Below are positions 1 to 64,000 of a DNA stretch of 64,000 nucleotides, piece by piece. The position numbers were made by a program, and so were the translations under genes. The stretch's first letter is position 1; the number at the start of each line of letters is the position of its first letter. The stretch comes from a virus (lineage: Duplodnaviria > Heunggongvirae > Uroviricota > Caudoviricetes), in IMG/VR virus record IMGVR_UViG_3300037468_000575, positions 1 through 64,000 of that record. One strand, given 5' to 3'. Below the pieces are notes generated by a model, which was not told the origin of the DNA, did not search any database, and saw only the letters and a program-made list of their open reading frames with translations.

Positions 1-106
1 TTGATGTTCTAAATTGTATTTAACTGCTAGGTCGATAATCTTTATTCCTACACTAGACTGTAAGTTATGAAGGTATTGTTCTATAAGGTTCATGAAATTG
101 ACTTCC

Positions 107-643
107 TCATATTTTTATTTTTGTAGTGACTTCAAATCTATATAAATTATCTGAAGGACTAAGCTTAACATTATTAATTTGTCCTAAAGTTGTTAATTCA
201 ATAAATTCTACTTTATGTGTTTTTACAGATACATATACTTCAACTAAAATATTAAACTCAGCTTGTTTGTTATCTTTTACTGGATTTGTTTTTCCATAAT
301 GATCTTCTTCTTCAAATCTTAATTTAATGTAATTTGATTGAACTTGTTTATTAGTTAAATGAAGAGTATCTAGTGTTTTAGATATTCCCATATATGTTTG
401 TACAGGAAATGTTAAAAGATATTTATTACGGTATTTTATACCATCTTGTTTAAACTGAATAGATATATTTTTTATATGTTTTGAATAGTTTGTTTTTATA
501 GCATTTAAAACATTTGTTCGAAGTTGGTTTGATTCTAGTTGCTCTTGCAGTAAAGGGTTAAGAACTGTATAACGTTGCTCTTGTAATATACGTTTCTGAT
601 AGATATTTTCTAAGTAATTTATATTTGTCTTGTTATGTTTCAT
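107..643 (-). CDS. hypothetical protein (178 aa)
   Basis: Long minus-strand ORF co-oriented with neighbours; no recognisable motifs. Confidence 0.5.
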   Translation of the reverse strand: MKHNKTNINYLENIYQKRILQEQRYTVLNPLLQEQLESNQLRTNVLNAIKTNYSKHIKNISIQFKQDGIKYRNKYLLTFPVQTYMGISKTLDTLHLTNKQVQSNYIKLRFEEEDHYGKTNPVKDNKQAEFNILVEVYVSVKTHKVEFIELTTLGQINNVKLSPSDNLYRFEVTTKIKI

Positions 644-655
644 GTTAGAGTGTCC

Positions 656-994
656 TTATTGTCTGCATATATTATATAGTTTATCAATGGGCCAATACTC
701 TATTCCTTCTTGATATTCTCTATGGGAATCAATGTTAATAGTTGGCCATTTATCTAATGTTATATACTTCCATTCGTTATTAATTTGAACTTGACATTGA
801 GCATGATAGATACCTTTATTAGATTGAGGAGTCTTTTGAATTTCAATCCTTGTTGTGTAACCAAGTCTCTCAGCAGCTAAACAAGCAACAAGTGCTGCTT
901 CTTCACAGTTAATACTATCAGAGTTCTTTATATTATGAAGAGAACATGCTGTTAAAAGAATAACTAATAAAATGAGTGTTAGAATAAGTTTCAT
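656..994 (-). CDS. lipoprotein with transglutaminase-like Cys-His-Asp domain
   Basis: N-term MKLILTLILLVILLTAC (signal + lipobox LTAC); CEEAALVACLAAERLGY...GIYHAQCQVQINNEWKYITLD resembles transglutaminase-like core (C ... H-A-x-x-E-V ... D). Confidence 0.5.
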   Translation of the reverse strand: MKLILTLILLVILLTACSLHNIKNSDSINCEEAALVACLAAERLGYTTRIEIQKTPQSNKGIYHAQCQVQINNEWKYITLDKWPTINIDSHREYQEGIEYWPIDKLYNICRQ

Positions 995-1279
995 TTGTAA
1001 GCTAGTCCTTTAATTAGTTTCAGCTTTAATTTGTTGATATATTTGTCTTACAAGCTGTATCCATTTCTTAGCTTTTGGTTTTGTATTAGCCTTTATAGTG
1101 AAAAATTTTTTTATAAAAAATATCGTAAATTACGTTCTTTTCAAAATCGAATTTTTTTGTACAACGTAGCACATAGGTACCTTTTGTAATCGTACTTCGA
1201 ATCTCGTCGGGTTTTCTAGATAGAATTATTTTTCTAGCGATAGAATTATCTTTCTGGATACGACTACCCTCTACATACG

Positions 1280-1552
1280 TTAAGTCACTGTTTCATCTTT
1301 CTCCCAAACAATCTTGTATGCAACTATTATATCATCCTTATCAAATGCAGTACAATCATCACATACTCCACGATTTAGGTTTACATCTCCTATCAAATAT
1401 TCCAACCCATTTTTTAATCGTACTAACATTCCTGGTTTTACTAAACCTCTAAAGACAAGACTATCAATTTCTGTTTCTCTAAAGTTATTATTAATATAAC
1501 AAGGACCAAAAGGAATATTTAATTCAATCCACCCTTCATCATTATTTTTCAT
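1280..1552 (-). CDS. hypothetical protein (90 aa)
   Basis: ORF only. Confidence 0.4.
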   Translation of the reverse strand: MKNNDEGWIELNIPFGPCYINNNFRETEIDSLVFRGLVKPGMLVRLKNGLEYLIGDVNLNRGVCDDCTAFDKDDIIVAYKIVWEKDETVT

Positions 1553-1796
1553 TTTTCAAATTATCCTATTCATTTAGCAGTAAACTCACTTATATACATA
1601 CTTAACCACATTATTCCTGTGATAAAAATTATTATTAAGACTATTAATTCTTGTTTCACTTTATGAACCTCCTAATATCTTTATACATAGCATGATAGCA
1701 ACAATACAATGCTAATACGATGTAACCCCATACCAAGACACATAACATAAAGTCTAAGATAGATTGTTTCATGCAGTTGTCTCACATAATAACACC

Positions 1797-2267
1797 TTAT
1801 GGTACAGGATTTGGATATATATTTTGTACAGGATCTGGATACCTTTTAGGGTATGTCGGCGCAACAATATAATCAGCAGGATTCGTTTGCTTCAATCCAG
1901 TAAAATAATAAAACTCTTGCGTACGCTTTTGTAGCGCATTTGTTGGCTGTTGAAACGAATCTAAATACCACGGACTCGCGAACACATCAGCCAATGGTTT
2001 ATTATAAGTCATATCCATTGTCCGATAACTATATAAATCAGTTGGATAAGTATATAAGTCTTGACGAGCATCATAATATCCACGATCGTTTGAATGGTTC
2101 CAATTATAATTATAGCTCTTAAAATCTATTGTTGAAAATGTATCTGTCTGACCATTTGTTTGCGTTATAAACTTGATTGGGTCACCTGTCTGTTCTTGAC
2201 AAAATCCATTTGGATTACAAGACCAACATACAATAATCATTAAAACCAAACCTAGAATTTTTTTCAT
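1797..2267 (-). CDS. secreted/lipoprotein, hypothetical (156 aa)
   Basis: N-term MKKILGLVLMIIVCWSC hydrophobic signal with Cys; Tyr/Asn/Pro-rich mature part. Confidence 0.5.
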   Translation of the reverse strand: MKKILGLVLMIIVCWSCNPNGFCQEQTGDPIKFITQTNGQTDTFSTIDFKSYNYNWNHSNDRGYYDARQDLYTYPTDLYSYRTMDMTYNKPLADVFASPWYLDSFQQPTNALQKRTQEFYYFTGLKQTNPADYIVAPTYPKRYPDPVQNIYPNPVP

Positions 2268-2619
2268 GTTCCCTCCTCTTGTTTTTAACTTCTCTAATTA
2301 AGAAAAGTAGACAAAAAAATAAGAATGATCTTATATACTTAACTAGTCACTTTTAACACTTTATTACCTTTCTATATTATGACAAGGATTGTTTCTTAAC
2401 AAAGTATCCTATTAGAATCATTATGGAATTTGTGTTAGAAGTTTTTATTGGCTTAGTCAATTTTCTTGGTCTTAACATTAACACATTATATAATTTATGC
2501 CATTCATAGGAAAACGCCCTACGCATACTTGCCATTTTTAAACTCAGCCATTGTTTTAGATTGTTTGTCATATACTAAGATGGTTACTTCCTATTACTTA
2601 AATATGAAGATAAAAAACG

Positions 2620-2841
2620 TTAGGAACATGCTCGCTTATTTTTTTTCCTGTCGAAAAATCGAATTATAAAGTATGTTAAAAACAAAGTCCCGGCAAATAA
2701 ATACATAACGAATGCTGCACTCCAATAAGAATGTGTGAAGCTCATTATAAAAGCAAACGCTTCGTTGTATCCTAGAGGATTGAAAAAAAATGCTAGGGCT
2801 AGAATTATTTCCCTCAGGTTGTTCCTGTTTAGCACTGTCAT
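2620..2841 (-). CDS. small membrane protein (73 aa)
   Basis: Hydrophobic ORF; AAGGAGG 8 nt upstream of ATG at 2841; preferred over overlapping frame 2636..2845. Confidence 0.35.
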   Translation of the reverse strand: MTVLNRNNLREIILALAFFFNPLGYNEAFAFIMSFTHSYWSAAFVMYLFAGTLFLTYFIIRFFDRKKNKRACS

Positions 2842-2854
2842 CCATACGTCCTCC

Positions 2855-3802
2855 TTAATTAAGTTCTAAGACCTTAGATGTAATATTAGATTGTCCATAT
2901 TCACTTAATAGCGCAATAACCTCTGATGGATAAACTAACTCTTGAATTGCAACTGTTGATGAATTCTTTACACCTAGTGCTTTCTTATATGATCGATAAA
3001 TGGGATTCAATATATGACTGTATTCTTCTCTTAAATCAAAAAAGTAATTTAAGTCTTTGAGAAATATAGCAATGATTTTTATATAATCATCTAAGAGTAT
3101 CATAAATTGTTCATTCTTTAAATTACTAAGACCACGTAATTCCGTTTGTATTAACATACTATATTTAATAAGAGACCCAGATGGAACGTTACCAGCTATC
3201 ATTTCTATATTACGAAATAAAAATGATATAATACTAAACACAGTCTTATCATCTAACTTATCTTCTTTAATATTAAAAATCTCACAAAATAAAGATCTAT
3301 AAAAAGATATCAACTCTTCTCTAAAAGTATGATAGAATTTATTTGCATCTACAAATGCAGCCCTATGAGATAATTCATGAACTGTTAAGTTAGCAAGAAA
3401 GTTATTGGATACATAACTAAAGATATTAGAATCATTAGATATTAAGATAACAACTCTTCCATCTACTGGATTAAAGAACCCAGCAATTGATTTAATTCCT
3501 GCTGGTCCAAACAATCTCCATGCAATATGATGAAACAATCCTTTTTGTAAAAAGCATGGGATTAATATTTTCTTTGTAAGAAATCCCTGGACTTTATTTA
3601 CATACTTGGTAGTCTTATCAATTTTACTTAACGCTTCAATATATTTTTCGTTTAAATGATCTGACCCATATAAAGGAGCGTTATCTAATTTAATAATTTC
3701 TTTTAAACCAGTGGGTGTAATAAAGACTTCTTGTTGAATGTTATTTAGATTATCTTTTAACATTATATTTCTCCTATTGCTTTTTATACCAGGAGAGAAC
3801 AT
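2855..3802 (-). CDS. hypothetical protein (315 aa)
   Basis: ORF immediately downstream of terminase, overlapping its stop. Confidence 0.55.
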   Translation of the reverse strand: MFSPGIKSNRRNIMLKDNLNNIQQEVFITPTGLKEIIKLDNAPLYGSDHLNEKYIEALSKIDKTTKYVNKVQGFLTKKILIPCFLQKGLFHHIAWRLFGPAGIKSIAGFFNPVDGRVVILISNDSNIFSYVSNNFLANLTVHELSHRAAFVDANKFYHTFREELISFYRSLFCEIFNIKEDKLDDKTVFSIISFLFRNIEMIAGNVPSGSLIKYSMLIQTELRGLSNLKNEQFMILLDDYIKIIAIFLKDLNYFFDLREEYSHILNPIYRSYKKALGVKNSSTVAIQELVYPSEVIALLSEYGQSNITSKVLELN

Positions 3803-5447
3803 CTATTAACCCGCCTGTCTCAGCTATTTTAGATATGTTCTCTTGAATGTCTCCCATAACCATCTGGTTTAAGTCCGCCTCTGGTGTTTTAAAGTTCGTA
3901 TTAACATGTGCCACTAGATCATCAAGAGACTTGGAGTGACTGCTGGTATCTAACATAATACCTTGTGGATCATACTTCTTAACATAGAAACATAATGCTG
4001 ACGCCAAAGCTAAGTCATCATGACAGTCCTGGTCAGCTTCAACCCTTCCATTCTTCTTCTGAATCAAGCCAGCTAACTCTAAAGCTAACCGCTCACTCCG
4101 AATGATCTCAGGGAATTGGCTCACATACGCATATAATGCATCTATCATCAATGGTCTAGTTTTTATATTATTACTTAAACCAGAAACTCTATTCTCTTCC
4201 CCTCTCTTTTCTCTATAAACCATCCATCCATATTCACTATCCTCTAATTCTTCTATTACTTGATTACCATATGAATTACTTTCAACTACAATGATCCCTG
4301 GATAATCATTTGCTGCAACCTTTGCAACTTTGACTAGGTCTTTGATTTTTCCTTTATGTTGATATTCCCACACTTGTTCTAATGTTTCATAATCCCAGAC
4401 AGTTATCCCAGATTTATCTAGTCCATTTTCTGGTGCTGAATCTATTCCTATAATATATCTCTTCAAGGACTCTGGTAAACTAAAGACCCAGATTTCTCCA
4501 TTAAACATTTTATAGATATTAATTGGTTTCTTAACACAGTTTTGAACTGTTTCTATAGTTTGAGCATCAAAGAATGATCCTTCAGTTGGTAAGAACTTTA
4601 ACTCTAATTCTTGTGCTATCTTTCTTGCATCATTATCAAATAGAGCACATTGATTCTTATACCAATGTGGATCATGTGCTAACTCTGGTATTTGTTTCCA
4701 ATGAATAGTAAATGGTTTGAATATATCATCTCCAGTTAAAGAGTTACTATATCTCTTAAAGAAGAATTTACCTACACCTACTGTTTTATTTGGAGTTGAC
4801 AATATAATAGTTCCATAAGGGATATTCTTAGCTCTTGCTTGTTTTTGGTTTGTACTTAAAGCTGGTACCATAGCTGTCCAAGCTTCTTCTATATAATTAA
4901 CGAATGCAGCTTCATCTATAACTAAGAGTGTAATTGCTTTTCCTCTAAGAGTTTTAGTTGGAGCATTTGGTGCTACTGTTGATGCATATACTTTAGATCC
5001 ATTTGTTAATATAAATGATTGCTCAGTTCTTTTAGCAAATCCTCTACCTGATTCTCCACCTTTTGGTTTCATCCATTCAGGTAGTTTCTCTACCATTCCT
5101 CTAATTGCGCGAGCAAAATCTGTAGCTTCTTTTCCATCTTTACTTATTAAACCAACTACTACATTATCATAAAAGATAACTAACCATGCTGAATATGCTT
5201 GAATGATAGTTGATATTCCTATTTGTCTACTCTTTAATGTAATGACATAATGTTCTTTATGTAGTAAGTTTATTAATTCATTTTGTTTTTGATATGGTTT
5301 GAATAATTGATCTCCACCTGGTAATTCTAAATAGACATACGTCATACAAAAGTAATTAAAATTAGTTTTACATTTCATAAACTCAGAAACATAGTATTGG
5401 GCTTTTTGAGTTTGTTGACTAGTGATTTGATGTATTTGTTGGGCCAT
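3774..5447 (-). CDS. terL: terminase large subunit (T4 gp17-like)
   Basis: Walker A-like LKSRQIGISTII (cf. T4 SRQLGKT), Walker B ITLLVIDEAAFV, C-terminal nuclease region IIGIDSAPENGLDKSGITVWD; 557 aa. Confidence 0.85.
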   Translation of the reverse strand: MAQQIHQITSQQTQKAQYYVSEFMKCKTNFNYFCMTYVYLELPGGDQLFKPYQKQNELINLLHKEHYVITLKSRQIGISTIIQAYSAWLVIFYDNVVVGLISKDGKEATDFARAIRGMVEKLPEWMKPKGGESGRGFAKRTEQSFILTNGSKVYASTVAPNAPTKTLRGKAITLLVIDEAAFVNYIEEAWTAMVPALSTNQKQARAKNIPYGTIILSTPNKTVGVGKFFFKRYSNSLTGDDIFKPFTIHWKQIPELAHDPHWYKNQCALFDNDARKIAQELELKFLPTEGSFFDAQTIETVQNCVKKPINIYKMFNGEIWVFSLPESLKRYIIGIDSAPENGLDKSGITVWDYETLEQVWEYQHKGKIKDLVKVAKVAANDYPGIIVVESNSYGNQVIEELEDSEYGWMVYREKRGEENRVSGLSNNIKTRPLMIDALYAYVSQFPEIIRSERLALELAGLIQKKNGRVEADQDCHDDLALASALCFYVKKYDPQGIMLDTSSHSKSLDDLVAHVNTNFKTPEADLNQMVMGDIQENISKIAETGGLIDVLSWYKKQ

Positions 5448-5524
5448 ACTATTAATATATTCTCCCTTTTCATGATTCTACTTTATTATTTGTTCCAGTT
5501 ATTTATCATCTTTTAAACAAAAAA

Positions 5525-5560
5525 AATAGAGTTAGTTTTAACCATAACTCTATTTTTTTT
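5525..5560 (-). terminator. factor-independent terminator hairpin
   Basis: AATAGAGTTA-10nt-TAACTCTATT, flanked by an A-run and a T-run. Confidence 0.55.
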
Positions 5561-5595
5561 GTACCTGAACGGAACGTAGATTCTTAGCCGGCAAC

Positions 5596-5916
5596 TTATG
5601 CCTCAGGATTCTCCATATTCAACATAGACAAATCTAAATGATCCTGATGGGGATGTATATCCGGTTGACATTTCGTGTTAATAGAACTGAGCATTGTCTC
5701 TACGAATATCCTAGTATTCAAAGAGAGAACTTCAAGAATATCTTTCTTCTGTTTTTCAGATAACTCGGAAGACAATAATGTTGATAGCTCTTTAGCTCTT
5801 TCAATTACTCTCTGCCAGCCGGTATTGTAAGGATCTTCTGGGCAGCAACCTAGTATATCTTTCAATTTCTCTGGATGTCTTTTTCTCCATTCCCTTTGGT
5901 ATTCTGCACTAGCCAT
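5596..5916 (-). CDS. hypothetical protein (106 aa)
   Basis: ORF upstream of terminase; separated from it by a hairpin terminator. Confidence 0.45.
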   Translation of the reverse strand: MASAEYQREWRKRHPEKLKDILGCCPEDPYNTGWQRVIERAKELSTLLSSELSEKQKKDILEVLSLNTRIFVETMLSSINTKCQPDIHPHQDHLDLSMLNMENPEA

Positions 5917-6005
5917 AAATTGTTCCTTTCATGTTTTAGATTTTCACTATTTTGAAAGTAGAAAGCTGTTAGGAAAACCAACTACTTCCTAACAGCTTTC
6001 TACAC

Positions 6006-6233
6006 TTATACTAAGTAAACTCTGTAACTGGTTTGTGGGCGTACATCAATTTTCCACTTTGCATGACAGGAATCACAAGTACATGTTTGATTGTCAATAT
6101 CCTGTATAATGTTTGGTGGAGCATCTTCTTCGGTATAACTCTTCATGTGACTGCCATTAGCCTGTGACTGAACCTCGACAGAAATCCCCCCACACCTTGG
6201 ACATCTCAACCACACTGAATCATACAATCCCAT
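6006..6233 (-). CDS. small zinc-ribbon protein
   Basis: CPRCGG ... CTCDSC pairs; ATG at 6233 preceded by AAAGGAGGG; track start 6278 is TTG. Confidence 0.45.
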   Translation of the reverse strand: MGLYDSVWLRCPRCGGISVEVQSQANGSHMKSYTEEDAPPNIIQDIDNQTCTCDSCHAKWKIDVRPQTSYRVYLV

Positions 6234-6276
6234 AAGTCCCTCCTTTAATGGATGCAATAAATAGTTCTTTCCTACC

Positions 6277-6291
6277 AATTAATATATATAG
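6277..6291 (-). promoter_or_regulatory. conserved AT-rich promoter-like motif (plus-strand reading AATTAATATATATAG)
   Basis: ~27 nt upstream of RBS/ATG of gene 6006..6233; same 15-mer at 9056, 14144, 63875. Confidence 0.5.
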
Positions 6292-6321
6292 TAGGATACT
6301 ATCTAATTTCAAACAAAAAAC

Positions 6322-6355
6322 TAGAGTTAGTTTGTTTGAACCTAACTCTATTTTT
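6322..6355 (-). terminator. terminator hairpin, near-copy of the 5525 element
   Basis: TAGAGTTAG-11nt-CTAACTCTA + TTTTT; A-run upstream. Confidence 0.55.
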
Positions 6356-6485
6356 GCCTTCTTGTTAAAAGTAACATAGAGAGTTCCTGTAAAAAAAAAG
6401 TATTTGTCATATGAATCCAAAGAATAGAATAACTGCAAGTATTATAAGTTCATCTTTCATCATTATATCTCTTTCTCTTTCTTGA

Positions 6486-6499
6486 TATATGTAGATATA
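6486..6499. promoter_or_regulatory. variant of the promoter-like motif (ATATATGTAGATAT)
   Basis: Shares ATATATGTAGATA with the 16671 copy; lies upstream of terminator 6322-6350. Confidence 0.3.
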
Positions 6500-6521
6500 G
6501 TCAGATATACAGAGATTAGAA

Positions 6522-6731
6522 CTAACTTATAAACTTCTTATAACCGGGATTTGATAACTGTCGAAATTTGTCACATATATTATATTCGCATGTTATCTTA
6601 ACAAGACATTCTTTACAAGGACAATCTACTTGTTTCTTAAGACGTATGAAACTGCAATGACCCTCTATATAACAACCATTACATTCTATAGGGGTAGAAA
6701 TCATTTTAGTAACTACTTGATTGATTTCCAT
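6522..6731 (-). CDS. Cys-rich microprotein family member 1 (CPCxxC[LI][VI]K)
   Basis: ECNGC...HC...DCPCKECLVKITCEYNIC. Confidence 0.5.
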   Translation of the reverse strand: MEINQVVTKMISTPIECNGCYIEGHCSFIRLKKQVDCPCKECLVKITCEYNICDKFRQLSNPGYKKFIS

Positions 6732-6928
6732 CTACCCTCCAAAGAACGATCATATACATAGACTGAGGTGCTATGAAATCTAGCCATTGTTGTCTCAAAT
6801 ACTTGACATACATTATTTTCACACATTGTTTTTACAAGACATTCTTTACATGGGCAATCTTCTTCTCTCTTATAATGTTGTACAATACATGGAGGGTCTT
6901 GGATACAACCTTCACATTCTTTTAACAT
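6713..6928 (-). CDS. Cys-rich microprotein family member 2
   Basis: MLKECEGC...PC...DCPCKECLVKTMCENNVC. Confidence 0.5.
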   Translation of the reverse strand: MLKECEGCIQDPPCIVQHYKREEDCPCKECLVKTMCENNVCQVFETTMARFHSTSVYVYDRSLEGRWKSIK

Positions 6929-6962
6929 ATGATTATCTCTTGTTTTGAAAACATTCGTATTC

Positions 6963-7151
6963 TTACTCGGACTGTTGAATCCGTACTAGCTCATCAATAC
7001 TAGATGTAAGAATTTGATATGGATGACAAATGTCACTACAAATACCTTTAATGATACAGGTTTTACAAGGACAATCGTTTTGTCTATTGTTTATACGAAT
7101 CTCACATTTAAGGGAACCTTCTGAACAATCTTTACATTCTTTTATCATCAT
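6963..7151 (-). CDS. Cys-rich microprotein family member 3
   Basis: MMIKECKDC...KC...DCPCKTCIIKGICSDIC; AAGGA RBS. Confidence 0.5.
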   Translation of the reverse strand: MMIKECKDCSEGSLKCEIRINNRQNDCPCKTCIIKGICSDICHPYQILTSSIDELVRIQQSE

Positions 7152-7170
7152 TTATCCTTCGAAAGGAAAA

Positions 7171-7204
7171 AATAGGATTAGCTCAACCACAATCCTATTT
7201 TTTC
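7171..7204 (-). terminator. terminator hairpin
   Basis: AATAGGATT-11nt-AATCCTATT + T-run; A-run upstream. Confidence 0.5.
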
Positions 7205-7398
7205 CTTGTAGTCCATTGTTGTAATAAATTGGTGTTTCGTTCTGAACAGGTTTTACTGCATACAACTTTAACGATACAGGTTTTACAAGGGCAACCTGGA
7301 CTGACATCTAACATGTAGCACCATTTAAACATACACCCTTGACATTCTTGTTCTAATTTTTGTCTACCCTCGCTAGAGTTTGTATTTACATTTATCAA
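7195..7398 (-). CDS. Cys-rich microprotein family member 4
   Basis: ECQGC...WC...GCPCKTCIVKVVCSKTC. Confidence 0.5.
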   Translation of the reverse strand: MINVNTNSSEGRQKLEQECQGCMFKWCYMLDVSPGCPCKTCIVKVVCSKTCSERNTNLLQQWTTRKK

Positions 7399-7774
7399 TA
7401 ATGTTATTCCATTCCCTGCCCAATTTGTCTATATCAGGATTCAAAACCTCTCGTTGACCCTGTCCGTCATTAAGATCTATAAATACCTTCGGAGGCTGAT
7501 CCTTGGATGATCTAAACTTCTCAGTATCTTCATCAGCAGGAGATTCATTTGAGAAAAGTAATGAACTCATCTCTGTAAGAAGGCTTTGGATATCGATCAC
7601 AAGTTTAAGAACAGAGGATTCAAAATATGTAAGTATTTTTGGTTCTCTTGTTCCCGAATCGATTAGTTCTTTGATCTCTTTGATATACGGGGGTTCACCC
7701 TTATTCAACATGTTAATCCTCCCTTCGTTTTTGTGATTCGTCATAAATTTGTTTGGCGTCTTTAATTGCCTCAT
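7373..7774 (-). CDS. hypothetical protein (133 aa)
   Basis: ORF; interrupts the Cys-rich array. Confidence 0.4.
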   Translation of the reverse strand: MRQLKTPNKFMTNHKNEGRINMLNKGEPPYIKEIKELIDSGTREPKILTYFESSVLKLVIDIQSLLTEMSSLLFSNESPADEDTEKFRSSKDQPPKVFIDLNDGQGQREVLNPDIDKLGREWNNIIDKCKYKL

Positions 7775-8216
7775 CAGTTATGTCAGGCCCCTCTTGCGGA
7801 CCTAGGCTTTTATCCCAATCCAGAAATTTCTTTAGATCATGAGACATGGTCCGTTTCTCACAACCTGGATCTTTTTCTTCTTCAGGATGACACGTATCAT
7901 CAAGCTCTTGCTCATGCGTATAATCAAGTCCGCCATTAGGATCAAACATATCATCTGATCCAGCCATTGGGTCGTGTTTGGTAGGTTTCCTAGTCATAGA
8001 CGATTCCTTTTCAGTTAGTTGTTGTATACTGAGAATGACTCCAGAATGGATTGCACAAACTACATCGTCCACGGGTTGACCATCTTTTTCCAGATACCAG
8101 CGTTGGTGATTGGTATTTAATTCATCCATTTTGGGGTGTAGTTCCTCTAGCGTTTCGCCCACCGCTTCCTCTTGATATGTAGTACCGCAGTTCATTGACG
8201 CAAATAATACAAACAT
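7713..8216 (-). CDS. acidic hypothetical protein (167 aa)
   Basis: ORF; Asp/Glu-rich. Confidence 0.45.
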   Translation of the reverse strand: MFVLFASMNCGTTYQEEAVGETLEELHPKMDELNTNHQRWYLEKDGQPVDDVVCAIHSGVILSIQQLTEKESSMTRKPTKHDPMAGSDDMFDPNGGLDYTHEQELDDTCHPEEEKDPGCEKRTMSHDLKKFLDWDKSLGPQEGPDITDEAIKDAKQIYDESQKRRED

Positions 8217-8229
8217 AGATCGTCTCCTT

Positions 8230-8451
8230 TTAATCTTTTTTCTTAGACTTTTTTAGTCTATAAGTTCTATTATATTGTGACCGTTTAACTTTTTGTTGCG
8301 GAATCCATTTCTCCTTCCACTGAGGATGCCAATCAAACCATTGTCTTTTATATTCTTTTGCTGAGTTTATTTTATTAAACTTCATGATTTCTTTATCTGC
8401 CGGTGCCAATTTGAAACTACATTCTCCATTTGGGTGAATCGTAATCAGCAT
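8230..8451 (-). CDS. small basic protein (73 aa)
   Basis: ORF; Lys/Arg-rich C-terminus. Confidence 0.35.
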   Translation of the reverse strand: MLITIHPNGECSFKLAPADKEIMKFNKINSAKEYKRQWFDWHPQWKEKWIPQQKVKRSQYNRTYRLKKSKKKD

Positions 8452-8463
8452 TCTTTTCTCCTT

Positions 8464-8670
8464 TTATGTTCTATTTTTCCTTCGTGATTCAATCGCAATC
8501 TTCTTTTTATTTCCTCTTTTCTTTCGAAAGATTCTCTTCAAAGGTGACTGACTGAATTTCACTTTTCTCATGGTAGTTCCTAATCCTCCTATTCTATCAA
8601 GAACATCTGGTGCAAATGGATCATCTTCTTTGAATGGTTCTAATTTATGTAATAAGAACAATTGATTCAT
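8464..8670 (-). CDS. small basic protein (68 aa)
   Basis: ORF; KKRGNKKK tail. Confidence 0.35.
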   Translation of the reverse strand: MNQLFLLHKLEPFKEDDPFAPDVLDRIGGLGTTMRKVKFSQSPLKRIFRKKRGNKKKIAIESRRKNRT

Positions 8671-8691
8671 AATACTCCTGTTTTCTCTTGT

Positions 8692-9012
8692 TTATGGTTC
8701 AAGTGACTTCAATGCATATTCAAGCATCTTTAGAGCCCCGTGATACCATTCTCTCGCTCCAGGATGGGTTTGACAAACTAGTATATCTTTGAAATAAAAA
8801 TATTTATCTGTTTGATACCTTTGATATCTTGCACCGCAAACGAAGCATGGTTGAACTGGTTCGTTTTGATATATGTTTCGGCCTCCGTCTTTTCTTAAAA
8901 CAATGCGTTTATTTTCGAGAACGATATCTATTTCCTTGACTTTCCCTAGTTTTTGTACTACCAGCTCCAACTTTTTTATCTTATCAGATTTGCATACTTT
9001 TTTGTTCTTCAT
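8692..9012 (-). CDS. hypothetical protein (106 aa)
   Basis: AAGGAGAG RBS; promoter motif ~45 nt upstream; CFVCG...C..H. Confidence 0.45.
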   Translation of the reverse strand: MKNKKVCKSDKIKKLELVVQKLGKVKEIDIVLENKRIVLRKDGGRNIYQNEPVQPCFVCGARYQRYQTDKYFYFKDILVCQTHPGAREWYHGALKMLEYALKSLEP

Positions 9013-9055
9013 TACACTCTCCTTGAATAAATGTTTAGGGTTAGATCTTTCAATT

Positions 9056-9070
9056 AATTAATATATATAG
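9056..9070 (-). promoter_or_regulatory. conserved promoter-like motif
   Basis: AATTAATATATATAG; ~28 nt, then AAGGAGAG RBS, then ATG of 8692..9012. Confidence 0.5.
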
Positions 9071-9081
9071 GAATATCATTG

Positions 9082-9264
9082 TTACTTAGATCGAAAATAA
9101 TTTCTGGCGTCGCAAAATACACCACATGTAATTTTCACAAGACATTCCTCACATGGGCACGTTTCGGCTATCGTAAAAACGGAATAGTGATATCCGCAAA
9201 AAAACCAATGTGTACATCCTTCACATCCATTCTTCACTGGAGTTACTTCTGAAATACTCATCAT
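9082..9264 (-). CDS. Cys-rich microprotein family member 5
   Basis: GCEGC...FC...TCPCEECLVKITCGVFC. Confidence 0.5.
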   Translation of the reverse strand: MMSISEVTPVKNGCEGCTHWFFCGYHYSVFTIAETCPCEECLVKITCGVFCDARNYFRSK

Positions 9265-9448
9265 GCCTCCGATTACAAATAAATTCTCTCCATATCCACC
9301 ATAGTGAACAGCTATGCATACATGTAACTTTTACAATACATTCTTGGCATGGACAACTTTCTATGTGTTCTGGATGTCGGTCACGTATGAAACATACCGA
9401 GGTGTGACAATTACTGCATAATATTTTTATTGTATCCAATTGGCTCAT
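9221..9448 (-). CDS. Cys-rich microprotein family member 6
   Basis: CSNC...VC...SCPCQECIVKVTCMHSC. Confidence 0.5.
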   Translation of the reverse strand: MSQLDTIKILCSNCHTSVCFIRDRHPEHIESCPCQECIVKVTCMHSCSLWWIWREFICNRRHDEYFRSNSSEEWM

Positions 9449-9675
9449 TTCCTTATTAATTCACTGAAGTTTTGGATGTTCTTAAACCATCTCCACGATG
9501 TTCTTGGTTCACATGCTACAGTACAATTTATTTTAATAATACATTCTTGGCATGGACAATTTTCTATTTCCTGTGGATACGTTCGATAAACCAAACACAT
9601 ATGAATTGATGGACATTCCCTACATAATGTTATAGGATTCATTTTAAATACGTCCGTCCAACAAACCATCTCCAC
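9445..9675 (-). CDS. Cys-rich microprotein family member 7
   Basis: CREC...MC...NCPCQECIIKINCTVAC; true start probably internal M (MNPITLC). Confidence 0.5.
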   Translation of the reverse strand: MEMVCWTDVFKMNPITLCRECPSIHMCLVYRTYPQEIENCPCQECIIKINCTVACEPRTSWRWFKNIQNFSELIRK

Positions 9676-9899
9676 GATGCTCGTTGGTCACATTGAATAC
9701 TACAATTTATTTTAACTATGCATTTTCGGCATGGACAATTTCTTACTTCATATGTAAATTCTTTCTGAATCAAACATTCATGAACATGTTTTAAATGAGT
9801 ACAACCATTACAACCTAGGTTTTTTTTACTTATAGTATTCATTCTGCACCTTAGTTTTAACAAACCACGACGAATATGATCTTTCTTTACATGGATCAC
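9639..9899 (-). CDS. Cys-rich microprotein family member 8
   Basis: GCNGC...EC...NCPCRKCIVKINCSIQC; start probably internal M. Confidence 0.5.
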   Translation of the reverse strand: MIHVKKDHIRRGLLKLRCRMNTISKKNLGCNGCTHLKHVHECLIQKEFTYEVRNCPCRKCIVKINCSIQCDQRASWRWFVGRTYLK

Positions 9900-10077
9900 T
9901 ACAAATCATTTTAATAATACATTCTTGGCATGGGCAAGTTTTTATATATTCTCGATAACCATTATAAATCAAACAACAATGAATTGATGGACATTCCCTA
10001 CATAATGTTATAGGATCCATTTTACTTAGACCACAACTTAGATCCAACAAACCATCGCCACGATGCTCGTTGGTCAC
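9826..10077 (-). CDS. Cys-rich microprotein family member 9
   Basis: CREC...CC...TCPCQECIIKMICSDPC; start probably internal M. Confidence 0.5.
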   Translation of the reverse strand: MTNEHRGDGLLDLSCGLSKMDPITLCRECPSIHCCLIYNGYREYIKTCPCQECIIKMICSDPCKERSYSSWFVKTKVQNEYYK

Positions 10078-10267
10078 ATAGAATAGTACAATTTATTTTA
10101 ACTATGCATTCTTGGCATGGACAATTGCCTATTTCCGTTATATAATCTCTACAAATTAAACATCCGTTCAAATGATTTAAATAATCACAACCTTTACACT
10201 CTATGTTCATATTAACTAGACCCCATTCGAAGTGTGTCAAACCATTGCAATGACATTCTGTTTTCAC
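10022..10267 (-). CDS. Cys-rich microprotein family member 10
   Basis: ECKGC...GC...NCPCQECIVKINCTILC; start probably internal M. Confidence 0.5.
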   Translation of the reverse strand: MKTECHCNGLTHFEWGLVNMNIECKGCDYLNHLNGCLICRDYITEIGNCPCQECIVKINCTILCDQRASWRWFVGSKLWSK

Positions 10268-10400
10268 AACTCCTACTACAAATTATTTTAATAATACATT
10301 CTCCACATGGACAATTTTCTATTTGGGTTGCATCATATTTCTCAATCAAACATCCATTCAAATAGTCTAAATAACTACACCCATTACAATCAGGTTTCAT
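10212..10400 (-). CDS. Cys-rich microprotein family member 11
   Basis: MKPDCNGC...GC...NCPCGECIIKIICSRSC. Confidence 0.5.
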   Translation of the reverse strand: MKPDCNGCSYLDYLNGCLIEKYDATQIENCPCGECIIKIICSRSCENRMSLQWFDTLRMGSS

Positions 10401-10410
10401 CTTAAAGATT

Positions 10411-10611
10411 TTAGCTACTCCTACGTTGTTGATCTACTTCTAACAATCGATCTGTCCAAGTCTTCTCTCTGTTGTGACATCTCTCCCAACAAGTCGTTTT
10501 TACTAAACAGTCTTTACATGGACAGTTATTTATTTCTTCTGGCCACCATGGTTCTTTAATAAGATAACAATATCCATTACTATTTAGGTTACAATTTGCA
10601 CATTCTTTCAT
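10411..10611 (-). CDS. Cys-rich microprotein family member 12
   Basis: MKECANC...YC...NCPCKDCLVKTTCWERC. Confidence 0.5.
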   Translation of the reverse strand: MKECANCNLNSNGYCYLIKEPWWPEEINNCPCKDCLVKTTCWERCHNREKTWTDRLLEVDQQRRSS

Positions 10612-10777
10612 TCACAAGCATCGATTCCCTAAGAAGTTTTCGAGCTTTACACATGTCTATACAAAGTACTTTTATTAAACATTCTGTACATGGACATAAG
10701 TATTGATAGTTTCGTTGCGAAGAAAGTAGAATACAAGCAGTGTAAATTTTTCGGAAACAGGTTTCACATGCTTCCAT
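10589..10777 (-). CDS. Cys-rich microprotein family member 13
   Basis: MEACETC...AC...LCPCTECLIKVLCIDMC. Confidence 0.5.
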   Translation of the reverse strand: MEACETCFRKIYTACILLSSQRNYQYLCPCTECLIKVLCIDMCKARKLLRESMLVNERMCKL

Positions 10778-11003
10778 TTGTTATCACCTCCAAATGAACA
10801 ATTTTACTATTATCTCCATTTGTTATGGTCTCTTCCAATATTTGGCCTGTAATCCAAAACAAAAATCGTTTACGACATACTAATGAACAAGTTGGTTTAA
10901 GGAGACATTCTATACATGGACAAAATGAGGGAATCCTCTTGTGTTCAAAAATACTACAATATTTGATTATAATAAGGTTACATCCTTGGCATTTGTTTTC
11001 CAT
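10764..11003 (-). CDS. Cys-rich microprotein family member 14
   Basis: MENKCQGC...YC...FCPCIECLLKPTCSLVC. Confidence 0.5.
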   Translation of the reverse strand: MENKCQGCNLIIIKYCSIFEHKRIPSFCPCIECLLKPTCSLVCRKRFLFWITGQILEETITNGDNSKIVHLEVITNGSM

Positions 11004-11009
11004 TATTCC

Positions 11010-11255
11010 TCAACACCACGCCGGAAGAATGGCTGTAATTTTATTCCTGTTCGAGCATAGTTTTGAACAATTGCTTTTTACAAGGCATGATTTACATGGA
11101 CAATTTTTATAGTAGATTGTAGATAATGAATGAATGGAACACCAATCCTTCAGCATTTGACTACATGTGTTGAAACATTTAATTTCATCTTCATTACTTA
11201 ACATCGGTGATTCCTCCAATACGATCTCTTGCTTTTTTATACTCAACACGTTCAA
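11010..11255 (-). CDS. Cys-rich microprotein family member 15
   Basis: CFNTC...WC...NCPCKSCLVKSNCSKLC; start probably internal M. Confidence 0.5.
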   Translation of the reverse strand: MNVLSIKKQEIVLEESPMLSNEDEIKCFNTCSQMLKDWCSIHSLSTIYYKNCPCKSCLVKSNCSKLCSNRNKITAILPAWC

Positions 11256-11490
11256 AGCTGGACCAAACTAACAGTCTGTTTGCGCATACTACAGTACAAG
11301 TTACCTTTATTATACATTGTTTACATGGACAGATTTTGAGTATTTCTAGATAGTCCATCTGCTGATAAATAAGACAATATTTGATTCCTGTTGTATCCAA
11401 CAATAGCTTGCAAGTGAGACATTCATTATGAAGTTCGTTCGATTTCTTTAACATGTCCGTGCCTCTTTCCTGTCTCCGTAATAGAATCAT
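11194..11490 (-). CDS. Cys-rich microprotein family member 16
   Basis: ECLTC...YC...ICPCKQCIIKVTCTVVC; start probably internal M. Confidence 0.5.
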   Translation of the reverse strand: MILLRRQERGTDMLKKSNELHNECLTCKLLLDTTGIKYCLIYQQMDYLEILKICPCKQCIIKVTCTVVCANRLLVWSSFERVEYKKARDRIGGITDVK

Positions 11491-11704
11491 AATATAAATG
11501 ATAAAACTTAGTTAGATATTTTATTCTGATAGTACAATTATGACTACAATTTACTTTTAGTATACAGTCTTTACATGTGCATCTCTTTACAAAGCTTGTT
11601 GATAAACTCGCAAATCGTGAATAATAACAGTGTTTAACGTGTATACATCCATAACATTCTGTAGATTGTCTGTTTGGTATAAACATCATACTTCCCATGC
11701 CCAT
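11426..11704 (-). CDS. Cys-rich microprotein family member 17
   Basis: ECYGC...HC...RCTCKDCILKVNCSHNC (CTC variant). Confidence 0.5.
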   Translation of the reverse strand: MGMGSMMFIPNRQSTECYGCIHVKHCYYSRFASLSTSFVKRCTCKDCILKVNCSHNCTIRIKYLTKFYHLYYDSITETGKRHGHVKEIERTS

Positions 11705-11877
11705 GTTCTATCTATTAGCGTATATGCAAACATTTGTCGGATAAGACATACGGAGTTACAACATACATTGATCAGACATTCTCTACATGGACACTCATCA
11801 CTCCCTGGAAAGCAGGCTATTAGACAATATTCTGTTTTAAAATGTTCTAAACATTCAGATTTACATGTTATTTCCAT
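11686..11877 (-). CDS. Cys-rich microprotein family member 18
   Basis: MEITCKSEC...YC...ECPCRECLINVCCNSVC. Confidence 0.5.
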   Translation of the reverse strand: MEITCKSECLEHFKTEYCLIACFPGSDECPCRECLINVCCNSVCLIRQMFAYTLIDRTWAWEV

Positions 11878-11883
11878 TATATC

Positions 11884-12108
11884 CTACCTCTGCATGTTAC
11901 TACGAATGTTAATATAGAAATGTTTTCTTTTATTACATACGTTTGAACACATTATTCGAACAAGACATTCTATACATGGGCAATTCTTAAACACTTTATG
12001 ATTATAATTAGTTTTTCCACAATGATTAGCAACTCCACATTCTTTTTTACATTTCGGATCATGCAACTTTTTATAAAATATCTTTGAAAAAATATTTCTT
12101 ATTATCAT
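11884..12108 (-). CDS. Cys-rich microprotein family member 19
   Basis: KCKKEC...HC...NCPCIECLVRIMCSNVC. Confidence 0.5.
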   Translation of the reverse strand: MIIRNIFSKIFYKKLHDPKCKKECGVANHCGKTNYNHKVFKNCPCIECLVRIMCSNVCNKRKHFYINIRSNMQR

Positions 12109-12308
12109 TTAAATACCATCTTGTTTTTGAATGATCGTAGTCTTATGTTTGTTGGATAATTTAGTCTACTTGGACATGCTTGAGAACATGTTATATGTAT
12201 TAAACATTCTTTACATGGACATTCCAACATTAATATGATGGAATCAATCAGTTGTGGTAGTCCACACAAAAAGGAATTTGAACAAGTATTTTGACATTTG
12301 GATTTCAT
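12105..12308 (-). CDS. Cys-rich microprotein family member 20
   Basis: MKSKCQNTC...LC...ECPCKECLIHITCSQAC. Confidence 0.5.
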   Translation of the reverse strand: MKSKCQNTCSNSFLCGLPQLIDSIILMLECPCKECLIHITCSQACPSRLNYPTNIRLRSFKNKMVFK

Positions 12309-12520
12309 TTAGGATCCTTTAGATCAATTTGATTAGTAAAAAAATGTGTTCTAGACTTACATATATTTGAACATATCATTTGTACTATACATATTTTACA
12401 TGGACAATTCTTCTTCCAAGTTGTTAAATATTTAGCATGCACGCTATACATTACACACCACTGGCTATGACTACACCTATCTTTACACCTCTCTTTATGT
12501 GTTTTTTTAGTTTGCTTCAT
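12305..12520 (-). CDS. Cys-rich microprotein family member 21
   Basis: RCKDRC...WC...NCPCKICIVQMICSNIC. Confidence 0.5.
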   Translation of the reverse strand: MKQTKKTHKERCKDRCSHSQWCVMYSVHAKYLTTWKKNCPCKICIVQMICSNICKSRTHFFTNQIDLKDPK

Positions 12521-12521
12521 A

Positions 12522-12734
12522 TTAAATATTCCTGTATTCTCCAGTTTTTAGTGCCTTGGTAATCTGCTCTTCGACAAACCTAATTCGTGGACGACACTGG
12601 TCTGAACACATTATTCGAACAATGCATTCAATACATGGACAACTACTATAATTTATGTAACCAAATCCATACTTATTTATTCCACACCAATTATTAAACC
12701 CACAGCAAGCATCACTCCCAGTACATTTTATCAT
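12522..12734 (-). CDS. Cys-rich microprotein family member 22
   Basis: MIKCTGSDACC...WC...SCPCIECIVRIMCSDQC. Confidence 0.5.
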   Translation of the reverse strand: MIKCTGSDACCGFNNWCGINKYGFGYINYSSCPCIECIVRIMCSDQCRPRIRFVEEQITKALKTGEYRNI

Positions 12735-12743
12735 TGATTTTTC

Positions 12744-12941
12744 TTAATATCCTCGTTTTTCAAAAAAATTGGAGCTAATCTTCAACCAGAAATCTTTTCT
12801 AGTTTGGCAAGTTACGATACATGTAACTTTAATAATACATTCCATACATGGACATAGGGATGTCCGATTATAGTCTTTTTCTAAATAAAATGTAATATGA
12901 CAAGGTCTATTGTAACACTGTCTACAAGTTTCACAATGCAT
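12744..12941 (-). CDS. Cys-rich microprotein family member 23
   Basis: MHCETCRQC...PC...LCPCMECIIKVTCIVTC. Confidence 0.5.
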   Translation of the reverse strand: MHCETCRQCYNRPCHITFYLEKDYNRTSLCPCMECIIKVTCIVTCQTRKDFWLKISSNFFEKRGY

Positions 12942-13156
12942 CAGCGTTTCGTCCTATTGTTTTTTTGAGGATAAATTTGTGCTCCAAATGCGAGATCTCT
13001 AAATTTCTGCCAGTAACCTCTTCTTTTACGACATGTAGTACTACAAATAACTTTTACGATGCATTCTAGACAAGGACAGCTAGTCGACATGAGGTTCGAA
13101 TACAATTTAATCTCACACTGATTGATGTTACAACTTTTAGACTGTTCACAACTCAT
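12941..13156 (-). CDS. Cys-rich microprotein family member 24
   Basis: MSCEQSKSC...QC...SCPCLECIVKVICSTTC. Confidence 0.5.
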   Translation of the reverse strand: MSCEQSKSCNINQCEIKLYSNLMSTSCPCLECIVKVICSTTCRKRRGYWQKFRDLAFGAQIYPQKNNRTKR

Positions 13157-13205
13157 ATTATATTCCTTTCTACTGATATATCAATTAATTCACTGATAGA
13201 GATTC

Positions 13206-13436
13206 TTACAGTTCTTGATACCACAACCACATCACATCTTTACGGAGGCTCCACCATAAAACATCTCTCTCTTGACATTTGACACAACAAGTTATTTTTA
13301 TAATACAATTACAACATGGACATCTGTCTGAAAAAAGTTTAGTAAACCGAACGTCACACTCGTCTTTAAGACGACCTCTGTGACAATCCAAATACTGATT
13401 ACAATAATTTATACCATTCCTATCAAAATCTTCCAT
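13206..13436 (-). CDS. Cys-rich microprotein family member 25
   Basis: YCNQYLDC...EC...RCPCCNCIIKITCCVKC. Confidence 0.5.
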   Translation of the reverse strand: MEDFDRNGINYCNQYLDCHRGRLKDECDVRFTKLFSDRCPCCNCIIKITCCVKCQERDVLWWSLRKDVMWLWYQEL

Positions 13437-13539
13437 TTCTTTATAAATTCCTTTTCAGAACTGCCTTTTATACACGTCAAATTGGTTATAACTCATATTG
13501 TCTCCATTTCTAAAAATTCAAAAAAATAACCTTTATAGA

Positions 13540-13645
13540 AGTGGAGGTCTTGATTGAGTCATAGTAGCTCTTATGCAGCTTTTTCGACCTTATGGGCACA
13601 CATAAGAATATTCCCATTCTGTCTAGACTCAAATCAAGACCTCTG
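13540..13645. repeat. 17-18-bp long-range inverted repeat enclosing a ~70-nt multi-hairpin segment
   Basis: GAGGTCTTGATTGAGTC ... GACTCAAATCAAGACCTC. Confidence 0.6.
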
Positions 13646-13678
13646 CGCCAATCGGCAACTCTGTTAGCGACGTCCGAA

Positions 13679-14101
13679 TCACAGCGGACATTCGATCGGC
13701 ACCAGCTTCCCCATGGAAGCTGAAAAACGTTGATACGGGTGTAATGTGTTTTTGTTTATTTTATCTTCATTTCTTAGTTTGATATAATGAAGATGATCCA
13801 ACAACCCAAATCCGTTAATGAAATCATAGAGATTATCCATCGTTGAAAAAGGTCCAATAATAAACTCTTTCCCATCTTTCATTGACATAATGTCAAGGTT
13901 GTGCTCTTTATTCAAATGGAGCAGCTCTTCTGCAGTGGGATAACCTAAACTAAGAATTACCCCAACATCGCGAGATACTTTTGTTGAACTAACCATATTG
14001 GAGTAAAACATATAACCCATTAGGCCTGTGAATATTAGAATACATAGAACTCCAATGCTAGAACCAGTATGCTTGTTGCGCTTGAATCGATTTGTTCTCA
14101 T
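13679..14101 (-). CDS. membrane protein (140 aa)
   Basis: TM helix IGVLCILIFTGLMGYMFY; AGGGGG RBS; promoter motif ~43 nt upstream; 3' end runs into the GC-rich island. Confidence 0.5.
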   Translation of the reverse strand: MRTNRFKRNKHTGSSIGVLCILIFTGLMGYMFYSNMVSSTKVSRDVGVILSLGYPTAEELLHLNKEHNLDIMSMKDGKEFIIGPFSTMDNLYDFINGFGLLDHLHYIKLRNEDKINKNTLHPYQRFSASMGKLVPIECPL

Positions 14102-14143
14102 TTTTTCCCCCTATGTTTAAGAATCAAATATTTCCTTCTCACA

Positions 14144-14158
14144 AATTAATATATATAG
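14144..14158 (-). promoter_or_regulatory. conserved promoter-like motif (extended TTCCTTCTCACAAATTAATATATATAGA shared with 63862-63890)
   Basis: Between terminator 14187-14216 and ATG 14101. Confidence 0.55.
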
Positions 14159-14186
14159 AAGTTCTACCATTTAAGAAACAAAAAAA

Positions 14187-14220
14187 ATGTAGTGTCTAAG
14201 GAAAGAGACACTACATTTTT
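14187..14220 (-). terminator. strong bidirectional terminator hairpin
   Basis: ATGTAGTGTCT-aaggaaag-AGACACTACAT, with A8 upstream and T5 downstream. Confidence 0.65.
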
Positions 14221-14223
14221 CTA

Positions 14224-14556
14224 TCACTTGACCTTTTGTTGGACCTTTTTCTTCACTATTTGTAATTCTTTTAGGTTGGTAAGTCGATATAAAGCTTTAA
14301 CAAGATTCTTAATATCAAGATTCTTAATATTTTGTTTCGAGTTATCTTTTAACATGATTTCATCAAGTTTGTTTATCATCGACTCTACAAAATTTTGTAT
14401 AACTAACTTTCGCAACTGATGTAGAACATCTACCTGAGATTTACAATCACATATCTCGATAAATTTTGTTAGAGCCTGTTTCTGTTGCATTAGATTTTGA
14501 CACATAACAAGAAGATCTATAAACGAGTTAGTATCTAGATCAAACTTTTTTTCCAT
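14224..14556 (-). CDS. hypothetical protein (110 aa)
   Basis: ORF followed immediately by strong hairpin terminator. Confidence 0.45.
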   Translation of the reverse strand: MEKKFDLDTNSFIDLLVMCQNLMQQKQALTKFIEICDCKSQVDVLHQLRKLVIQNFVESMINKLDEIMLKDNSKQNIKNLDIKNLVKALYRLTNLKELQIVKKKVQQKVK

Positions 14557-14858
14557 TGTTTTATAATCCTCTGGGCATTCATGACTATAGTCGCTACTGG
14601 TATTTTAACACATGGACATTCTATATAAATTAATTTCGAGTCGTAAGAAGAATAGATTCCAATTTTCTTACCAAATATATTATAACATTTCCAATGAGGA
14701 TTGGTGTTTAAGATTAAGTTGTTACTTCTAAACCGATATACCTGAAAAGGACACCGAAATTGTTTCTGATCATCGTTTCTTCTTAACCATCTTTTTATGC
14801 CTTTAATATCAGTTTTTGTTGGTTGATATTTAACGCGTTTTATTTTATTATAATTCAT
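14535..14858 (-). CDS. basic hypothetical protein (107 aa)
   Basis: ORF; contains ECPC. Confidence 0.4.
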   Translation of the reverse strand: MNYNKIKRVKYQPTKTDIKGIKRWLRRNDDQKQFRCPFQVYRFRSNNLILNTNPHWKCYNIFGKKIGIYSSYDSKLIYIECPCVKIPVATIVMNAQRIIKQWKKSLI

Positions 14859-15232
14859 ACCTTCATTTCCCTTTCTTGCCCTCTTGTTTTAATTATCATT
14901 CCAATATTGGATTCACCTTCTAGGGCTTCTGTGGTTGTGACCTTTTTCAATAACCATCGATTCAAGAAATATGCACCAACAAACAACATTGATGATACAA
15001 TAATGATCATTAGACAAACTAAGGTAATCATAAATCCTAATAACCAGGTCATGAATAGAGTTGGATCACGCATATTGAAAAACATAGCCATGTAGTATGG
15101 AATAAAAGCCAGTCCTGTACAGATGATAACTGTACTAATAAGATTCAACAAGCTTTTCAGATGTTGTATTTTCATTTTTTTCTCCATGAAATTTTGGACG
15201 GTTGCGATACCATGTAAGATATCTTCTTCCAA
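14855..15232 (-). CDS. membrane protein (125 aa)
   Basis: Two or three predicted TM helices; start uncertain because it overlaps 15135..15332. Confidence 0.45.
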   Translation of the reverse strand: MEEDILHGIATVQNFMEKKMKIQHLKSLLNLISTVIICTGLAFIPYYMAMFFNMRDPTLFMTWLLGFMITLVCLMIIIVSSMLFVGAYFLNRWLLKKVTTTEALEGESNIGMIIKTRGQEREMKV

Positions 15233-15332
15233 AGCGAAACCACTTTATGAATGAGAAATCACTTCCAATAAATACTGCTTTAAAAAAGACAAGATAGATG
15301 ACAACCTTCATTACTGATGTTAGAATATCCAT
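15135..15332 (-). CDS. small membrane protein (65 aa)
   Basis: Hydrophobic ORF adjacent to the stop of the upstream gene (15335). Confidence 0.3.
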   Translation of the reverse strand: MDILTSVMKVVIYLVFFKAVFIGSDFSFIKWFRFGRRYLTWYRNRPKFHGEKNENTTSEKLVESY

Positions 15333-15334
15333 TT

Positions 15335-15682
15335 TTATTCTTCCTCTTCCATGTTAAAATAATCTACCCATGACACTCTCTCATCTAGCAATCTCTGTAT
15401 GTCAACTTTACAAGTCTCATCTAGTTTGACTACACATAGCGACAGATTATTCTGAATTTTTCTCGGTCCTATAAATGCTAGTTCAGTATCTTCGTCAGCT
15501 GGTAGAAACAAACTTTCACCATTGTCATTACCTGGCAGAAAATCAGTTCTTCCATATTCATCGCAGATTGAATATCCGCTCAAAGGTTGGGTATGAGAGG
15601 CTAGTTTGATAGTTTGAAATGGTTGGTGATTAGAATATTCGCCATTCCAATTTTGAGATAAAGTAAATAGTAAAAGTGACAT
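15335..15682 (-). CDS. hypothetical protein, paralogue of the C-terminal half of 15777..16454
   Basis: Shared NGEY...GYSxCDEYGRTxFLPG...LFLPAxDDTExAFIG. Confidence 0.5.
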   Translation of the reverse strand: MSLLLFTLSQNWNGEYSNHQPFQTIKLASHTQPLSGYSICDEYGRTDFLPGNDNGESLFLPADEDTELAFIGPRKIQNNLSLCVVKLDETCKVDIQRLLDERVSWVDYFNMEEEE

Positions 15683-15723
15683 AAAATTCTCCTTTTATTT
15701 TGGTGAAAAAATAGGAACCTTAT

Positions 15724-15763
15724 GAACCTATAGCATACAAGTTTCAGTGTATGCTATAGGTTC
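15724..15763 (-). terminator. long perfect hairpin (15-bp stem)
   Basis: GAACCTATAGCATAC-10nt-GTATGCTATAGGTTC, directly after stop of 15777..16454; T-run 8 nt after on the minus strand. Confidence 0.45.
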
Positions 15764-15776
15764 ATCTGAGAGACCA

Positions 15777-16454
15777 TTATCGATCGATTAGTTCTTTGTT
15801 GTTTTCTTCGATTGACGGATCGTGCTTTACAACCAACCACGTTTTTTTATCGAGTTCAACCTTTTCTCCAATAAAAGCCCACTCCGTATCATCATTTGCT
15901 GGAAGAAATAGGCAGGCGTCTTCTTTATGTATTAATCCAGGAAGGAAAGAAGTTCTGCCATACTCATCACATGATGAGTACCCACGCTTTGCAGGATGAT
16001 CTTGATCAACAAATTCGATAACTTGATAAGGTATTAGGTCCGGATATTCCCCATTCACATTTTGGAACAAGTTGAACATCAAAAGTGATTCTTTTTCCAT
16101 GACTGGTTCCTCCTTGTAGTTTCGTGTTTCGAGATCTTGAGATTTTGTTGCAGCATCTACATTTTTCCAGAAGTCTCCTAAATCCGGGATCGTATCACAG
16201 AAATAAATTACAAAGAGATAATCTGGATCGCAGTGTATTGTCACATACTGTGGACCACATCCTTGATCATCATCACAAAGGTCATTATCACAAAGGTCCA
16301 GCGCGGTGATCTTCTTAAAGAACTCGAACCTCAAGCCTATTTTTGCTCCTTCTTGGATCATGACTGGAATTATCGATATAGATCTTTGACCTAGACCGCA
16401 GTTATCATCCATAGAAACATAATGTTCTTGTACTTCATGTCCCTCTATTTGCAT
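15777..16454 (-). CDS. hypothetical protein (225 aa), C-terminal domain paralogous to 15335..15682
   Basis: Same motif block; followed by 15-bp-stem hairpin. Confidence 0.55.
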   Translation of the reverse strand: MQIEGHEVQEHYVSMDDNCGLGQRSISIIPVMIQEGAKIGLRFEFFKKITALDLCDNDLCDDDQGCGPQYVTIHCDPDYLFVIYFCDTIPDLGDFWKNVDAATKSQDLETRNYKEEPVMEKESLLMFNLFQNVNGEYPDLIPYQVIEFVDQDHPAKRGYSSCDEYGRTSFLPGLIHKEDACLFLPANDDTEWAFIGEKVELDKKTWLVVKHDPSIEENNKELIDR

Positions 16455-16662
16455 TCTTCCCCTCCTTTCTCCTGGTTAAAGGTTTTTCCATACAATCCAA
16501 CAAATTTACCCTTATGCATTTCTTTCTCATGTTTTTCAAGGCTTAGTTGAGCTTCTGTAAGCGATACAAAGTCACTTTGTTCGAGATTACATAATTCACA
16601 TTTAATATATATCATCTTGATTGAAACCTCGTTTTAAAAGTATTGCTAAAAGATTTCTTCCC

Positions 16663-16680
16663 AATTATTAATATATGTAG
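16663..16680. promoter_or_regulatory. variant promoter-like motif (AATTATTAATATATGTAG)
   Basis: Lies between a small minus ORF (ATG ~16615) and the plus ORF 16731; orientation ambiguous. Confidence 0.35.
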
Positions 16681-16730
16681 ATACTATCAATTCTATTTAG
16701 AACAATTATTAAAAGAAGGGATATTCTTCC

Positions 16731-16919
16731 ATGGGAAAAGACATTGAACAGAAAACGGTACCTGGTTATTTAGTTATATGGGAAAAGGTTGGCGAGACTA
16801 CATATCGATATAGAATTCCGGGTCTTGGGTGGTTGATAAAACATGAGGACAAGCTAGTAACCAATAGTGTTGGTATTAGTATTTGTTTTATTCCAGATCC
16901 AACGGGAACATGGATTTAA
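16731..16919 (+). CDS. possible small plus-strand gene (62 aa)
   Basis: Only plus-strand ORF not overlapped by a minus gene; GAAGGGA upstream; promoter-like motif also faces it. Confidence 0.25.
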   Translation: MGKDIEQKTVPGYLVIWEKVGETTYRYRIPGLGWLIKHEDKLVTNSVGISICFIPDPTGTWI

Positions 16920-18244
16920 AAAGGATTATGAAGAGGTCCAACACTTTCACCTTGTTCTGATTGTTTTCTATTCGTTCTAAGTAAATTAATAGTTGCGCTG
17001 GCTTCCCAAATACCTGCCTTTTTAAAGTGTATATCCGAACTCCACAATATATATTTTCCTGCTAAGGTTGTTTCTTCCAACCCGAATGGTTTATATTCAA
17101 CAGAGTCACCAACATTCATTAAGTCTATAGATCGTAAATTTCGTTCTAGAGCTACAGTTATAGTAGTGAGATCGCTAAATGAAGATGCATCTCTTGATTC
17201 AAAACTTGTTGTGACATCATCATATCCGGTATCATCAATGAGATATTTAAGTTTTGTTTTTCTAATATCATTATCAACTTCAAGTTTTTTTCGTTGAGTT
17301 GTTAACCCAAAAGCTTGAGCATTTTCATCCATCTTAATTTCTTTAATTGCAAATAATGTATTTGATGGTTTTATAATATGTCTAATGAAAGAGGATAGGG
17401 AAGCTAGCTTTGCATTTCCTGCATAGCTCATTTTAATATTTTCAAAGGTATAGTAAATTCTTGGAAAGTCTTGTAAACTTTTTTCAATAACATCTTTGGT
17501 GTCGTCTCCAGCTGGTAAATGGTATAAAATAAATGATGGAATTTTAAGCATTCTTGCAGAAAGATTCTTAATAAATAATTTATTATCATACCGGCAAAAG
17601 ACTCCAGGAACTCCCTTAAAAATACCAAACCTCTGGTCTAGATATCCATCATATGGATCCATTCGATCTCTAAATTCTTTGATAACATTATAAAAAGTTG
17701 TTGGGGGAATAATTACTTGATCTATAACTTCAGAATTTAATCCTTCTTTATCTAATTCTAAAGTAACACCAACATCAGCGGCAAGACCCTCTAAAATAGT
17801 TTGCATAGTGACGCCTTGCAGGACTGAGTTTACTGTAGTGTTCATTGATATCCATGGTTTTCTACAAACGGTAATAATACTAAAAGGAACCTTAGTTTGT
17901 TCCTCTACACTTTTCTTTGTTACTTTTTGAATACCTATAGTATCAGACTTAATATATAATAGATCTAAATCCACTTCCTCTAAGATGTTTGCAATTTGAT
18001 TTTGTCCTAGTAACTGAATTTTAAGTTCTAGTTTTGAAGTGCCAAATATATCTTTCTCTATGACTAATGTTGGATCTATAAGAATAGTTAAAAAAATTGA
18101 TTGATAAGCACTTGACAGAGAAGATACGATCCTTACTGATAACAAATCAAGACTATAATCTTCATCACTCATGTAGAGCTTTATATTATAAGCTCGTGGT
18201 TGATTGTCACCACTTTGACGACCAGTTTCTATCGGATCAGGCAT
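16916..18244 (-). CDS. hypothetical protein (442 aa), possibly structural
   Basis: Long ORF, no catalytic motifs recognised. Confidence 0.55.
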   Translation of the reverse strand: MPDPIETGRQSGDNQPRAYNIKLYMSDEDYSLDLLSVRIVSSLSSAYQSIFLTILIDPTLVIEKDIFGTSKLELKIQLLGQNQIANILEEVDLDLLYIKSDTIGIQKVTKKSVEEQTKVPFSIITVCRKPWISMNTTVNSVLQGVTMQTILEGLAADVGVTLELDKEGLNSEVIDQVIIPPTTFYNVIKEFRDRMDPYDGYLDQRFGIFKGVPGVFCRYDNKLFIKNLSARMLKIPSFILYHLPAGDDTKDVIEKSLQDFPRIYYTFENIKMSYAGNAKLASLSSFIRHIIKPSNTLFAIKEIKMDENAQAFGLTTQRKKLEVDNDIRKTKLKYLIDDTGYDDVTTSFESRDASSFSDLTTITVALERNLRSIDLMNVGDSVEYKPFGLEETTLAGKYILWSSDIHFKKAGIWEASATINLLRTNRKQSEQGESVGPLHNPF

Positions 18245-18293
18245 TTGGTTACTTCTCCTATTTTAAATTTGTTCCATAATAAAAACAAAAAAA

Positions 18294-18322
18294 TTTGCAG
18301 GGTCTATAGAAGACCCTGCAAA
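18294..18322 (-). terminator. terminator hairpin
   Basis: TTTGCAGGGTCT-ataga-AGACCCTGCAAA, preceded by A-rich run (U-tract on minus transcript). Confidence 0.6.
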
Positions 18323-18335
18323 TTAATTGTGCTCC

Positions 18336-19670
18336 TTACTTCTTCTTGTGGTCAGGTCTTACACCAGTATCTCCACTTACTCCCATATCTATGGATAAGT
18401 CTTTTGCCGCTTTTACATTCAGCAAATTCATGAACATCAAAAACTGCTGATCAGGACCACCTTTTCCATCATGTCCACCACTTTCAGTATAAAATTGTGG
18501 AACTTTTCGCTCTCTATAAGCTTCAGCCCAGAATGAATTGATTGCTTTTAGAGCGACAAGCTTTGGATCTAAAGCACCATCAGCTTCTATATTCAAACTC
18601 TTTCTTTTAGCTTCACCTTCTCCTAGAAGGATTTGCTCTTGTCTTGTAAATTCAGCAGCGGTTTTATTTAGTTTTGCGACTTCAACAAGCTGATTAGCTT
18701 TTGTTTCAGCAACTTGTTTTACTTGTTCTGCTTCAATTGTTGCTTGCTCTTTGAGTTGAAGTTGCTTATATCGGACTTCCATTACCGCTGCCTTTCCTTG
18801 TGACTCTCTTGTTATAGCCTCTTGAGCAGCTTTCATTGCTTGGGCTTTCGCTGTTTCAATTTCCATATAGTTTGTTTGTTGCGTAGCGATTTGTTTTGCT
18901 ACAACATCTTCGTACCCAAATTTTTTGATTTCAAAGTTGACAAGAGTGATTCCCGTTCCTTCTAATGGGTTAGTCTCTCTCATGGCTTTTCCATCTTTAT
19001 CTCGTTTGACAATTTTAACCATTTTATTAACTTTTTCTTTTGTTCGAGGATCCTCAATATCTTTCATTACTTCTTCGGTTTTATATAATCCATGTTCAAT
19101 CATATCACGTGCCCAGGAAATAAAATCAGACATCTTTTCAGAATATGATTCTCTAGCAGTCATAAGGTTTGCAGTTAATCTTAGAGCGTTACGGACAATT
19201 GGAAGTATGAATCGGTGTTCCAAGTCATCGTAGTCTCTAAAGTTCATATCTTTAGTTATTACAATTGCTTCCTGTTCATTCTTCGGCAAAACAACTCGAG
19301 TGGTTCCAGAAATTTTAGCAATTGAGCCATCATTAAATGTTACTTCGATAGATTGATCTTCTGCTTTTCCTTCTTTTTTATCTGCAGTAAAGTAAAAGGT
19401 TTCAGACGTTGGCCATGTTTGGAAATCAGCAAATACTTGCCAATACATTCCCGGTTGCATCATCGCTTGCATTGTTCCAGTTACCGGTCTTTGAATAACA
19501 TGGTAGGTTCCTTTGTCAACTGTTTCAATAATTTTTCCAGAAAGAATCAATATAACAATGACTATAGCTGCAACAAATGCTGTTGTAAAAATCTTTAATT
19601 TATTTGTTTTGATTGTTTTTGCAAATTGTTCAATTTTTTCATCTTCATTAGACAGACTCATTTTTCCCAT
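18336..19670 (-). CDS. SPFH/band-7 (HflK/C-flotillin-like) membrane protein
   Basis: N-term TM IFTTAFVAAIVIVILILSG; SPFH-like FILPIVRNALRLTANLMTARESYS; Ala/Glu/Lys-rich coiled coil; 12-bp-stem terminator downstream. Confidence 0.5.
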   Translation of the reverse strand: MGKMSLSNEDEKIEQFAKTIKTNKLKIFTTAFVAAIVIVILILSGKIIETVDKGTYHVIQRPVTGTMQAMMQPGMYWQVFADFQTWPTSETFYFTADKKEGKAEDQSIEVTFNDGSIAKISGTTRVVLPKNEQEAIVITKDMNFRDYDDLEHRFILPIVRNALRLTANLMTARESYSEKMSDFISWARDMIEHGLYKTEEVMKDIEDPRTKEKVNKMVKIVKRDKDGKAMRETNPLEGTGITLVNFEIKKFGYEDVVAKQIATQQTNYMEIETAKAQAMKAAQEAITRESQGKAAVMEVRYKQLQLKEQATIEAEQVKQVAETKANQLVEVAKLNKTAAEFTRQEQILLGEGEAKRKSLNIEADGALDPKLVALKAINSFWAEAYRERKVPQFYTESGGHDGKGGPDQQFLMFMNLLNVKAAKDLSIDMGVSGDTGVRPDHKKK

Positions 19671-19986
19671 TTTCAGACTCCTTAAGTTGTTTGTCGAGAG
19701 TTGTTAAGTTATCGGTTAATGCTGAGACTTCCTCTTCTTTCACAATAAGATCTTTTGTTATGTTTAACTCTTGTTTCATATCAATTTCTTTTTGTTTAAG
19801 GTATGCTAATTTTTCTTCTTTTGCTATTCTTTTTCCCTCCTTCCTTTCTTTTAACTTACTTTTCAATAAGAGTACATATAAAAGATAAATAACTCCAAGT
19901 ACTATTAGTATATCTAAAATTGCTTGAAAAAACATATTAAACCTCCTTACACCCTTTAGGTCGTTTTTTGTGATGACTTGGTACAA
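19648..19986 (-). CDS. TM + coiled-coil protein (112 aa)
   Basis: ILDILIVLGVIYLLYVLLL helix followed by charged coiled-coil. Confidence 0.45.
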   Translation of the reverse strand: MYQVITKNDLKGVRRFNMFFQAILDILIVLGVIYLLYVLLLKSKLKERKEGKRIAKEEKLAYLKQKEIDMKQELNITKDLIVKEEEVSALTDNLTTLDKQLKESENGKNESV

Positions 19987-20317
19987 ATAATTCTCTTGCT
20001 ACAACAACGGGTATACCATCTTGTCGTCCATACTCTACAGGTTTTTTATAGTACACGATCCTAGCTGTTGCTGAATGTAGAATAACAGGGTTTGTTAAAT
20101 AAATATGAAAACCTGTAGGATAAGTTACCCCATAACGAGGTATTTTTATTTTTTCAGTTTTTTTATCTTTTATCCATTTGTTTGTTTGAACTCTTCCAAA
20201 GATATACCTAAAAATTAAGTGATGATTATATGTATCAAAGAGTTTATAACCAACTAAATGTTTTCCTTTTTTTGTTGTATACGATTTTGCGTGTGAATCT
20301 AAAAAGTCTAAACACAT
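19937..20317 (-). CDS. MCL...GFHIY family paralogue A
   Basis: MCLDFLD...LVGYKLF...YPTGFHIYL...VVVARELFVP. Confidence 0.55.
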   Translation of the reverse strand: MCLDFLDSHAKSYTTKKGKHLVGYKLFDTYNHHLIFRYIFGRVQTNKWIKDKKTEKIKIPRYGVTYPTGFHIYLTNPVILHSATARIVYYKKPVEYGRQDGIPVVVARELFVPSHHKKRPKGCKEV

Positions 20318-20319
20318 CG

Positions 20320-20706
20320 TTATTTATCCTTCCTATTCTTCCTTGGTATAAATAATTCTCTTGCTACAACAATAGGTTGACCATATTGCCAACCATAAGT
20401 CACTGGTCTTTTATAATAAACTTTTCTAGGGTGCTTATACCAGGGTGGCTGAGTCAAATAAATATGAAAACCTGTAGGATAAGTTACTCCATAACTCGGT
20501 ATTCGTAGTTTTTCAGTTTCTTTATCTTTTATCCATGTATTTGTTCGTACTCGATAGTGCATTGATTCAAAACTTATCTGATGATTCAATGTATTAAAAA
20601 TTTTATAACCAACTAACTTTTTTCCTTTTTTTATTGTATACGATTTTGCGGTTGGATCTAAATAGTCTAAACACATACTATTGACCTCTCTTCTTACGTG
20701 GTACAA
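20320..20706 (-). CDS. MCL...GFHIY family paralogue B
   Basis: MCLDYLD...LVGYKIF...YPTGFHIYL...IVVARELFIP. Confidence 0.55.
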   Translation of the reverse strand: MYHVRREVNSMCLDYLDPTAKSYTIKKGKKLVGYKIFNTLNHQISFESMHYRVRTNTWIKDKETEKLRIPSYGVTYPTGFHIYLTQPPWYKHPRKVYYKRPVTYGWQYGQPIVVARELFIPRKNRKDK

Positions 20707-21043
20707 ATAATTCTCTTGCTACAACAACTGGAAGACCATATTGATACCCATAAGCTACAGGTTTTTTATAGTATACTTTTCTAGTTCCACTCTCATCTGG
20801 ATGTTTAAGATAAATATGAAAACCTTTTGGATAGATCTTCTGATTACTTTGAATACGTATTAGTCCGCGTGACGTATCTTTAATCCACGTGTTTGTTTTA
20901 ACTCGTTTATTAAAATATTGAAACTGGATTTGTTTATTATACTCCCGAAAAGTTTTCCAACCAACTAAAAGATTACCTTCTTGTAATTTCCATTGTTGTA
21001 TGTGCGTAGTGGTTCGATCTAAACACATTATAGCCTCCCGCAA
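20678..21043 (-). CDS. MCL...GFHIY family paralogue C
   Basis: MCLDRTT...LVGWKTF...YPKGFHIYL...VVVARELFVP. Confidence 0.55.
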   Translation of the reverse strand: MREAIMCLDRTTTHIQQWKLQEGNLLVGWKTFREYNKQIQFQYFNKRVKTNTWIKDTSRGLIRIQSNQKIYPKGFHIYLKHPDESGTRKVYYKKPVAYGYQYGLPVVVARELFVPRKKRGQ

Positions 21044-21447
21044 ATAAATATTTGTTTCGCTACGATAACTGGTGTTTCATCTTGATACCCTCGTTGTACA
21101 ATCTGTTTGAAATAGACTTTTTTAACTATACAATTTCCATGCATACTTCTTTTCGACTTGTTAGCAGATGCTAACGTTACGTAGATATGAAATCCCATTG
21201 GATATATTCTTTTTTGTTCGGGAAAGCTGGGTGGCCTTCCAAAACAGATAGTGTCTTTTTTGAATGAAAATGATCTATAATCTTTTTCATGTATCCATGT
21301 TTTGACTGGTATATTTGTTATGCCTGGCATAATTACGAAGTTTAAAGCACGGTTGCGTTTTATAAAAACTTTCCATCCAACATAAGAATCATCTTCTCTT
21401 TTGATCGATATGTGTTCTCCCTTGTTTTTCGCACGTGATAAACACAT
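21028..21447 (-). CDS. MCL...GFHIY family paralogue D
   Basis: MCLSRAK...YVGWKVF...YPMGFHIYV...VIVAKQIFI. Confidence 0.55.
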   Translation of the reverse strand: MCLSRAKNKGEHISIKREDDSYVGWKVFIKRNRALNFVIMPGITNIPVKTWIHEKDYRSFSFKKDTICFGRPPSFPEQKRIYPMGFHIYVTLASANKSKRSMHGNCIVKKVYFKQIVQRGYQDETPVIVAKQIFICGRL

Positions 21448-21451
21448 ATTA

Positions 21452-22366
21452 CTATGTACCTTTCCTATTCATTATAGACAATGCATCCATCATTTGAGGT
21501 GGAATTACAAGTACTCTTTCTGCAATATTCTCAAGTAAAAGTTTTGAGTTTAAGTTTTTCTCCAAAGCTGAGAACATCGTGACTGCTAAAAATAAATTCC
21601 ATGACGTCACCGCTTCATTATTATCATGGGAGAGATCTTTGATAATTGCAGAGATTTTTTCTCTTTTTCGTTTTCCAAGTTCTTCAACGAGATCTAAAAC
21701 GGATAACATTTCAGTGTCACTGACTTTATTACTAAAGTTTAAAGCAATTAACTCAGCAATATTGTTGGTAAATACAGTTATAAATGATCCAATTTCGGCT
21801 GACATTCTCGCCGTTGCATTAGCTACATGTATCTGCGTTAAAGTACCTAATGTTTTTCTTAGTCCAATTCCAACCCATCCTCCGCGTTGTTCTTGTAAAC
21901 AAATTCCAAAATCGACAAATTGGGATCCTGTTCCATCATATGTATTTCGAATAAGAACTTGCGGATATACATCTCCTATTTGCGGTATGGTTTCACCATG
22001 CCGAATAACCATTCGATTATACATTTTTGCAATACCAGAAGAGAATGCAATATTCTCTGTAATTATGGTATTACCGCTTTGTGATACTGACGTTCTAAGT
22101 GAATTGTTTAACACATCATGACCTACAAATTTATATCGATCACTCACCAAACCAATTAATTTATATTTTGCTCCTACACCAGTTGGTTGTTTGGTATATA
22201 CACCAAGAATTGGAAGTGTTTCAGCTTCAACTAATAGTGGTAAATGTTCTGGAACTTGCAGATATCGATATAATACTGATCCGTAACGATCATTATAATA
22301 AAATGCTTGATCATTAAGATTTTGGAGACCCATCTCTTGAAATCTTGTTTTGAATGTTGCTACCAT
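21452..22366 (-). CDS. hypothetical protein (304 aa)
   Basis: ORF. Confidence 0.55.
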   Translation of the reverse strand: MVATFKTRFQEMGLQNLNDQAFYYNDRYGSVLYRYLQVPEHLPLLVEAETLPILGVYTKQPTGVGAKYKLIGLVSDRYKFVGHDVLNNSLRTSVSQSGNTIITENIAFSSGIAKMYNRMVIRHGETIPQIGDVYPQVLIRNTYDGTGSQFVDFGICLQEQRGGWVGIGLRKTLGTLTQIHVANATARMSAEIGSFITVFTNNIAELIALNFSNKVSDTEMLSVLDLVEELGKRKREKISAIIKDLSHDNNEAVTSWNLFLAVTMFSALEKNLNSKLLLENIAERVLVIPPQMMDALSIMNRKGT

Positions 22367-22679
22367 TTTTTTCCTCCAACTTCACATTATAGCTTGTTAA
22401 AACATTATTGATTGCTTCTTCTAATGATGCTAGTAACGTATCTTCAAATACAATCACATTTAGCTTTTGGGATATTAAATAAAGTAATATCTTAATTGGG
22501 TTTGCGTGCGCATATATAACTGTTTTGTCTTTATGACTATAATTAGCAACACACGCATTAGCTTTTTCATCAATAAAAATAAATATGGGACTTTTTTCTA
22601 AAACAGCAGTTATACTAGATGTTTGTTTCATTGCAAAGTTTTTTAGCTCTAGAAATTGTTGAAGCTCAATCGTATTCAT
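22314..22679 (-). CDS. hypothetical protein (121 aa)
   Basis: ORF. Confidence 0.45.
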   Translation of the reverse strand: MNTIELQQFLELKNFAMKQTSSITAVLEKSPIFIFIDEKANACVANYSHKDKTVIYAHANPIKILLYLISQKLNVIVFEDTLLASLEEAINNVLTSYNVKLEEKNGSNIQNKISRDGSPKS

Positions 22680-23299
22680 TATTTGATCCTTGTAGCTATA
22701 AACTTAATATAAATATCTCTTCCATCAAATTCATAATCATGAAGAATTTCATCAATTATAAATCTTCCTTCTAATTTAAAATACTTCCCAATTCTTTCTG
22801 CTGTCCAGATACTTGCATGCGGATCTCGAGGTTCATTTAAAAGTTCTGTTGTTAGAAGAATATTATTTGCTTCAAAGTCTTTAGATAATACATCTTCTTT
22901 CAAAAGCATCTTTGCTAATATTTTATAATCTGGAACTATACCTTCAATCTTACCACCTACATTTAAGATGGTTGATAACATATAAATAAAATATAAAACT
23001 TCTGTCATTGGTACGTGTTCCAACAGTCTATACATAACAATGAGATCAAAGTGACCTCTATAAAAAGGAATGAATTCTTGCCAGGTTGCTTTTACGAACT
23101 GTTCTTGAATTTCATCGCCCACACTCTGTTTGTAAAATTTATGTTTGAGTTCAATCTCTCCTAAATTATCCAACGTTTCAGTATACGTTGGATCTATATT
23201 TACTAAAAAGTATGTTGATATCAACTCTGGAATAGCAAGTGGTTTAATTCTTGGCCCAGCTCCAATATTCAAAATTGAAATTCTTTCATGTTTTTCCAT
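22679..23299 (-). CDS. putative SAM-dependent methyltransferase (class I-like)
   Basis: ILNIGAGPR (motif I-like), LVNIDPT acidic loop, FDLIVMYRLLEHVP (motif II/III-like). Confidence 0.4.
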   Translation of the reverse strand: MEKHERISILNIGAGPRIKPLAIPELISTYFLVNIDPTYTETLDNLGEIELKHKFYKQSVGDEIQEQFVKATWQEFIPFYRGHFDLIVMYRLLEHVPMTEVLYFIYMLSTILNVGGKIEGIVPDYKILAKMLLKEDVLSKDFEANNILLTTELLNEPRDPHASIWTAERIGKYFKLEGRFIIDEILHDYEFDGRDIYIKFIATRIK

Positions 23300-23311
23300 A
23301 TTATTCTCCTG

Positions 23312-23680
23312 TTATCCATCATACCACGATTCTTCAATTGGATGGAGATCTTCTGGCTTGATAACGATATAAACTTTTGCTAAATCTTGTACTAATCTTT
23401 CTTTGAATTGTTTTAATGTTTCATTGTCTTCTATAAGAAATGGACTTCTACCAATCCATATTGAATCATCATCAGAATCAATATGAATGGAAATATTTGG
23501 TATATGCTTCTCTATAAACTCTTCTACAGACTCTAGATAATTTTCAAGCACATCGTCGGCATCGTCTGTTTTTAAGTTTCCTTTGAGCTCTTGAGGAAGC
23601 CGATCTTTGTTTCGTTCTATACCCCAAATTACAAAACAAGTAGTACTAGAATTTGTTATAAAATCAGTCTTTCTTTTCAT
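23312..23680 (-). CDS. protein with conserved N-terminal 'DFVTNSSST' module (family member 1)
   Basis: MKRKTDFITNSSTTCFVI then unique acidic C-terminus. Confidence 0.5.
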   Translation of the reverse strand: MKRKTDFITNSSTTCFVIWGIERNKDRLPQELKGNLKTDDADDVLENYLESVEEFIEKHIPNISIHIDSDDDSIWIGRSPFLIEDNETLKQFKERLVQDLAKVYIVIKPEDLHPIEESWYDG

Positions 23681-23703
23681 ATATGGTTTCTCCTTTTATG
23701 TTG

Positions 23704-24426
23704 TTATATAAACTCCACTGTTATTGAAGTAGTAAACGGTTTTAGATAAAAATTGAAGTATCTTATCTTGTCAATATCATTAATATCCATAATAGTAATG
23801 GTTTGTTGGGTGATTTCTAATTCCCCATAATCTTTTAAGTATACTTTATAGATGTTTTCTCCAACAGGAACACAAAATAAAGATACATCATTTGAATTAA
23901 GAAGCGAATCTTTAATAGATTGCATTCTTCTAAAGATTGTTTCTTTACCTCTTATAAATTCAATTTTTGAGAGTTTATCTAAATATGCATCAATCTTTGT
24001 ATATCGATATGGAACACCTTTGATTGTAGTTTCAATACCATCTGTAGCAAGATAACTTGATCGATCAAGAGATGAAATAAATGTTAAGAAGTGAGTTCTA
24101 AACTCTAAAGGAATTGAATGATTTGGAAGTTGTAACAATGGTCTTGTTACAATAATTCCATCATATTGTCTTATAATTATTTCCTCTTCATGTATTTTAT
24201 TTACTTGAAGATGATTATCGACAATAGATTTTGTGGTTGTTCTAAGAAGAGATGTTAATCTGGGATTATCTTGCATCATTTTTCCAATTTGGATATTTCT
24301 TTTTGTCTTATCATTCTTATCTATATTAGTTAAATTAAATCCTATCTTTTCTAGAATAGAATAATGACAGGCAGCAATATCATAAAGATAAACATCTCTC
24401 CTAATCAACGCCCCAGTTATTTTCAT
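23704..24426 (-). CDS. hypothetical protein (240 aa)
   Basis: ORF. Confidence 0.5.
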   Translation of the reverse strand: MKITGALIRRDVYLYDIAACHYSILEKIGFNLTNIDKNDKTKRNIQIGKMMQDNPRLTSLLRTTTKSIVDNHLQVNKIHEEEIIIRQYDGIIVTRPLLQLPNHSIPLEFRTHFLTFISSLDRSSYLATDGIETTIKGVPYRYTKIDAYLDKLSKIEFIRGKETIFRRMQSIKDSLLNSNDVSLFCVPVGENIYKVYLKDYGELEITQQTITIMDINDIDKIRYFNFYLKPFTTSITVEFI

Positions 24427-24435
24427 TAGTATTCC

Positions 24436-25164
24436 TTAAATTAACTTTAGTAAAACTTCATCTATTTGAAGATGATGATTAACATCTCCAACTTCTTCTT
24501 GTCTCTTTGCAAACCACTCTACAATATCTTGTTTTGTTTTAAGATTTTTTGCATGTTTCATTGACTGATTATACAAAATTTGTAGACTTTCAACATCTCC
24601 AGGTAATGATAACTTATCTATTGTGTCTTGAATATTACCAACTGTAACTTTGACTTTCACATCTTTTCTTGTAATTTTTATTATATTAATAGGAACTATT
24701 AAATGTTTTATAATATGACAGATGGTTAAAAACATTCCAGTTTTTACACCATAACCTTTAATCATATTATCTCCAACTTGATATGTGACTCTATAACCAT
24801 TATTAAAGACTGTTAAGTCTTGGGGATCTAAATCCAAGATCTTTGATTGTTTTGCGTTTTCAAATATCTTTATTTTTCTTTTTGGGTCTCCATTTTCCTG
24901 TTTTTCGGTTGTTGGTATTGTAATAATAATATTATCTGATGCATCTACACCAGAAATAGATACTCGAACTAATCGAAGATTAGAAAACTTTTGATAATGT
25001 TTATTAAACCAAGTAGAGAAATCAATCAATGGATATTCCATCGTTGTCTCATTTAGGATTAAGTTTGTTTCTTTCTTTTCTGGTTGAAGAATTGGGGTTT
25101 CTGGTATAACGAGAAGATCTGCTTCCGATATTCCATGTGCAATTATTTCTGCTAACTCTGTCAT
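24436..25164 (-). CDS. hypothetical protein (242 aa)
   Basis: ORF. Confidence 0.5.
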   Translation of the reverse strand: MTELAEIIAHGISEADLLVIPETPILQPEKKETNLILNETTMEYPLIDFSTWFNKHYQKFSNLRLVRVSISGVDASDNIIITIPTTEKQENGDPKRKIKIFENAKQSKILDLDPQDLTVFNNGYRVTYQVGDNMIKGYGVKTGMFLTICHIIKHLIVPINIIKITRKDVKVKVTVGNIQDTIDKLSLPGDVESLQILYNQSMKHAKNLKTKQDIVEWFAKRQEEVGDVNHHLQIDEVLLKLI

Positions 25165-25167
25165 ATT

Positions 25168-25533
25168 TTATACTCCTTCCTTTCTTTCTAACCACTTCTC
25201 TTTTGGTTCTAGATTTTTTCTCCATTCTTCAACATCAATTTGTGTATAGGTTTCAAGCGCAGCTGCAGCTAGTGTCATAATCTTAATTAAATTTTCATAT
25301 ACCTCAATCGGTGCTGTTCCTTGTTCAGAAATTTCTTTACATTCAAGTAACCAATCAGGTAGAGATCTTTCCCATTTGGAACTATAAGCGTGCTTGCATT
25401 TTGTAATATATTCTTCTATAAATGTAAGAAAACTCATTACATTAAAACTTCTGTAGTTGTCATACGACCCAAAGGTTTTAATTTCATATCCTCGTTCTTT
25501 TTTCAATAACTCTAAAATCGATTCAATTTGCAT
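25168..25533 (-). CDS. hypothetical protein (121 aa)
   Basis: ORF. Confidence 0.45.
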   Translation of the reverse strand: MQIESILELLKKERGYEIKTFGSYDNYRSFNVMSFLTFIEEYITKCKHAYSSKWERSLPDWLLECKEISEQGTAPIEVYENLIKIMTLAAAALETYTQIDVEEWRKNLEPKEKWLERKEGV

Positions 25534-25692
25534 TTTTTCCTATCCCTTCTAAAAATTCGATTATAAATTTTTGTTTCATAGAAAGAAATAATTTTTTTTG
25601 ATATTGTCGATGGTAAACCAAATTCTTGTAATCGACAATAAACATGTAATCCATTTAACATATGTTTTAATTGATGTATCATTTCTTATTCC

Positions 25693-25971
25693 TCAATTTA
25701 AAAACTTACAGCTAGAACGTAATTTACCATAAAATCTTTTTACTTCGCCTTTTAATGGTCCAGTTATCATCAATACTTCACATCCATAATCTCGATATCG
25801 AATACGATCATCACCTGGAGCAAATTTATTATATTTATATCGGTCAAGAATTACAGCAAATTCGTTCCGAGAAACCTTTGAAAAATATTTAGAATCAGGA
25901 ATGCGAATCAAATCTCCTCTTCTTAATGTTAATCTTGAACTATCCTTTACTGGTTCTTCATGTCCGTACAT
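25693..25971 (-). CDS. hypothetical protein (92 aa)
   Basis: ORF. Confidence 0.4.
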   Translation of the reverse strand: MYGHEEPVKDSSRLTLRRGDLIRIPDSKYFSKVSRNEFAVILDRYKYNKFAPGDDRIRYRDYGCEVLMITGPLKGEVKRFYGKLRSSCKFLN

Positions 25972-26680
25972 TTCCTATCAACCTCTCAATATATTTAAAA
26001 TTTTTTTCCAAATGGTGTTTATATTCTGATTTATACTCTAAAACTAACTCACCAGACCAATTATACCTTTTCCGCAAATCTTTAACGAATCCAACAAGAT
26101 TTATATCTCCATTATCTATATTAAAGTTTGTATGAATTAGATTAGATGTTTTAATTCTATTAGACAAATGTATAATAGAAATTTTATCAATGAGATATGA
26201 AAAGATTTTATAATCAAACCATATATCATCAGCATGACTTGTATCAAATGTCATCTTAACATTTGAATATAAGTTACACATGTCATGAATATGTAACGGA
26301 GTTCTTAGTGCTTTTCTACTTTTGTATGGAAAATTTTCTATCGATATTTCTACCATAGAGGAGATAGTTGTGTTTGATTGTTCTTTTAGAAATTGTTGAA
26401 TCCCTTTGTTTGGATGTATAACAAATTTGTCACATTCAAATTCTGTAACAAATACATCTATGATATTAAGAATTTCTCTAGTTGAATATCTAAGAGAATT
26501 AATTGGTAGATGAACGACTCGAATATTAATGTTAGTTTCTTTTAGTTTCTTAATTAAATCATGTTTTATTTGTACCCACGCTTCATAGTTATATATCCCT
26601 AATTGAATCGGAAATTCAATTTCATCAAGCATATCTAGATTAGTATTTCCAACTCCATATGAAATTGCTGTTGTTATCAT
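25958..26680 (-). CDS. hypothetical protein (240 aa)
   Basis: ORF. Confidence 0.5.
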   Translation of the reverse strand: MITTAISYGVGNTNLDMLDEIEFPIQLGIYNYEAWVQIKHDLIKKLKETNINIRVVHLPINSLRYSTREILNIIDVFVTEFECDKFVIHPNKGIQQFLKEQSNTTISSMVEISIENFPYKSRKALRTPLHIHDMCNLYSNVKMTFDTSHADDIWFDYKIFSYLIDKISIIHLSNRIKTSNLIHTNFNIDNGDINLVGFVKDLRKRYNWSGELVLEYKSEYKHHLEKNFKYIERLIGNVRT

Positions 26681-27021
26681 TTGACTTTATATGCCTTAAT
26701 GATTTCTTGTAATTTTGTTTTAATTTCTTGTTTTAAGCCTTCACAAAATATATCTCTATAATGTATTTGTAAACCTACACATATTAAATCTATAGAAATA
26801 TCTTCTATTTCTTCAATAGTTAAATTTTCTTTAGGCGTTTGATATTTATTTTTTAAAATAGAAATTTGATTCGAGTCTACTCCGATTATAAGATCACATT
26901 TATAAATATCTAAAAACTGCTTAATAGGTTTTTTGTTAGATGTAATATCGTTCATCAAAACCACCCTGAATGTCTTTGTAATTAACTGCAATTGCTTCAG
27001 ATGTATGTATTGATTCTTCAT
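26677..27021 (-). CDS. hypothetical protein (114 aa)
   Basis: ORF; overlaps next gene's start, so start uncertain. Confidence 0.4.
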   Translation of the reverse strand: MKNQYIHLKQLQLITKTFRVVLMNDITSNKKPIKQFLDIYKCDLIIGVDSNQISILKNKYQTPKENLTIEEIEDISIDLICVGLQIHYRDIFCEGLKQEIKTKLQEIIKAYKVK

Positions 27022-27820
27022 GTGTACACTTTACAATCCAATCATAGATATCCGCTCTCTTATTCAAAATGTCTGAAATATATCGAATAGCATCTTCTAC
27101 AAATAATGGATTCTTAGAAGCAATTCTTGCGATCTCTTGCTCATCTTCTCTTTTAATAATTGGATATGGAAGAGTTTTAATAGTTCCTTCTATATCTTCA
27201 ATAATATCTTCTAACCAAACATAAGATTGATCTTTTGTTTCTACTAGAACATCTGCAAATGATCTTTGATTATGAGGATAACCAACTTCTCCTTTACTAT
27301 TTAAATCATGACATAATTCTGCTGAACATGGACAATAAGAAGCATATTGAATTCTTACACCTTGAAAGAATCTGAATCTGAAATAAGGAATATTTGGAAG
27401 TGTTGGAGCAGCTACATCAAGACGATCTAAATGTCCTTCAAATCTACATTTATAAAAAATTGGGAATGGTTGATTTGTAATAGGAGATTTTCTCGTCATT
27501 GGTAGTCTGAATTCAAATTTTATATAAGAGGTTGTTGACCCTATATTTTCTTGCAGTTTTTCTAGAATTTCTCTAATTAATTTATGTTTCAATGGAAGGT
27601 CTAAATATGGTTGTAATGTTCTAAGTAATCTTGACATGGATATTCCTTTGATATTTGCATCTAAACTAGTTCCCATTGCAACATTTGCAACTAAATGATA
27701 AAATCCTCCATATTTTGATTCCAACATAAATGGGAGTTCAATGTTTTGAACTCCCACTTGTTGTATAGGAATTTTAATTGTTGGAGGAGTAGATTGAATA
27801 TCTGGTAAATCATTGTTCAT
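26936..27820 (-). CDS. possible GTP cyclohydrolase FolE2/MptA-like (COG1469) protein
   Basis: N-term MNNDLPDIQSTPPTIKIPIQQVGVQNIELPF matches the lPDvQ...qVGv..l..P start of FolE2 as I remember it; Cys/His cluster YCPCSAELCHD; 294 aa. Confidence 0.45.
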   Translation of the reverse strand: MNNDLPDIQSTPPTIKIPIQQVGVQNIELPFMLESKYGGFYHLVANVAMGTSLDANIKGISMSRLLRTLQPYLDLPLKHKLIREILEKLQENIGSTTSYIKFEFRLPMTRKSPITNQPFPIFYKCRFEGHLDRLDVAAPTLPNIPYFRFRFFQGVRIQYASYCPCSAELCHDLNSKGEVGYPHNQRSFADVLVETKDQSYVWLEDIIEDIEGTIKTLPYPIIKREDEQEIARIASKNPLFVEDAIRYISDILNKRADIYDWIVKCTHEESIHTSEAIAVNYKDIQGGFDERYYI

Positions 27821-28244
27821 TATATTCTTTTCTCCTGATGTTTTTATATTTGTCTAATGTGTTTTCAATGTCTCTTTCATGAAGAAATATAATTTTTCCG
27901 TCACTAGAACTTGTATCAAACTGATGAATCTTTAAACCTAATTCTTCAAAAAGATTTCTTAACGCCATATATAAAAAATAATCATCTTCTTCATAATAGA
28001 CTGCTTTAGGCTGATTAATAATGTTTTTGATATTTTCTTTTGTCACACGACAAATCATTCTATCTACACGTGGTTGATCACTTGAAGCACTTTGTATCTC
28101 ATCAGGTAATAATGCTCTAGCAAGATCTTTATCATTACTATGTTCTTTGATTGATAAACAACTATCTAAATCAAAATTCTTTGGAAGAATTACAATAAAA
28201 CTTGTAGAACTAGAATTGGTAACAAAATCTCTTTTAAGTCTCAT
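27810..28244 (-). CDS. protein with N-terminal 'DFVTNSSST' module (family member 2)
   Basis: MRLKRDFVTNSSSTSFIVILP then unique C-terminus. Confidence 0.5.
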   Translation of the reverse strand: MRLKRDFVTNSSSTSFIVILPKNFDLDSCLSIKEHSNDKDLARALLPDEIQSASSDQPRVDRMICRVTKENIKNIINQPKAVYYEEDDYFLYMALRNLFEELGLKIHQFDTSSSDGKIIFLHERDIENTLDKYKNIRRKEYNEQ

Positions 28245-28252
28245 TAATACTC

Positions 28253-31200
28253 CTAAACACCTTTTTGATCAACACCAATAACGGTTAAATAAGCATTAAG
28301 CAACTTTACCGATTCTGGCTTGATATCAACGGTTTGAAGTTTGTCAACAAGTTGGGGCTCAATAATATTTTGAATATGTCTATTTTTTAATTCAATACAA
28401 TCTGATTTCGTAGTTAAAAATTCGAACAGATTTTCTGGAGCATCATGTGCTATAATACAAGCTGTCTCCATCTCTCCCATTCGTTGACCACCTTTATTTC
28501 TTCTTCCTCCAAGTGGTTGTAAAGTTCTTCTAGTATAAGCACCAATTCCTCTCGCTGATAATCTTTCTTCTGCAATATGAACCATGCGAAAGAAATATAA
28601 AGAACCAACTGTAATTGGATTAAATAAGTTTGTTTTAGAGATGGGATCATACACCACTTGTTCAAACTTTGTATTTGTATAATTTAATGCTTGAATTAAT
28701 TGCTCAACTGTTACTGATTCAAAAGGAGGTTGAATCACACTAAAAGATCTAATAAAGTCCTCAGTAATTTCTTCTGATAATTGATCTTTAAATTGAGTAT
28801 AATACCACCCACCTTTTGTGTTATCGATGATTTTAATATATCTTTTTAGATGGTGCTTCAATGCTTCTTGTGTTGAACCTGCTCTTAACATTGCTATCAA
28901 ATGAAATTTTAAATCTTGTACAGACATGGCTAAATGAGCTTCAAACAATTGACCAATATTCATTCGAGAAATAATTCCTAATGGATTAATACAGATATCT
29001 ACATGTCGCCCATCTTCAATTTTTGGCATTTTCTCATGTTCTACAATTCTAGAAATAACTCCTTTATTACCATGTCTATTTGCGATTTTATCGCCAACTT
29101 TGATTGGTCTATAAAAAATCCCAAACATTTCAACATAAACGCCAGGAATGCGTTCTTTCTTTATTTTATATTTTCCTGCAAATGAAAACTTATCAAGAGA
29201 ATAATTTCTTACTAAAGAAAGAACTTTTTCTTTTGGAAGATGTTGTTCTAAAATTTCTTGAAACGCTAACTGTTTCTTCTCTTGTTCTTCAGTCTTCTTT
29301 TCAATCCATTCATTAAACTCCGGAATATCTGTATTCCAAGTATTTGCGTAGACATTTGTTTCAATAATTCGAATCGATTCCGTTGTTGTTAAATGAATAG
29401 CTTCTTTAAATAATGAATACTGCTCATTATCAAACAACTCTTTGATAATAGCAAAAGGTTTATTTTTTAAAATAATATCTTCTGCTTCAGGTAGAGGTTT
29501 ATATTTTTGCTTACTTAATGATAACAATACTTTATTCGATGGGAGCATAAATGACAAGTCTTCAAAATGAACAGATGTAAAGACCTCATCTTTTATAAGT
29601 CGATCAGATATTACAATCCCATCTTCATAATTACTTCCATAGTATGGCATAATTGCTGTTAATAAATTCTTTCCAATATTAATATTTCCATCTTTACAGA
29701 AATTACTTTCAGCTAAGATATCTCCTTTCTTGAACTTATCACCAATAGAGACATAGACTTTCATAAAATCCATATTCGAAACATAAATCTTTCTCCAAGA
29801 ACGATCAAATATTTCAAACTCCTTATCATTATACATAACAAAAATATATTCATTGTTAATATAGATAACTTCTCCGTCTTTTTTCGCTATTTTAATAAAC
29901 TGCGTTTGATCCGTGTACAAGCCTTCACATCCAGATTGAATGAGAGGAATATCAAAATATTTCATTAAAATAGCTTGTCGCATTTGTGATGCTGACATTT
30001 GAAGTCTAGTTTGATCATCATGTTCTAAAAATGGAACCATAGAAACAGGTATTGATGTTGGTTGATTAAGTAATGTTTCATCTGTAAATCTTAAGTTTTC
30101 ATCAACTTTTACATTTGGTAATAAATTTTGAACAATACCACAATTTTCTCTATCAGGAGTATCTACTGGACATAGTCTTCCTAACATGCTAGGTGTTATA
30201 TCTCGAAGATGTTTTGGAACATTTTCTCTTTTAAAACCACCTGGACCTAGTAAGCTCACTCTAGATAATCGAGTAAGTTCTTCAATAGGGTTAATACTGA
30301 AATCAAATTGAACTATGTCAGAAACATTACAATCGCTTAATATTTGCGTTGAATTCACATTAAATTTTGGTTGTCTTGCTGTTCTTGTAGAAATACATAA
30401 ATTAAAAACAGCTGCCATTACTTTCATTAAAATCATATATTCAAAGACTCGAATTCTTTTATTTGTCAACAAAGTATCATCAACTGGACTGTTTTCCATC
30501 GCCCATAATAATTCATCAAGAACTGTTTTTGTATGAAAAAATTTCGTAGATAATATATCAACTTTTGGAATCAAATCTAAAGCATATACAATATCTTCAC
30601 CTTTGGATTTAGCTATATGCTTTGAATATGTTCTTCCTACTGCCATGATATAATCATCTTGTGTATATGACCTATCTGCTTCATAGGTCATTTTTAACTC
30701 TGATAGTAAAATCTCGTATAATTCTTGACTTGTTTTCTTCTGTTTGGTTTCAATCAGCTTTTGAATTCTATCTTCATCAATTTCCATTGCATTAAAATCA
30801 TATCTTTCATTTAATGCTTCTGGTCCAAAGAATGCAAACATTAAAATAGCCAATGGAACTTTCTTTCCAAGAAAACTAATTCTAATTAATGGAGGTTCCT
30901 TCTCTTCTAATAACATTAATGTTGCAACATTAGTTCGGAGTTTAATATTTTCACCACGGGTTACAATGGGAATATCAAATAATTGGAAGTACGCAATTTT
31001 TTGTCTACCATTAATCTGAATGTAATTATCTTTAATTAGTTGTGGAATAAACATACTTAAGTTAATTTCACTCGTCCCCTTTTGCAACCGAATAATTAAA
31101 TTCTTCTTTTTAGTTTTTTGAAGTTCCCCAGAAGAAAACTTTGACTCTTTTAAATCTAATTCTAAAATTGAAAATCCAGCTTCTACCGCCGGTTTTAGAA

Positions 31201-31300
31201 TGTCTTTTACATTTTGTAAAAGACATTCATATTCCTTTCCTCGCATATTGAAAATATTCTCATCCGCATCAACTTTATAAAAAGGATTAACAAATTTCAA
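28253..31300 (-). CDS. rpoB: DNA-directed RNA polymerase beta subunit, compact (1015 aa)
   Basis: GDKIANRHGNKGVISRI (bacterial GDKxAxRHGNKGV), RVSLLGPGGF (SALGPGGL), PFLEHDDQTRLQMSASQMRQA (FLEHDDANRALMG). Confidence 0.9.
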   Translation of the reverse strand: MKFVNPFYKVDADENIFNMRGKEYECLLQNVKDILKPAVEAGFSILELDLKESKFSSGELQKTKKKNLIIRLQKGTSEINLSMFIPQLIKDNYIQINGRQKIAYFQLFDIPIVTRGENIKLRTNVATLMLLEEKEPPLIRISFLGKKVPLAILMFAFFGPEALNERYDFNAMEIDEDRIQKLIETKQKKTSQELYEILLSELKMTYEADRSYTQDDYIMAVGRTYSKHIAKSKGEDIVYALDLIPKVDILSTKFFHTKTVLDELLWAMENSPVDDTLLTNKRIRVFEYMILMKVMAAVFNLCISTRTARQPKFNVNSTQILSDCNVSDIVQFDFSINPIEELTRLSRVSLLGPGGFKRENVPKHLRDITPSMLGRLCPVDTPDRENCGIVQNLLPNVKVDENLRFTDETLLNQPTSIPVSMVPFLEHDDQTRLQMSASQMRQAILMKYFDIPLIQSGCEGLYTDQTQFIKIAKKDGEVIYINNEYIFVMYNDKEFEIFDRSWRKIYVSNMDFMKVYVSIGDKFKKGDILAESNFCKDGNINIGKNLLTAIMPYYGSNYEDGIVISDRLIKDEVFTSVHFEDLSFMLPSNKVLLSLSKQKYKPLPEAEDIILKNKPFAIIKELFDNEQYSLFKEAIHLTTTESIRIIETNVYANTWNTDIPEFNEWIEKKTEEQEKKQLAFQEILEQHLPKEKVLSLVRNYSLDKFSFAGKYKIKKERIPGVYVEMFGIFYRPIKVGDKIANRHGNKGVISRIVEHEKMPKIEDGRHVDICINPLGIISRMNIGQLFEAHLAMSVQDLKFHLIAMLRAGSTQEALKHHLKRYIKIIDNTKGGWYYTQFKDQLSEEITEDFIRSFSVIQPPFESVTVEQLIQALNYTNTKFEQVVYDPISKTNLFNPITVGSLYFFRMVHIAEERLSARGIGAYTRRTLQPLGGRRNKGGQRMGEMETACIIAHDAPENLFEFLTTKSDCIELKNRHIQNIIEPQLVDKLQTVDIKPESVKLLNAYLTVIGVDQKGV

Positions 31301-31320
31301 TCACGTTTCCTCCATTTGTT

Positions 31321-31740
31321 TTATGGTAAAATTCTTATTTGTTTAGCGACAATCACATAGGATAATCCCTCAACACCAGTTGCTAGAACACCTTTAAATT
31401 CAACTTTCCGAATAGTGTTAATGTAACTTGGTAAAGTAAGTTTCTTCGCTATTTGTTCAGCTTCTTTTTTAGTGGAATAAATATGAAATCCACATTTATA
31501 ACCTTTATCTCCACCTAGCCACAGAAAGGAGTCATTTTGAGTTTTATACCATTGATCGTATGAATAAGCGACTGTCGTATTATAATATTTTCCATATAAT
31601 AGACCTTTAGAAAATTTCCCATTCCGACTTCGTTTTGGTTCACCACGAAAAACTTTATATCCGTAATATTTTCCATTAATTTTTTTTAGTGGAATTTTTT
31701 TTAGATAGTCTAAACACATTTTAAGAGATCCTTTCACCAA
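31321..31740 (-). CDS. MCL...GFHIY family paralogue E (between rpoC-like and rpoB-like genes)
   Basis: MCLDYLKK...YGYKVF...KCGFHIYS...VIVAKQIRILP. Confidence 0.55.
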   Translation of the reverse strand: MVKGSLKMCLDYLKKIPLKKINGKYYGYKVFRGEPKRSRNGKFSKGLLYGKYYNTTVAYSYDQWYKTQNDSFLWLGGDKGYKCGFHIYSTKKEAEQIAKKLTLPSYINTIRKVEFKGVLATGVEGLSYVIVAKQIRILP

Positions 31741-34429
31741 GTAAAATTTTATCTAGAACACCTTTATAATTCCCAGAATTTAAAATACCTTTCAAAATAT
31801 GTCTTCTCGGATTTGAAAATGCCAAGCCAAGAATCCAACTTTCATTACTAGGAACACTTTGAACACTAAAGTATGTAGGTTCTACTTTATCTCTATTATC
31901 TAATAATCTCCATTTCGTTCCTCCGGCCCAAGCCATTTGCGATACAACACATTCAAAATGAATATGTTGAATATCTTGATTATGACTATAGGCCTCATAT
32001 AACTCAGTTGTAATTTCTATACTAGATTTTTCTTTTAGTTTATGAAGGGTTTTTGTTACTTCTTTTAAATCATCGATGATGTCCATTTGCTTTAATGCAA
32101 TTTCATCTTCATCTTCATGATCTTTTACAACAGCAGATCCTGATGTATGGAAAGTTCTAAGAACTAACTGTGTTGCTCTCTCTCCAAGGGTTTGTGCAGC
32201 TATAACCCCAACAAATCTACTATGTAAACTTTTCCATAAATCTCCATAACATGTTTTACATAGTTTTTGAGATTTACAATAAATTGGACTTCTAAGTAAA
32301 ACTGTTTTACCAACAAAGGATTTATAATTCTCTTTAGTAATTTGATTTAGTTTAGTTTTACTTTCTAGATAAAATCTATTTATTAACATCTTGGCTTTCT
32401 TTTCTGTATCAACAAACACGTCTAAGGTATCTGTTGTTCCACAATCTTCTAAGTTTAAGTCAAGTTGTAAATTTGCGCATGTAAATATTAGTTTTCTTGA
32501 AAGATATCCAGACGTTCCTGTATTTATTGCAACATCCAGTAACCCTTTTCTACATCCATAAGTAGAATTAAAAAATTCTTCTTGTGTCAGACCTTCAAGC
32601 AAACTATGTTTAATCGGAGTTGGTAAAATCTTTCCCTCCGAGTTTGAAATAAAACCTCTAGCAAGAACTATTTGTTTGGCTTGATCCCAACTACCTCTTG
32701 CTCCAGAATCAATCATATAAGAATATTTAAAATTCATTCTTAAATTGTCTATAATTCCATCTTCTGAAAATCGAGCTAGTTGTTGTTCAGGACTATATCC
32801 TTCAAAAATATTATCTCGAAAAATATGGGAATCATCCCACTTAAAACCTAGAATGGACATAGTAGTACCAAATAGAGTAGAATACTTAAAGCCAAGTTTC
32901 TTTATTTCATCTAGACTAGTCATCATAATATCTTCATGATATTTCGCATTAATATCATTAAGAATTAACATGAGTCTTTTAGCATCAACAATTCCTGTTA
33001 CAACAGGATAATCTTGCGGTAAACATTCATTAAATTCCTGTTCACCTTTGGTTATACTTTGATTTTTATATTCTGTTGCTTCTAACGAGTTTGGAATTTT
33101 TTGTGATGTTAATGCGTAAATTCCTAAAATAATATCTTGACTAGGAATCGTTGTTAAATTTTGATTTGATGGACTAGAAAGATTTTTAGAAATGAAAATC
33201 TTCTCTCTGACTTCTTTTTTTGATTCTTCAGAAATAGGAATATATACAGCCATTTGATCTCCATCAAAGTCTGCATTGAATGGAGGACAAATCAATGGAT
33301 GGATTTTAATTACTGCGTCTCTAGTAATTAAAACCTTAAAACCCAAGAACCCGAGACGATGAAGACTTGGTTGTCTATTTAGAATGCAAACTTCCTTTTC
33401 TGCTAACTTTTCACAAAGAGAATATAACTCAAAAGATTCTGTATCAATACATGTATCGACACATTCAATCGCTGAGTTTAATGTATTATACTGTCCATAT
33501 TCAATCAATTTCTTTGCAATCGGCAACTTATAAATCTCTAGAAACATTAAATATGGAATTTTGCATTCATCTAGCGATAGAGTTGGATCAGGAACAATAA
33601 CAGCTCGTCCAGAAAAGTCAATTCTTTTACCTAAAATATTTCCACGAATAAGACCTTCCTTCTTTGACATCTTTTCTAAAATATGTTGATTTAATTCAAT
33701 CACATCTTTTTGTAATTGTTTGAAATAAGAATAATATAAATTCTTATCCCGTTGAATATTAAAAAATGTGTCTTTCATTACAGACGTTAGTTGTAATATT
33801 TGTACATAGTATCTATTTATTTTGTCAAGAACTTGATTATTTTTATTAATACCTTTCGCAGCTGGTCGAAGATCAGGAGGAAGAACAATGATATTATTAA
33901 TTAATAATTTATCAATGTTTTCTAGAATTAATTTCCATTCTTCTTTAACAGCATCTTTCGCAACAGTTTCAATCAACTTATGAATTGCTTCTGTTCGTTC
34001 CCAAGTTTGAGTATTTGGAGGAATCAAAGAAGAATCTAAGACAATTTCAGGATAATCATCTTTTAGAAATAAAATACTTTTTTCATTTCTCATTAACGTA
34101 TCAACAGCGGCTTTAATTTGGTTTCCAGAAATTGAAATAATTAAATCATAAAACAATGGGTTGACCACAGGAATAGGTAACGCAATTTTTGCAAATCTAG
34201 TTCTTCGTTCATCACTATTGACAATTTCAACCAAACACATATTGCACTTACCCCCAGATTTTGACACTCCATAATATGTACCACACTGACAAGTATAATT
34301 ATGCTGAGGTCCAAATATTTGCTCTGAAAATAAGCCCTCTGGATGAAATTTCTTCTTATCAACAATTCTTGTTGATGTTATACTTGGTAAATCTTTACAG
34401 AAGCTGTCATAATCTAAAAGTTTTGGCAT
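31721..34429 (-). CDS. rpoC: DNA-directed RNA polymerase beta' subunit, compact (902 aa)
   Basis: N-term Zn finger CQCG...CNMC; VLPPDLRP; NRQPSLHRLG; NADFDGDQMAVYIP catalytic motif. Confidence 0.9.
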   Translation of the reverse strand: MPKLLDYDSFCKDLPSITSTRIVDKKKFHPEGLFSEQIFGPQHNYTCQCGTYYGVSKSGGKCNMCLVEIVNSDERRTRFAKIALPIPVVNPLFYDLIISISGNQIKAAVDTLMRNEKSILFLKDDYPEIVLDSSLIPPNTQTWERTEAIHKLIETVAKDAVKEEWKLILENIDKLLINNIIVLPPDLRPAAKGINKNNQVLDKINRYYVQILQLTSVMKDTFFNIQRDKNLYYSYFKQLQKDVIELNQHILEKMSKKEGLIRGNILGKRIDFSGRAVIVPDPTLSLDECKIPYLMFLEIYKLPIAKKLIEYGQYNTLNSAIECVDTCIDTESFELYSLCEKLAEKEVCILNRQPSLHRLGFLGFKVLITRDAVIKIHPLICPPFNADFDGDQMAVYIPISEESKKEVREKIFISKNLSSPSNQNLTTIPSQDIILGIYALTSQKIPNSLEATEYKNQSITKGEQEFNECLPQDYPVVTGIVDAKRLMLILNDINAKYHEDIMMTSLDEIKKLGFKYSTLFGTTMSILGFKWDDSHIFRDNIFEGYSPEQQLARFSEDGIIDNLRMNFKYSYMIDSGARGSWDQAKQIVLARGFISNSEGKILPTPIKHSLLEGLTQEEFFNSTYGCRKGLLDVAINTGTSGYLSRKLIFTCANLQLDLNLEDCGTTDTLDVFVDTEKKAKMLINRFYLESKTKLNQITKENYKSFVGKTVLLRSPIYCKSQKLCKTCYGDLWKSLHSRFVGVIAAQTLGERATQLVLRTFHTSGSAVVKDHEDEDEIALKQMDIIDDLKEVTKTLHKLKEKSSIEITTELYEAYSHNQDIQHIHFECVVSQMAWAGGTKWRLLDNRDKVEPTYFSVQSVPSNESWILGLAFSNPRRHILKGILNSGNYKGVLDKILLGERIS

Positions 34430-34644
34430 TATTTATCCTCTTTGTTATCTTTATTATCAAAAAGTTCTTTTGTTTTCTCTGAGAGAAACACAAAATGTTG
34501 TTTTACATGTTTTGAAACAATTTCATCAATAGAGGGAAGTAGTTCAAGAACTAGTTTTTTGATTTGGTCTTGTCCTAGTTCCCCAAAATACTTTTGGCAT
34601 TCTTTTTTAATTATTTCTTTTAATGTAGCTTCAAGGTCCGACAT
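34429..34644 (-). CDS. small acidic/basic protein (71 aa)
   Basis: ORF with tight junction to rpoC-like start. Confidence 0.35.
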   Translation of the reverse strand: MSDLEATLKEIIKKECQKYFGELGQDQIKKLVLELLPSIDEIVSKHVKQHFVFLSEKTKELFDNKDNKEDK

Positions 34645-34656
34645 ATGATCTCCTTT

Positions 34657-34992
34657 TCAAAATGGAATATATTTAACATCACCCCATGGCATGAAATACG
34701 CATTTTCTAAATTAAAAGTTACTAATGTGTTTTCTAATAACATTTGAACTTTATGCGTAAATTCATGCCATCTAATTTGAGGCGGAAGACAAAACTCTGC
34801 TGTTGCAGACTTACAATTTGGATGAATAGATTTTCTGAGATATACGGTATCAAGTTTCTTATCTACTAGTAATATTTCATAACAGGGAATTATATATTTC
34901 TTGTCTAAATAGGTTATTTTATATAATTGTCCTTTGTATTTCAAACGTTCCGGTACTAAAGTTTTTTTAATAGTTTTTGTAACAAGGTTCAT
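34657..34992 (-). CDS. minimal E2 (UBC)-like protein candidate (111 aa)
   Basis: SIHPNCKSATAEFCLPPQIRW parallels the canonical E2 HPN-x7-8-C-L-x5-6-W spacing; start overlaps the E1-like stop (34992). Confidence 0.4.
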   Translation of the reverse strand: MNLVTKTIKKTLVPERLKYKGQLYKITYLDKKYIIPCYEILLVDKKLDTVYLRKSIHPNCKSATAEFCLPPQIRWHEFTHKVQMLLENTLVTFNLENAYFMPWGDVKYIPF

Positions 34993-35846
34993 TAAGCAGC
35001 ACCAGTTTCAGGAAGTAGTTCAATGTAGAATTTTGGACCTTGGGAAATGCTAATAACATACGAATTGAATTTAAATGGGCTTTGGACCATACTCACAAAA
35101 TGCATTATCAGATCACCACTTGAATGCAGACTGTTTTGCGGAATTACATTTTGAAATAGCGGAAATGATTTGCCTCCAACATAAACATCAATTGGGGAAG
35201 ATTTATTTTGTTCCAAAACCAAAGGTATACTCTGAGGTAAATTAATAAATTTTTGTTCCCCAGCCGTTGAATCATATATTATATCTTCTTGTGTATCATT
35301 AATCTTCATAAAATCTAAATCAAACTTATTTACAGTTTGAGCTGTTATCATTTTTTCTAATGTCTTATTTGTCATTAACATTGTAACTAAAGAGGACGCA
35401 GTTTTCAAATCATTTGAAGATATTAGTTCTAAATATTGGCCCTCATATTTTAGTTGTGATTGAATATTTTTTCTACAATCTACAACAAGATACCTAGACG
35501 AAATATATAATCTCGTGTCAATCAAAGTACCTCTGTCATATAAATAGTCTCGACAATCTAAAACTAAATTGCAAGTAGGTAAGAATGTTTCACCCTCAAT
35601 AAACCTTAACTTATATAAAGTTATTTTTATGTTCGGGATTCGCATAGTTACAATCTGTTTGAGACATTCTACTTTTGGTTTACCAACATCTGACAATCTA
35701 TAAATTGAATTCTTTAAATTTTTATCTTCAACAAGATCGCCATCGAAAATTATAATTTCTTTTATACTATCAATTTTTGAAATAGAATCTACTACAAATC
35801 CACCCAACGCCCCAACCCCAAGAACACAGACTTTTTCAAAGATCAT
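34992..35846 (-). CDS. ThiF/MoeB/E1-like adenylyltransferase 2 (284 aa)
   Basis: VCVLGVGALGG...IIFDGDLVEDKNLKN...DVGKPKVECL (Rossmann GxGxxG + DxDxVExxNL + G.pK motif). Confidence 0.6.
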   Translation of the reverse strand: MIFEKVCVLGVGALGGFVVDSISKIDSIKEIIIFDGDLVEDKNLKNSIYRLSDVGKPKVECLKQIVTMRIPNIKITLYKLRFIEGETFLPTCNLVLDCRDYLYDRGTLIDTRLYISSRYLVVDCRKNIQSQLKYEGQYLELISSNDLKTASSLVTMLMTNKTLEKMITAQTVNKFDLDFMKINDTQEDIIYDSTAGEQKFINLPQSIPLVLEQNKSSPIDVYVGGKSFPLFQNVIPQNSLHSSGDLIMHFVSMVQSPFKFNSYVISISQGPKFYIELLPETGAA

Positions 35847-36024
35847 AATATCGACTTTAAACTCGAAATTTAGAATACATTCTTTGAATTATATCTTCTT
35901 GGGAGAACATCAGGGGAAAAAAGTTTATGATCATTATGATTCAATACCTCCGGAAAGTAATTAACTTGGAATCAAAAACGAATGACATCTTGATCCCAAG
36001 TTAATTTTTACAATAAAATATAGG

Positions 36025-36600
36025 TTATGTTTTATTTACTGGTGTCTCTAATAAATTCTTTTCAAGTCTTGTTAACAATGGTTCATAAGCAGATTTAAAC
36101 GTGAATCCATGATATAAAGCCAGTGTAAGGGGTAGCAACTTTGGAAGATAAATTTTTGCAATCCTTTTTTCTGTTCCATTTTTATATACAGTTGTCCTAA
36201 TGATTTCAAATTTAGGAATATCGTTAAATCCATAGATGTCTCTTAATTCATGTTCACATTTTTCAACAAGTACAATATCGTCATGACTTCTGACTTTAAC
36301 GATTTTCTTACAATATTTTTTCCAGTCTTTACGACCAACATTAATTGGAAGATTTGTAGACTTTTTAAACAATGCTGTTAATGCACGTCGAAAAGCTCTA
36401 TCCTTTCCTTCTTTTTTATTATAAGAATCCATTACTGACTTTATAGAGACTCCTCTTGAAAGAAGAAAATTCTCTTCATTTAAAAGAAGACAAACAGTGA
36501 GAACAGGTCCCAGAAAGGGTATCTGTGCGGAATTAATCTCATAGAATTTAATTTTTGTAGCTCCCATCGTTGTTAATAGAGCTTTTGTCTTCGCTTTCAT
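36025..36600 (-). CDS. hypothetical protein (~191 aa from ATG at 36600)
   Basis: Track start 36636 is TTG and overlaps hairpin; ATG at 36600 (MKAKTKAL). Confidence 0.45.
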   Translation of the reverse strand: MKAKTKALLTTMGATKIKFYEINSAQIPFLGPVLTVCLLLNEENFLLSRGVSIKSVMDSYNKKEGKDRAFRRALTALFKKSTNLPINVGRKDWKKYCKKIVKVRSHDDIVLVEKCEHELRDIYGFNDIPKFEIIRTTVYKNGTEKRIAKIYLPKLLPLTLALYHGFTFKSAYEPLLTRLEKNLLETPVNKT

Positions 36601-36625
36601 TTTTTTTCTCCAAAAGAAATGTAGT

Positions 36626-36647
36626 AGGGGGTTCAAAAGAACCCCCT
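36626..36647 (-). terminator. GC-rich hairpin (attenuator/terminator?)
   Basis: AGGGGGTTC-aaaa-GAACCCCCT between the Ubl gene stop and the next gene start. Confidence 0.4.
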
Positions 36648-36657
36648 TGGGACTTAA

Positions 36658-37287
36658 TTATACAGACGTCTTCTTAAGAAGGCGTTTCTTCTCTTGTGCC
36701 GCTCTCATCGCTGATTTAATTTTTGATGCTATATCCGGGTTGGCCCAAGCGGCTTTCATAGCAGCTTTATGTTTTTGTCTAACTTCTGGTCTATTATGAA
36801 TTTCTTTCATCGTTGGTTTAACCGAAACTGGTGTAGCCGGGGAAGACGGAGCTTCTTCATCACCTTTATCGCCAGCTGGTTTTAGAAATTCCAGACTATC
36901 CCCTGATTCGATAATATAACTGTTGTCAACTTCTTCACCATTCACAATACCTAATGACATTCTGTCAATATTCAAGGCTTCTTTCAAAAGCTCAGCTACT
37001 GCACCAACGGTTTTACCACAAACGGAGAATTTATCAGAGCTTGCTCCACAAGAAACTTTAATTCTAGTTTCTGTTCGTTCTCCTGCTGGGGCATCACTAT
37101 CTATTACAGTAGTTCTGAATTGACCTTTGATTTGTTCAGGCATTGACTCTGATTCTTGAATACTTAAAATATTATCAATTACAACATCTTTTCTTTGTTT
37201 TGACATTCCTTTAATCCCTAGATTGCGACAGATATCTCTGAGACCATCTAAAGTAAAATCAATTAATTCTTGTTCTGTGTATTTCAT
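36658..37287 (-). CDS. HeH(SAP/Rho-N-like) + beta-grasp ThiS/MoaD-like Ubl fusion with basic C-terminal extension
   Basis: N-term LDGLRDICRNLGIKGMSKQRKDVVIDNIL; middle IKVSCG...GKTVGAVAELL...LGIVNGEEVDNSYIIESGDSLEFLKPAG (ThiS/MoaD pattern vNGe.v...l.dGD.l.fl.P.G); ~70-aa tail after the AG. Confidence 0.5.
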   Translation of the reverse strand: MKYTEQELIDFTLDGLRDICRNLGIKGMSKQRKDVVIDNILSIQESESMPEQIKGQFRTTVIDSDAPAGERTETRIKVSCGASSDKFSVCGKTVGAVAELLKEALNIDRMSLGIVNGEEVDNSYIIESGDSLEFLKPAGDKGDEEAPSSPATPVSVKPTMKEIHNRPEVRQKHKAAMKAAWANPDIASKIKSAMRAAQEKKRLLKKTSV

Positions 37288-37302
37288 AAAAAACCTCCAA
37301 AA

Positions 37303-37977
37303 TTACTTTACTCGTCGTTGTTTCGAATCAACAACCATTTTTCCGATATCGAAATAAACTTCAGATTTTTCGATATCTTGAAGAATCACTGCATTGTAAA
37401 ACAGCCAACACATTATAACGGCTGCGGTTACATTTGTAAATATTAATTGCGGCTCTGACAAAGCCAATTCTTCACACGATAATTCGTCTGGTGATTTATC
37501 TGTTGCATTTCTAATTTCTGGATGATAAGCACATAAATCTGGTGTTACATCTTTTCCCTCCTTCCTTATAAAAAGTTGGGCATTCCCATTAGTATAAAAA
37601 TTTCCTCCTGATATAAGCGTAATATTTTGTAGGGTTTTGCAATAGTCTGAAACGATTTTTCTGGTTTTATGATTATCAACACCCAGAAACACTATAGAAT
37701 CTTCCGTAATAAAGTTTAGGGTGTCTGAAGTCACATAGTGAGGAATTGCATCTATATTTATGTTCTTGAATTTCTGGATTAAATCTGCAACTTTGCTCTG
37801 AGCTTTATTACCAAGATTGTTAAAGCTTTGTCTACTAGAATTTTTTGGCTCATAAGCGTCCCCGTCAATCAAAACTAGGTCACAATTTTGAAATGCTGGC
37901 CATGAGTTTATATAACGAGCTATTAAGTCACTTAAGATACTTCCAATTCCTCCTAATCCTACGATAATAATCTTCAT
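37303..37977 (-). CDS. ThiF/MoeB/E1-like adenylyltransferase 1 (224 aa, minimal)
   Basis: MKIIIVGLGGIGS...LVLIDGDAYEPKNSSRQSF...GNKAQSKV. Confidence 0.6.
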   Translation of the reverse strand: MKIIIVGLGGIGSILSDLIARYINSWPAFQNCDLVLIDGDAYEPKNSSRQSFNNLGNKAQSKVADLIQKFKNINIDAIPHYVTSDTLNFITEDSIVFLGVDNHKTRKIVSDYCKTLQNITLISGGNFYTNGNAQLFIRKEGKDVTPDLCAYHPEIRNATDKSPDELSCEELALSEPQLIFTNVTAAVIMCWLFYNAVILQDIEKSEVYFDIGKMVVDSKQRRVK

Positions 37978-37980
37978 TTA

Positions 37981-38925
37981 TCAAGACTCCTCATTAGTTT
38001 TTACTGTTGTAAAAAAATCTTTTGATGGATCGGTTTGTGTTTCCAAATCATCTAAATCATTGTCCAAAACAAACTCTTCTAAATTATATGCTTTTATTAA
38101 ATCTTCTTCAAATCTTTTTTTACCATGATGAAAGACCTCGCATCCAAAACAAGGATGTGTGCTACTACTCTCATTACCATCTTCATCACCTAAGAATGCT
38201 GATAAATCGTATGAAGGAATTATAGATGAAGGAACATATTTAACTTTCTTATTAATTTTCCGAAGCCATTTTTTATTATATGGATGAGTCAAAGATGAAT
38301 CTATTTGATATTTATATTTCTTCTCTGCGTTAGTTGGTGTTGGTAGACTTTTTCTAATTATGCCATCAATATATTCTCCTGCATCAACAATAAATCTCTT
38401 TCCATTAATAACAATACTTGAAGAGATATCGAACATGGGTTGATCTATATGACCAACAGTAATATGTAATCCATCAAAATGTTGTTCATCTCTATCATCG
38501 ACATAGGAATGCCAGGCTGACATACTCCCATGACTATGAATTGTGCCTATTAATTGATAATTTGGAATCGTTTTTAAATTTTGATAAGATACCGCACCTC
38601 CACTTACTTGTTGATTTGGTATATATAGTTTATACCATTTTCTTTTTGAATTATAATATAGTAAGATAACTGCTTCTGCATGATATTTATTATAAATATC
38701 TTTACAGAAGTTAATAACCTTCGAAAATACTATCTTTGGAATTTTAGGAACGTTTAAACGCGCTTGTTCTGTTATATCATTTAATATAGAAATTTGATCA
38801 ACTTTGATAATACTATGAACTAAGTCAAATGTTTTTTTTAAAAAAATTCCATTTTTGGCAATGATATAATAGATATTATCTTGCGGAGGAGGTTGTTGTC
38901 CATCATTTATAAATATTTTAAACAT
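37981..38925 (-). CDS. JAB/MPN (JAMM) metallopeptidase domain protein (314 aa)
   Basis: GTIHSHGSMSAWHSYVDD = H-x-H-x7-S-x2-D with upstream Glu (HAEAV). Confidence 0.55.
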   Translation of the reverse strand: MFKIFINDGQQPPPQDNIYYIIAKNGIFLKKTFDLVHSIIKVDQISILNDITEQARLNVPKIPKIVFSKVINFCKDIYNKYHAEAVILLYYNSKRKWYKLYIPNQQVSGGAVSYQNLKTIPNYQLIGTIHSHGSMSAWHSYVDDRDEQHFDGLHITVGHIDQPMFDISSSIVINGKRFIVDAGEYIDGIIRKSLPTPTNAEKKYKYQIDSSLTHPYNKKWLRKINKKVKYVPSSIIPSYDLSAFLGDEDGNESSSTHPCFGCEVFHHGKKRFEEDLIKAYNLEEFVLDNDLDDLETQTDPSKDFFTTVKTNEES

Positions 38926-41366
38926 TAATCAAATATCCTTTTATCAAATTTAAAGTTAAATTTTCCATTAGTATTAAAAATTATATTATCATTTCCATGT
39001 ATAAACCCGTTTATCCATGTATTGTAACTATTAGATTCTTCTACTCGTGGATAAAGAAACCCAACTCTGGCTGTCTTTACTTTTGTCGTCAACGCAACTC
39101 CATTCCGCAATCGATAAATATTTAAATTAAAGAGTCGAAGACCAGAATAGTTTATATGATATAATAAAATCTGAGTCCCATCAAATTTCGATAATTCTTC
39201 GAACATATCGAGTTGTTGAGCTTTAATTTTTACGATATCTGGATTTTCAACATTAGTATTAGGTACAATATTAAAGTTCTCTTCTACTTGAAATGGCCAT
39301 AATGTACAACAATTCGACATTAAGACCAGTGGAAATTTTGTGAAATTACATCCAATAAAACCTATAATTCTATAATTTGCTCTTCTTGGAAAACAAGAAA
39401 TACCCACTGTTTTTGGTTTGATTACCATTCCTGCTTTTAAATTCTTATATTCAGTTTCGATATGTTTAAAAGAAGAACATAAAATTTTGTCTCCGATAAC
39501 AATTGGATCTTGTCTTATCGACTCTCCATCTGTAGTTTCAACTAACACTCGCTTTTCTTCATCATTAACTATAAAGTTTGTAATTGATCGTCTCTTTATC
39601 ATTTCATTTGGTTCATTCCAACATGCGACCACTATTCTATCACCAATGTTTAATGCTGCTGTTCCCGGAAACCTAATTTCATTTGGTGTAACAAACTGCT
39701 TAATCTCTTCAAATGAAGCTGATTCAACCTGATTATAATTCAAGCAATATATTCGATCATTATAATACAAAAACCCATCTTGAAGTTTAGCTAAGTGATC
39801 ATAGGCAAGTGTAAATGAAGTGATATCCTTGCTAAGATCAGTATAAGGCAATAAAATATCTTTGGTTATCTGTGTGAGCTCTATACGTTTGACTACTCTA
39901 GTAAGATTAACTGGGGATGTAAATTCAATATATATCTGATCATATTGATGAACAATTTGTTTACAAACGACAAGCTCACAACTCCCCATCATTCCGTGTT
40001 CTAATCCATGTAAGAAATAATATTTTTCTCCTGTAACTATTGAAGTCCCATGAATATTTATTTTATTTTTATCAAATTTTTGGATTTTTATATGATCTAC
40101 TATATATCTTTTTCCATTTGCTAGTTGAAATAAGATCCTACCAGTTCGATCCTTTATAATAGTATCGATTACAGAATGAATTTTCCCCAAAAATTGAAAC
40201 TCGAGAACTACTATATCTCCAACAGAATATGTTTCTCCTTTGATTTCCACAGACGGTGGGCATTGATTCTCCTTGAGTTTCCTTACTAATTTATGTCTTA
40301 GGTTATGGCTATCTAGAACCTGATAAGTTTTTCCGTTACTATCTTCGAATACAATATAGCCTATTCCGGAAACTGACAGAAAATCTTTAATATAAAGTTC
40401 TTTTTTATGTAGTGTTACTTTATCACCGATAGATAAACAAAAGCTATCAATTATGATACTATCAATCCAATTGGTAAACGCTACAATTGGTGTTCTTTTT
40501 TTACTCACTAAATGTGGCGAGTTTATCATATTAACCATGGTTTCAAATGATCTCAACGAGGGATTATATAGGTGCTGCTCGTTTTCGATTTGATCAATTC
40601 GCTCCCCAAGATCTGTCTTTACATCTTCCCAAGCCACATTAAAAACAAACTGAGAATCTTTAACTGAATAATATTGCCATTGCAAAAAATCAGAAACAAA
40701 TTCTGTATTTTGATAAGCCAAATAATTACTTGGTAAATCTTTGTTAAATACTGATGACCAGAAATGATCAAAATATTCGTCAATCATGTCCGGAATAGAT
40801 GTTGATTTTATGTGATACGATCCCGGGCATACTTTTTGAGCCTCATCAATATTTGGTAAGTTTGACTTTAGTAAATAATCAAATGTACTTTTTAACGGAG
40901 ATAAGCGATAAAACAATGAATGAGAGATCGTTGGATCAAGAGACGGTGTTAAAGTTAAGACAAGAACATGCACAATATATGGAAAGGATACTCGAAAGGT
41001 ATATGGAACACCTATTGGCTTTAATACAAAATCTTTATAGCCAAATTCTTCAAGTTTTCCTTCTGTTTTAAGTCGTTCTACAGAAGATTCCATTGATAAA
41101 TTTACTCGAAGTGTTCTTGTTGTTGGCTTATCTTCAAGAACAAAGAGAAATCGTTGGGATTCTACCTCGTCATTATATTGTTTGACAAACCTACAATTTT
41201 TTGGAAGAATGAACGGACTAGAATTTAAGTTGAATCCATGTGACAATTTTTCAAGAAATGAAGATGTTAAAGTTGTTTTCTCATGAATTACGGATTCACT
41301 AGCAAGTTCATCAATTGTGGTATATGTATATTCTGGATCGATTCGAATAACTTTTTTTATACCCAC
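38925..41366 (-). CDS. large hypothetical protein (813 aa)
   Basis: Long ORF; no motif recognised. Confidence 0.6.
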   Translation of the reverse strand: MGIKKVIRIDPEYTYTTIDELASESVIHEKTTLTSSFLEKLSHGFNLNSSPFILPKNCRFVKQYNDEVESQRFLFVLEDKPTTRTLRVNLSMESSVERLKTEGKLEEFGYKDFVLKPIGVPYTFRVSFPYIVHVLVLTLTPSLDPTISHSLFYRLSPLKSTFDYLLKSNLPNIDEAQKVCPGSYHIKSTSIPDMIDEYFDHFWSSVFNKDLPSNYLAYQNTEFVSDFLQWQYYSVKDSQFVFNVAWEDVKTDLGERIDQIENEQHLYNPSLRSFETMVNMINSPHLVSKKRTPIVAFTNWIDSIIIDSFCLSIGDKVTLHKKELYIKDFLSVSGIGYIVFEDSNGKTYQVLDSHNLRHKLVRKLKENQCPPSVEIKGETYSVGDIVVLEFQFLGKIHSVIDTIIKDRTGRILFQLANGKRYIVDHIKIQKFDKNKINIHGTSIVTGEKYYFLHGLEHGMMGSCELVVCKQIVHQYDQIYIEFTSPVNLTRVVKRIELTQITKDILLPYTDLSKDITSFTLAYDHLAKLQDGFLYYNDRIYCLNYNQVESASFEEIKQFVTPNEIRFPGTAALNIGDRIVVACWNEPNEMIKRRSITNFIVNDEEKRVLVETTDGESIRQDPIVIGDKILCSSFKHIETEYKNLKAGMVIKPKTVGISCFPRRANYRIIGFIGCNFTKFPLVLMSNCCTLWPFQVEENFNIVPNTNVENPDIVKIKAQQLDMFEELSKFDGTQILLYHINYSGLRLFNLNIYRLRNGVALTTKVKTARVGFLYPRVEESNSYNTWINGFIHGNDNIIFNTNGKFNFKFDKRIFD

Positions 41367-41368
41367 GT

Positions 41369-41674
41369 TTATCCTCGTTTTTTCAAATATTGTTTATTCT
41401 TTGTTTTTAACCATTCAACATTCTTAAATGGAATGGATCGCCATTCCACTTTATCTAGATCAAAAATATGAACGATTCCACTTGTTTTGACCAGCTTAAG
41501 AACCTTGGCAAAATTAAAATCTTTTGGATGGTGTTCTTTAGGAATTCTTTTAAAATTTAAAGTTGCATTCATAATTCTTTCTGTTCCATCTTTTTTTATA
41601 AATTTTACTGTTACAATATCGTTACTGATAATTTTCTCCCAAAAGTCAATGATATCATCAATTAAATCAGTCAT
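41369..41674 (-). CDS. hypothetical protein (101 aa)
   Basis: ORF overlapping gmd start. Confidence 0.45.
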   Translation of the reverse strand: MTDLIDDIIDFWEKIISNDIVTVKFIKKDGTERIMNATLNFKRIPKEHHPKDFNFAKVLKLVKTSGIVHIFDLDKVEWRSIPFKNVEWLKTKNKQYLKKRG

Positions 41675-42650
41675 ACTTCTTTCCTCCCATTTCAGTTTGT
41701 ACCATTAGCAATATTAATTCTAGAAAATCAATTCTTGGTTTCCACCCCAACCTTTCTTTTGCCTTAGTTGCGTCACCACAAGAACGGTGTATATCCAGAG
41801 GACGATATAAGTTTTTATCAATAATAACATATTTTTGATAGTTTAAGTTCACCAATTGGAATGCAAGATTTACAAACTCTCGAACACTATGTGTTTCTCC
41901 AGTTGCAATAACATAATCATCTGCCTTAGATTGTTGAAGCATTAACCACATAGCTAGTACATAATCTTTGGCGTAACCCCAATCTCTTTCCGCTTGTAAA
42001 TTTCCCAAATGTACATTTGTTTGAGATCCTTTTTTAATGTTAACTACTGATTGAACAATTTTCTTACTTAGAAATTGTTCAGCTCGACGCGGTGATTCAT
42101 GATTAAAAAGAATTCCGCAACAAATAAACATACCCAATTGTCTATAATATTTTGCTAAGTGAAAACCTGTAACTTTAGAAATTCCGTATGGAGATACAGG
42201 ATTAAATGGAGTCAATTCCGTTTGCAGAAGTTGTGTACTTCGACCAAACATTTCACTGGATGCAGCAAAATATACTTTACAGTGTGGGCATACTTGATGT
42301 AAAATAGACAAAATATTATATGTTCCATTTATATTCGTATACATGGTTTCTTGTTCATACTTAAATGAATCTTCAACACCACTATTCGCAGCTAAATGAT
42401 AACATTCATCTGGATTTACCTCTGCAATTATCTTACGTAATGTATGATAATCTTCTATGGATGAAAAATGAAGATGTATCTGTTCTAATATATTAGAAAT
42501 TCTATAATAACGTTCATTTGTTAATAGTGCTATACTAGGTCTTATAATTCCATGAACAATATACTCTTTAGATAAGAGAAGTTCAGCTAAGTAACTTCCA
42601 TCTTGCCCGGTAATTCCTGTAATTAGAACTACTTTAGAATTTTCGGACAT
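41667..42650 (-). CDS. gmd: GDP-mannose 4,6-dehydratase
   Basis: VLITGITGQDGSYLAELLL, SPYGISK (YxxxK), GILFNHESPRR, ERDWGYAKDYV, DYVIATGETHSVREFV, LGWKP; near-colinear with E. coli Gmd. Confidence 0.9.
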   Translation of the reverse strand: MSENSKVVLITGITGQDGSYLAELLLSKEYIVHGIIRPSIALLTNERYYRISNILEQIHLHFSSIEDYHTLRKIIAEVNPDECYHLAANSGVEDSFKYEQETMYTNINGTYNILSILHQVCPHCKVYFAASSEMFGRSTQLLQTELTPFNPVSPYGISKVTGFHLAKYYRQLGMFICCGILFNHESPRRAEQFLSKKIVQSVVNIKKGSQTNVHLGNLQAERDWGYAKDYVLAMWLMLQQSKADDYVIATGETHSVREFVNLAFQLVNLNYQKYVIIDKNLYRPLDIHRSCGDATKAKERLGWKPRIDFLELILLMVQTEMGGKKYD

Positions 42651-42781
42651 TATATTTTATGACCTTCTTTATCTCTAATACATCAAGTAACAATGTTCTT
42701 TTATGGGCTTTTTGTGTCCTTTCTTTTCTATGGATAGCATCAATAAAATCATCCATAATTCTATCCTCCTATTTTAAACTT

Positions 42782-43039
42782 TTAAACGTATCTTAATTTA
42801 GATAATGTTTTTTGAATACTTCTATCCAGTGGTATCCAATGCGTAACGTCATCAGTTAAAAATCCTTTACAACAAGTAAACATAAGTTTACCAAACATTT
42901 TATTTTTTCCTTTGAGATGATGACATTTCATAATATCAATACCAGTAAGATTATGATAAGTTATAACTATTTCTCCATTTTTTGGTTCTTGATCTAAAAT
43001 GGATATCCATTTTGGTGGAATAATTTTTGTTATTGGCAT
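42782..43039 (-). CDS. hypothetical protein (85 aa)
   Basis: ORF. Confidence 0.4.
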   Translation of the reverse strand: MPITKIIPPKWISILDQEPKNGEIVITYHNLTGIDIMKCHHLKGKNKMFGKLMFTCCKGFLTDDVTHWIPLDRSIQKTLSKLRYV

Positions 43040-43273
43040 TTATACTCCCATATGTTTAGAATGTAATGTATCACTTATTACTGTTTTTGCATGAGCTGCT
43101 CGAGTAATTTGGTTCAGATGTTTAATTACTGTTATTACATGAGCTGCTTGAGTAATTTGGTTCACATGTTTAGATTCTAAAGGATGACTTTGCCCACAAA
43201 TTTGACCATCCTTATCTTTATGTTGATGCATAAGTTGTTTCTCTGGAAGGTGTTTTTTATGTTTTTGTTTCAC
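43040..43273 (-). CDS. small His/Lys-rich protein with internal 16-aa duplication
   Basis: Contains a 48-bp tandem direct repeat (HVNQITQAAHVITVIK / HLNQITRAAHAKTVI). Confidence 0.4.
   Translation of the reverse strand: MKQKHKKHLPEKQLMHQHKDKDGQICGQSHPLESKHVNQITQAAHVITVIKHLNQITRAAHAKTVISDTLHSKHMGV
43090..43185. repeat. 48-bp tandem direct repeat (2 copies, first 37 nt near-identical)
   Basis: CATGAGCTGCT(C/T)GAGTAATTTGGTTCA(G/C)ATGTTTA... Confidence 0.7.
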
Positions 43274-44319
43274 TAGACTTTTTCCTTTCTAATCTCTTTA
43301 TGAATTAATTCATCAGTTATGATTAAACTATCCTTAATCATTTGACTCATTATAACACAAGTCCAATTACACCCGTTGCAATAATTTATCTTATCAATAG
43401 CTTGATAATGACGTAAACGTTTATTTAATATATAATCATCACCCATAAATAAATTTCGAAGAGTGAAAGAAGATGGGGTTTTGATACCTCTAATCCGTAA
43501 ACAAAGTCTGATTGTTCCATCTGCATCCACTGTTAAGTTATGAAGATCTTCTTCTAACTTACAATCTATTTTAGATGGAAGAATATTATAAATTTCCATC
43601 ATAAAATTTTTATCTAAGTGGACATTTAATTTAGATTCATATATATTTAATAACATCTGTTTTAACTCTTCTGTAGGTAGAACTAATTGGCTTGAATCGT
43701 GTACATTCGAGAAATCATAAAATTCATTGTGAGCTATATCCACAAATGTGATATCACTACTAATACCTTCATTTGTTAAATCTTTAACGAGTCGATATAG
43801 ATACTGCACATTATCAGATGAAACTGTTATTTCCGCAACTAAATCTTTAACATACTTTTTCATTTCCACTAATCTTTTAAACCCTTCATGTGTTTTCTTT
43901 ACCCGATCATCAGTTGAACTTTGGCTACTATATAATAAGGGATCAACTGACGACGTTAACCCAGAAACTACTTTAACTTTATCAAACAATTTTTTAATTA
44001 ACGGTTGAATTTCTTGTGTATTATTTGTAATGATTGTATAATGAATGTCAGAGTCATTACAAAATCTAATAATTTGATGTAAATCTTTTCTCAAGAAAGG
44101 CTCCCCACCATAGAATATATGAAACATATTTGGATTATGTTGGAGCATTTCATATAATCCAGATAGAATCATTTTCGTATCCATTTCTTTTGCAGTATAA
44201 TCACCTACCAATGGATACTCAGTCTTTGGAGATGGGTCTTTTGTAATTCCGCAATAAGAACATTGCAGATTACATCTTCTAGTTAGAAGCCAACTTACTA
44301 TATGGATTTTATCTTTCAT
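43273..44319 (-). CDS. radical SAM enzyme with C-terminal Cys cluster (SPASM/twitch-like?)
   Basis: CNLQCSYC (CX3CX2C), FYGGEPFL; C-terminal C...C...NYCNGCNWTC; 348 aa. Confidence 0.75.
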   Translation of the reverse strand: MKDKIHIVSWLLTRRCNLQCSYCGITKDPSPKTEYPLVGDYTAKEMDTKMILSGLYEMLQHNPNMFHIFYGGEPFLRKDLHQIIRFCNDSDIHYTIITNNTQEIQPLIKKLFDKVKVVSGLTSSVDPLLYSSQSSTDDRVKKTHEGFKRLVEMKKYVKDLVAEITVSSDNVQYLYRLVKDLTNEGISSDITFVDIAHNEFYDFSNVHDSSQLVLPTEELKQMLLNIYESKLNVHLDKNFMMEIYNILPSKIDCKLEEDLHNLTVDADGTIRLCLRIRGIKTPSSFTLRNLFMGDDYILNKRLRHYQAIDKINYCNGCNWTCVIMSQMIKDSLIITDELIHKEIRKEKV

Positions 44320-44335
44320 TTTGTCTCCCTATGGT

Positions 44336-44599
44336 TTATTTCTCTACGTAATCTTGTGTAATATATATTATCGGTTTCTGAAACATTTGATAAATTTGTT
44401 TCCAGTAGCTTTTTTGGTGCGTATATATAAAGCGACCGGCGTAAAAATATAGAGTAGAACAATTTATAGTTGTCGTTCCTTTATTCATACATATTGGCAA
44501 TACTAGACATTCCTTACAAGGAATATTTCGTCTTTTACGACGTACCTGATTACTATATTTCATTTTGGATCTACTTCCTCTAAAAACCAACTCTTCCAT
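44336..44599 (-). CDS. basic Cys-rich small protein (distant relative of the CPCxxCL family)
   Basis: RRKRRNIPCKECLVLPICMN...INC; paralogue of 44889..45116. Confidence 0.4.
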   Translation of the reverse strand: MEELVFRGSRSKMKYSNQVRRKRRNIPCKECLVLPICMNKGTTTINCSTLYFYAGRFIYTHQKSYWKQIYQMFQKPIIYITQDYVEK

Positions 44600-44922
44600 G
44601 AGTGACCAAATGCTTTATCCATCGCTACTTGTTTTGTCATTTTTGGAATTGCTTTTATTTTTTTAAAGGTGATACCTTCAATTCGTTTGATATATCCACA
44701 GTCCTCTAATATGGTTCTATATTTATATATCGTATTTTTACGATCTTTTTCATTCAGGCCTATGTTTGTATAGATTTCACTTATCTTAAATTCTTCACCA
44801 ATCTGTTTCTCTCTAAAATAGGATAAGAATAATGTCCATATTGGATATGGTATTCTTCTAGGTTTGTTATATCGTTTATTTAGTGAATTCATAAATATCC
44901 TTGTGAGTGATGATCTGGACAA
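44560..44922 (-). CDS. hypothetical protein, 'WKSWF' family member 1
   Basis: C-terminal HSWKSWFLEEVDPK shared with 45518..45829 (RWKSWFVEDEDAL). Confidence 0.45.
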   Translation of the reverse strand: MSRSSLTRIFMNSLNKRYNKPRRIPYPIWTLFLSYFREKQIGEEFKISEIYTNIGLNEKDRKNTIYKYRTILEDCGYIKRIEGITFKKIKAIPKMTKQVAMDKAFGHSWKSWFLEEVDPK

Positions 44923-45116
44923 ATATATGTAACTCTCTTATTAAACATTTTATCAATTCGTTTCCACAATCTATTATTGGGTATCTTATATTGATATAGA
45001 ATAGAACAAACGATTGATGTTTTTACTTCATTAATGCATATTGCGTATGATATGCATTCGTCACAAGGAATAATTCGTTTTTTACGCCTTGCGTGATTAC
45101 TATATTTCATTTCCAA
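44889..45116 (-). CDS. basic Cys-rich small protein (paralogue of 44336..44599)
   Basis: RRKKRIIPCDECISYAICIN...IVC. Confidence 0.4.
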   Translation of the reverse strand: MEMKYSNHARRKKRIIPCDECISYAICINEVKTSIVCSILYQYKIPNNRLWKRIDKMFNKRVTYICPDHHSQGYL

Positions 45117-45475
45117 TCAGCTAGAATCATTGATGGAAGAGACTTTGCATCTATAAATCCAACATCATAGGCTGCTACTTTACATATCAATACTGTTGAT
45201 ATATGTTCATGACTGATCTTTTCTGGTTTTGATACTGCCCATTTATATTGATAATATGCACCATAGTTTTCACTCAATTTAGTTCCATACTTCTTATTTA
45301 CTTTCTTCGAAAAATCTCTACAAAATTTAATAACTTCTTTTGTTTCTGGAGGATTATTTGGATTGTATTCTCCAAACTTCGTTAGAAGACTAAAGAATAA
45401 ATGCTTTCTTAACTCCAATCCCCATTTTTTCCAATGTGACTCTTTATTGTTTTTCATGTTTTCAACTCCTTTCAT
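45107..45475 (-). CDS. hypothetical protein (122 aa)
   Basis: ORF. Confidence 0.45.
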   Translation of the reverse strand: MKGVENMKNNKESHWKKWGLELRKHLFFSLLTKFGEYNPNNPPETKEVIKFCRDFSKKVNKKYGTKLSENYGAYYQYKWAVSKPEKISHEHISTVLICKVAAYDVGFIDAKSLPSMILADWK

Positions 45476-45517
45476 TTCTTTGTTGAATAACCTTTGTACG
45501 ATTTCATAATTTTCCTT

Positions 45518-45829
45518 TCATAACGCATCCTCATCTTCGACAAACCAACTCTTCCACCTTTCAACATAGGCTCGATTTTTACATTCTCTTAAACTTATGA
45601 GAGGAATTGGTTTAGTTTTTCGATATTGTCCTCTCGTAATATAAGATAAATAACCAGAATGCAGTAAGATTGCTCTATATGAATCGAGAGTATTATATGT
45701 CGATAGGGACGTACGTATTCCCATGACTTTTAGTACTTCTTGTCTTGTGATTATATCACCAACTTGTCTAGATCTTAACCATAGAACTAATTTATTCCAT
45801 AATGGGGTTTCTCTAAGTTGTTGCATCAT
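45518..45829 (-). CDS. hypothetical protein, 'WKSWF' family member 2
   Basis: See 44560..44922. Confidence 0.45.
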   Translation of the reverse strand: MMQQLRETPLWNKLVLWLRSRQVGDIITRQEVLKVMGIRTSLSTYNTLDSYRAILLHSGYLSYITRGQYRKTKPIPLISLRECKNRAYVERWKSWFVEDEDAL

Positions 45830-45832
45830 TTT

Positions 45833-45988
45833 CTTAAGCAGTGGTAAAAGGAACTTTTATCACTCTTCTTCCATAAATAACACGAGCATGACAATTATTT
45901 AATGATGCTAACAAATGTTCCCACCATTTGTACAATTTATAATCCCAATTGTAATTTAGTCGTTCTTCCGTTCTGTTTCTACTAAACA
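45833..45988 (-). CDS. possible small gene (51 aa)
   Basis: AAAAGGAGA 9 nt upstream of ATG at 45988; below ORF-track cutoff. Confidence 0.3.
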
Positions 45989-46003
45989 TTGATGAATCTC
46001 CTT

Positions 46004-46396
46004 TTAAGAACATTTCAAAATCATCAAACCAGATCTTTTTGAATCCAAAGTAACATTTTGAATGTTTGCCATATCTGGAAAAGAAATTTCAAGTTTCTCT
46101 TGATCCCGTTCATTATATGCCTCGGAACCATAATGAGAAATATATACCTTATCATCAATAAAGATATATGAATAATCTGTTGTGCGACTATTAGTCCAAG
46201 GCCAAGGCCAACCCATTTCCGGAAGTGTTCCTTGTGCTGTTTTGATCAATGAAATAACTTCATCTTCGAATTGTTTTTGTGATGTTGCTAATTTAATAGA
46301 TGATGGAATATTAGATGGATATCCATCCCATCCAATACTACCCAACCATTTTACTTTTTCTCCGGTTCTAATATAAAAATCTGCCCGTGTTCCCAT
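46004..46396 (-). CDS. hypothetical protein (130 aa)
   Basis: ORF. Confidence 0.45.
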   Translation of the reverse strand: MGTRADFYIRTGEKVKWLGSIGWDGYPSNIPSSIKLATSQKQFEDEVISLIKTAQGTLPEMGWPWPWTNSRTTDYSYIFIDDKVYISHYGSEAYNERDQEKLEISFPDMANIQNVTLDSKRSGLMILKCS

Positions 46397-46407
46397 GATT
46401 TATCCTT

Positions 46408-46848
46408 TCAAGGAATTGCTGGTGTCCATTGTTCCAAATATTCTGTCCACTCTGTACGTATTGAATTATACATATAATAAGAATCGTTAATAAAATAATG
46501 TTTGTTTAAATGCATATCCATTAAAACCTTGTGCAAATACATATGTTGATTCTGATCTACATATGCTAATAAAACCCTCGTCTTTTGATTTATAAACCAT
46601 TTTATTATTGCAAATTGATAATGATCAAGGCGATAATAAACATGCGGAAGGCTTGTCATCTCTTCTACCCAAGTATATTTTTCATCTTGCGTGTAAGTAA
46701 TTAATTGTTTTAAAGTGTGAAATGTTTTTGGATAACCAATTTTAAAAGATTTAAGAAACGTTTTTAATCTGGCATGCGTTTTAGGTTCTGGTATGAGAAT
46801 ATAATGTGTTGAACTAGAATTTGTTACAAATTCTTGTTTGATCTTCAA
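46408..46848 (-). CDS. protein with N-terminal 'DFVTNSSST' module (family member 3)
   Basis: MKIKQEFVTNSSSTHYILIPEP. Confidence 0.5.
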   Translation of the reverse strand: MKIKQEFVTNSSSTHYILIPEPKTHARLKTFLKSFKIGYPKTFHTLKQLITYTQDEKYTWVEEMTSLPHVYYRLDHYQFAIIKWFINQKTRVLLAYVDQNQHMYLHKVLMDMHLNKHYFINDSYYMYNSIRTEWTEYLEQWTPAIP

Positions 46849-47081
46849 GATACTTGTCTTCCTACTTTAAATCCATATTTAGGAAGGTCTTTAAAAGTTA
46901 TTTTTTTAATCTTACCATTAGGAATCTTCAATACCTTCGCTACACCTTCACATAACATATCCATACATGTAATGTCTGGATTTTCAATCAATAGGTTAAT
47001 GGCCACTACTCGATGAGCAGGAGTAGGCCATTGTGCTCCTTGTGGGAGACCTGCGTCAATAATGTCTGACAATTGATACAT
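46845..47081 (-). CDS. hypothetical protein (78 aa)
   Basis: ORF. Confidence 0.35.
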   Translation of the reverse strand: MYQLSDIIDAGLPQGAQWPTPAHRVVAINLLIENPDITCMDMLCEGVAKVLKIPNGKIKKITFKDLPKYGFKVGRQVS

Positions 47082-47092
47082 ACATTACCTCC

Positions 47093-47437
47093 TCACCTCA
47101 AATATTCTTTAACAAACCACTTAAAAGATTTTGACGATCCACCATCTCTTAAGATATAATCAAATACTTCACCAATTAAAGTTCCCTGTTCATCACCAAA
47201 TACTACATAGTTCTGACCAGGATTCAGTTTTTTATCTCGTTGTCTTGCTGACTCCATTAAATTTTCTTGACTAAATCTTGGATCATTTTGATGCCAATGA
47301 TACCGTTCAACAAATTTCTGGATCAATTCTGGATTTTCATTTACAAAATCTGTTAATAATTTAACTTGCTTGGTTTTATTTATAATTATAAATGCAGTTG
47401 AAGAACTGTTTGTTACAAAATCTCTTTTAATTTTCAT
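47093..47437 (-). CDS. protein with N-terminal 'DFVTNSSST' module (family member 4)
   Basis: MKIKRDFVTNSSSTAFIIINK. Confidence 0.5.
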   Translation of the reverse strand: MKIKRDFVTNSSSTAFIIINKTKQVKLLTDFVNENPELIQKFVERYHWHQNDPRFSQENLMESARQRDKKLNPGQNYVVFGDEQGTLIGEVFDYILRDGGSSKSFKWFVKEYLR

Positions 47438-47449
47438 ATTGCCTCCAAA

Positions 47450-49627
47450 CTATCTTAATGCAATAACATTGTCAGCTTCGAGTTGTTCGATATAGACGTG
47501 ACTAATAATAAATAAACTTTTTTGTCTTGATAGTTCTTTTAATACTTTAGAAACGAAACCAATGTTTTCATCATCCAAACTATCAAAAATTTCATCAAAC
47601 AACAATAAATTAAAAGTAACATTTTGGACAGTACTTTGTAAATCACAAAGTGTTAAAATTGTCCCAATGTCAACTAGTCTTGTTTGACCACCTGAAAGCT
47701 GAATTCTTGAATTTGCTTTCGTTATATTATCAAGTACATTGACAGAAATCTTATCTCTATATTCTCCAGTTTTTATTGCCTTTAAAGTATCAAATGATAC
47801 TGTATATCTTCCATTGGAGATTTTATCTAAATAATAAGAAATCCTTTCATTCATAAATGGAATGGACTCATCAATTAACAAACTAGGAATTCCTAACGAT
47901 GAGAAACCACTTTTCCAAAAGTTTAACACTTCTTCTTGTTTATAATAAAGTTGTTGTTGTTTATGTAATTCTTTTATTTCCGTTTGTATTGAGTTTATTT
48001 TTTCTTGAACAAGTTCAATTCGATTTTTATCAAAGACTTCTTCCGTCTTTTCTTTGATGGTGTTAAGTAAAGAAGACAGTTTACTCTTGTTTTCATCAAT
48101 AGAAACTTGAATTCGTTTTTGTTCTGCAATTTGCGCTTCATACTTTTGTTTGACAGAAAATAAAGATACACTAGTTTTCTCTAATGTAGTTTTTTTCTCC
48201 ATATATTTTTTACGAATTTCAGCTTGGGCTTGATCGCTTCTTGATTGTAATTCTACAAGCAGTGCTTGATGTTTTACATCAATTTCTCGATATTTTCCCG
48301 TAAGAGTTGTTTGTTGCTCGTTAAATTTAACAGCTTTCTCTTCTGTCACTTTTTTTAGTTCATTGTTTTTGTCTAACTGTTGTTGAAGCACCCCAGTCTT
48401 TTTTGAGTAACTCTGTTTTATTGATTCATCTAATTTTTGTTTCTCTTGATTTAATTCCTCGATTTTCTTCTTTAGATTCGTTTTATTTTGCTCATTCAAT
48501 ATTTGTAAACAAGTTGGACAAATAGACAAAGACATTACATTACGAGTAAGCTCATTAATTTGTATTTCGATCGATTCTAGTTTACTTGACAACCGAGTAT
48601 AATTAACTTGTGTTTCTGTCGATACTTGTTGCAACTCTTCTACGGCTTTTCGCAAGTTCAGGATCTTATCATCAAACACTTTTGAAAGTTCATCAAACTG
48701 TTTGGATATTTCTTGTTTTGCTTCATCTTTCATGGTCTGACTTTTTTGGTTCAATTCATATATCTTTGAAGTTTTTGCATTGGTTAAAGATGAAGTTTCA
48801 TTATCTTCTTCTTGTTTTATATTTAGTAATGCAGATCGAGAATCTGCAATTTGTTGATTAACTGTTAGTAATAAATCATCTACAGGAGTTGTTAGAAGAG
48901 AAGTTAAATTTTGTATGACTTTTTGTAACTCAGAAAGATCTCTTTCGTATGTTTCAAGGATCATTTGTTTTCGTCTATAAAACTCTTTTTCTTCTTCGTG
49001 TAACAATTCAATTTGTTTCTTAAAAGTAGGAATTAAAGTATCTTTAACGGATAACTCATTGCTTATCTGATTTTTTAGTTCTTCTAATTCTTTTAATCTT
49101 TTTACTGTTTCGTCATAGTATGTCGTATATTTATCAAGATCTAAAATTTTTCGAAAGATTTCTTTTTTCTCAGTATCAGTTAGATCTGTGAAAAATGTTT
49201 TAATATTTTGTCCAAAGAATAATGTATTCATGAACAATCTTTGTGGAACGATCAGAGTCTCAATTAAAGGAGAAATGTCTCTTTGACCTTTTCCTAATTC
49301 TTTTTTATCCTGCGTTAATACAACGGTATTCCCATATTTGGAATGTTTATGATATCGATCCACTCGATATGGAACGTCATCACTTGTAAAAGTTAGCCAA
49401 GTATGACAATTCTGACCAACTACATTATTAACTACATCATCACCTTTTTTTCCTTTACTTGTTGTTCCATACAAAGAAAAAGGAATTGCATCAATGATCA
49501 TGGTTTTTCCAATACCATTTGGACCTGTGATTAAAGTAAGGTTATTCTGATTTAATGGAATAATCATTTCTTCAATATATGGTCCAAAGTTTTTCATTCC
49601 AACTTCTAAAAACTTGATCTGTTTCAT
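47450..49627 (-). CDS. sbcC: SbcC/Rad50-family ATPase (T4 gp46-like)
   Basis: Walker A LITGPNGIGKT; long coiled coil with CPTC zinc hook; signature RIQLSGGQ; Walker B/D-loop LLLFDEIFDSLD. Confidence 0.85.
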   Translation of the reverse strand: MKQIKFLEVGMKNFGPYIEEMIIPLNQNNLTLITGPNGIGKTMIIDAIPFSLYGTTSKGKKGDDVVNNVVGQNCHTWLTFTSDDVPYRVDRYHKHSKYGNTVVLTQDKKELGKGQRDISPLIETLIVPQRLFMNTLFFGQNIKTFFTDLTDTEKKEIFRKILDLDKYTTYYDETVKRLKELEELKNQISNELSVKDTLIPTFKKQIELLHEEEKEFYRRKQMILETYERDLSELQKVIQNLTSLLTTPVDDLLLTVNQQIADSRSALLNIKQEEDNETSSLTNAKTSKIYELNQKSQTMKDEAKQEISKQFDELSKVFDDKILNLRKAVEELQQVSTETQVNYTRLSSKLESIEIQINELTRNVMSLSICPTCLQILNEQNKTNLKKKIEELNQEKQKLDESIKQSYSKKTGVLQQQLDKNNELKKVTEEKAVKFNEQQTTLTGKYREIDVKHQALLVELQSRSDQAQAEIRKKYMEKKTTLEKTSVSLFSVKQKYEAQIAEQKRIQVSIDENKSKLSSLLNTIKEKTEEVFDKNRIELVQEKINSIQTEIKELHKQQQLYYKQEEVLNFWKSGFSSLGIPSLLIDESIPFMNERISYYLDKISNGRYTVSFDTLKAIKTGEYRDKISVNVLDNITKANSRIQLSGGQTRLVDIGTILTLCDLQSTVQNVTFNLLLFDEIFDSLDDENIGFVSKVLKELSRQKSLFIISHVYIEQLEADNVIALR

Positions 49628-50637
49628 TAATAAACTCCTTCAGCTGTATCAATAATAGAAACGGCTACTGTTTTATAAAGCTCTTTCTCTTGAATTTCTT
49701 TTATATCTAAGTATCTATCAAGTTTTTCTTCTTTGCTCATTGATGATGTAATTCCTCTATTGGTAATATCTTTTTCAACTTTATCAATTATTCTAAATTG
49801 ATCTTGTAACTCTTGAACATCTATATTAATATTCCGAATTATCTTAACATAATGTCCTTCGTCTTGTAATTGTTTTGCTTGAGCTATAACTTCTTGCTTA
49901 TTTTCTTTTGTCAGAATAAATTCCATATATTTTTTATAACCAACCGTTGGAATACTTTCTACATATAATGTGTTACTATCTACAATTAAAAATCTTTTTT
50001 CTTCACTCTTTTCACCCCAATCTAATTGAATTGGAGATCCAACATAATACAATGTAAGTTGATTATGTATTATTTGCTGTGGTTTATGATAATGACCAAG
50101 GAGAACTAACGAATACCTACCAATTAAATCTGTTAATTTAACATCTGATACGATACTTATTCCTGAATTCAATAATCCTTCATTTAAACCAAAATGTGAT
50201 ACAAGAATCTTTCCTCTATGATCTTTTACTTGCTCAAGAATGTTAATACAATATGGAATACAAACAATATCATCAAAACTTTGTGGAATCTTTGAAACCA
50301 AAGTTACATTCTGAATATGTCTTAATGATGATAATGCTGAAACTGCATCTACTCCTTTTCCAGATAAGTCGTGATTTCCATCTATCACGATAAAGTGAAT
50401 TGTTTTAAATTCTGTAAAAAAGTTAACTAACACATCTTGAGCGATAGCATAAATGATGGACTTTCCATGTAAGGAGTCTCCGCCAATAATAATTGTATCT
50501 ATCTTTTTGTTAAGACAATAGTTTGCCATATGATATATTGCAGTTCGCAAACTATGAAGTCGTTGTGGTAAATTGTTTTGAATTGGATCTTGTGTATAAC
50601 CAGATAAATGTAAATCAGCAATATATCCAAATTTCAT
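49627..50637 (-). CDS. sbcD: SbcD/Mre11-family nuclease (T4 gp47-like)
   Basis: YIADLHL, GGDSLHG, IDGNHD, LGHYH phosphoesterase motifs; 336 aa (T4 gp47 is 339 aa). Confidence 0.85.
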   Translation of the reverse strand: MKFGYIADLHLSGYTQDPIQNNLPQRLHSLRTAIYHMANYCLNKKIDTIIIGGDSLHGKSIIYAIAQDVLVNFFTEFKTIHFIVIDGNHDLSGKGVDAVSALSSLRHIQNVTLVSKIPQSFDDIVCIPYCINILEQVKDHRGKILVSHFGLNEGLLNSGISIVSDVKLTDLIGRYSLVLLGHYHKPQQIIHNQLTLYYVGSPIQLDWGEKSEEKRFLIVDSNTLYVESIPTVGYKKYMEFILTKENKQEVIAQAKQLQDEGHYVKIIRNINIDVQELQDQFRIIDKVEKDITNRGITSSMSKEEKLDRYLDIKEIQEKELYKTVAVSIIDTAEGVY

Positions 50638-50652
50638 AATTTCATATCCTTT

Positions 50653-51240
50653 TTACTTTGGTGGAATAACGATATTATGTAGATCTTCTACTTTTGAAGT
50701 TAAATCTAACAGTTGTCCTTCGAATTCTGTAACTATCCCAGTACTTGATTTAACTTCTTCCATCTCTTGCTGCATTTTCAAGATTATTTCATCATAATCA
50801 TCTTTGTTAGTTGAGATCTCGTCTTTCAAAGAGTCTATGTCATCAGATTGTGAGTCCATATCATTGAGTCTGTCTCCCAACTCATCTACATCTCCTTCTA
50901 TATTTTGAACAGATTTGGTAAGATCTCTAATCTCACTCTCCATGTCATCAAAGGAAAACTTCTCCAACTCTTTCTTAAAATTATCAAAGGTGTCTTCAAG
51001 GTCTTCTATGGTTCTTTTGGTATTATCAAGTTGAAGCTCTTTTTCCGGAAAGTTATATTGATGAATTTCCTCTTGAATTGTGTCAACTTCCAATTGTAAA
51101 GATTTAGTCTGTTTCTCAACACTAAGAATTTGGCGAGATATATTCTCAAGTGTCTTAATCAGCTGTTGGAGAAAGTTCAATACATTTGTATCTACAGATA
51201 CCTTCTCTAAATCTTTTTTTAGATTATCTATCATTGTCAT
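50653..51240 (-). CDS. acidic coiled-coil protein (195 aa)
   Basis: Asp/Glu-rich heptad-like sequence. Confidence 0.5.
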   Translation of the reverse strand: MTMIDNLKKDLEKVSVDTNVLNFLQQLIKTLENISRQILSVEKQTKSLQLEVDTIQEEIHQYNFPEKELQLDNTKRTIEDLEDTFDNFKKELEKFSFDDMESEIRDLTKSVQNIEGDVDELGDRLNDMDSQSDDIDSLKDEISTNKDDYDEIILKMQQEMEEVKSSTGIVTEFEGQLLDLTSKVEDLHNIVIPPK

Positions 51241-52673
51241 CTTTGATTCCTTTCATTTAAAAGCTCTAATGCTGTTTCTTTTGTAATTTCATTCATTTTT
51301 CCATCAAATAAAATAATAAACTTTACTTTCCAGTTTTTCTTTTCATAGAACTCTAATCGATTAAAATACGTTCGTAGAATCTCTCTACACCCAATATCTA
51401 CCATATCTATAAAGATTGGATTTTTCTTTCCGGGAGATGTACGAACAATTCGACCAGTTAATTGTTCAATATTTGAGATGGGTGATGTCATAATTAAACA
51501 ATCTTTATGAGGAGCATCCACACCATCTCGAATTTTTCCTGGAGTTGCAAAGACAACTTTTGATTTTAAAACACTCATGTTTGCAGAACCAACAAATTTA
51601 GACTTATCTGAACTTTGTAACCACGAAAATAAATCATCAATTAAACTGAGTCGTTCTGCAACAAGAATTAAATTTCTATCATCGTCTATTAACTTTAGTA
51701 AAAGACCTTTAATAATTCGACTAAACTTTTCTGACTTTCTAATTAATCTAAGATATCTAGATTTCTGAAACATTCCTCCCCATCGTAAATATGCAAATCT
51801 GTTGGGAGTATCAACTTCAAAATCTGTTAAGAATGTTGTAACAGTTACATCCATTACATCGGCAGCTTCACCACTATATATGGATCCTAAATGATATTGA
51901 ATAATATCAGAATTTCCATCATTTCGATAGGGTGTTGCACTCAATCCAAATGTATATCGGGCAGGAATATGAATAGAACATTCAGAAAATTTTTGTGCTC
52001 CAACGGTTGTATGAACTTCATCAGCGATAAAAATACCAATTCTGGCTTTATTAATTTCATTTAAAAAATTCTGTCGATCTCTTTTTAATAATGAAATGAA
52101 CGTTTGATCAGTACAAATAATCACTGATTTTTGTAAATCTTTTACATAGGTAGTTGAAGTTAATCTAGAAATATCATTCTCTGTTAGGTTTGTAAATGAT
52201 AAAAATCCTTGAGGCGGATCTATATTCTTAGCGCCAATCCATTGGTCTGCCAGAGAATCTTTATGAACTAGAATTAAGGTTTTTCTTTTTCTTTCTCCAA
52301 CCATGTAAATGGATATAACTGTTTTACCTACTCCTGGAGGTAATTGTAGTATTCCATGATCATGTTTCATTAAGAAATGAATTGCTTTTTCTTGTTCATT
52401 ATTCCTTGGTTTAATCTCATGTTTAATCTCAATATGAGCACCATTATCTGTACGATCTATAATTTCATATTGAGTTACAAACCTATCAAGGTTAAAATAT
52501 CTAGGAAGTAAAAGATACTCAGGCGTTTCTACATAGAACTCTTGCACAGTATAAATTTGAGTATGATATTGTTGTATTCTGCGTCTTAAAAATTCTTTAA
52601 TCGCAAGATAAAAGGTTTCATTTTTGTACTCACTAGAAAGTTCTAACCCAGCCCTCCTCGTAAAAATAAACAT
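51237..52673 (-). CDS. SF2 DEVH-box helicase (UvsW-like?)
   Basis: Motif I LQLPPGVGKT, motif II IFIADEVHT, motif III GLSATPYR. Confidence 0.75.
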   Translation of the reverse strand: MFIFTRRAGLELSSEYKNETFYLAIKEFLRRRIQQYHTQIYTVQEFYVETPEYLLLPRYFNLDRFVTQYEIIDRTDNGAHIEIKHEIKPRNNEQEKAIHFLMKHDHGILQLPPGVGKTVISIYMVGERKRKTLILVHKDSLADQWIGAKNIDPPQGFLSFTNLTENDISRLTSTTYVKDLQKSVIICTDQTFISLLKRDRQNFLNEINKARIGIFIADEVHTTVGAQKFSECSIHIPARYTFGLSATPYRNDGNSDIIQYHLGSIYSGEAADVMDVTVTTFLTDFEVDTPNRFAYLRWGGMFQKSRYLRLIRKSEKFSRIIKGLLLKLIDDDRNLILVAERLSLIDDLFSWLQSSDKSKFVGSANMSVLKSKVVFATPGKIRDGVDAPHKDCLIMTSPISNIEQLTGRIVRTSPGKKNPIFIDMVDIGCREILRTYFNRLEFYEKKNWKVKFIILFDGKMNEITKETALELLNERNQR

Positions 52674-52675
52674 GT

Positions 52676-53116
52676 TTAACTAAACCTCGATGGTTCAGGA
52701 TTATAATAAACAGCTGCGTTATCATCATTTTCCCAAACTGTTACTTCCAGAACTTCAATATGTTCTTCTTTTTCCAACTGGATTGATAAGTGATCAAAAA
52801 TTGATTTAGCAATCGTTTCAGCTGTTGGATCACTATTTGGAAAAACAAACACTTTCATATTTTGCGCTAAAACAAAATCTAGAGATGATTTATCTAGACT
52901 ATTTAATAAGCAAGCATGATCAAGCGTTTTTAGAACTGGTTTCATGATATCTGAAAGAATTTTGAAATCAAGAACCATATCGTTAGAATTTAATGCATCA
53001 GATATCAAAACAACTTCAATTTTTAAATTATGTCCGTGAAAATTTTTACAATCACCTTCGTGTTTTGATAAGCGATGGCCAGTGGGTACTTTGAAAATTT
53101 TTTTGATTTTGTACAT
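52676..53116 (-). CDS. queD: 6-carboxy-5,6,7,8-tetrahydropterin synthase (QueD/PTPS family)
   Basis: TGHRLSKHEGDCKNFHGHNLKIEV (C-x3-H-G-H), TLDHACLN, PTAETIAKSIF; align with E. coli QueD blocks. Confidence 0.6.
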   Translation of the reverse strand: MYKIKKIFKVPTGHRLSKHEGDCKNFHGHNLKIEVVLISDALNSNDMVLDFKILSDIMKPVLKTLDHACLLNSLDKSSLDFVLAQNMKVFVFPNSDPTAETIAKSIFDHLSIQLEKEEHIEVLEVTVWENDDNAAVYYNPEPSRFS

Positions 53117-53354
53117 AATTATGGTTTCTCCTTTTTGTATATAAACTAGGGCTCATTGATGAACTACTTGAACTTGCAGATGAACCTTCCCAACGAATTC
53201 GTTTACCACCAGTGACAAGTTCTATCCAATCTACATAATGTGTTCCTAAACAAAACTGACATATTCGTTTGTCTGATAACCATTTAGGTTTCTCTTCTGT
53301 TTTCCAGCCTTTTGCGTTACATTTTGGGCATCCTATTCTCATTTGGTCAGACAC
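53052..53354 (-). CDS. small zinc-ribbon protein with poly-Ser tract
   Basis: CPKCNAKGW...CQFCLGTH; overlaps queD start, so real extent uncertain. Confidence 0.3.
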   Translation of the reverse strand: MSDQMRIGCPKCNAKGWKTEEKPKWLSDKRICQFCLGTHYVDWIELVTGGKRIRWEGSSASSSSSSMSPSLYTKRRNHNYVQNQKNFQSTHWPSLIKTRR

Positions 53355-54675
53355 TAACTTTATCCTCGTTGTATTGCTTTAGAACATACTCTTTTAAATG
53401 TGTTAAGTTATCGGTTTGAATCTTTACTTCTTCTTGCAATTGACTAATATCGGTATTTAATGTTAGAAGTTTTGTAATTCTATATTTACCTAGTAAAGTT
53501 TTAATCGTTGTTTCTTCTATACCAGATAGTTTGGATAAACTAGAAATAGACTCGGTAAAAGTACTATTAACTCTCTTTAGTTCGTCAGAAAGATAAGGAC
53601 GAATCTTTTCTAATGCTTGATATTCAGGAATTTGCTCTTTTAGTTTTACAAGTTCTTTATTTAAATATGCTTCATTTACTTTTGTAAACATTTCGAAAGT
53701 ATCTAATAACATCTGATCAATTGATTTTAACTTTACATTTGAATCTTTATCTACAACAATTGTTTCAAAAGAAATCTTACCCGAAACAGCTATCTTAACT
53801 TCTTTTACAAGATCCTCAAAAATTTTATCTCTATTTCGTTGTTTTAATACTTCGAATAAAATTTTCGTTTTTGAATCAGAATGATCTGAAAAACCAATAT
53901 CTCCGTTTGTTAATGATTTTTCAAACTTATTTAAGATACTTTCAAATTTTCGTCCAGGAGCCCACGATTGAATAATTATTGTATTTGTTCTTGGGTCTGA
54001 AACATATATTCCTTCAAGATCAAGAGTAGCTTTTCCAGTTGTTAATAGTTCTTCTAAAACAGAATTTGGTGATAAAATTTTACAATCACTAATTGGTTTT
54101 ATTGTAGGTTTTGTTTTTGTTTCTCCTAACAACCAGAACAATCGTGCCTGTAAATCTTTAAGTTTATAACAAGGAATTAACGTTTTATATCCGAAACCAA
54201 TTCCTTGTGTATATTCTATTCCCACTAAACACATTGGAAACATAGCCGGAAGAAATTTTGGTTCTTTTTCACTTCCATCATAATTTGGTTGCCAAGGAAC
54301 ATCATTAATAAACTTAAATGTTAAATGTTCTGTAAGTTTTGCTAGCTTGGCTTCTGTATATCGTGCAGCAGCAGCACCAACCGATTCAACACCAACATCT
54401 GTTCCAAAATTTCCTTGTCCTTCAAGCAGACCTTGTTTTACTAACTGAGTAATTGTTCCATAAGATGAACCATGAGGATGAAATCTTGCGAGACAAGTTC
54501 CATCAATCCGCACACTTTTTACAAATTTTTCTCTTGCTACCATATAGGCAGTTAATAGAACTCGTCTCTCAACAGGTTTCAATCCATCTAGATCTAATGG
54601 AAATGCTCGCGAAGAATTAATATAATTTCCATACTCTCTATATAAAACACGAAGTAATTTATCCATATGTATCAA
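53347..54675 (-). CDS. type II topoisomerase, GyrA/ParC-like subunit (T4 gp52-like, 442 aa)
   Basis: PVERRVLL...VKSVRIDGTCLARFHPHGSSYGT (cf. GyrA ...YHPHGD...); exact size match to T4 gp52. Confidence 0.8.
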   Translation of the reverse strand: MIHMDKLLRVLYREYGNYINSSRAFPLDLDGLKPVERRVLLTAYMVAREKFVKSVRIDGTCLARFHPHGSSYGTITQLVKQGLLEGQGNFGTDVGVESVGAAAARYTEAKLAKLTEHLTFKFINDVPWQPNYDGSEKEPKFLPAMFPMCLVGIEYTQGIGFGYKTLIPCYKLKDLQARLFWLLGETKTKPTIKPISDCKILSPNSVLEELLTTGKATLDLEGIYVSDPRTNTIIIQSWAPGRKFESILNKFEKSLTNGDIGFSDHSDSKTKILFEVLKQRNRDKIFEDLVKEVKIAVSGKISFETIVVDKDSNVKLKSIDQMLLDTFEMFTKVNEAYLNKELVKLKEQIPEYQALEKIRPYLSDELKRVNSTFTESISSLSKLSGIEETTIKTLLGKYRITKLLTLNTDISQLQEEVKIQTDNLTHLKEYVLKQYNEDKVSV

Positions 54676-54905
54676 TCTCCACTATAATATAAATCATTAA
54701 GAGTTCTAATGATTTTCTCATCGGTCAAATCTTTGAAATACCCGTTTTTAATTTTTCGTTTGATTTGTGGATCTTTTATTAAATCGCAATTCAATTTGAA
54801 TATTTTGGCAATCTTTCGTCTTAATGCTTTTCTGTCTCTACTTATAATATTTAGTTGTAATAGTAGATTCTCAAGTTCTTTTTTATGTCTTCTAAACATA
54901 TTCAA
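54672..54905 (-). CDS. hypothetical protein (77 aa)
   Basis: ORF. Confidence 0.4.
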   Translation of the reverse strand: MNMFRRHKKELENLLLQLNIISRDRKALRRKIAKIFKLNCDLIKDPQIKRKIKNGYFKDLTDEKIIRTLNDLYYSGD

Positions 54906-55016
54906 TATCCTTTTTTGTACTTGTCCAAATTACTCCAAAGAAAGATAAGGAATGAATTGCGACAAGTACACAGATAAAACTAAGTACTCCAATTCCAATT
55001 ATTAAATCAGTGAGAT

Positions 55017-55424
55017 TCATGAATTAGTATCCTGTTGAGATTCTAATTCAAGATATACGGTATACACTCCATCGCCTCCCATTTTATCTAAGATTAAAGT
55101 TCCATTTGGAGGATTGACTCCATAATCTGTTTCAAGTAACCACTTATCCCACAACTGTGGAACGTTTTCATGTTGTAAAATATAACAAGGATCAGAAACG
55201 ACAACCTTTCCGCTGGTTACATCTAAAACGCCATTTCCCGACACATTCCCATGCCAAGTATTTGGAATAGTCCATGTAACTTTATATTTACTAATAGGAA
55301 CCTCAATAATTTTACTAAGCTTTTCATCTAAATATTTTGGATGTCTTTGCTCAAAATATTCTCGATCCGCGATCATAATCAGTCCAGCATCTACCCCAAC
55401 GTCTTCTATTACTTTTCTAATCAT
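55017..55424 (-). CDS. hypothetical protein (135 aa)
   Basis: ORF. Confidence 0.45.
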   Translation of the reverse strand: MIRKVIEDVGVDAGLIMIADREYFEQRHPKYLDEKLSKIIEVPISKYKVTWTIPNTWHGNVSGNGVLDVTSGKVVVSDPCYILQHENVPQLWDKWLLETDYGVNPPNGTLILDKMGGDGVYTVYLELESQQDTNS

Positions 55425-55885
55425 TATACATCTCCATTTACTGATTTCTTTAACTCTTCGTATGGTCCAATTATTTCTCGATACATTTCTAAAATTGATA
55501 ATCTTATATCAGAAATGAAATCTCGCATATATGATACATGGTCAACTTCAAACGATCCTCTCTTTTCCGTTTCAATTTTATAAATTAAATCATGCAAGCA
55601 TCCAACATACAATTTATAATTATTATAACTTGGTTTTATGTAGTACTTGCAATATTTAAATAAAATATAATTTATTTCTCCATTGGGTTTAACATCCAAC
55701 GTCTGAAATAATTGATACATAGGATACTTTGCATGTTTACCATCAATATGATATAGAAACCATTGTAGAAGAGCGCGACATAAAAGATCATATGTATCAT
55801 TTGCCCTAGGAAACGCTTTATTTTTTAAATAGTCAATGATTTTATCAAGTTCTTTTCGTCTCTGTTTATTTTCAATATAGGGCAT
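55424..55885 (-). CDS. hypothetical protein (153 aa)
   Basis: ORF. Confidence 0.45.
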   Translation of the reverse strand: MPYIENKQRRKELDKIIDYLKNKAFPRANDTYDLLCRALLQWFLYHIDGKHAKYPMYQLFQTLDVKPNGEINYILFKYCKYYIKPSYNNYKLYVGCLHDLIYKIETEKRGSFEVDHVSYMRDFISDIRLSILEMYREIIGPYEELKKSVNGDV

Positions 55886-55886
55886 T

Positions 55887-56072
55887 TTATTTTCCCTTTA
55901 AGGTACAGTGTTTTCTAATGTTCTTCTCATCTAAGATTTTTCTTTTTTTATTCTTTCCCCATTTGCACGTTATTTGACTATCATCATCTATATAGAATAA
56001 ATTGCAACTAGGACAATCTTTTGTTAAGATTTTTCTGGACATATTTTTATCTTTCTCCTTGCGCAGAAACAT
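55887..56072 (-). CDS. small zinc-ribbon protein (61 aa)
   Basis: CPSC...CKWG. Confidence 0.35.
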   Translation of the reverse strand: MFLRKEKDKNMSRKILTKDCPSCNLFYIDDDSQITCKWGKNKKRKILDEKNIRKHCTLKGK

Positions 56073-56481
56073 ACATATTCTTTAAAACTAGAACTAAATC
56101 ATTATTTTGACTACCGAAAGCTAAAATATCCTTTTTAGTACAAAAAACTTCTTTAACACAATGCGGATGTGTACCAACGCTACTTTTCGCTCTTATTGCA
56201 GCTTCCACTGTTGCATATACATGAAAACCAAAGGGATATTTCGTTTTATTGTTTGCATATAGATATTTTCTCTTACTTCTACCTCTTCTAAATGTTTTTT
56301 CATCCACCCACTGATTTACAGGAATTGACGGTCCCTTTATAAATAAGGAAGATAACTCATTGCGTCTATTTTTTACAAATATTTTATACATTTTAAATAC
56401 TGGAAACTTAAATCTTGTCGTGGTCTGTTGTAACTGATCAAATAATCTTTTTGAAGATCTAAATTTTCGATATAAACACAT
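56047..56481 (-). CDS. MCL...GFHIY family paralogue F
   Basis: MCLYRKF...YPFGFHVYATVEAA. Confidence 0.5.
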   Translation of the reverse strand: MCLYRKFRSSKRLFDQLQQTTTRFKFPVFKMYKIFVKNRRNELSSLFIKGPSIPVNQWVDEKTFRRGRSKRKYLYANNKTKYPFGFHVYATVEAAIRAKSSVGTHPHCVKEVFCTKKDILAFGSQNNDLVLVLKNMYVSAQGER

Positions 56482-56492
56482 ATTATTATCCT

Positions 56493-56786
56493 TTACATTC
56501 CGTATCTGGGAAGTAGAAATGCTTTCGATACTATTTTTAGTTTTTCAGGATACCCTAACTGTGCAAACACTGTATATGCTTCTTTATCTCCGCCGTACAT
56601 AGACATATACTCAGCATCACAAACCATTTCAACAACATGCGATCGTGGCATAACTGGTTTTTCACCTGCTTCTTCAAGAGATCTTAACGCATCTCCTCCA
56701 ATTACATTCCACGTTTTTGTTGCCATATGTTGTATTCTTTTTTTCATTTCTTCATCTTTATCCATATTTCTCCTTTTTAACCTCAT
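56493..56786 (-). CDS. hypothetical protein (97 aa)
   Basis: ORF. Confidence 0.4.
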   Translation of the reverse strand: MRLKRRNMDKDEEMKKRIQHMATKTWNVIGGDALRSLEEAGEKPVMPRSHVVEMVCDAEYMSMYGGDKEAYTVFAQLGYPEKLKIVSKAFLLPRYGM

Positions 56787-56800
56787 AGGTGTTGAATAAT

Positions 56801-57091
56801 CTATGAATCATTTAGTGTCTCTTTCCAATTCCAACCTAAACTATTTACTCCAAACTGATCTGTCAAAAACTTGACAATGACATTTTTAAGCTTTGTTCCG
56901 TACATAATTTGTTCCAGGTTTAATAATTTAAATGTATGTGTTTCACAATCTTTTTGACATACACTTATCAAAAGACAGTCAAAGCAAGGACAGATGTAAG
57001 GAATATGAAGCTTGATATACGTACAGGGTATGTTCATGTCACTACGATATTGGTATAAAATACATGCTTTACATCTTTCTAAGACTGTCAT
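56801..57091 (-). CDS. Cys-rich microprotein family outlier (CPCxDCL)
   Basis: CKAC...C...ICPCFDCLLISVCQKDC. Confidence 0.5.
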   Translation of the reverse strand: MTVLERCKACILYQYRSDMNIPCTYIKLHIPYICPCFDCLLISVCQKDCETHTFKLLNLEQIMYGTKLKNVIVKFLTDQFGVNSLGWNWKETLNDS

Positions 57092-57094
57092 TGT

Positions 57095-57334
57095 TTACCT
57101 TAAACTATTTACTCCATATCTTTGTTCAAATCTAGCAATATTTAGATTTTTGTTAGCTGCTTCGTAATATAACTCCAAAGATATGTGTAAAAATATATCA
57201 CAATATTCTTTACATGCAGACAAAACAAGACAGTCATAACATGGACAAATTTGAGTAGCATCATATATTATAAAATTACAATGATGTTTTTGTTGTATGA
57301 ATAAACATGAAGAACATCGTTGTTGACGTTTCAT
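57095..57334 (-). CDS. Cys-rich microprotein family outlier (CPCxDCL)
   Basis: CSSC...HC...ICPCYDCLVLSACKEYC; begins 2 nt after topo II large-subunit ORF end. Confidence 0.5.
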   Translation of the reverse strand: MKRQQRCSSCLFIQQKHHCNFIIYDATQICPCYDCLVLSACKEYCDIFLHISLELYYEAANKNLNIARFEQRYGVNSLR

Positions 57335-57335
57335 T

Positions 57336-59123
57336 TTATCCTTCTTTCAGTAATAGTCTCTTCTCTTCTACATCCGAAAATAATTTTGTCATTTTCTCCA
57401 TATCTGTTGAATAAGTTACTGGAATTAATTTTCTCGTTTTTGGATCAACTAAACAAGTTTTTAATTGAGATGGATTTAACTCACCCAACCCCTTAAATCT
57501 CGTTACATGCTTTTTTGCATCCATAGCACCTTTAATATCTTTGTCATTCCATAATGGAATAAACGTTTTACCTTCATTGATTGCAAATAATGGAGTTTGA
57601 GCAAGAAAATATTTTCCCTGTTTAATAATTTCAGGAAGTAAAATGGCTACAACCATTGTTAAAAGACAAGCTATATGAGAACCATCTGGATCCGCATCTG
57701 TAGCACAAATAATCTTATCATATCTAAGATTGGCAATATCAAAATGTGGTTCTGCACCAGTTCCTAACGCCTGTATTAACTCACCAATTTCTTTATTTTT
57801 TAATATATCTTTTGCACCAGAGATATTTGGAATCTTTCCTTTCAAAGGAAATATAGCTGTAGTTTTAGGATCTCTACCTTGAATAAGTGAACCAGCCGCT
57901 GAATCTCCTTCTACAATAAACAATTCTCCATGTGTACTAATACAATCTCGAAGCTTTGTAAATTTAGTAGAGGATCTTTTTCCATTACCAATTGTTTTTA
58001 GTTTCTTAGATTCTAATTTTCTTCTATAGTTTTCAAATCCTGTTAACAAGACTTCTAACTGTGCTGGATACTTAGTAAAATAAGTTTCCATTTCGTTTTT
58101 TAGAATCTTTAAAAACTTATCAAAATCTGTTTTTCGATTTGTTAATTTCTCTTTTGATTGACCAGAAAATGTTGGCTTAATTAATCTTAAACTAATATAA
58201 CATCTTAATCCTGTTAAACAATCTGTTGGTTGAAATTTAAAATCCATTTTCTTTGCTTTTGAACCAAAGAAATCTCGAAAAAGATCATATAAAGCTATTA
58301 AATGAGTACCACCATTATCAACAGGTAAAAGATTTACAGAAGAGCTGACTCTTGGAGCGGCGCTTCCATCGAATGAATAAGAAAATGTTAAATCAAATGT
58401 TTCAAGATCAGTTTGTGATTTTAAAAAAATCAAATCAGTTGTTTCTTCTGCAATACTAATACAATATTTCTTAAAATAATCAGTTAAATTCATTTTAAAA
58501 ATTTCTGGATCATTGTCATCAATTTGTAACGAGAATGTAAAATCGTTTCCCAGTTCAGAGGCTGCTGTAATTAATCTTCGTCGGATTCTTTCAACATCCG
58601 GAATTAAATTTTCGAAAATCTGCTTGTCTGGTTTAAACTCAATTTTTGATGAAAATAAATGGGATTCGGTAAAATCTTTTATATGTTTTTGTTTTAACTT
58701 ACCATGTTCAAAATTAAAAATGGCATGTTTTTTATCACGATAAATTTCAATACTAAAATCTGAGCTTAAAGCATTTACAGCAACTAAACCAACACCATGA
58801 AGACCAGAACTGATTTTATAAGCTGTTTTATTATCCTGAAATTTTGCCCCGGAAAATAGTTTAGTTGATATAATGATCGGGGTTTCCTTATCAATTGGAA
58901 TACCCCGACCATTATCCGTAACTGAATATATCTTTTGTTTGGTATCTAAATTAATACAAACAGATGTTCCGAAACCAGATAGAAGTTCATCTAGAGCATT
59001 ATCTAAAGCTTCTTCAACAAGATGAATTGGGTTTTCAGTTGTCGAAATATACATTCCAGGATTCATTCGAACATGGTCAAATTCCTCTATAACTCTAATA
59101 TCTTTTGAGGTATATTCAGTCAT
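57336..59123 (-). CDS. type II topoisomerase, GyrB-like ATPase/Toprim subunit (T4 gp39(+60)-like)
   Basis: EALDNALDE, GRGIP, GLHGVGLVAVNALS (GHKL ATPase); Toprim ELFIVEGDSAAGS; 595 aa. Confidence 0.85.
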   Translation of the reverse strand: MTEYTSKDIRVIEEFDHVRMNPGMYISTTENPIHLVEEALDNALDELLSGFGTSVCINLDTKQKIYSVTDNGRGIPIDKETPIIISTKLFSGAKFQDNKTAYKISSGLHGVGLVAVNALSSDFSIEIYRDKKHAIFNFEHGKLKQKHIKDFTESHLFSSKIEFKPDKQIFENLIPDVERIRRRLITAASELGNDFTFSLQIDDNDPEIFKMNLTDYFKKYCISIAEETTDLIFLKSQTDLETFDLTFSYSFDGSAAPRVSSSVNLLPVDNGGTHLIALYDLFRDFFGSKAKKMDFKFQPTDCLTGLRCYISLRLIKPTFSGQSKEKLTNRKTDFDKFLKILKNEMETYFTKYPAQLEVLLTGFENYRRKLESKKLKTIGNGKRSSTKFTKLRDCISTHGELFIVEGDSAAGSLIQGRDPKTTAIFPLKGKIPNISGAKDILKNKEIGELIQALGTGAEPHFDIANLRYDKIICATDADPDGSHIACLLTMVVAILLPEIIKQGKYFLAQTPLFAINEGKTFIPLWNDKDIKGAMDAKKHVTRFKGLGELNPSQLKTCLVDPKTRKLIPVTYSTDMEKMTKLFSDVEEKRLLLKEG

Positions 59124-59133
59124 CTATGTACTC

Positions 59134-59325
59134 CTATCTTTTCTTTTTTTGTTTGCTGTTCCAATAATCGATTTGTGGTATTATCACTGTATGAATTAAT
59201 AATAAATAACACAAGAAGATTAAAGAAAATCTAGCCTTCTCAATATCTTGTGAAATTAACATTAACATAAAATAGAAAACTATAAAAAATTTGATAACTA
59301 GTCTTATTATTAGAAGTGATTTCAT
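59134..59325 (-). CDS. small membrane protein (63 aa)
   Basis: Hydrophobic ORF. Confidence 0.35.
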   Translation of the reverse strand: MKSLLIIRLVIKFFIVFYFMLMLISQDIEKARFSLIFLCYLLLIHTVIIPQIDYWNSKQKKKR

Positions 59326-60599
59326 TAGTTAATTCTCACGACAGGGCCTGTTTTGTTTATGGTCGTAATAACACCCCTCTGAGAAACAACCCAAATAATT
59401 TTCTTAGGTAGTGATTTTCTTGAATAACCGTTGATATTATCACAATATCCATCTGTAAATCCAAGAACAACATCACATTGTAATAATTTGGCGCGTTTTA
59501 ATCCTGGATACAATTCTGTACCTCCGCGTCCTTTTATACCAAATTGAATATCTCTTATTTTTTTTACTTCATATTCTTTTTGGACTTGCGCATCACATTC
59601 AATTACCATAACCTTACAATTTTTATCATTTTCGATGATACTTTTAATACCAGAAAGTCCTTCAAGAATATCATCTTTTGACATACTTCCAGATGTATCT
59701 AGCAGAATACAGACAAAGAAACTAAAGTTTCTTTTTTTACCAGGAAACGGACTAATAATAGGAATGTTTTTATTCGTGGCATCTAACGCAAATACATATG
59801 TTCTTTTTCGATTAATTCTTGTAGAACTCCTTTGAAACTTTGATAATCTTGATGCTCTAACATACTTTCTAATAATTTGATAATATGGAGCTTCTGGTGG
59901 TTTTAAAGCTTGTTGAATTAACTCTTCAATACCCGCTGGTAATCTACCCCTTTGTTGGTTAAAATTTTTGATAGATTCTCTAATAATTTTCATAGTATGG
60001 TGGTCTAATTTTCTTGATAATGAACTTAGATCAGAAACCTCATTCGTAATAGCATCCCATTTGTCATGACTACATACCGCTTTACGGTTTTCGTTTGTCC
60101 CAGAGTCTGAACCACCTTGGTTCTTGTTCTGTTTTAGTAATTCATGATAATAATATTCTGTTGCTTTCTTCAGCGGGAGCTTATAATCCAGAGGAAAACA
60201 CAGTGGCCATTCTTGCCCAGCGATGAGAAATGTTTTTGGAAAACTACATTGTTCATTAACGCAACAGTCACAAGCGATATTCCACGCATGTTTTTTTCTC
60301 TCCGTAATTTTTTCTGTAGAGACTTCATTTGCTCGCATTCGTAGAAAACGAGAAACATGCTTATTCAGAATATGCATTCCTTCATGTTCTAAAAGTTTTA
60401 AAACAATGTCATCCTTCGTATTTTCCAGTAAATTAGGATCATAATATAAACAAAGAGTCCCATCAGCAACAGGACCAATTCCCATAATTGATCGTAACCC
60501 TTGCAGGACGGCTTGACGTCTAATTCGAGAAAATAAATATCCCCAGTAGTGATTACGCAACACAAATTTAGCAACTAATTCTTTCATTCGATCAGCCAT
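59325..60599 (-). CDS. VWA-domain protein with N-terminal HExxH metallopeptidase-like region
   Basis: LLEHEGMHILNKH (HExxH); MIDAS FVCILLDTSGSMSKDD (DxSxS). Confidence 0.6.
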   Translation of the reverse strand: MADRMKELVAKFVLRNHYWGYLFSRIRRQAVLQGLRSIMGIGPVADGTLCLYYDPNLLENTKDDIVLKLLEHEGMHILNKHVSRFLRMRANEVSTEKITERKKHAWNIACDCCVNEQCSFPKTFLIAGQEWPLCFPLDYKLPLKKATEYYYHELLKQNKNQGGSDSGTNENRKAVCSHDKWDAITNEVSDLSSLSRKLDHHTMKIIRESIKNFNQQRGRLPAGIEELIQQALKPPEAPYYQIIRKYVRASRLSKFQRSSTRINRKRTYVFALDATNKNIPIISPFPGKKRNFSFFVCILLDTSGSMSKDDILEGLSGIKSIIENDKNCKVMVIECDAQVQKEYEVKKIRDIQFGIKGRGGTELYPGLKRAKLLQCDVVLGFTDGYCDNINGYSRKSLPKKIIWVVSQRGVITTINKTGPVVRIN

Positions 60600-60621
60600 T
60601 GATGTCTCCTAACAAAATAAG

Positions 60622-60647
60622 TGGAGAGGAGGTTCTACTCCTCTCCA
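60622..60647 (-). terminator. terminator hairpin
   Basis: TGGAGAGGAG-gttcta-CTCCTCTCCA after the AAA+ gene stop; T-rich after on the minus strand. Confidence 0.45.
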
Positions 60648-60655
60648 GAGAAGAA

Positions 60656-61894
60656 TTAATCTTTTCCTGCTTGAACAATTGCTTCATAAAATTTCTTTTT
60701 ATAATCTTCGCTACTTTTCATTAACAGACTATGTATCTTTGTAATATAAATAAATTCTTCAGACTGTCGTGGATATTTATCAATCAGACTTACAAACAAA
60801 GCTGCTGTATCAATTGGAACAAGGATAAGAAAGTTTACTAAATTCTCCAATGATTTCTTAGTATGATCTGGTCGACTTGTAGCTAAATAGGTACAAAAAG
60901 ATGTCATTAATTCGCCAAGCTTGGCGTTATTTCCAGCGTCAACAAATCCTCGAATATATTTTTCTACTTTGTCAAAATGGAAGAAAACATCTTTTGGATT
61001 AATGTCCTTCTGATCCCGTGCGAAGTCCATAAAGAGTTGTGCTTTATGAACATTCAACAATCCTGAAGCCAGCACTTCAAGTTTGTCAAAATTTGGTTGA
61101 ATTCCATCATTATGATAAAATTTCCATAAATGATCAGATAGTTTTTCATACGATGCTGGATTAGCAAATACTGATCCAAGTTTTTGAGCGTCAAAATCAT
61201 AGAGAAAATCAGGATGAGTTTGAATAAACTCAATTACATATGGATGAAACTTTTGCTGTATAGCATATTTTAAAAAATCAACAGCATTTACATCTACGTA
61301 TACATGTAGTTGTCTTCTAAGACCAGCTGCATCTTCTAACATATCCATTGAATATTGAGAATCATCTGGATTATCAGTACATATAATAAACCATCCCTTT
61401 GGAAACACATATCGATGAACAGCACATTCATTTTGAATTTGCCATAAAAGTTGTTGTAATTGATGATCACCTCGCGATAATTCATCAATTACAAACAACC
61501 CAAATTTACTCTCAGGTTTAGGAACAAAATCAGAATACAACATTTTAAAACTTGTGTTTCCATTGTCAATAATGGGAAATGGAATGATAAAATCATCTCT
61601 TGAAAGAACAGGGGCTTTTACCATAATTAATTCAAATGGATGAGTTAATTCTGTTGTTAGTTCTTTCACAATTTGCGTACAAATTTGAGTCTTTCCAACT
61701 CCAGCAGGGCCGATAATTCTAAAACATTGTTTTTCAACATTAACCCCTTTATTCCAAGTATTAAGAGTATTTCTAATTTCTGTTTTTATTAGGTCTTTAA
61801 CTTGTGAGATAGTAAGAACCGAAATATTTAATCTTTCAACATAAGAAAGTTCTTGATTCTCTTTCGTATTTTCTGGGGCTGTACTTGTTGTCAT
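60656..61894 (-). CDS. MoxR-like AAA+ ATPase
   Basis: Walker A IIGPAGVGKTQ; Walker B GLFVIDELSRG; paired with adjacent VWA protein. Confidence 0.65.
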   Translation of the reverse strand: MTTSTAPENTKENQELSYVERLNISVLTISQVKDLIKTEIRNTLNTWNKGVNVEKQCFRIIGPAGVGKTQICTQIVKELTTELTHPFELIMVKAPVLSRDDFIIPFPIIDNGNTSFKMLYSDFVPKPESKFGLFVIDELSRGDHQLQQLLWQIQNECAVHRYVFPKGWFIICTDNPDDSQYSMDMLEDAAGLRRQLHVYVDVNAVDFLKYAIQQKFHPYVIEFIQTHPDFLYDFDAQKLGSVFANPASYEKLSDHLWKFYHNDGIQPNFDKLEVLASGLLNVHKAQLFMDFARDQKDINPKDVFFHFDKVEKYIRGFVDAGNNAKLGELMTSFCTYLATSRPDHTKKSLENLVNFLILVPIDTAALFVSLIDKYPRQSEEFIYITKIHSLLMKSSEDYKKKFYEAIVQAGKD

Positions 61895-61919
61895 AACATT
61901 CTCCTAACATGTATAACGG

Positions 61920-62828
61920 TTAATTAAAATCCAAGTCAAATGCAAATGGTGGTTCACTTGGAGACCCTTGTTCTGTTTTTGTTTGAGGATTATCCATTGG
62001 AACAAGACCTTCAGCTGCTGCTCCAGCATAAGAACTAGATGAGACTTTATTTTTTGACCAATCAAATTTTTCTTCAAATTTCGAAAGTGTAGTTTTTGCT
62101 ACCTTTAAGATTGCAAGTACACTTTCGGTAGGAAGCTTAACTGATTTTTGTAGTACAAATACTTTCTTTACTCCAAATGATGAAGGCGCTTCCCCAATTG
62201 TAATACGAGTTAAGTATCGCTTATTATTTACAACATCTGCCTCGAACTTTTTTGATTCTTCTGTTACTGGAGTAAAAATCGGATCTAATTCTTCTTTAGA
62301 TAGTTCTGTGAGATAAGAAGATACATTGCTGTATTTTACACCTTTTCCACGAATAAAAATCATAATAGGTTTCTTGTTTTCGTCAATTCTTGGTTTCCCA
62401 GAAGCCTCACACAGGATTCCTGTTACTAAGATCTGAGATTTGCAAGGACTACAATATTCATTAGATGCTCTTTCTGCCGAATTGGTTCCGCATGGTCTCA
62501 ATGAACCGTTGGCTAGTTTTGAGGTTCCAAACCATGGAGATGGTCCCTTCTTAAAAGAAAAACATTCAATTGTATCGCCTCTTGGTGTAGTTTTCACTTT
62601 TGCAAGAATCTCTTTTACATGTGTAATAACCATCGTTACTTCTTGCAAATTATATTGTAATCCTCTAATTTGCAAAAAGCCAGCCTTTTCCTCAATATTA
62701 ATATGATTTTTTCTGTTTTGGCCAGCAATATACAGAGAATGAAAAAATTCATCTTCTGGAGCTGTTTGTTGTTTCGATTCATATCCTGTTCCTGCTAATC
62801 CAGCAAAATCATCCATATTGGTTGTCAT
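61920..62828 (-). CDS. hypothetical protein (302 aa)
   Basis: ORF. Confidence 0.5.
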   Translation of the reverse strand: MTTNMDDFAGLAGTGYESKQQTAPEDEFFHSLYIAGQNRKNHINIEEKAGFLQIRGLQYNLQEVTMVITHVKEILAKVKTTPRGDTIECFSFKKGPSPWFGTSKLANGSLRPCGTNSAERASNEYCSPCKSQILVTGILCEASGKPRIDENKKPIMIFIRGKGVKYSNVSSYLTELSKEELDPIFTPVTEESKKFEADVVNNKRYLTRITIGEAPSSFGVKKVFVLQKSVKLPTESVLAILKVAKTTLSKFEEKFDWSKNKVSSSSYAGAAAEGLVPMDNPQTKTEQGSPSEPPFAFDLDFN

Positions 62829-62856
62829 CTTTTTTAGTTCTCCTTTTTTTTATTGT

Positions 62857-63441
62857 TTAAAAATTTGGAATCAGACAGAAATCACTGTGGTTTCTATCTT
62901 TGGGAATTGTTATAATTGAAAACTCTGCATTAAACCAGCACTTTAAGTTCTCTTCAAGAAAAGTAGAAGATAAAAATGGAACTAATTGATATTGAGGAAG
63001 AGTTAACTCCGGCTGTTCTACTGTAATTGGATTAATTTTTCGAACTTTACTATCCGTGATTGGTGGAGTTAATAATTTTGGATGAGGACAGTAAACAATG
63101 ACTAATCTAGTGCCTACCATTCTAAATATTTCATTCTTGTATAAAAAAGTATTTGTATCCAAATCATGAAGGACTTTGTTAGCTTTCAATACTCGAGTAA
63201 TTGATGTATGTTGTCTACATAACATTCCTTCTGCTTCTTTTTGTTTACATGCTTCACAATTCTTATCATCTATTGTATATTTAGTTTTTGGTTCGAATGT
63301 TTTATCTAAGCCTTTTTCAAAAAAGGTTAATATTTTTCTTTTATTTAAAAAGTATTTTACAAATGTAATAGGGTATACGTCACATTCAAATGATTCAATA
63401 ATTTTCTCGACTGAAATTGGTTTCATTGTTGCCTCCAACAT
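62857..63441 (-). CDS. hypothetical protein (194 aa)
   Basis: ORF. Confidence 0.5.
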   Translation of the reverse strand: MLEATMKPISVEKIIESFECDVYPITFVKYFLNKRKILTFFEKGLDKTFEPKTKYTIDDKNCEACKQKEAEGMLCRQHTSITRVLKANKVLHDLDTNTFLYKNEIFRMVGTRLVIVYCPHPKLLTPPITDSKVRKINPITVEQPELTLPQYQLVPFLSSTFLEENLKCWFNAEFSIITIPKDRNHSDFCLIPNF

Positions 63442-63606
63442 AATTAATTAAAAATTTGAACAAAAACGGAAGAGCTGAATTCAACCCTACTCCTATGCAG
63501 TAGATTGAAACCTCTCTTTGTTCTAAACAAAATCCACAAAATACTTTTGGTTTGTTTAGTTCATCAAGCGGTGCCAATCTACCACATAGGGTAGGGCGAT
63601 GCAAGA

Positions 63607-63756
63607 TTACATATACCGATTCAAAATGTCACTTCGAATCTCAAAACCCAAAAATTTTCCCACTTTTACGATAGTGGATGAAGGGCCTTTTCTAAGAAAG
63701 TCTTCAATTTTTCTTCTTAATATCTTTAAATATTCTTCATCTGATACTTTTACCAT
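63607..63756 (-). CDS. possible small gene (49 aa)
   Basis: CAAGGAGGTG upstream; ATG at 63756 (MVKVSDEEYLKILRRKIEDF...); below ORF-track cutoff. Confidence 0.3.
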   Translation of the reverse strand: MVKVSDEEYLKILRRKIEDFLRKGPSSTIVKVGKFLGFEIRSDILNRYM

Positions 63757-63874
63757 TTTCTCATTCTTTACACCTCCTTGTTATGGTTCAAACGTAGGAT
63801 TCTCTAATAGGAATAATCTGTAAGGGAAAAAATAAAAATAAATGTATCTTTTCCTAACAACATTCCTTCTCACA

Positions 63875-63889
63875 AATTAATATATATAG
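63875..63889 (-). promoter_or_regulatory. conserved promoter-like motif
   Basis: Same 28-mer context as the 14.1 kb copy; directly follows a minus-strand stop at 63895. Confidence 0.5.
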
Positions 63890-64000
63890 ATACCCTATTT
63901 TTTAATTGGTGTTGTTTGCATATCAACACTAGCAGGATGCTGGTAGTTATTCATATCAAAAGTAATAGACCCTTCTTTGACCATATCAAACGTTACTTTA

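Follow-up and report, generated by a model that had tools for sequence, protein, structure and literature searches.

The window analysed here is a 64,000-nt stretch (positions 1 to 64,000) of the IMG/VR virus record IMGVR_UViG_3300037468_000575, assigned to the Caudoviricetes. Between positions 6522 and 13436 it carries 25 intact genes of one family, all on the minus strand, and the program-made ORF list and our re-annotation agree exactly on the number given in the initial annotation. The array is split only once, at 7373–9012, by five unrelated ORFs, again as first described. Several program-listed starts are too far upstream, and with the likely starts, which shorten these ORFs, the proteins measure 60–87 aa rather than the roughly 60 aa originally proposed. 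All 25 share a scaffold of eight invariant Cys, C-x2-4-C-x5-9-C-x12-17-C-P-C-x2-C-x5-C-x3/4-C, within which the supposedly invariant CPC is CTC in a single copy, m09.

Unless stated otherwise, members were recognised by an ORF together with a match to the family HMM. The series opens with m01 (76 aa, 13206–13436; family HMM E 2e-14), followed by m02 (71 aa, 12941–13156), which has a sigma70-like TTGATA-16-TATAAT just upstream on the same strand (13184–13157), m03 (65 aa, 12744–12941), m04 (70 aa, 12522–12734) and m05 (71 aa, 12305–12520). Both m06 (67 aa, 12105–12308) and m07 (74 aa, 11884–12108) overlap the preceding gene by 4 nt. Next come m08 (63 aa, 11686–11877), m09 (87 aa, 11426–11689, ORF to 11704; family HMM), m10 (86 aa, 11194–11454, ORF to 11490), m11 (64 aa, 11010–11204, ORF to 11255), m12 (79 aa, 10764–11003), m13 (62 aa, 10589–10777) and m14 (66 aa, 10411–10611). 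A young subcluster, m15–m19, begins with m15 (62 aa, 10212–10400; ORF, identity and family HMM) and continues with m16 (62 aa, 10022–10210, ORF to 10267), m17 (64 aa, 9826–10020, ORF to 10077) and m18 (67 aa, 9639–9842, ORF to 9899), all three placed by ORF and identity, and with m19 (65 aa, 9445–9642, ORF to 9675), placed by its ORF and its ATGA overlap with m18. After m20 (75 aa, 9221–9448), m21 (60 aa, 9082–9264) closes the main block. Beyond the interruption lie m22 (67 aa, 7195–7398; ORF annotation), which has a TTG start and is followed by a weak hairpin and U-run (7155–7190, minus strand, z −0.9), m23 (62 aa, 6963–7151), m24 (71 aa, 6713–6928) and m25 (69 aa, 6522–6731), the last two with x4 spacing before the final Cys.

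The pattern C.C..C.{5}C.{3,4}C matches 27 times in the window, always on the minus strand and in all three of its frames (9/8/10), with no match on the opposite strand and a mean of 0.015 (maximum 1) in 200 shuffled sequences. A family HMM run against the 916 six-frame ORFs of the window recovered exactly 27 members at E ≤ 2e-9 (next-best E 4e-4) and none on the plus strand; these are the 25 array genes and two more on the minus strand at 56801–57334. Cys makes up 12.2% of residues in the family vs 1.5% in other ORFs. The genes recur at a regular 200–260 bp, have SD-like sites and leave little or no space between them: four junctions are 4-nt overlaps of the ATGA type, and the others range from −44 to +49 nt. 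Paralogues share on average only 46% nucleotide and 29% amino acid identity, and at synonymous positions they are close to saturated (mean pS 0.67). The recurrent nucleotide core noted in the initial annotation holds for only six copies, in which the 20-nt AATTGTCCATGYCAAGAATG marks the young subcluster (9339–10316); elsewhere conservation is at the protein level only. Frameshifted copies, named beforehand as a sign against coding, were not found, and all 25 ORFs are intact. Together with the use of three frames on one strand and the presence of these genes in public gene calls, this protein-level conservation bears out the original view that they are coding paralogues. These 25 genes form a real block, for the most part probably transcribed together, and belong to a microprotein family not described before.

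This block is held in an 11.5-kb lineage-specific accessory island (5448–16915, minus strand), delimited by comparison with relatives and bordered by terL (3774–5447) and a conserved 442-aa gene (16916–18244). The interrupting minus-strand ORFs, at 8692–9012 (106 aa), 8464–8670 (68 aa), 8230–8451 (73 aa), 7713–8216 (167 aa) and 7373–7774 (133 aa), gave no PHROG match and no signal with the family HMM. Immediately upstream of the array, a 140-aa gene with a hydrophobic N-terminus (13679–14101, minus strand) is probably co-transcribed with it. A strong intrinsic-terminator hairpin (14181–14222, minus strand; 17-bp stem and T-run, MFE −19.8 kcal/mol, z = −7.2) closes the upstream transcription unit, and a conserved promoter-like 15-mer, CTATATATATTAATT, lies at 14144–14158 on the same strand. 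This 15-mer, present in 40 of 168 related loci, has four exact coding-strand copies, three of them about 43–55 nt upstream of an SD and ATG; a second minus-strand copy (9056–9070) stands 44 nt ahead of the ATG that starts gene 8692–9012, and a third (6277–6291) precedes the Zn-ribbon gene 6006–6278 ahead of terL. The copy at 14144–14158 is the probable start of a unit comprising gene 13679–14101 and m01–m21. The same element heads both the array and the terminase operon, which would fit expression of the array in the middle or late phase and not in the early one, a point against the host-directed role considered below.

Related phages, which the initial annotation had suggested checking, do carry the array at the same site: 8 copies in a 7.2-kb island in L174 (TerL 91%) and at least 20 in L064 (TerL 84%), vs 25 here. 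An orthologue of the 140-aa gene (26% identity) precedes the array of L174, and the interrupting block was found in neither genome. Array members have no one-to-one orthologues in L174 or L064. The best cross-genome identity is 58% with L174 and 33–48% with L064, and against L064 only one member of 25 matches better across genomes than within its own; the five genes m15–m19 correspond to two genes of L174. Among 23 relatives with TerL at about 63%, no family motif occurs within ±10 kb of terL, and the gap between the 442-aa gene and terL is roughly 90–480 nt in the seven of them that were tabulated.

More broadly, the family comprises 2,581 representative clusters at E ≤ 1e-3, all metagenomic, and was not found in Pfam, PHROGs, NCBIfam, PDB or 50,697 GenBank phage records, in line with the initial annotation, which did not recognise the motif as any known Zn-finger or ribbon family. 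Six Cys are invariant across 141 aligned members, and two Cys, P and K are at least 90% conserved. The 120 metagenome loci sampled hold 415 copies, each locus on a single strand with a spacing of 200–300 bp; 78 loci have at least two copies, seven at least ten, and the largest array at least 61 on one scaffold. Single-copy homologues also occur in many unrelated contexts. The array is thus not the one-off oddity it had seemed, and tandem arrays are the normal organisation of this family in a clade of uncultivated phages.

The two members outside the array are a 79-aa protein directly downstream of gyrB (57095–57334, family HMM E 3.5e-14) and a 96-aa protein (56801–57091, family HMM), after which lies a conserved 97-aa gene (56493–56786). 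L046 shows the same arrangement of member and 97-aa gene (55% identity), and L079 and L119 carry homologues of the 97-aa gene. The earlier figure of about 29 members is reached only by adding two small minus-strand ORFs with a partial motif, 44336–44599 ('IPCxECLxxxIC...C', four Cys; hmmsearch E 4e-4), which its profile match marks as distantly related to the family core, and 44889–45116 (profile comparison). In hhalign, the C5–C8 core matches the N-terminal end of a family of 4-Cys 'half-motif' proteins from the same phages (probability 89%, E 2e-6), and this homology of the C5–C8 core alone supports two separate Cys4 units.

The family proteins have no signal peptide and presumably stay in the cytoplasm, and the family matched no known fold; the knottin-like scaffold initially proposed finds no support. 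AlphaFold models were only moderately confident, with a pLDDT of 66.7 from 141 sequences and 45 from 35. Pooled dN/dS between paralogues, a comparison the initial annotation had also proposed, is 0.42 for the core against 0.80 for the remaining positions (bootstrap CI of the latter 0.57–1.06), and these values do not show positive selection. Because 0.80 fits relaxed constraint and a mixture of purifying and diversifying selection equally well, an arms race is not demonstrated.

It is almost certain that these are genuine coding genes that multiplied by repeated tandem duplication and undergo very quick gain, loss and divergence in a hyperplastic accessory island. The phage is large and uncultivated, has a T4-like terminase and probably infects bacteria. 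Each protein is likely to be a mini-domain of some 48 residues in the cytoplasm that owes its fold to the eight Cys, with Zn2+ as the most plausible metal. The simplest arrangement would be two sequential Cys4 metal sites, C1–C4 and C5–C8; besides the Cys, only P, the hydrophobic/basic triplet [LI][VI]K and an R are conserved, and the loops and a C-terminal tail of 15–35 aa would be free to vary. More tentatively, the array may be a repertoire of differently surfaced binders for variable host targets in defence or takeover, a reading we regard as plausible and somewhat short of probable. In its favour, a fixed scaffold appears to be combined with a free surface: mean identity among paralogues is 29%, their net charge spans −4.5 to +12.8, and dN/dS is lower in the core than outside it.

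Members outside the array sit in replication modules, two after gyrB beside the 97-aa gene here and others, at 11 loci, next to the gene for an ATP-dependent DNA ligase, which hints at a DNA-related ancestral role and weighs against the binder reading. The proteins might then be nucleic-acid- or replisome-associated zinc-finger microproteins, small factors that bind DNA or RNA or assist replication or transcription, and the array would have arisen as such a regulator expanded in this lineage. The K and R conserved beside the Cys core and the basic character of many members, with charges up to +12.8, would suit this. However, the charge is not positive throughout, 8 of the 25 being acidic or neutral, and mean pI is 7.8 vs 8.5 for other small ORFs in the window. 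One nucleic-acid ligand is hard to square with 25–61 highly divergent copies, and no known DNA-binding zinc-finger family was matched, so we consider this rather unlikely.

It also seems unlikely that the proteins are stand-alone Fe-S microproteins, in which a SPASM/Twitch-like module with one or two [4Fe-4S] clusters would act in electron transfer or as a partner of the phage's radical-SAM enzyme. The core spacing is exactly CX2CX5CX3C, two clusters could be bound by eight Cys, a radical-SAM/SPASM-like enzyme is encoded at 43273–44319, and TIGR04085 (SPASM) gives sub-threshold matches over model positions 56–83 (E 0.011 for the two-domain protein P0007, E 1.2 for P0096). Yet these matches involve only 2 of 10 members, and both fall well short of the 27-bit cutoff. 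Pfam SPASM was matched at E ≤ 1 by none of the 141 members, and the family profile matched nothing in the PDB at E ≤ 10, although the PDB includes structures of SPASM enzymes. Three marks of SPASM domains are missing from the family: the CX9-15GX4C hairpin upstream, the GG that usually precedes the final Cys, and a trailing Cys. The resemblance is at the level of the motif only. A redox cofactor protein would also have no need of 25 divergent surfaces.

A metallothionein-like sink, a metal-buffering dosage array in which the copies serve to raise expression, only the Cys matter and the rest drifts neutrally, would agree with the 12% Cys content and with a dN/dS of about 0.8 whose interval includes 1. 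We find it very unlikely: 141 members from many phages retain P, [LI][VI]K and R and keep their loop lengths within the same windows, which argues for a defined fold, and every ORF has stayed intact despite near-saturated synonymous sites. Dosage is normally achieved with near-identical copies, not with copies at 29% identity.

Radical-SAM-modified RiPP precursors, suggested in the initial annotation and here taken as prochlorosin-like (many precursors, one enzyme), are highly improbable. In their favour, the tandem genes are numerous, small and rich in Cys and differ in their C-terminal tails, and the best NCBIfam matches of the enzyme at 43273–44319 are peptide maturases (PapB at E 2e-13, CXXX-repeat and sactipeptide maturases), all far below cutoffs. 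This only radical-SAM gene of the window lies 30 kb from the array, however, and is a conserved core gene with 993 homologues at E ≤ 1e-10, best matches about 50% identical and fixed SbcD-SbcC-x-rSAM synteny. Relatives have it without an array within ±10 kb, no array-bearing locus showed a homologue, and FolE2 here and PTPS in relatives suggest that it may serve a 7-deazaguanine-type pathway. What is conserved in the family is the Cys scaffold itself and not a leader, and there is no cleavage motif. Finally, a non-coding tandem repeat that has diverged and contains ORFs only by chance, for which the regular spacing and the 20-nt core of six copies might speak, is effectively refuted by the one-strand motif matches in all three frames, the family HMM and the shuffles, and has next to no probability given (near-)invariant eight Cys codons, P and K at 46% nucleotide identity, no frameshifted copies, SD sites, start/stop overlaps and single-copy homologues elsewhere.

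The reading we prefer remains that of binder microproteins, stabilised by metal and directed at the host, which would form a repertoire with rapid turnover and a copy number that grows and shrinks as a 'genomic accordion'. Widespread, fast-changing arrays in related environmental phages suggest an unexplored phage route to deal with hosts. The array can be likened to multigene families known from the large DNA viruses of eukaryotes, and to T4, where small counter-defence genes become amplified: T4 overcomes toxIN via tandem amplification of one such gene (bioRxiv 10.1101/2022.04.14.488369).

The ORF listing of the window bears out the run of 25 consecutive minus-strand genes at 6522-13436 (m01-m25) reported in the initial annotation, as well as its single interruption by five ORFs at 7373-9012, all of which lack the motif. 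In each array ORF, a CxxC-type pair near the N-terminus is followed by one isolated Cys and then by the core C-P-C-x2-C-[LI][VI]-K-x2-C-x3(4)-C. A six-frame regular-expression scan found this core 27 times in the window, always on the minus strand and spread 9/8/10 over its frames, compared to a mean of 0.015 matches in 200 shuffles of the window. Of 916 six-frame ORFs, an HMM built from the members retrieved exactly 27 at E ≤ 2e-9, with the next-best match at E 4e-4 and no match among the plus-strand ORFs. The two members outside the array lie directly downstream of gyrB (57095-57334 and 56801-57091, both minus strand).

Choosing array start codons beside Shine-Dalgarno-like (SD-like) sites gives proteins of 60-87 aa, and gene junctions are mostly −4 to +10 nt, including four ATGA overlaps. 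Cysteine makes up 12.2% of residues in the family versus 1.5% in the other ORFs. The recurrent nucleotide core that had first been described is real in six neighboring copies and absent as an array-wide feature; overall, the array genes share 46% nucleotide and 29% amino-acid identity. Because the nucleotide core is confined to six copies and overall identity is low, the signal is a scaffold kept at the protein level and not a DNA repeat, in agreement with the original reading of the genes as coding paralogues.

In an alignment of 141 family members, six of the eight cysteines (C1-C8, in order) are invariant, and conservation of at least 90% holds for each of the remaining two, for P31 and for K38; a conserved Arg follows roughly three residues past the last Cys. 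Loop lengths vary (x5-9 and x12-17), the tails are fully variable and the net charge of array members ranges from −4.5 to +12.8. Inspection of the member sequences by eye revealed no signal-peptide-like or membrane-spanning stretches, and therefore the eight cysteines are most likely cytoplasmic metal ligands. The structure prediction proposed at the outset yielded short helices at a pLDDT of only 66.7, and a search of the model against the PDB and BFVD returned no match.

A second microprotein family gives some indication of how the cysteines may be grouped. Its proteins are 75-100 aa long and carry four cysteines, beginning with an N-terminal [IL]PC-x2-C-[ILV]-x3-[ILV]-C...C (Cys spacing [IL]PC-x2-C-x5-C-x8-14-C). 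This 4-Cys family is represented by 57 copies in the related loci that we fetched (designated L), where it forms its own tandem arrays and is common on eight-Cys contigs. Carriers include L118/L147, L089, L044, L049, L074, L156 and others, along with two ORFs in the window (44336-44599 and 44889-45116, minus strand), and the family has no match in Pfam. By hhalign, its N-terminus is homologous to the C5-C8 core of the eight-Cys proteins (probability 89%, E 2e-6). On this evidence C5-C8 may constitute an autonomous Cys4 site, which by elimination would leave C1-C4 as a second. Separately, a 243-aa acidic coiled-coil protein in the helicase/SbcD gap of the related locus L169 (4393-5124) begins with the family core (CPCKECLVSTTC...C), which indicates that the Cys core can be fused to other proteins; its positional counterpart in the window (50653-51240) lacks the core.

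Searches of Pfam, PHROGs and NCBIfam with eight-Cys members gave nothing above noise, the family profile had no match to PDB sequences at E ≤ 10, and no Pfam family was matched by more than two of the 141 members. Likewise, the DNA of the region had no match among 50,697 GenBank phage records, and tblastn with a consensus-like member and a member of the 4-Cys family found nothing at E ≤ 1. A word-indexed search for homologues missed almost all of the family (6 and 10 matches). Only an exhaustive HMM search, run on 1.84 billion representative proteins, brought it to light, with 2,581 clusters at E ≤ 1e-3. The matches are typically 55-90 aa, some of them two-domain fusions, with the consensus x5-C-x-G-C-x7-C-x12-CPCxxCLVKxxCxxxCxxR. 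All of the members that were looked up are unnamed metagenomic proteins, and we found no description of the family in the literature on Cys-rich tandem arrays and phage multigene families.

Degenerate DNA patterns were then used to locate family loci in IMG/VR, species genomes and metagenomes. IMG/VR holds single-copy members. A scan of 185,579 species genomes placed members solely on low-GC contigs of three metagenome-assembled genomes (MAGs), of which two archaeal-labelled ones contain clear members and a Sphaerochaetaceae MAG a single doubtful match; none of the isolate genomes in this set has one. In the metagenomes we counted at least 415 copies on at least 120 loci. Of the 120 loci listed, 78 carry two or more copies, 28 five or more and 7 ten or more, always on a single strand, at 200-300 bp spacing and 24-41% GC; one ENA scaffold holds at least 61 copies within 14 kb. 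The array had at first been regarded as a highly unusual feature, a view that does not survive these counts. Given how common multi-copy loci are, and given the 61-copy scaffold, arrays are the normal state of the family, and that in the window is one instance of a widespread phenomenon for which our searches found no earlier description.

The window is phage-like, with every long ORF on one strand. Its gene products include a T4-type large terminase (TerL), SbcC, SbcD, a helicase, GyrB, GyrA, a DUF2201 metallopeptidase/VWA-like protein, FolE2, GDP-mannose dehydratase and a radical-SAM enzyme, as well as two ThiF-family proteins and a weak JAB-domain match. RNA polymerase (RNAP) β (1015 aa, 28253-31300) and β′ (902 aa, 31721-34429) are shortened, unsplit and encoded side by side on the minus strand, and both genes are retained in the relatives L169 and L171; the multisubunit RNAPs of jumbo phages known to us all have split subunits. 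FolE2 and both RNAP subunits are bacterial in type. The closest cultured terminase is only 30% identical, whereas a TerL that is ~60-74% (typically ~63%) identical is encoded on some two dozen contigs in IMG/VR, including one of 248 kb. The window phage belongs to an uncultivated clade of large phages whose hosts are probably bacteria.

Contigs bearing both arrays and a recurrent 15-mer described below (L041-L046; DAOVGR010000034/22, JAAOXY010000082) sit within MAGs that carry the labels Thermoplasmatales archaeon and Candidatus Aenigmatarchaeota. An archaeal-virus origin was rejected on the clearly bacterial type of RNAP β/β′ and FolE2. Because the RNAP of the clade is bacterial and no isolate genome has members, the MAG contigs are most likely mis-binned phage contigs.

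Two further gene groups were observed in the window. The ThiF genes and the weak JAB match form a conserved block by the RNAP genes (34992-35846, 37303-37977 and 37981-38925, minus strand; also in L169 and L171) that in relatives additionally holds WYL_2 and Rho_N proteins, and it may serve the phage in ubiquitin-like conjugation or deconjugation. A further set of paralogues, ~120-145 aa long, comprises four tandem ORFs at 19937-21447 and dispersed copies at 31321-31719 and 56047-56481 (minus strand); all copies match one L174 protein (12-431) and proteins in L087, L095 and L148.

Comparison with relatives places the array in an island. In seven tabulated relatives with ~63% TerL identity, terL follows directly on the homologue of gene 16916-18244; in the window, 11.5 kb (5448-16915, array and its 25 copies included) separate the two. 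Searching for the array in related phages, as had been recommended, proved informative. No family motif occurs within ±10 kb of terL in 23 IMG/VR relatives (TerL ~63%), while two closer relatives have arrays at the same site: L174 (TerL 91%, flanking gene 84% identical) has 8 copies in a 7.2-kb island, and L064 (TerL 84%) has at least 20 copies before its contig ends. Upstream of the L174 array lies an orthologue of gene 13679-14101 (140 aa), at 26% identity. Tandem paralogues therefore occupy a variable region, with copy numbers of 25, 8, at least 20 and 0 among relatives.

The array members of the window, L064 and L174 show no one-to-one orthology. The best cross-genome identity of members is 58% for L174 and 33-48% for L064, and only 1 of 25 members is closer to a member from L064 than to its own paralogues. 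A young subcluster, m15-m19 (40-57% identity), corresponds to two L174 genes, which points to copies duplicated in the window lineage, or else lost from L174. Judged from these sequence comparisons, the array is subject to birth-and-death evolution far faster than that of the neighboring genes. Beside the island, an SPFH/Band-7 gene (18336-19670, minus strand) and its neighbors (~18.3-21.4 kb) lie between two genes that sit side by side in the 63%-TerL relatives, and on this synteny the stretch is a second lineage-specific insertion.

The comparison of dN/dS between paralogues suggested in the initial annotation was carried out by the Nei-Gojobori (NG86) method on 14 disjoint pairs of relatively recent origin, of which the window supplied 3 and the 61-copy array 11. 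The pooled ratio was 0.42 in the 17-residue core (bootstrap CI 0.25-0.81), consistent with constraint, and 0.80 outside it (bootstrap CI 0.57-1.06), which falls short of demonstrating positive selection in the variable part. In the four closest pairs, the variable part reached 1.15. More distant pairs, compared from the multiple alignment, gave higher values that are compromised by saturation and alignment uncertainty. These substitution patterns show a scaffold and ORF integrity under strong constraint, with the remainder near-neutral on average.

The island also contains candidate transcription signals. A strong hairpin terminator (14222-14181, minus strand, z = −7.2) is followed at 14158-14144 by the 15-mer CTATATATATTAATT. 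Exact copies occur on the minus strand at 14144-14158, 9056-9070, 6277-6291 and 63875-63889, and at the three island sites the motif lies ~43-55 nt upstream of an SD and ATG. Each island copy is preceded by a terminator-like hairpin, one strong and two weak, and three of four candidate hairpins were no better than shuffles. In a scan for generic sigma70 promoters and terminators, these were not enriched relative to shuffled sequence. The 15-mer is present in 40 of the 168 fetched loci, including terL relatives and many array contigs. It is conserved even between contigs of the clade that are only distantly related, and it also stands in the gap before the relatives' terL. Based on its spacing from the SD and ATG at the island sites and its recurrence in 40 of 168 loci, the 15-mer probably serves as a promoter specific to the clade, one that the phage RNAP may read. 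Three units would follow from this assignment: gene 13679-14101 co-transcribed with m01-m21; the five unrelated genes with m22 and perhaps m23-m25, from 9070; and a Zn-ribbon gene with terL, from 6291.

The reading of function with the best support comprises three layers. The array genes are (i) genuine paralogues that arose by tandem duplication and are predicted to be expressed as an operon; their products would be (ii) a metal-stapled mini-scaffold and (iii) a repertoire of differing surfaces aimed at variable host targets. The first two layers rest on direct sequence evidence and standard inference. The third draws on the island position, extreme turnover, copy-number variation among relatives and charge diversity, together with analogy, for which the amplification of a small counter-defence gene by T4 (10.1101/2022.04.14.488369) is the precedent. 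It is possible, though on balance doubtful, that the eight-Cys proteins are an unrecognised class of phage counter-defence or host-takeover effectors, held in arrays of 8 to more than 60 genes. Under such a scheme, birth and death in accordion-like arrays would diversify metal-stapled surfaces, so that uncultivated large phages of a widespread clade would each have their own ‘library’ of proteins able to bind variable host targets. This would parallel, in a prokaryotic virus, the multigene families by which giant eukaryotic viruses evade immunity. Counting against a host-directed repertoire are a pooled dN/dS that does not exceed 1 and a promoter motif common to the array and the terminase operon.

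The location of the non-array members in replication modules also counts against a host-directed repertoire, and it keeps alive a nucleic-acid- or replisome-related role for the family. In the window these members follow gyrB, and the 97-aa protein next to them is 49-55% identical across contigs. Furthermore, an ATP-dependent DNA ligase (~385 aa, PF01068) adjoins a family member in 11 loci. Loci with such conserved neighbors include window 56493-57334 (minus strand), L046 2871-3590, L079, L119, L010 and L043. Non-array members appear more conserved than array copies; for example, the homologue P0156 has the same GVNSLG tail.

The initial annotation had also raised the idea that the eight-Cys proteins are RiPP precursors, which would be matured by the radical-SAM enzyme of the phage (43273-44319, minus strand). 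This enzyme has a SPASM/Twitch-like C-terminus (CNGCNWTC), and its best matches, although weak, are peptide maturases. Its gene, however, belongs to the conserved core of the clade, with 993 homologues in a fixed SbcD-SbcC-x-radical-SAM synteny on contigs of up to 271 kb. These homologues came from a protein database search; a search of IMG/VR for close homologues found none. The gene, the only one of its kind in the window, is 30 kb from the array, relatives have no array within ±10 kb of it and array-bearing loci have no homologue of it. RiPP precursors have a conserved leader, a variable core, a cleavage site and a linked maturase. The conservation of the eight-Cys family is instead centered on the mid-protein Cys scaffold, with no conserved leader followed by a variable core and no GG/GA-type cleavage site seen in the alignment. 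A RiPP role is therefore disfavoured. FolE2 (26936-27820) here and PTPS in relatives suggest that the radical-SAM enzyme may act in a modified-base pathway. In the window, the gene is parted from SbcC by an inserted block holding a duplicated two-gene cassette on the minus strand, consisting of a 4-Cys ‘IPCxEC’ microprotein and a ~110-aa protein (44336-44599, 44889-45116, 44560-44922 and 45518-45829). Secreted disulfide-rich peptides on a knottin-like scaffold, another early candidate, were set aside, since no signal-peptide-like or membrane-spanning stretch was seen by eye.

Whatever its function, the family, with thousands of members and none named in databases, is a putative new small-protein fold and marks an environmentally widespread uncultivated phage clade with bacterial-type, unsplit RNAP β/β′. 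If the host-directed effector reading holds, this would be, to our knowledge, the largest paralogous expansion described in a phage, and large phages, like giant eukaryotic viruses, would maintain fast-evolving multigene families for host interaction. Such a family would also offer a natural set of ~50-residue metal-stabilised scaffolds with hundreds of surfaces, attractive for binder engineering and for the discovery of new inhibitors of bacterial defence or core machinery.

Several known systems can be compared with the family. The classical zinc ribbon or treble clef has two CxxC knuckles as ligands for one Zn and a recognisable fold. Haloarchaeal HVO_2753 is a zinc-finger micro-protein of ~59 aa with four C(P)XCG motifs. 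Such micro-proteins share with the family their size class, cytoplasmic location, several Cys pairs and lack of an enzymatic domain, but they are single-copy cellular genes built on CPXCG knuckles, whereas the family has CPC-x2-C-x5-C-x3-C and no detectable homology to them.

The SPASM/Twitch auxiliary Fe-S domain (TIGR04085, PF13186) has an identical CX2CX5CX3C spacing. It sits C-terminal to a radical-SAM (CX3CX2C) core, whereas the family members are stand-alone proteins of 60-87 aa without such a core. The full SPASM pattern has seven cysteines, CX9-15GX4C - gap - CX2CX5CX3C - gap - C. The family has only the CX2CX5CX3C part, preceded by C-x2-C-x7-C-x12-C and with no conserved Cys afterwards, and thus lacks the remaining SPASM Cys and Gly landmarks as well as any significant profile or structure match. 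Two homologues gave sub-threshold matches to TIGR04085, the best being 16.1 bits (E 0.011, a two-domain homologue) against a cutoff of 27 bits; 8 of 10 members tested had no match, and PF13186 matched none of the 141 members at E ≤ 1. In sequence terms, the family shares the Cys spacing with SPASM and no other SPASM feature tested. Prochlorosins, in which many ProcA precursor genes with a conserved leader and hypervariable core are served by one linked, dedicated ProcM enzyme, are similar in having dozens of small, diversified Cys-containing genes per genome. Here, however, it is the Cys scaffold that is conserved, and the genes have no linked maturase.

In T4-type hyperplastic regions, PeSL promoter-terminator cassettes carry unrelated ORFans among conserved core genes (PMC2839356, PMC4122927). 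The window likewise has accessory small ORFs between core genes, in blocks bordered by a conserved promoter-like motif, but its island holds one expanded family and its border motif is a different sequence, the candidate promoter CTATATATATTAATT. The 15-mer lies at three island-block borders, with only one associated hairpin strong, and may be a PeSL-like cassette border. Under toxIN selection, T4 amplifies the small counter-defence gene tifA in tandem segments (bioRxiv 10.1101/2022.04.14.488369 / PMC9391042), which demonstrates that accordion-type expansion occurs in T4-like genomes. In both cases a phage duplicates a small gene in tandem, for tifA against a host system and here with a host role as a proposal. 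The tifA copies are recent, identical and laboratory-born, whereas the array copies are ancient or fast-diverged (29% identity), natural and widespread.

The MGF110 and MGF360 families of ASFV, of which MGF110 is Cys-rich, and the ‘genomic accordions’ of poxviruses are tandem, diverged small paralogues in variable regions. As in the phages described here, relatives differ in copy number and a role in host interaction is presumed. The array differs in belonging to a bacterial virus, in its ~60-aa proteins with neither a signal peptide (by eye) nor ER targeting, in having no sequence or fold relationship to these families and in its higher copy number relative to genome size. Multigene families of small Cys-rich proteins in hyperplastic regions are known from viruses, and the array is of this kind. 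What is new, according to databases and the searchable literature, is the protein family itself, the scale it reaches in phages (8 to more than 60 copies) and how prevalent it is in an uncultivated clade.

Follow-up and report, generated by a model that had tools for sequence, protein, structure and literature searches.

A probable ubiquitin-like conjugation system encoded beside the RNA polymerase genes of an uncultivated jumbo-phage clade

Gene sets that tag proteins with a ubiquitin-like modifier (Ubl) have hitherto been known as cellular weapons against phages and have not been described in phages themselves. The window analysed here, a 64,000-nucleotide stretch of a Caudoviricetes genome, carries six ORFs, all on the minus strand, in which a complete phage-borne toolkit of a JAMM peptidase, two E1-like proteins and a fusion of a helix-extended-helix (HeH) domain with a Ubl had been predicted. 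The analysis supports this view; the six ORFs were judged to be real genes and all of the motifs quoted for them are found in the window. The original prediction drew the cassette boundary at 38925, which is too narrow, as the adjoining 813-aa ORF belongs to the cassette too and carries an E2 domain. The features are as follows.

38925-41366, minus strand: 813-aa protein with a Prok-E2_D N-terminus and a β-rich C-terminal region of ~550 aa
40707-41099, minus strand: E2_D-like core of this protein, ~residues 90-220 (C180 conservation, UbcH7 alignment)
37981-38925, minus strand: JAB, putative JAMM/MPN+ metallopeptidase, 314 aa (PDB profile matches, Pfam Prok-JAB)
37303-37977, minus strand: E1a, minimal MoeB/ThiF-type E1, 224 aa (Pfam ThiF, PDB profile matches)
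36658-37287, minus strand: predicted HeH::Ubl precursor, 209 aa (Rho_N, AF2/Foldseek, hhalign)
37153-37287, minus strand: HeH (Rho_N-like) domain of the precursor (Pfam Rho_N, Foldseek)
36862-37074, minus strand: predicted Ubl β-grasp, ending at G142 (AF2/Foldseek, hhalign)
36661-36861, minus strand: basic helical tail of the Ubl, 67 aa, a lineage-specific extension
36025-36636, minus strand: conserved protein without assigned function, 203 aa from TTG or 191 aa from the first ATG
34992-35846, minus strand: E1b, second E1-like protein, 284 aa (Pfam ThiF, PADLOC Cap2-type E1-E2)
34657-34992, minus strand: mini-E2 candidate, 111 aa (HPN-x8-C loop, profile alignment to E2s)
34429-34644, minus strand: conserved 71-aa ORF between mini-E2 and rpoC', of uncertain membership in the system

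The transcription order is the 813-aa E2 protein, JAB, E1a, Ubl, the unassigned protein, E1b, mini-E2 and rpoC', with successive intergenic gaps from the 813-aa/JAB junction onward of -1, 3, 15, 21, 178 and -1 nt. Scored in every related locus of sufficient length, this order recurs identically in ~70 viral loci (67 IMG/VR contigs together with JGI, ENA and Logan loci, contigs of 223-312 kb among them), at protein identities of 17-50%, as the synteny search suggested by the original prediction now shows; the 813-aa protein always heads the cassette and rpoC' and other RNA polymerase genes invariably adjoin it. The recurrence is confirmed to be more than chance. The predicted extent of the cassette, up to the RNAP β' gene, agrees with this order except that the 71-aa ORF intervenes; small homologues of it occupy the equivalent position in two relatives (L001, 9418-9633; L005, 667-876). 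Residue conservation was computed on 54-61 unique homologues per family (17-52% median identity), and the catalytic residues are all invariant across the unique homologues of each family. Such strict clade-wide conservation suggests a core viral function, not a sporadic accessory gene. The genes conserved around the cassette include one for a radical-SAM protein and one for a GTP cyclohydrolase.

The best-supported E2 in the cassette, as judged from its sequence, is the Prok-E2_D domain of the 813-aa protein. Pfam Prok-E2_D was found in four of four divergent homologues (E from 4e-6 to 0.011; the best score, that with E 4e-6, is 27.1 bits against a cut-off of 25 bits), and UBE2L3 accounts for nine of the 11 matches of the protein's profile to the PDB. 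The active-site loop, NLPNIDEAQKVC, aligns with HPNIDEKGQVC86 of UbcH7, making Cys180 (codon 40827-40829) the candidate catalytic residue; C180 is conserved in 54/54 homologues, N172 and P129 in 53/54 each and W203 in 52/54. We interpret the protein as an E2 that carries its own region for recognising substrates. Only the 111-aa protein had been predicted as an E2; it stands as a candidate, but this better-supported E2 had been overlooked.

The predicted JAMM peptidase and minimal ThiF/E1-like adenylyltransferase both retain their motifs. In JAB, residues E84 (codon 38674-38676), H130, H132, S140 and D143 are invariant in 57 of 57 homologues, the last four lying in an HxH-x7-S-xx-D motif at 38497-38538. 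The top 18 matches in a PDB profile search were all RPN11, BRCC36 or PSMD14, and Pfam Prok-JAB gave E 0.0056 for this protein and 2.9e-5 for the homologue in locus L002; its family likeness is to Cap3/BilC. E1a matches Pfam ThiF (E 6e-17), and its profile matches MoeB in the PDB (3e-9), then ThiF, Uba4 (2.8e-7) and UBA5, with BubCD also among the matches (6e-4). Residues G7, G9, G10, G12, D38, D40, N46, R49, Q50, K58, D101, N102, R106 and the candidate catalytic Cys168 (37474-37476) are each conserved in 57/57 homologues. With its adenylation residues intact, E1a appears to be an active MoeB-like E1.

The Ubl precursor probably consists of a Rho-N-type HeH domain, a linker and a MoaD/Urm1-type β-grasp. 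Pfam detects Rho_N (E 1e-3) and, weakly, TGS, Ub-Mut7C and ThiS; hhalign gives E 1.9e-4 for Urm1 and 4.9e-3 for MoaD. Foldseek with the AF2 model (pLDDT 67.6 overall, 47-76 across the β-grasp) ranked Rho-N first (probability 1.0), followed by TGS and MoaD, with no E below 0.05. The β-grasp predicted within 36658-37287 is thus upheld with moderate confidence. Its terminal glycine had been placed in PAG and proves to be G142 of ...PAGDKG, within an invariant G-x-K-G. The Ubl stops exactly at this glycine in 41 of 54 relatives, which marks the 67-aa tail as a lineage-specific feature; ten others carry one residue beyond it (nine Cys, one Phe). The proposed processing of an extension by JAB would still apply in this phage, with the site moved to G142; a long tail calling for cleavage is the exception among the Ubls.

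A cellular counterpart is found in a Ca. Falkowbacteria chromosome, where a four-gene set (E2_D, JAB, E1a and a 70-aa Ubl ending at its stop codon in ...EFIKPAGDKG) lies between polA and gpmI/yebC/ruvC. As the set has no further linked partner, it suggests that four genes suffice; its Ubl places the core of the phage Ubl at residues ~72-142, and the HeH domain, E1b and mini-E2 are accordingly viral additions. One E1-like and one E2-like protein serve the cellular homologue where the phage cassette has a pair of each kind, so that part of the phage system is left unaccounted for. Homologues of the 191/203-aa protein are detected in about half of the viral loci, where the Ubl and E1b invariably flank them. 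A Pfam search with it gave no match, and its weak profile match to the Acb4 sponge (E 0.87) is non-significant and finds no support from Pfam PF13876.

E1b matches Pfam ThiF (E 1.8e-15) and, in the PDB, UBA3, MccB, MoeB and Cap2; its best match among defence models is the PADLOC Cap2-type E1-E2 (E 8e-10), and in that search E1a lies further from Cap2. The two E1-like proteins are not paralogues of recent origin. The ATP site of E1b has Asn-Ser (N46/S47) in place of the canonical Arg-Gln, and because the arginine is missing the protein may not adenylate at all. Its C-terminal domain (~90 aa), in which neither a β-grasp nor another family signal was detected, ends in a near-invariant PETGAA tail (34995-35012) whose conservation exceeds that of the remaining protein (G282 in 61/61 and A284 in 59/61; 113 of 120 homologues end in TGAA). 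In 44 of 73 loci, E1b and mini-E2 share 1 or 4 nt where the stop of the one meets the start of the other. No relatives of E1b were found among 185,579 species-representative genomes.

The 111-aa protein is probably a truncated UBC-like E2. Its HPN-x8-C active-site loop (34789-34824) is kept in 106 of the 131 clusters of the family at 50% identity, and H57 and C68 in 61/61 homologues. UBC E2s were the only two matches at E ≤ 10 in a PDB profile search, and hhalign against four canonical E2s gave E 4.5e-4 over 80 columns, spanning the β-meander, active-site loop and helix 2, compared with 0.08-0.7 for five control families; these links fall short of database-wide significance. The predicted assignment is therefore favoured by profile evidence but not by structure prediction, the AF2 model being unusable (pLDDT 41). 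Within the HPN-x8-C-L-x6-W spacing first noted, H57, P58, N59, C68 and P70 are conserved and the tryptophan is not.

On balance, we consider that the cassette probably encodes an enzymatically complete viral system for Ubl conjugation and deconjugation, and that it is a fixed core module of an uncultivated jumbo-phage clade. The predicted conjugation chemistry is well supported. In this phage the JAMM peptidase would remove the 67-aa basic tail after G142, most relatives having a Ubl that already finishes at the glycine or one residue past it. E1a would adenylate G142, probably forming a thioester on C168, and the modifier, a putative nucleic-acid-binding HeH domain linked to a β-grasp, would be handed to C180 of the Prok-E2_D domain; the C-terminal region of the 813-aa protein may choose the target, making it an E2/E3 hybrid. 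The JAMM enzyme may also undo conjugation. E1b and its translationally coupled mini-E2, seemingly a phage-specific second E1/E2-like pair, would either aid the main cascade, where E1b could serve as a partner or dock the E2, or make up a second relay. Overall, a nucleic-acid-binding HeH module would be fixed covalently on phage or host proteins during infection. Given the invariable position beside RNA polymerase genes, transcription- or DNA-associated proteins are, speculatively, the first target candidates; both the role of the HeH domain and the link to RNA polymerase are suggested by position only.

The least unlikely alternative is that the cassette comprises two modules, the E2_D protein, JAB, E1a and Ubl being the true Ubl system and E1b with mini-E2 an independent Cap2-like relay. 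The 'modifier' of the latter would be the invariant C-terminus of E1b (...ETG-A-A), adenylated and conjugated in cis or trans and handled like the CD-NTase C-terminus in type II CBASS, perhaps after JAB trims Ala-Ala. The cellular homologue carries the first module alone, and the E1b/mini-E2 coupling, the exceptional conservation of the E1b tail, the distance between the two E1s and the proximity of Cap2 to E1b all fit this reading; the featureless C-terminal domain and the missing ATP-site arginine of E1b do not, and, as UBA5 and ATG7 illustrate, a conserved E1 tail could serve simply for E2 docking. We regard as quite improbable a sulfur-carrier pathway in which a ThiS/MoaD/SAMP/Urm1-type Ubl, unmasked by the JAMM enzyme as in CysO/Mec+ and QbsE/QbsD, is thiocarboxylated by E1a, its sulfur being bound for a cofactor, tRNA or phage DNA base with no protein tagging. 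The nearest solved relatives of E1a are sulfur-carrier E1s (MoeB, ThiF and Uba4), Urm1 and MoaD are the closest to the Ubl, the single residue past the glycine in 10/54 Ubls resembles QbsE-type masking, and radical-SAM and GTP cyclohydrolase genes are conserved nearby. Sulfur-carrier systems, however, have no E2, and two E2-like proteins with an invariant Cys are fixed in the cassette; the tail is G-x-K-G instead of the usual GG; and the modifier bears a nucleic-acid-binding HeH domain. Linkage to sulfur-carrier biosynthesis, which the original prediction had named as contrary evidence, is seen for no homologue: sulfurtransferase and synthase genes are linked to the cassette at none of the loci, and rhodanese, cysteine desulfurase, MoaE, ThiG, CysM and TtuA-like genes are absent from the ~70 loci and from the four-gene cellular operon.

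It is unlikely that the cassette serves to neutralise host Ubl immunity (Bil, type II CBASS Cap2/Cap3 or Bub). JAB could remove conjugates of host Ubl or CD-NTase, E1b and mini-E2 could, as a split Cap2-like pair, divert or mimic host components, and the 191/203-aa protein could be a nucleotide sponge; the Cap2 matches of E1b, the Cap3/BilC-like JAB and the weak Acb4 match point this way, and the existence of a Bil-like four-part cellular homologue makes an arms-race origin plausible. But the Acb4 link is non-significant, JAB alone would be enough for stripping, leaving the Ubl, two E1s and two E2s superfluous, and anti-defence genes are usually sporadic, whereas every relative examined has the cassette, with its place and gene order unchanged, as is typical of a core function. 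Very improbable is a phage-carried defence for superinfection exclusion, in which the proteins of competing phages are tagged in a Bil-like manner: mobile elements often carry defence systems and the four-part make-up is that of BilABCD (Ubl, E2, JAB, E1), yet the carriers seem to be large lytic phages rather than prophages, as the absence of E1b relatives from the 185,579 species-representative genomes indicates, the cassette keeps a fixed, universally conserved spot in a replication/transcription block where defence islands vary, and E1a does not have the IAD-AAD-CYS architecture of BilD.

We found no description of a phage cassette like the one proposed here in the published literature. The closest composition is that of Bil, the bacterial ISG15-like anti-phage system (Hor et al., preprint, 2023, 10.1101/2023.09.04.556158; Chambers et al., 2023, PMC10557695): its four parts are a Ubl whose C-terminal Gly is obligatory, an E2 acting through a catalytic Cys, a JAB/JAMM enzyme and an E1; it dispenses with a separate E3, short overhangs follow the Gly in some of its Ubls, and the Ca. 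Falkowbacteria homologue has exactly this four-gene set. Bil, however, is encoded by the host; E1a is a single MoeB-type adenylation domain where BilD is a pseudo-dimer, the phage Ubl is a single β-grasp with an HeH domain where Bil has a double ubiquitin-like fold, and the phage E2 heads an 813-aa protein and is accompanied by an extra E1-like/E2-like pair. Type II CBASS shares a JAB alongside the Cap2-like E1, and E1b with mini-E2 resembles a split Cap2 (an E2-E1 fusion) in reversed order, but the phage-borne cassette has no adjacent CD-NTase or effector, separate E2 and E1 proteins and a dedicated Ubl. The archaeal SAMP/UbaA/HvJAMM1 and eukaryotic Urm1/Uba4 systems likewise combine a MoaD/ThiS/Urm1-type modifier with a minimal MoeB-type E1 and JAMM maturation or removal; they have GG termini and no E2 and double as sulfur carriers, unlike the phage cassette with its two E2-like proteins with invariant Cys, G-x-K-G end and no sulfur-pathway genes. 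Bub (6E/DUF6527) operons (Ye et al., 2024, PMC11601596) are similar in their prokaryotic E1, E2, Ubl and JAB, in the diverse N-terminal domains of their Ubls and in precursor cleavage by JAB, but Bub E1 and E2 lack the catalytic Cys, form Tyr/Ser oxyesters and work with a DUF6527 serine protease; in the phage cassette the Cys residues are invariant and a DUF6527 protein was not detected. The sole long-known pairing of a ThiS/MoaD-like Ubl with a JAB in phage genomes is TAPI with TAPK (JAB-NlpC/P60) of lambda/T1 tail assembly (Iyer et al., 2006, PMC1779556), which lies in a tail gene cluster, has no E1 or E2 and has its JAB fused to NlpC/P60, whereas the present cassette lies beside RNA polymerase genes and has what appears to be the full activation and conjugation machinery.

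The cassette lies in a region of the window where the genes are tightly packed on the minus strand; all but one of the window ORFs of at least 150 aa are on the same strand. In transcription order it reads as follows.

38925–41366, minus strand: 813-aa ORF with an E2_D domain (the E2_D protein), at the head of the cassette
37981–38925, minus strand: JAB, a JAMM/MPN+ peptidase of 314 aa, second
37303–37977, minus strand: E1a, a MoeB/ThiF-type E1 of 224 aa, third
36658–37287, minus strand: HeH::Ubl modifier, 209 aa, fourth
36025–36636, minus strand: ORF without a family match, 203 aa from a TTG or 191 aa from the first ATG (the 191/203-aa protein)
34992–35846, minus strand: E1b, a second E1-like protein of 284 aa
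34657–34992, minus strand: E2 candidate of 111 aa (mini-E2)
34429–34644, minus strand: small ORF of 71 aa, with rpoC' and then rpoB downstream

The intergenic spacing is −1 to 21 nt, and the sole larger gap (178 nt) is 5' of E1b. The original prediction, of a phage-borne Ubl-conjugation cassette at 34657–38925, is confirmed as an observation and supported in its interpretation, and we revise which protein is taken as the E2, where the Ubl is processed and how far the cassette reaches; the motifs that it quoted are all found in the window ORFs, but the interval was too short, as the ORF at 38925–41366 also belongs to the cassette.

The window (GC content 31.5%) is from a large tailed-phage genome and encodes, among others, a T4-type terminase, an SbcC-like ATPase, a type II topoisomerase, a helicase and unsplit RNAP β and β' subunits, the latter two only 26–28% identical to their counterparts in cultured phages. 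ARAGORN called neither tRNA nor tmRNA genes in the 64 kb, and scans of this AT-rich DNA for σ70 promoters and terminators gave no informative signal. A GDP-mannose-4,6-dehydratase-like gene (41667–42650, 327 aa; called from sequence alone) separates the radical-SAM/WYL_2 block from the cassette and is missing from this position in the related viral loci L002, L006 and L007.

The JAB had been described as an MPN protein with an intact JAMM motif, and this holds: residues E84, H130, H132, S140 and D143, which make up the Glu…H-x-H-x7-S-x2-D zinc/catalytic motif, are present in 57/57 unique homologues. The best 18 PDB matches are all JAMM deubiquitinases (RPN11, BRCC36 and PSMD14), aligned over the motif. 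With Pfam Prok-JAB the window protein scores 17 bits (E = 0.0056) and that of L002 24.4 bits (E = 2.9e-5), both under the 25-bit cut-off. In many relatives the JAB is 450–620 aa long, with long C-terminal extensions that are rich in CxxC zinc ribbons (for example L006 6431–8110 and L007 6501–8282) and give a faint match to Pfam DZR_2; the window JAB retains a single conserved knuckle, P-C-x-x-C-x-V-F.

E1a matches Pfam ThiF over the cut-off (E = 6e-17), and its family profile retrieves MoeB (3e-9), ThiF, Uba4 and UBA5 from the PDB, with BubCD weaker. Its adenylation residues (G7, G9, G10, G12, D38, D40, N46, R49, Q50, K58, D101, N102 and R106), including those of the Mg/ATP-site motifs, are each conserved in 57/57 homologues, in agreement with its proposed identity as a minimal ThiF/E1-like adenylyltransferase. 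Cys168, in the sequence …SCEEL…, lies in a loop downstream of the adenylation core and is likewise found in 57/57, which makes it the candidate thioester cysteine of E1a.

The Ubl begins with an HeH domain of Rho-N type (Pfam E = 1e-3 for the window copy), with precomputed PF07498 matches on five of nine homologues. Foldseek with the model of this domain gave Rho with a probability of 1.0 and an r.m.s.d. of 0.7 Å, and the Ubl profile retrieved the Rho N-terminal domain alone from the PDB (E = 0.05) and no β-grasp. Residues ∼72–142 have weak Pfam matches to TGS (0.0046), Ub-Mut7C (0.045) and ThiS (0.066). The AF2 model has a β-α-β-β-β arrangement across residues 74–136 at moderate confidence (pLDDT 47–76); its Foldseek matches among small domains are mostly TGS, MoaD, parkin-Ubl, SUMO-like, TtuB and Atg12, with RCK_C as well, none of them below E = 0.05. 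Using hhalign, the family aligned with Urm1 at E = 1.9e-4 and with MoaD at 4.9e-3.

The family has an invariant C-terminus, E-F-[LI]-K-x-x-G-x-K-G, and 41 of 54 unique homologues end on the terminal Gly. One residue follows it in 10/54 (nine Cys and one Phe), two residues in one, five in one and 67 in the window protein. From this invariant C-terminus, at which most homologues stop, we take Gly142 of …PAGDKG to be the mature end, in place of the Gly of PAG suggested earlier. In a protein search the basic helical tail of 62–67 aa was confined to the window protein and its three closest relatives. In the window it is 67 aa long (36661–36861), basic and confidently helical (pLDDT 74–90), with a GC content of 0.43, well over the 0.315 of the genome. 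It is particular to this lineage and holds two repeats of ∼16 aa, P-[ED]-[VI]-x-x-K-x-K-x-A-M-[KR]-A-A, with a resemblance to NUMOD3-type DNA-binding repeats; a NUMOD3 motif is unsupported, as Pfam gave no match for the tail at E ≤ 0.01. In L007 (8987–9997) the Ubl gene is frameshifted past the HeH domain, through an assembly error or as a pseudogene. Stand-alone HeH proteins, consisting of HeH and an acidic tail, occur just upstream of the large E2 gene in the viral loci L055 (4352–4714) and L076 (5042–5368).

Two proteins of the cassette resemble E2 enzymes. In the 813-aa protein, the N-terminal third matches Pfam Prok-E2_D; four divergent homologues were searched and each gave the match, with E values of 4e-6 (27.1 bits; gathering score 25), 3.5e-4, 0.0075 and 0.011, so that one of the four is over the gathering score; for the window copy the score is 16.4 bits (E = 0.0075). 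UBE2L3 accounts for 9 of the 11 PDB matches of the E2_D profile, and the segment …LPNIeesgkvC… is aligned to HPNIDEKGQVC86 of UbcH7. Cys180 is conserved in 54/54 sequences, Asn172 in 53/54 and Trp203 in 52/54. No family matches the other ∼550 residues. The large E2_D gene is present as a tandem duplicate in L002 (3310–5667 and 5667–8111; 785 and 814 aa), with the N..C loop in both copies.

The original prediction overlooked this Prok-E2_D domain and gave the E2 role to the 111-aa protein, which is probably a truncated UBC-like protein, in which helix 1 and the two final helices of UBC would be missing. A word-based search for the latter found five close relatives only, and an exhaustive HMMER search extended the family to 131 cluster representatives of 81–237 aa (mostly 100–160 aa), of which 106 have HPN-x8-C. 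The HPN…Cys active-site loop that had been noted is indeed conserved (H57 61/61, P58 58/61, N59 60/61 and C68 61/61). The profile built from 129 sequences has two PDB matches at E ≤ 10, both of them ubiquitin-conjugating enzymes (E = 0.58 and 1.0) aligned over the HPNxxxxTGxxC loop. Against four canonical E2s, hhalign gave E = 4.5e-4 across 80 columns, from the β-meander through the active-site loop to the following helix (helix 2); five cassette families run as controls against the same set gave 0.08–0.7. Other approaches were less informative: a six-sequence profile had only chance matches in the PDB, such as thrombin; the 129-member alignment had one E2-family match each in Pfam and PADLOC, which we regard as suggestive noise; and the AF2 model from five close homologues had a pLDDT of 41, making its Foldseek matches meaningless.

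E1b matches Pfam ThiF with E = 1.8e-15; its best matches in the defence library are Cap2 E1 domains (8e-10) and those in the PDB are UBA3, MccB, MoeB, ThiF and Cap2. The G-loop, D35, D37, N43, K58, D97, D100 and R105 are conserved, and the Arg-Gln position of the ATP site is Asn-Ser across the whole family. Similarity between E1a and E1b is confined to the P-loop region, which leaves a recent paralogous origin, or a pseudo-dimer like that of BilD, unsupported. The C-terminus of E1b (34995–35012) is near-invariant, …[PE]-E-T-G-[AGS]-A, with TGAA as the last four residues in 113 of 120 database homologues; G282 (61/61) and A284 (59/61) are part of a tail that is better conserved than the body of the protein. 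It is preceded by a ∼90-aa domain without a detectable family, for which neither hhalign nor Pfam supported a second β-grasp. UBA5 and ATG7 have E2-docking tails, and by analogy the tail of E1b could serve the same purpose; it could also be a substrate of the JAB or a cis-encoded modifier, as with the C-terminus of the CD-NTase in type II CBASS. In the window the tail reads LPETG, a sortase-like string; this is probably a coincidence, since most relatives read IPETG.

Contigs of relatives were taken from an alignment-based scan of IMG/VR, and contigs from JGI, ENA and Logan were added via protein identity. The IMG/VR scan gave 67 distinct viral contigs, including some of 223, 248, 269, 277 and 312 kb, where single-sequence scans had found one close relative only. 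No relative of the cassette was found among cultured phages (INPHARED) by megablast of the cassette or tblastn of E1b and the Ubl. When the ORFs of 76 loci were all searched with HMMs, the gene order proved constant wherever the contig is long enough: the large E2_D protein, JAB, E1a, Ubl, the 191/203-aa protein (detected in about half of the loci), E1b, mini-E2 and rpoC'. Upstream neighbours (SbcC-like, radical SAM and a small WYL_2-like protein) and downstream neighbours (rpoB and the GTP cyclohydrolase FolE2) are also conserved, and in 44 of the 73 loci the mini-E2 start overlaps the E1b stop, by 1 or 4 nt. In this jumbo-phage clade the cassette is a fixed core module and not a sporadic accessory.

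E1b has no relatives in 185 579 species-representative (GTDB) genomes. The same scan found one relative of the Ubl, in a Candidatus Falkowbacteria MAG (contig JAPLVY010000004.1, 220 kb; locus L009), where it is part of a four-gene operon.

6038–10219 of L009: four-gene cellular operon between polA and gpmI/yebC/ruvC/glgA
E2_D protein: 745 aa, membrane-anchored, E2_D domain C-terminal, HMM E = 9e-24
JAB: HMM E = 1e-69
E1a: HMM E = 6e-76
Ubl: 70 aa, no HeH, MSKAVKVICGANE...GDSLEFIKPAGDKG, ending in …PAGDKG

Its products closely resemble the phage proteins, as the HMM values for JAB and E1a show. Neither E1b nor mini-E2 is present in the operon. From this composition, a set of Ubl, E1, E2 and JAB is probably self-sufficient and a BilD-like pairing of E1a with E1b is not required; the 70-aa protein places the Ubl core at residues ∼72–142; and the HeH domain, E1b and mini-E2, which are missing here, are viral additions. 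The parts list is that of BilABCD, and the operon may be an uncharacterized Bil-like system of Candidate Phyla Radiation (CPR) bacteria. It may also hint at the host range of the phages, and it provides a CPR counterpart that joins the viral and cellular versions.

Among known systems, Bil has the parts list nearest to that of the phage cassette. BilD is an E1 with IAD, AAD and CYS in one polypeptide (PMC10557695), whereas E1a has 224 aa and a single adenylation domain and E1b is a separate gene, so the IAD-AAD-CYS arrangement is lacking; Bil is also host-encoded, whereas the cassette is in a large tailed-phage genome and on 67 IMG/VR contigs. SAMP/UbaA/JAMM and Urm1/Uba4 are nearest by E1 and Ubl family, but these systems have no E2. 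Bub has an E1 and an E2 without a catalytic Cys and a DUF6527 serine protease (PMC11601596); the cassette is not Bub, because the Cys is invariant in E1a, the E2_D domain and mini-E2 and no cassette protein matches DUF6527. Type II CBASS has an E2–E1 fusion beside a CD-NTase and an effector. The cassette is not of this type either, as its proteins include no E2–E1 fusion and no CD-NTase match; E1b and mini-E2 are separate ORFs with the E1 before the E2, and their neighbours are the Ubl, the 191/203-aa protein and rpoC'.

No description of a phage E1–E2–Ubl–JAB cassette was found in the full-text literature searched, in which the λ/T1 tail-assembly proteins TAPI/TAPK are the sole phage Ubl and JAB pairs. 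The Asgard `Nidhogg' viruses have three E1-like genes, and E1-like genes alone. JAB, ThiF and Ub-like genes go unmentioned in a survey of 224 jumbo-phage genomes, and a 2026 review gives ubiquitin signalling for giant eukaryotic viruses and not for jumbo phages. New here is thus a virus-encoded set whose modifier is an HeH::Ubl fusion, whose E2 is giant and which has an additional E1/E2-like pair.

The reading best supported by the families, catalytic residues, terminal Gly and synteny is a genuine Ubl-conjugation cascade. The JAB would mature the Ubl where needed; in the window phage it would cut after Gly142 and free the 67-aa basic peptide, a release that recalls ubiquitin–ribosomal-protein fusions. 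E1a would then adenylate Gly142, probably with a thioester on Cys168, and the Ubl would move to Cys180 of the E2_D protein, the large C-terminal part of which would pick the substrate. The JAB may reverse the modification as well. These chemical steps are inferred, as are the targets and what the HeH domain does. Transfer of sulfur, with the Ubl as a carrier, is disfavoured: the cassette has two Cys-bearing E2-like proteins, and no sulfur-pathway partner is seen in ∼70 loci or in the cellular operon. The original prediction had named constant linkage to sulfur-carrier genes as grounds for abandoning the idea of a conjugation system; ThiG, MoaE, CysM, TtuA and rhodanese are all absent from the called genes of L002–L008 and of the window cassette, and the genes flanking the Falkowbacteria operon are housekeeping genes.

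As for the purpose of such a cascade, an anti-defence role would suit the Cap2-like character of E1b and the likeness of the 191/203-aa protein to an Acb4 sponge, which is weak, non-significant and without Pfam backing; it is disfavoured by the distribution of the cassette, which is that of core genes. Because the cassette is strictly conserved and lies by the genes for the viral RNAP, and because its tag bears a nucleic-acid-binding module, we favour a core viral role instead, in which proteins associated with DNA or transcription would be tethered or marked. A more elaborate version seems improbable as a whole: a virus-specific, two-tier Ubl system with an E1a→E2_D arm and an E1b→mini-E2 arm, one JAMM protein maturing both and tagging as a core step of the life cycle. 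Its first arm would place the HeH-Ubl covalently on chosen proteins, such as the viral RNA polymerase or proteins that travel with the DNA, as a genome tether; in the second, the …ETGAA tail would be a cis-encoded modifier, making E1b both E1-like enzyme and tag. If this were true, protein tagging would be a core step of the phage life cycle and not host defence.

So far, the Ubl-conjugation systems characterized in prokaryotes serve the cell as immunity against phages (type II CBASS, Bil and Bub). The cassette turns round this assignment of E1, E2, Ubl and JAB enzymes to host against phage, and does so robustly across a clade. That the full machinery is virus-encoded and a fixed core module of 220–310 kb phages implies that these phages use covalent tagging for their own replication, in parallel with giant eukaryotic viruses, and the HeH::Ubl fusion suggests a new use of tagging, the tethering of proteins to nucleic acid. 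The unusually small and separable parts (a 224-aa E1, a 111-aa E2-like protein and a 70-aa cellular Ubl) also bear on the evolution of E1–E2 cascades. As all of the catalytic residues are known, these hypotheses are directly testable by reconstitution.

The 191/203-aa protein (36025–36636) has invariant T..C, RG.SI.S..D, G and RA residues. It matches only PHROGs lacking an assigned function, and its assignment as an Acb4-family sponge is not supported: the PDB profile match to 9e4w is weak (E = 0.87) and PF13876 is not matched. Homing-endonuclease genes (NUMOD4, HNH_3 and NUMOD3-like repeats) are inserted in some relatives, namely in the viral loci L008 (8248–9145 and 12390–12986) and L001 (12353–13216), at the E1b/mini-E2 gap, the rpoC'/rpoB gap and after rpoC'. 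L001 also encodes (27–737) a 236-aa protein with about ten tandem repeats of ∼23 aa (…YYCKNIKDRPEIRKxITES…).
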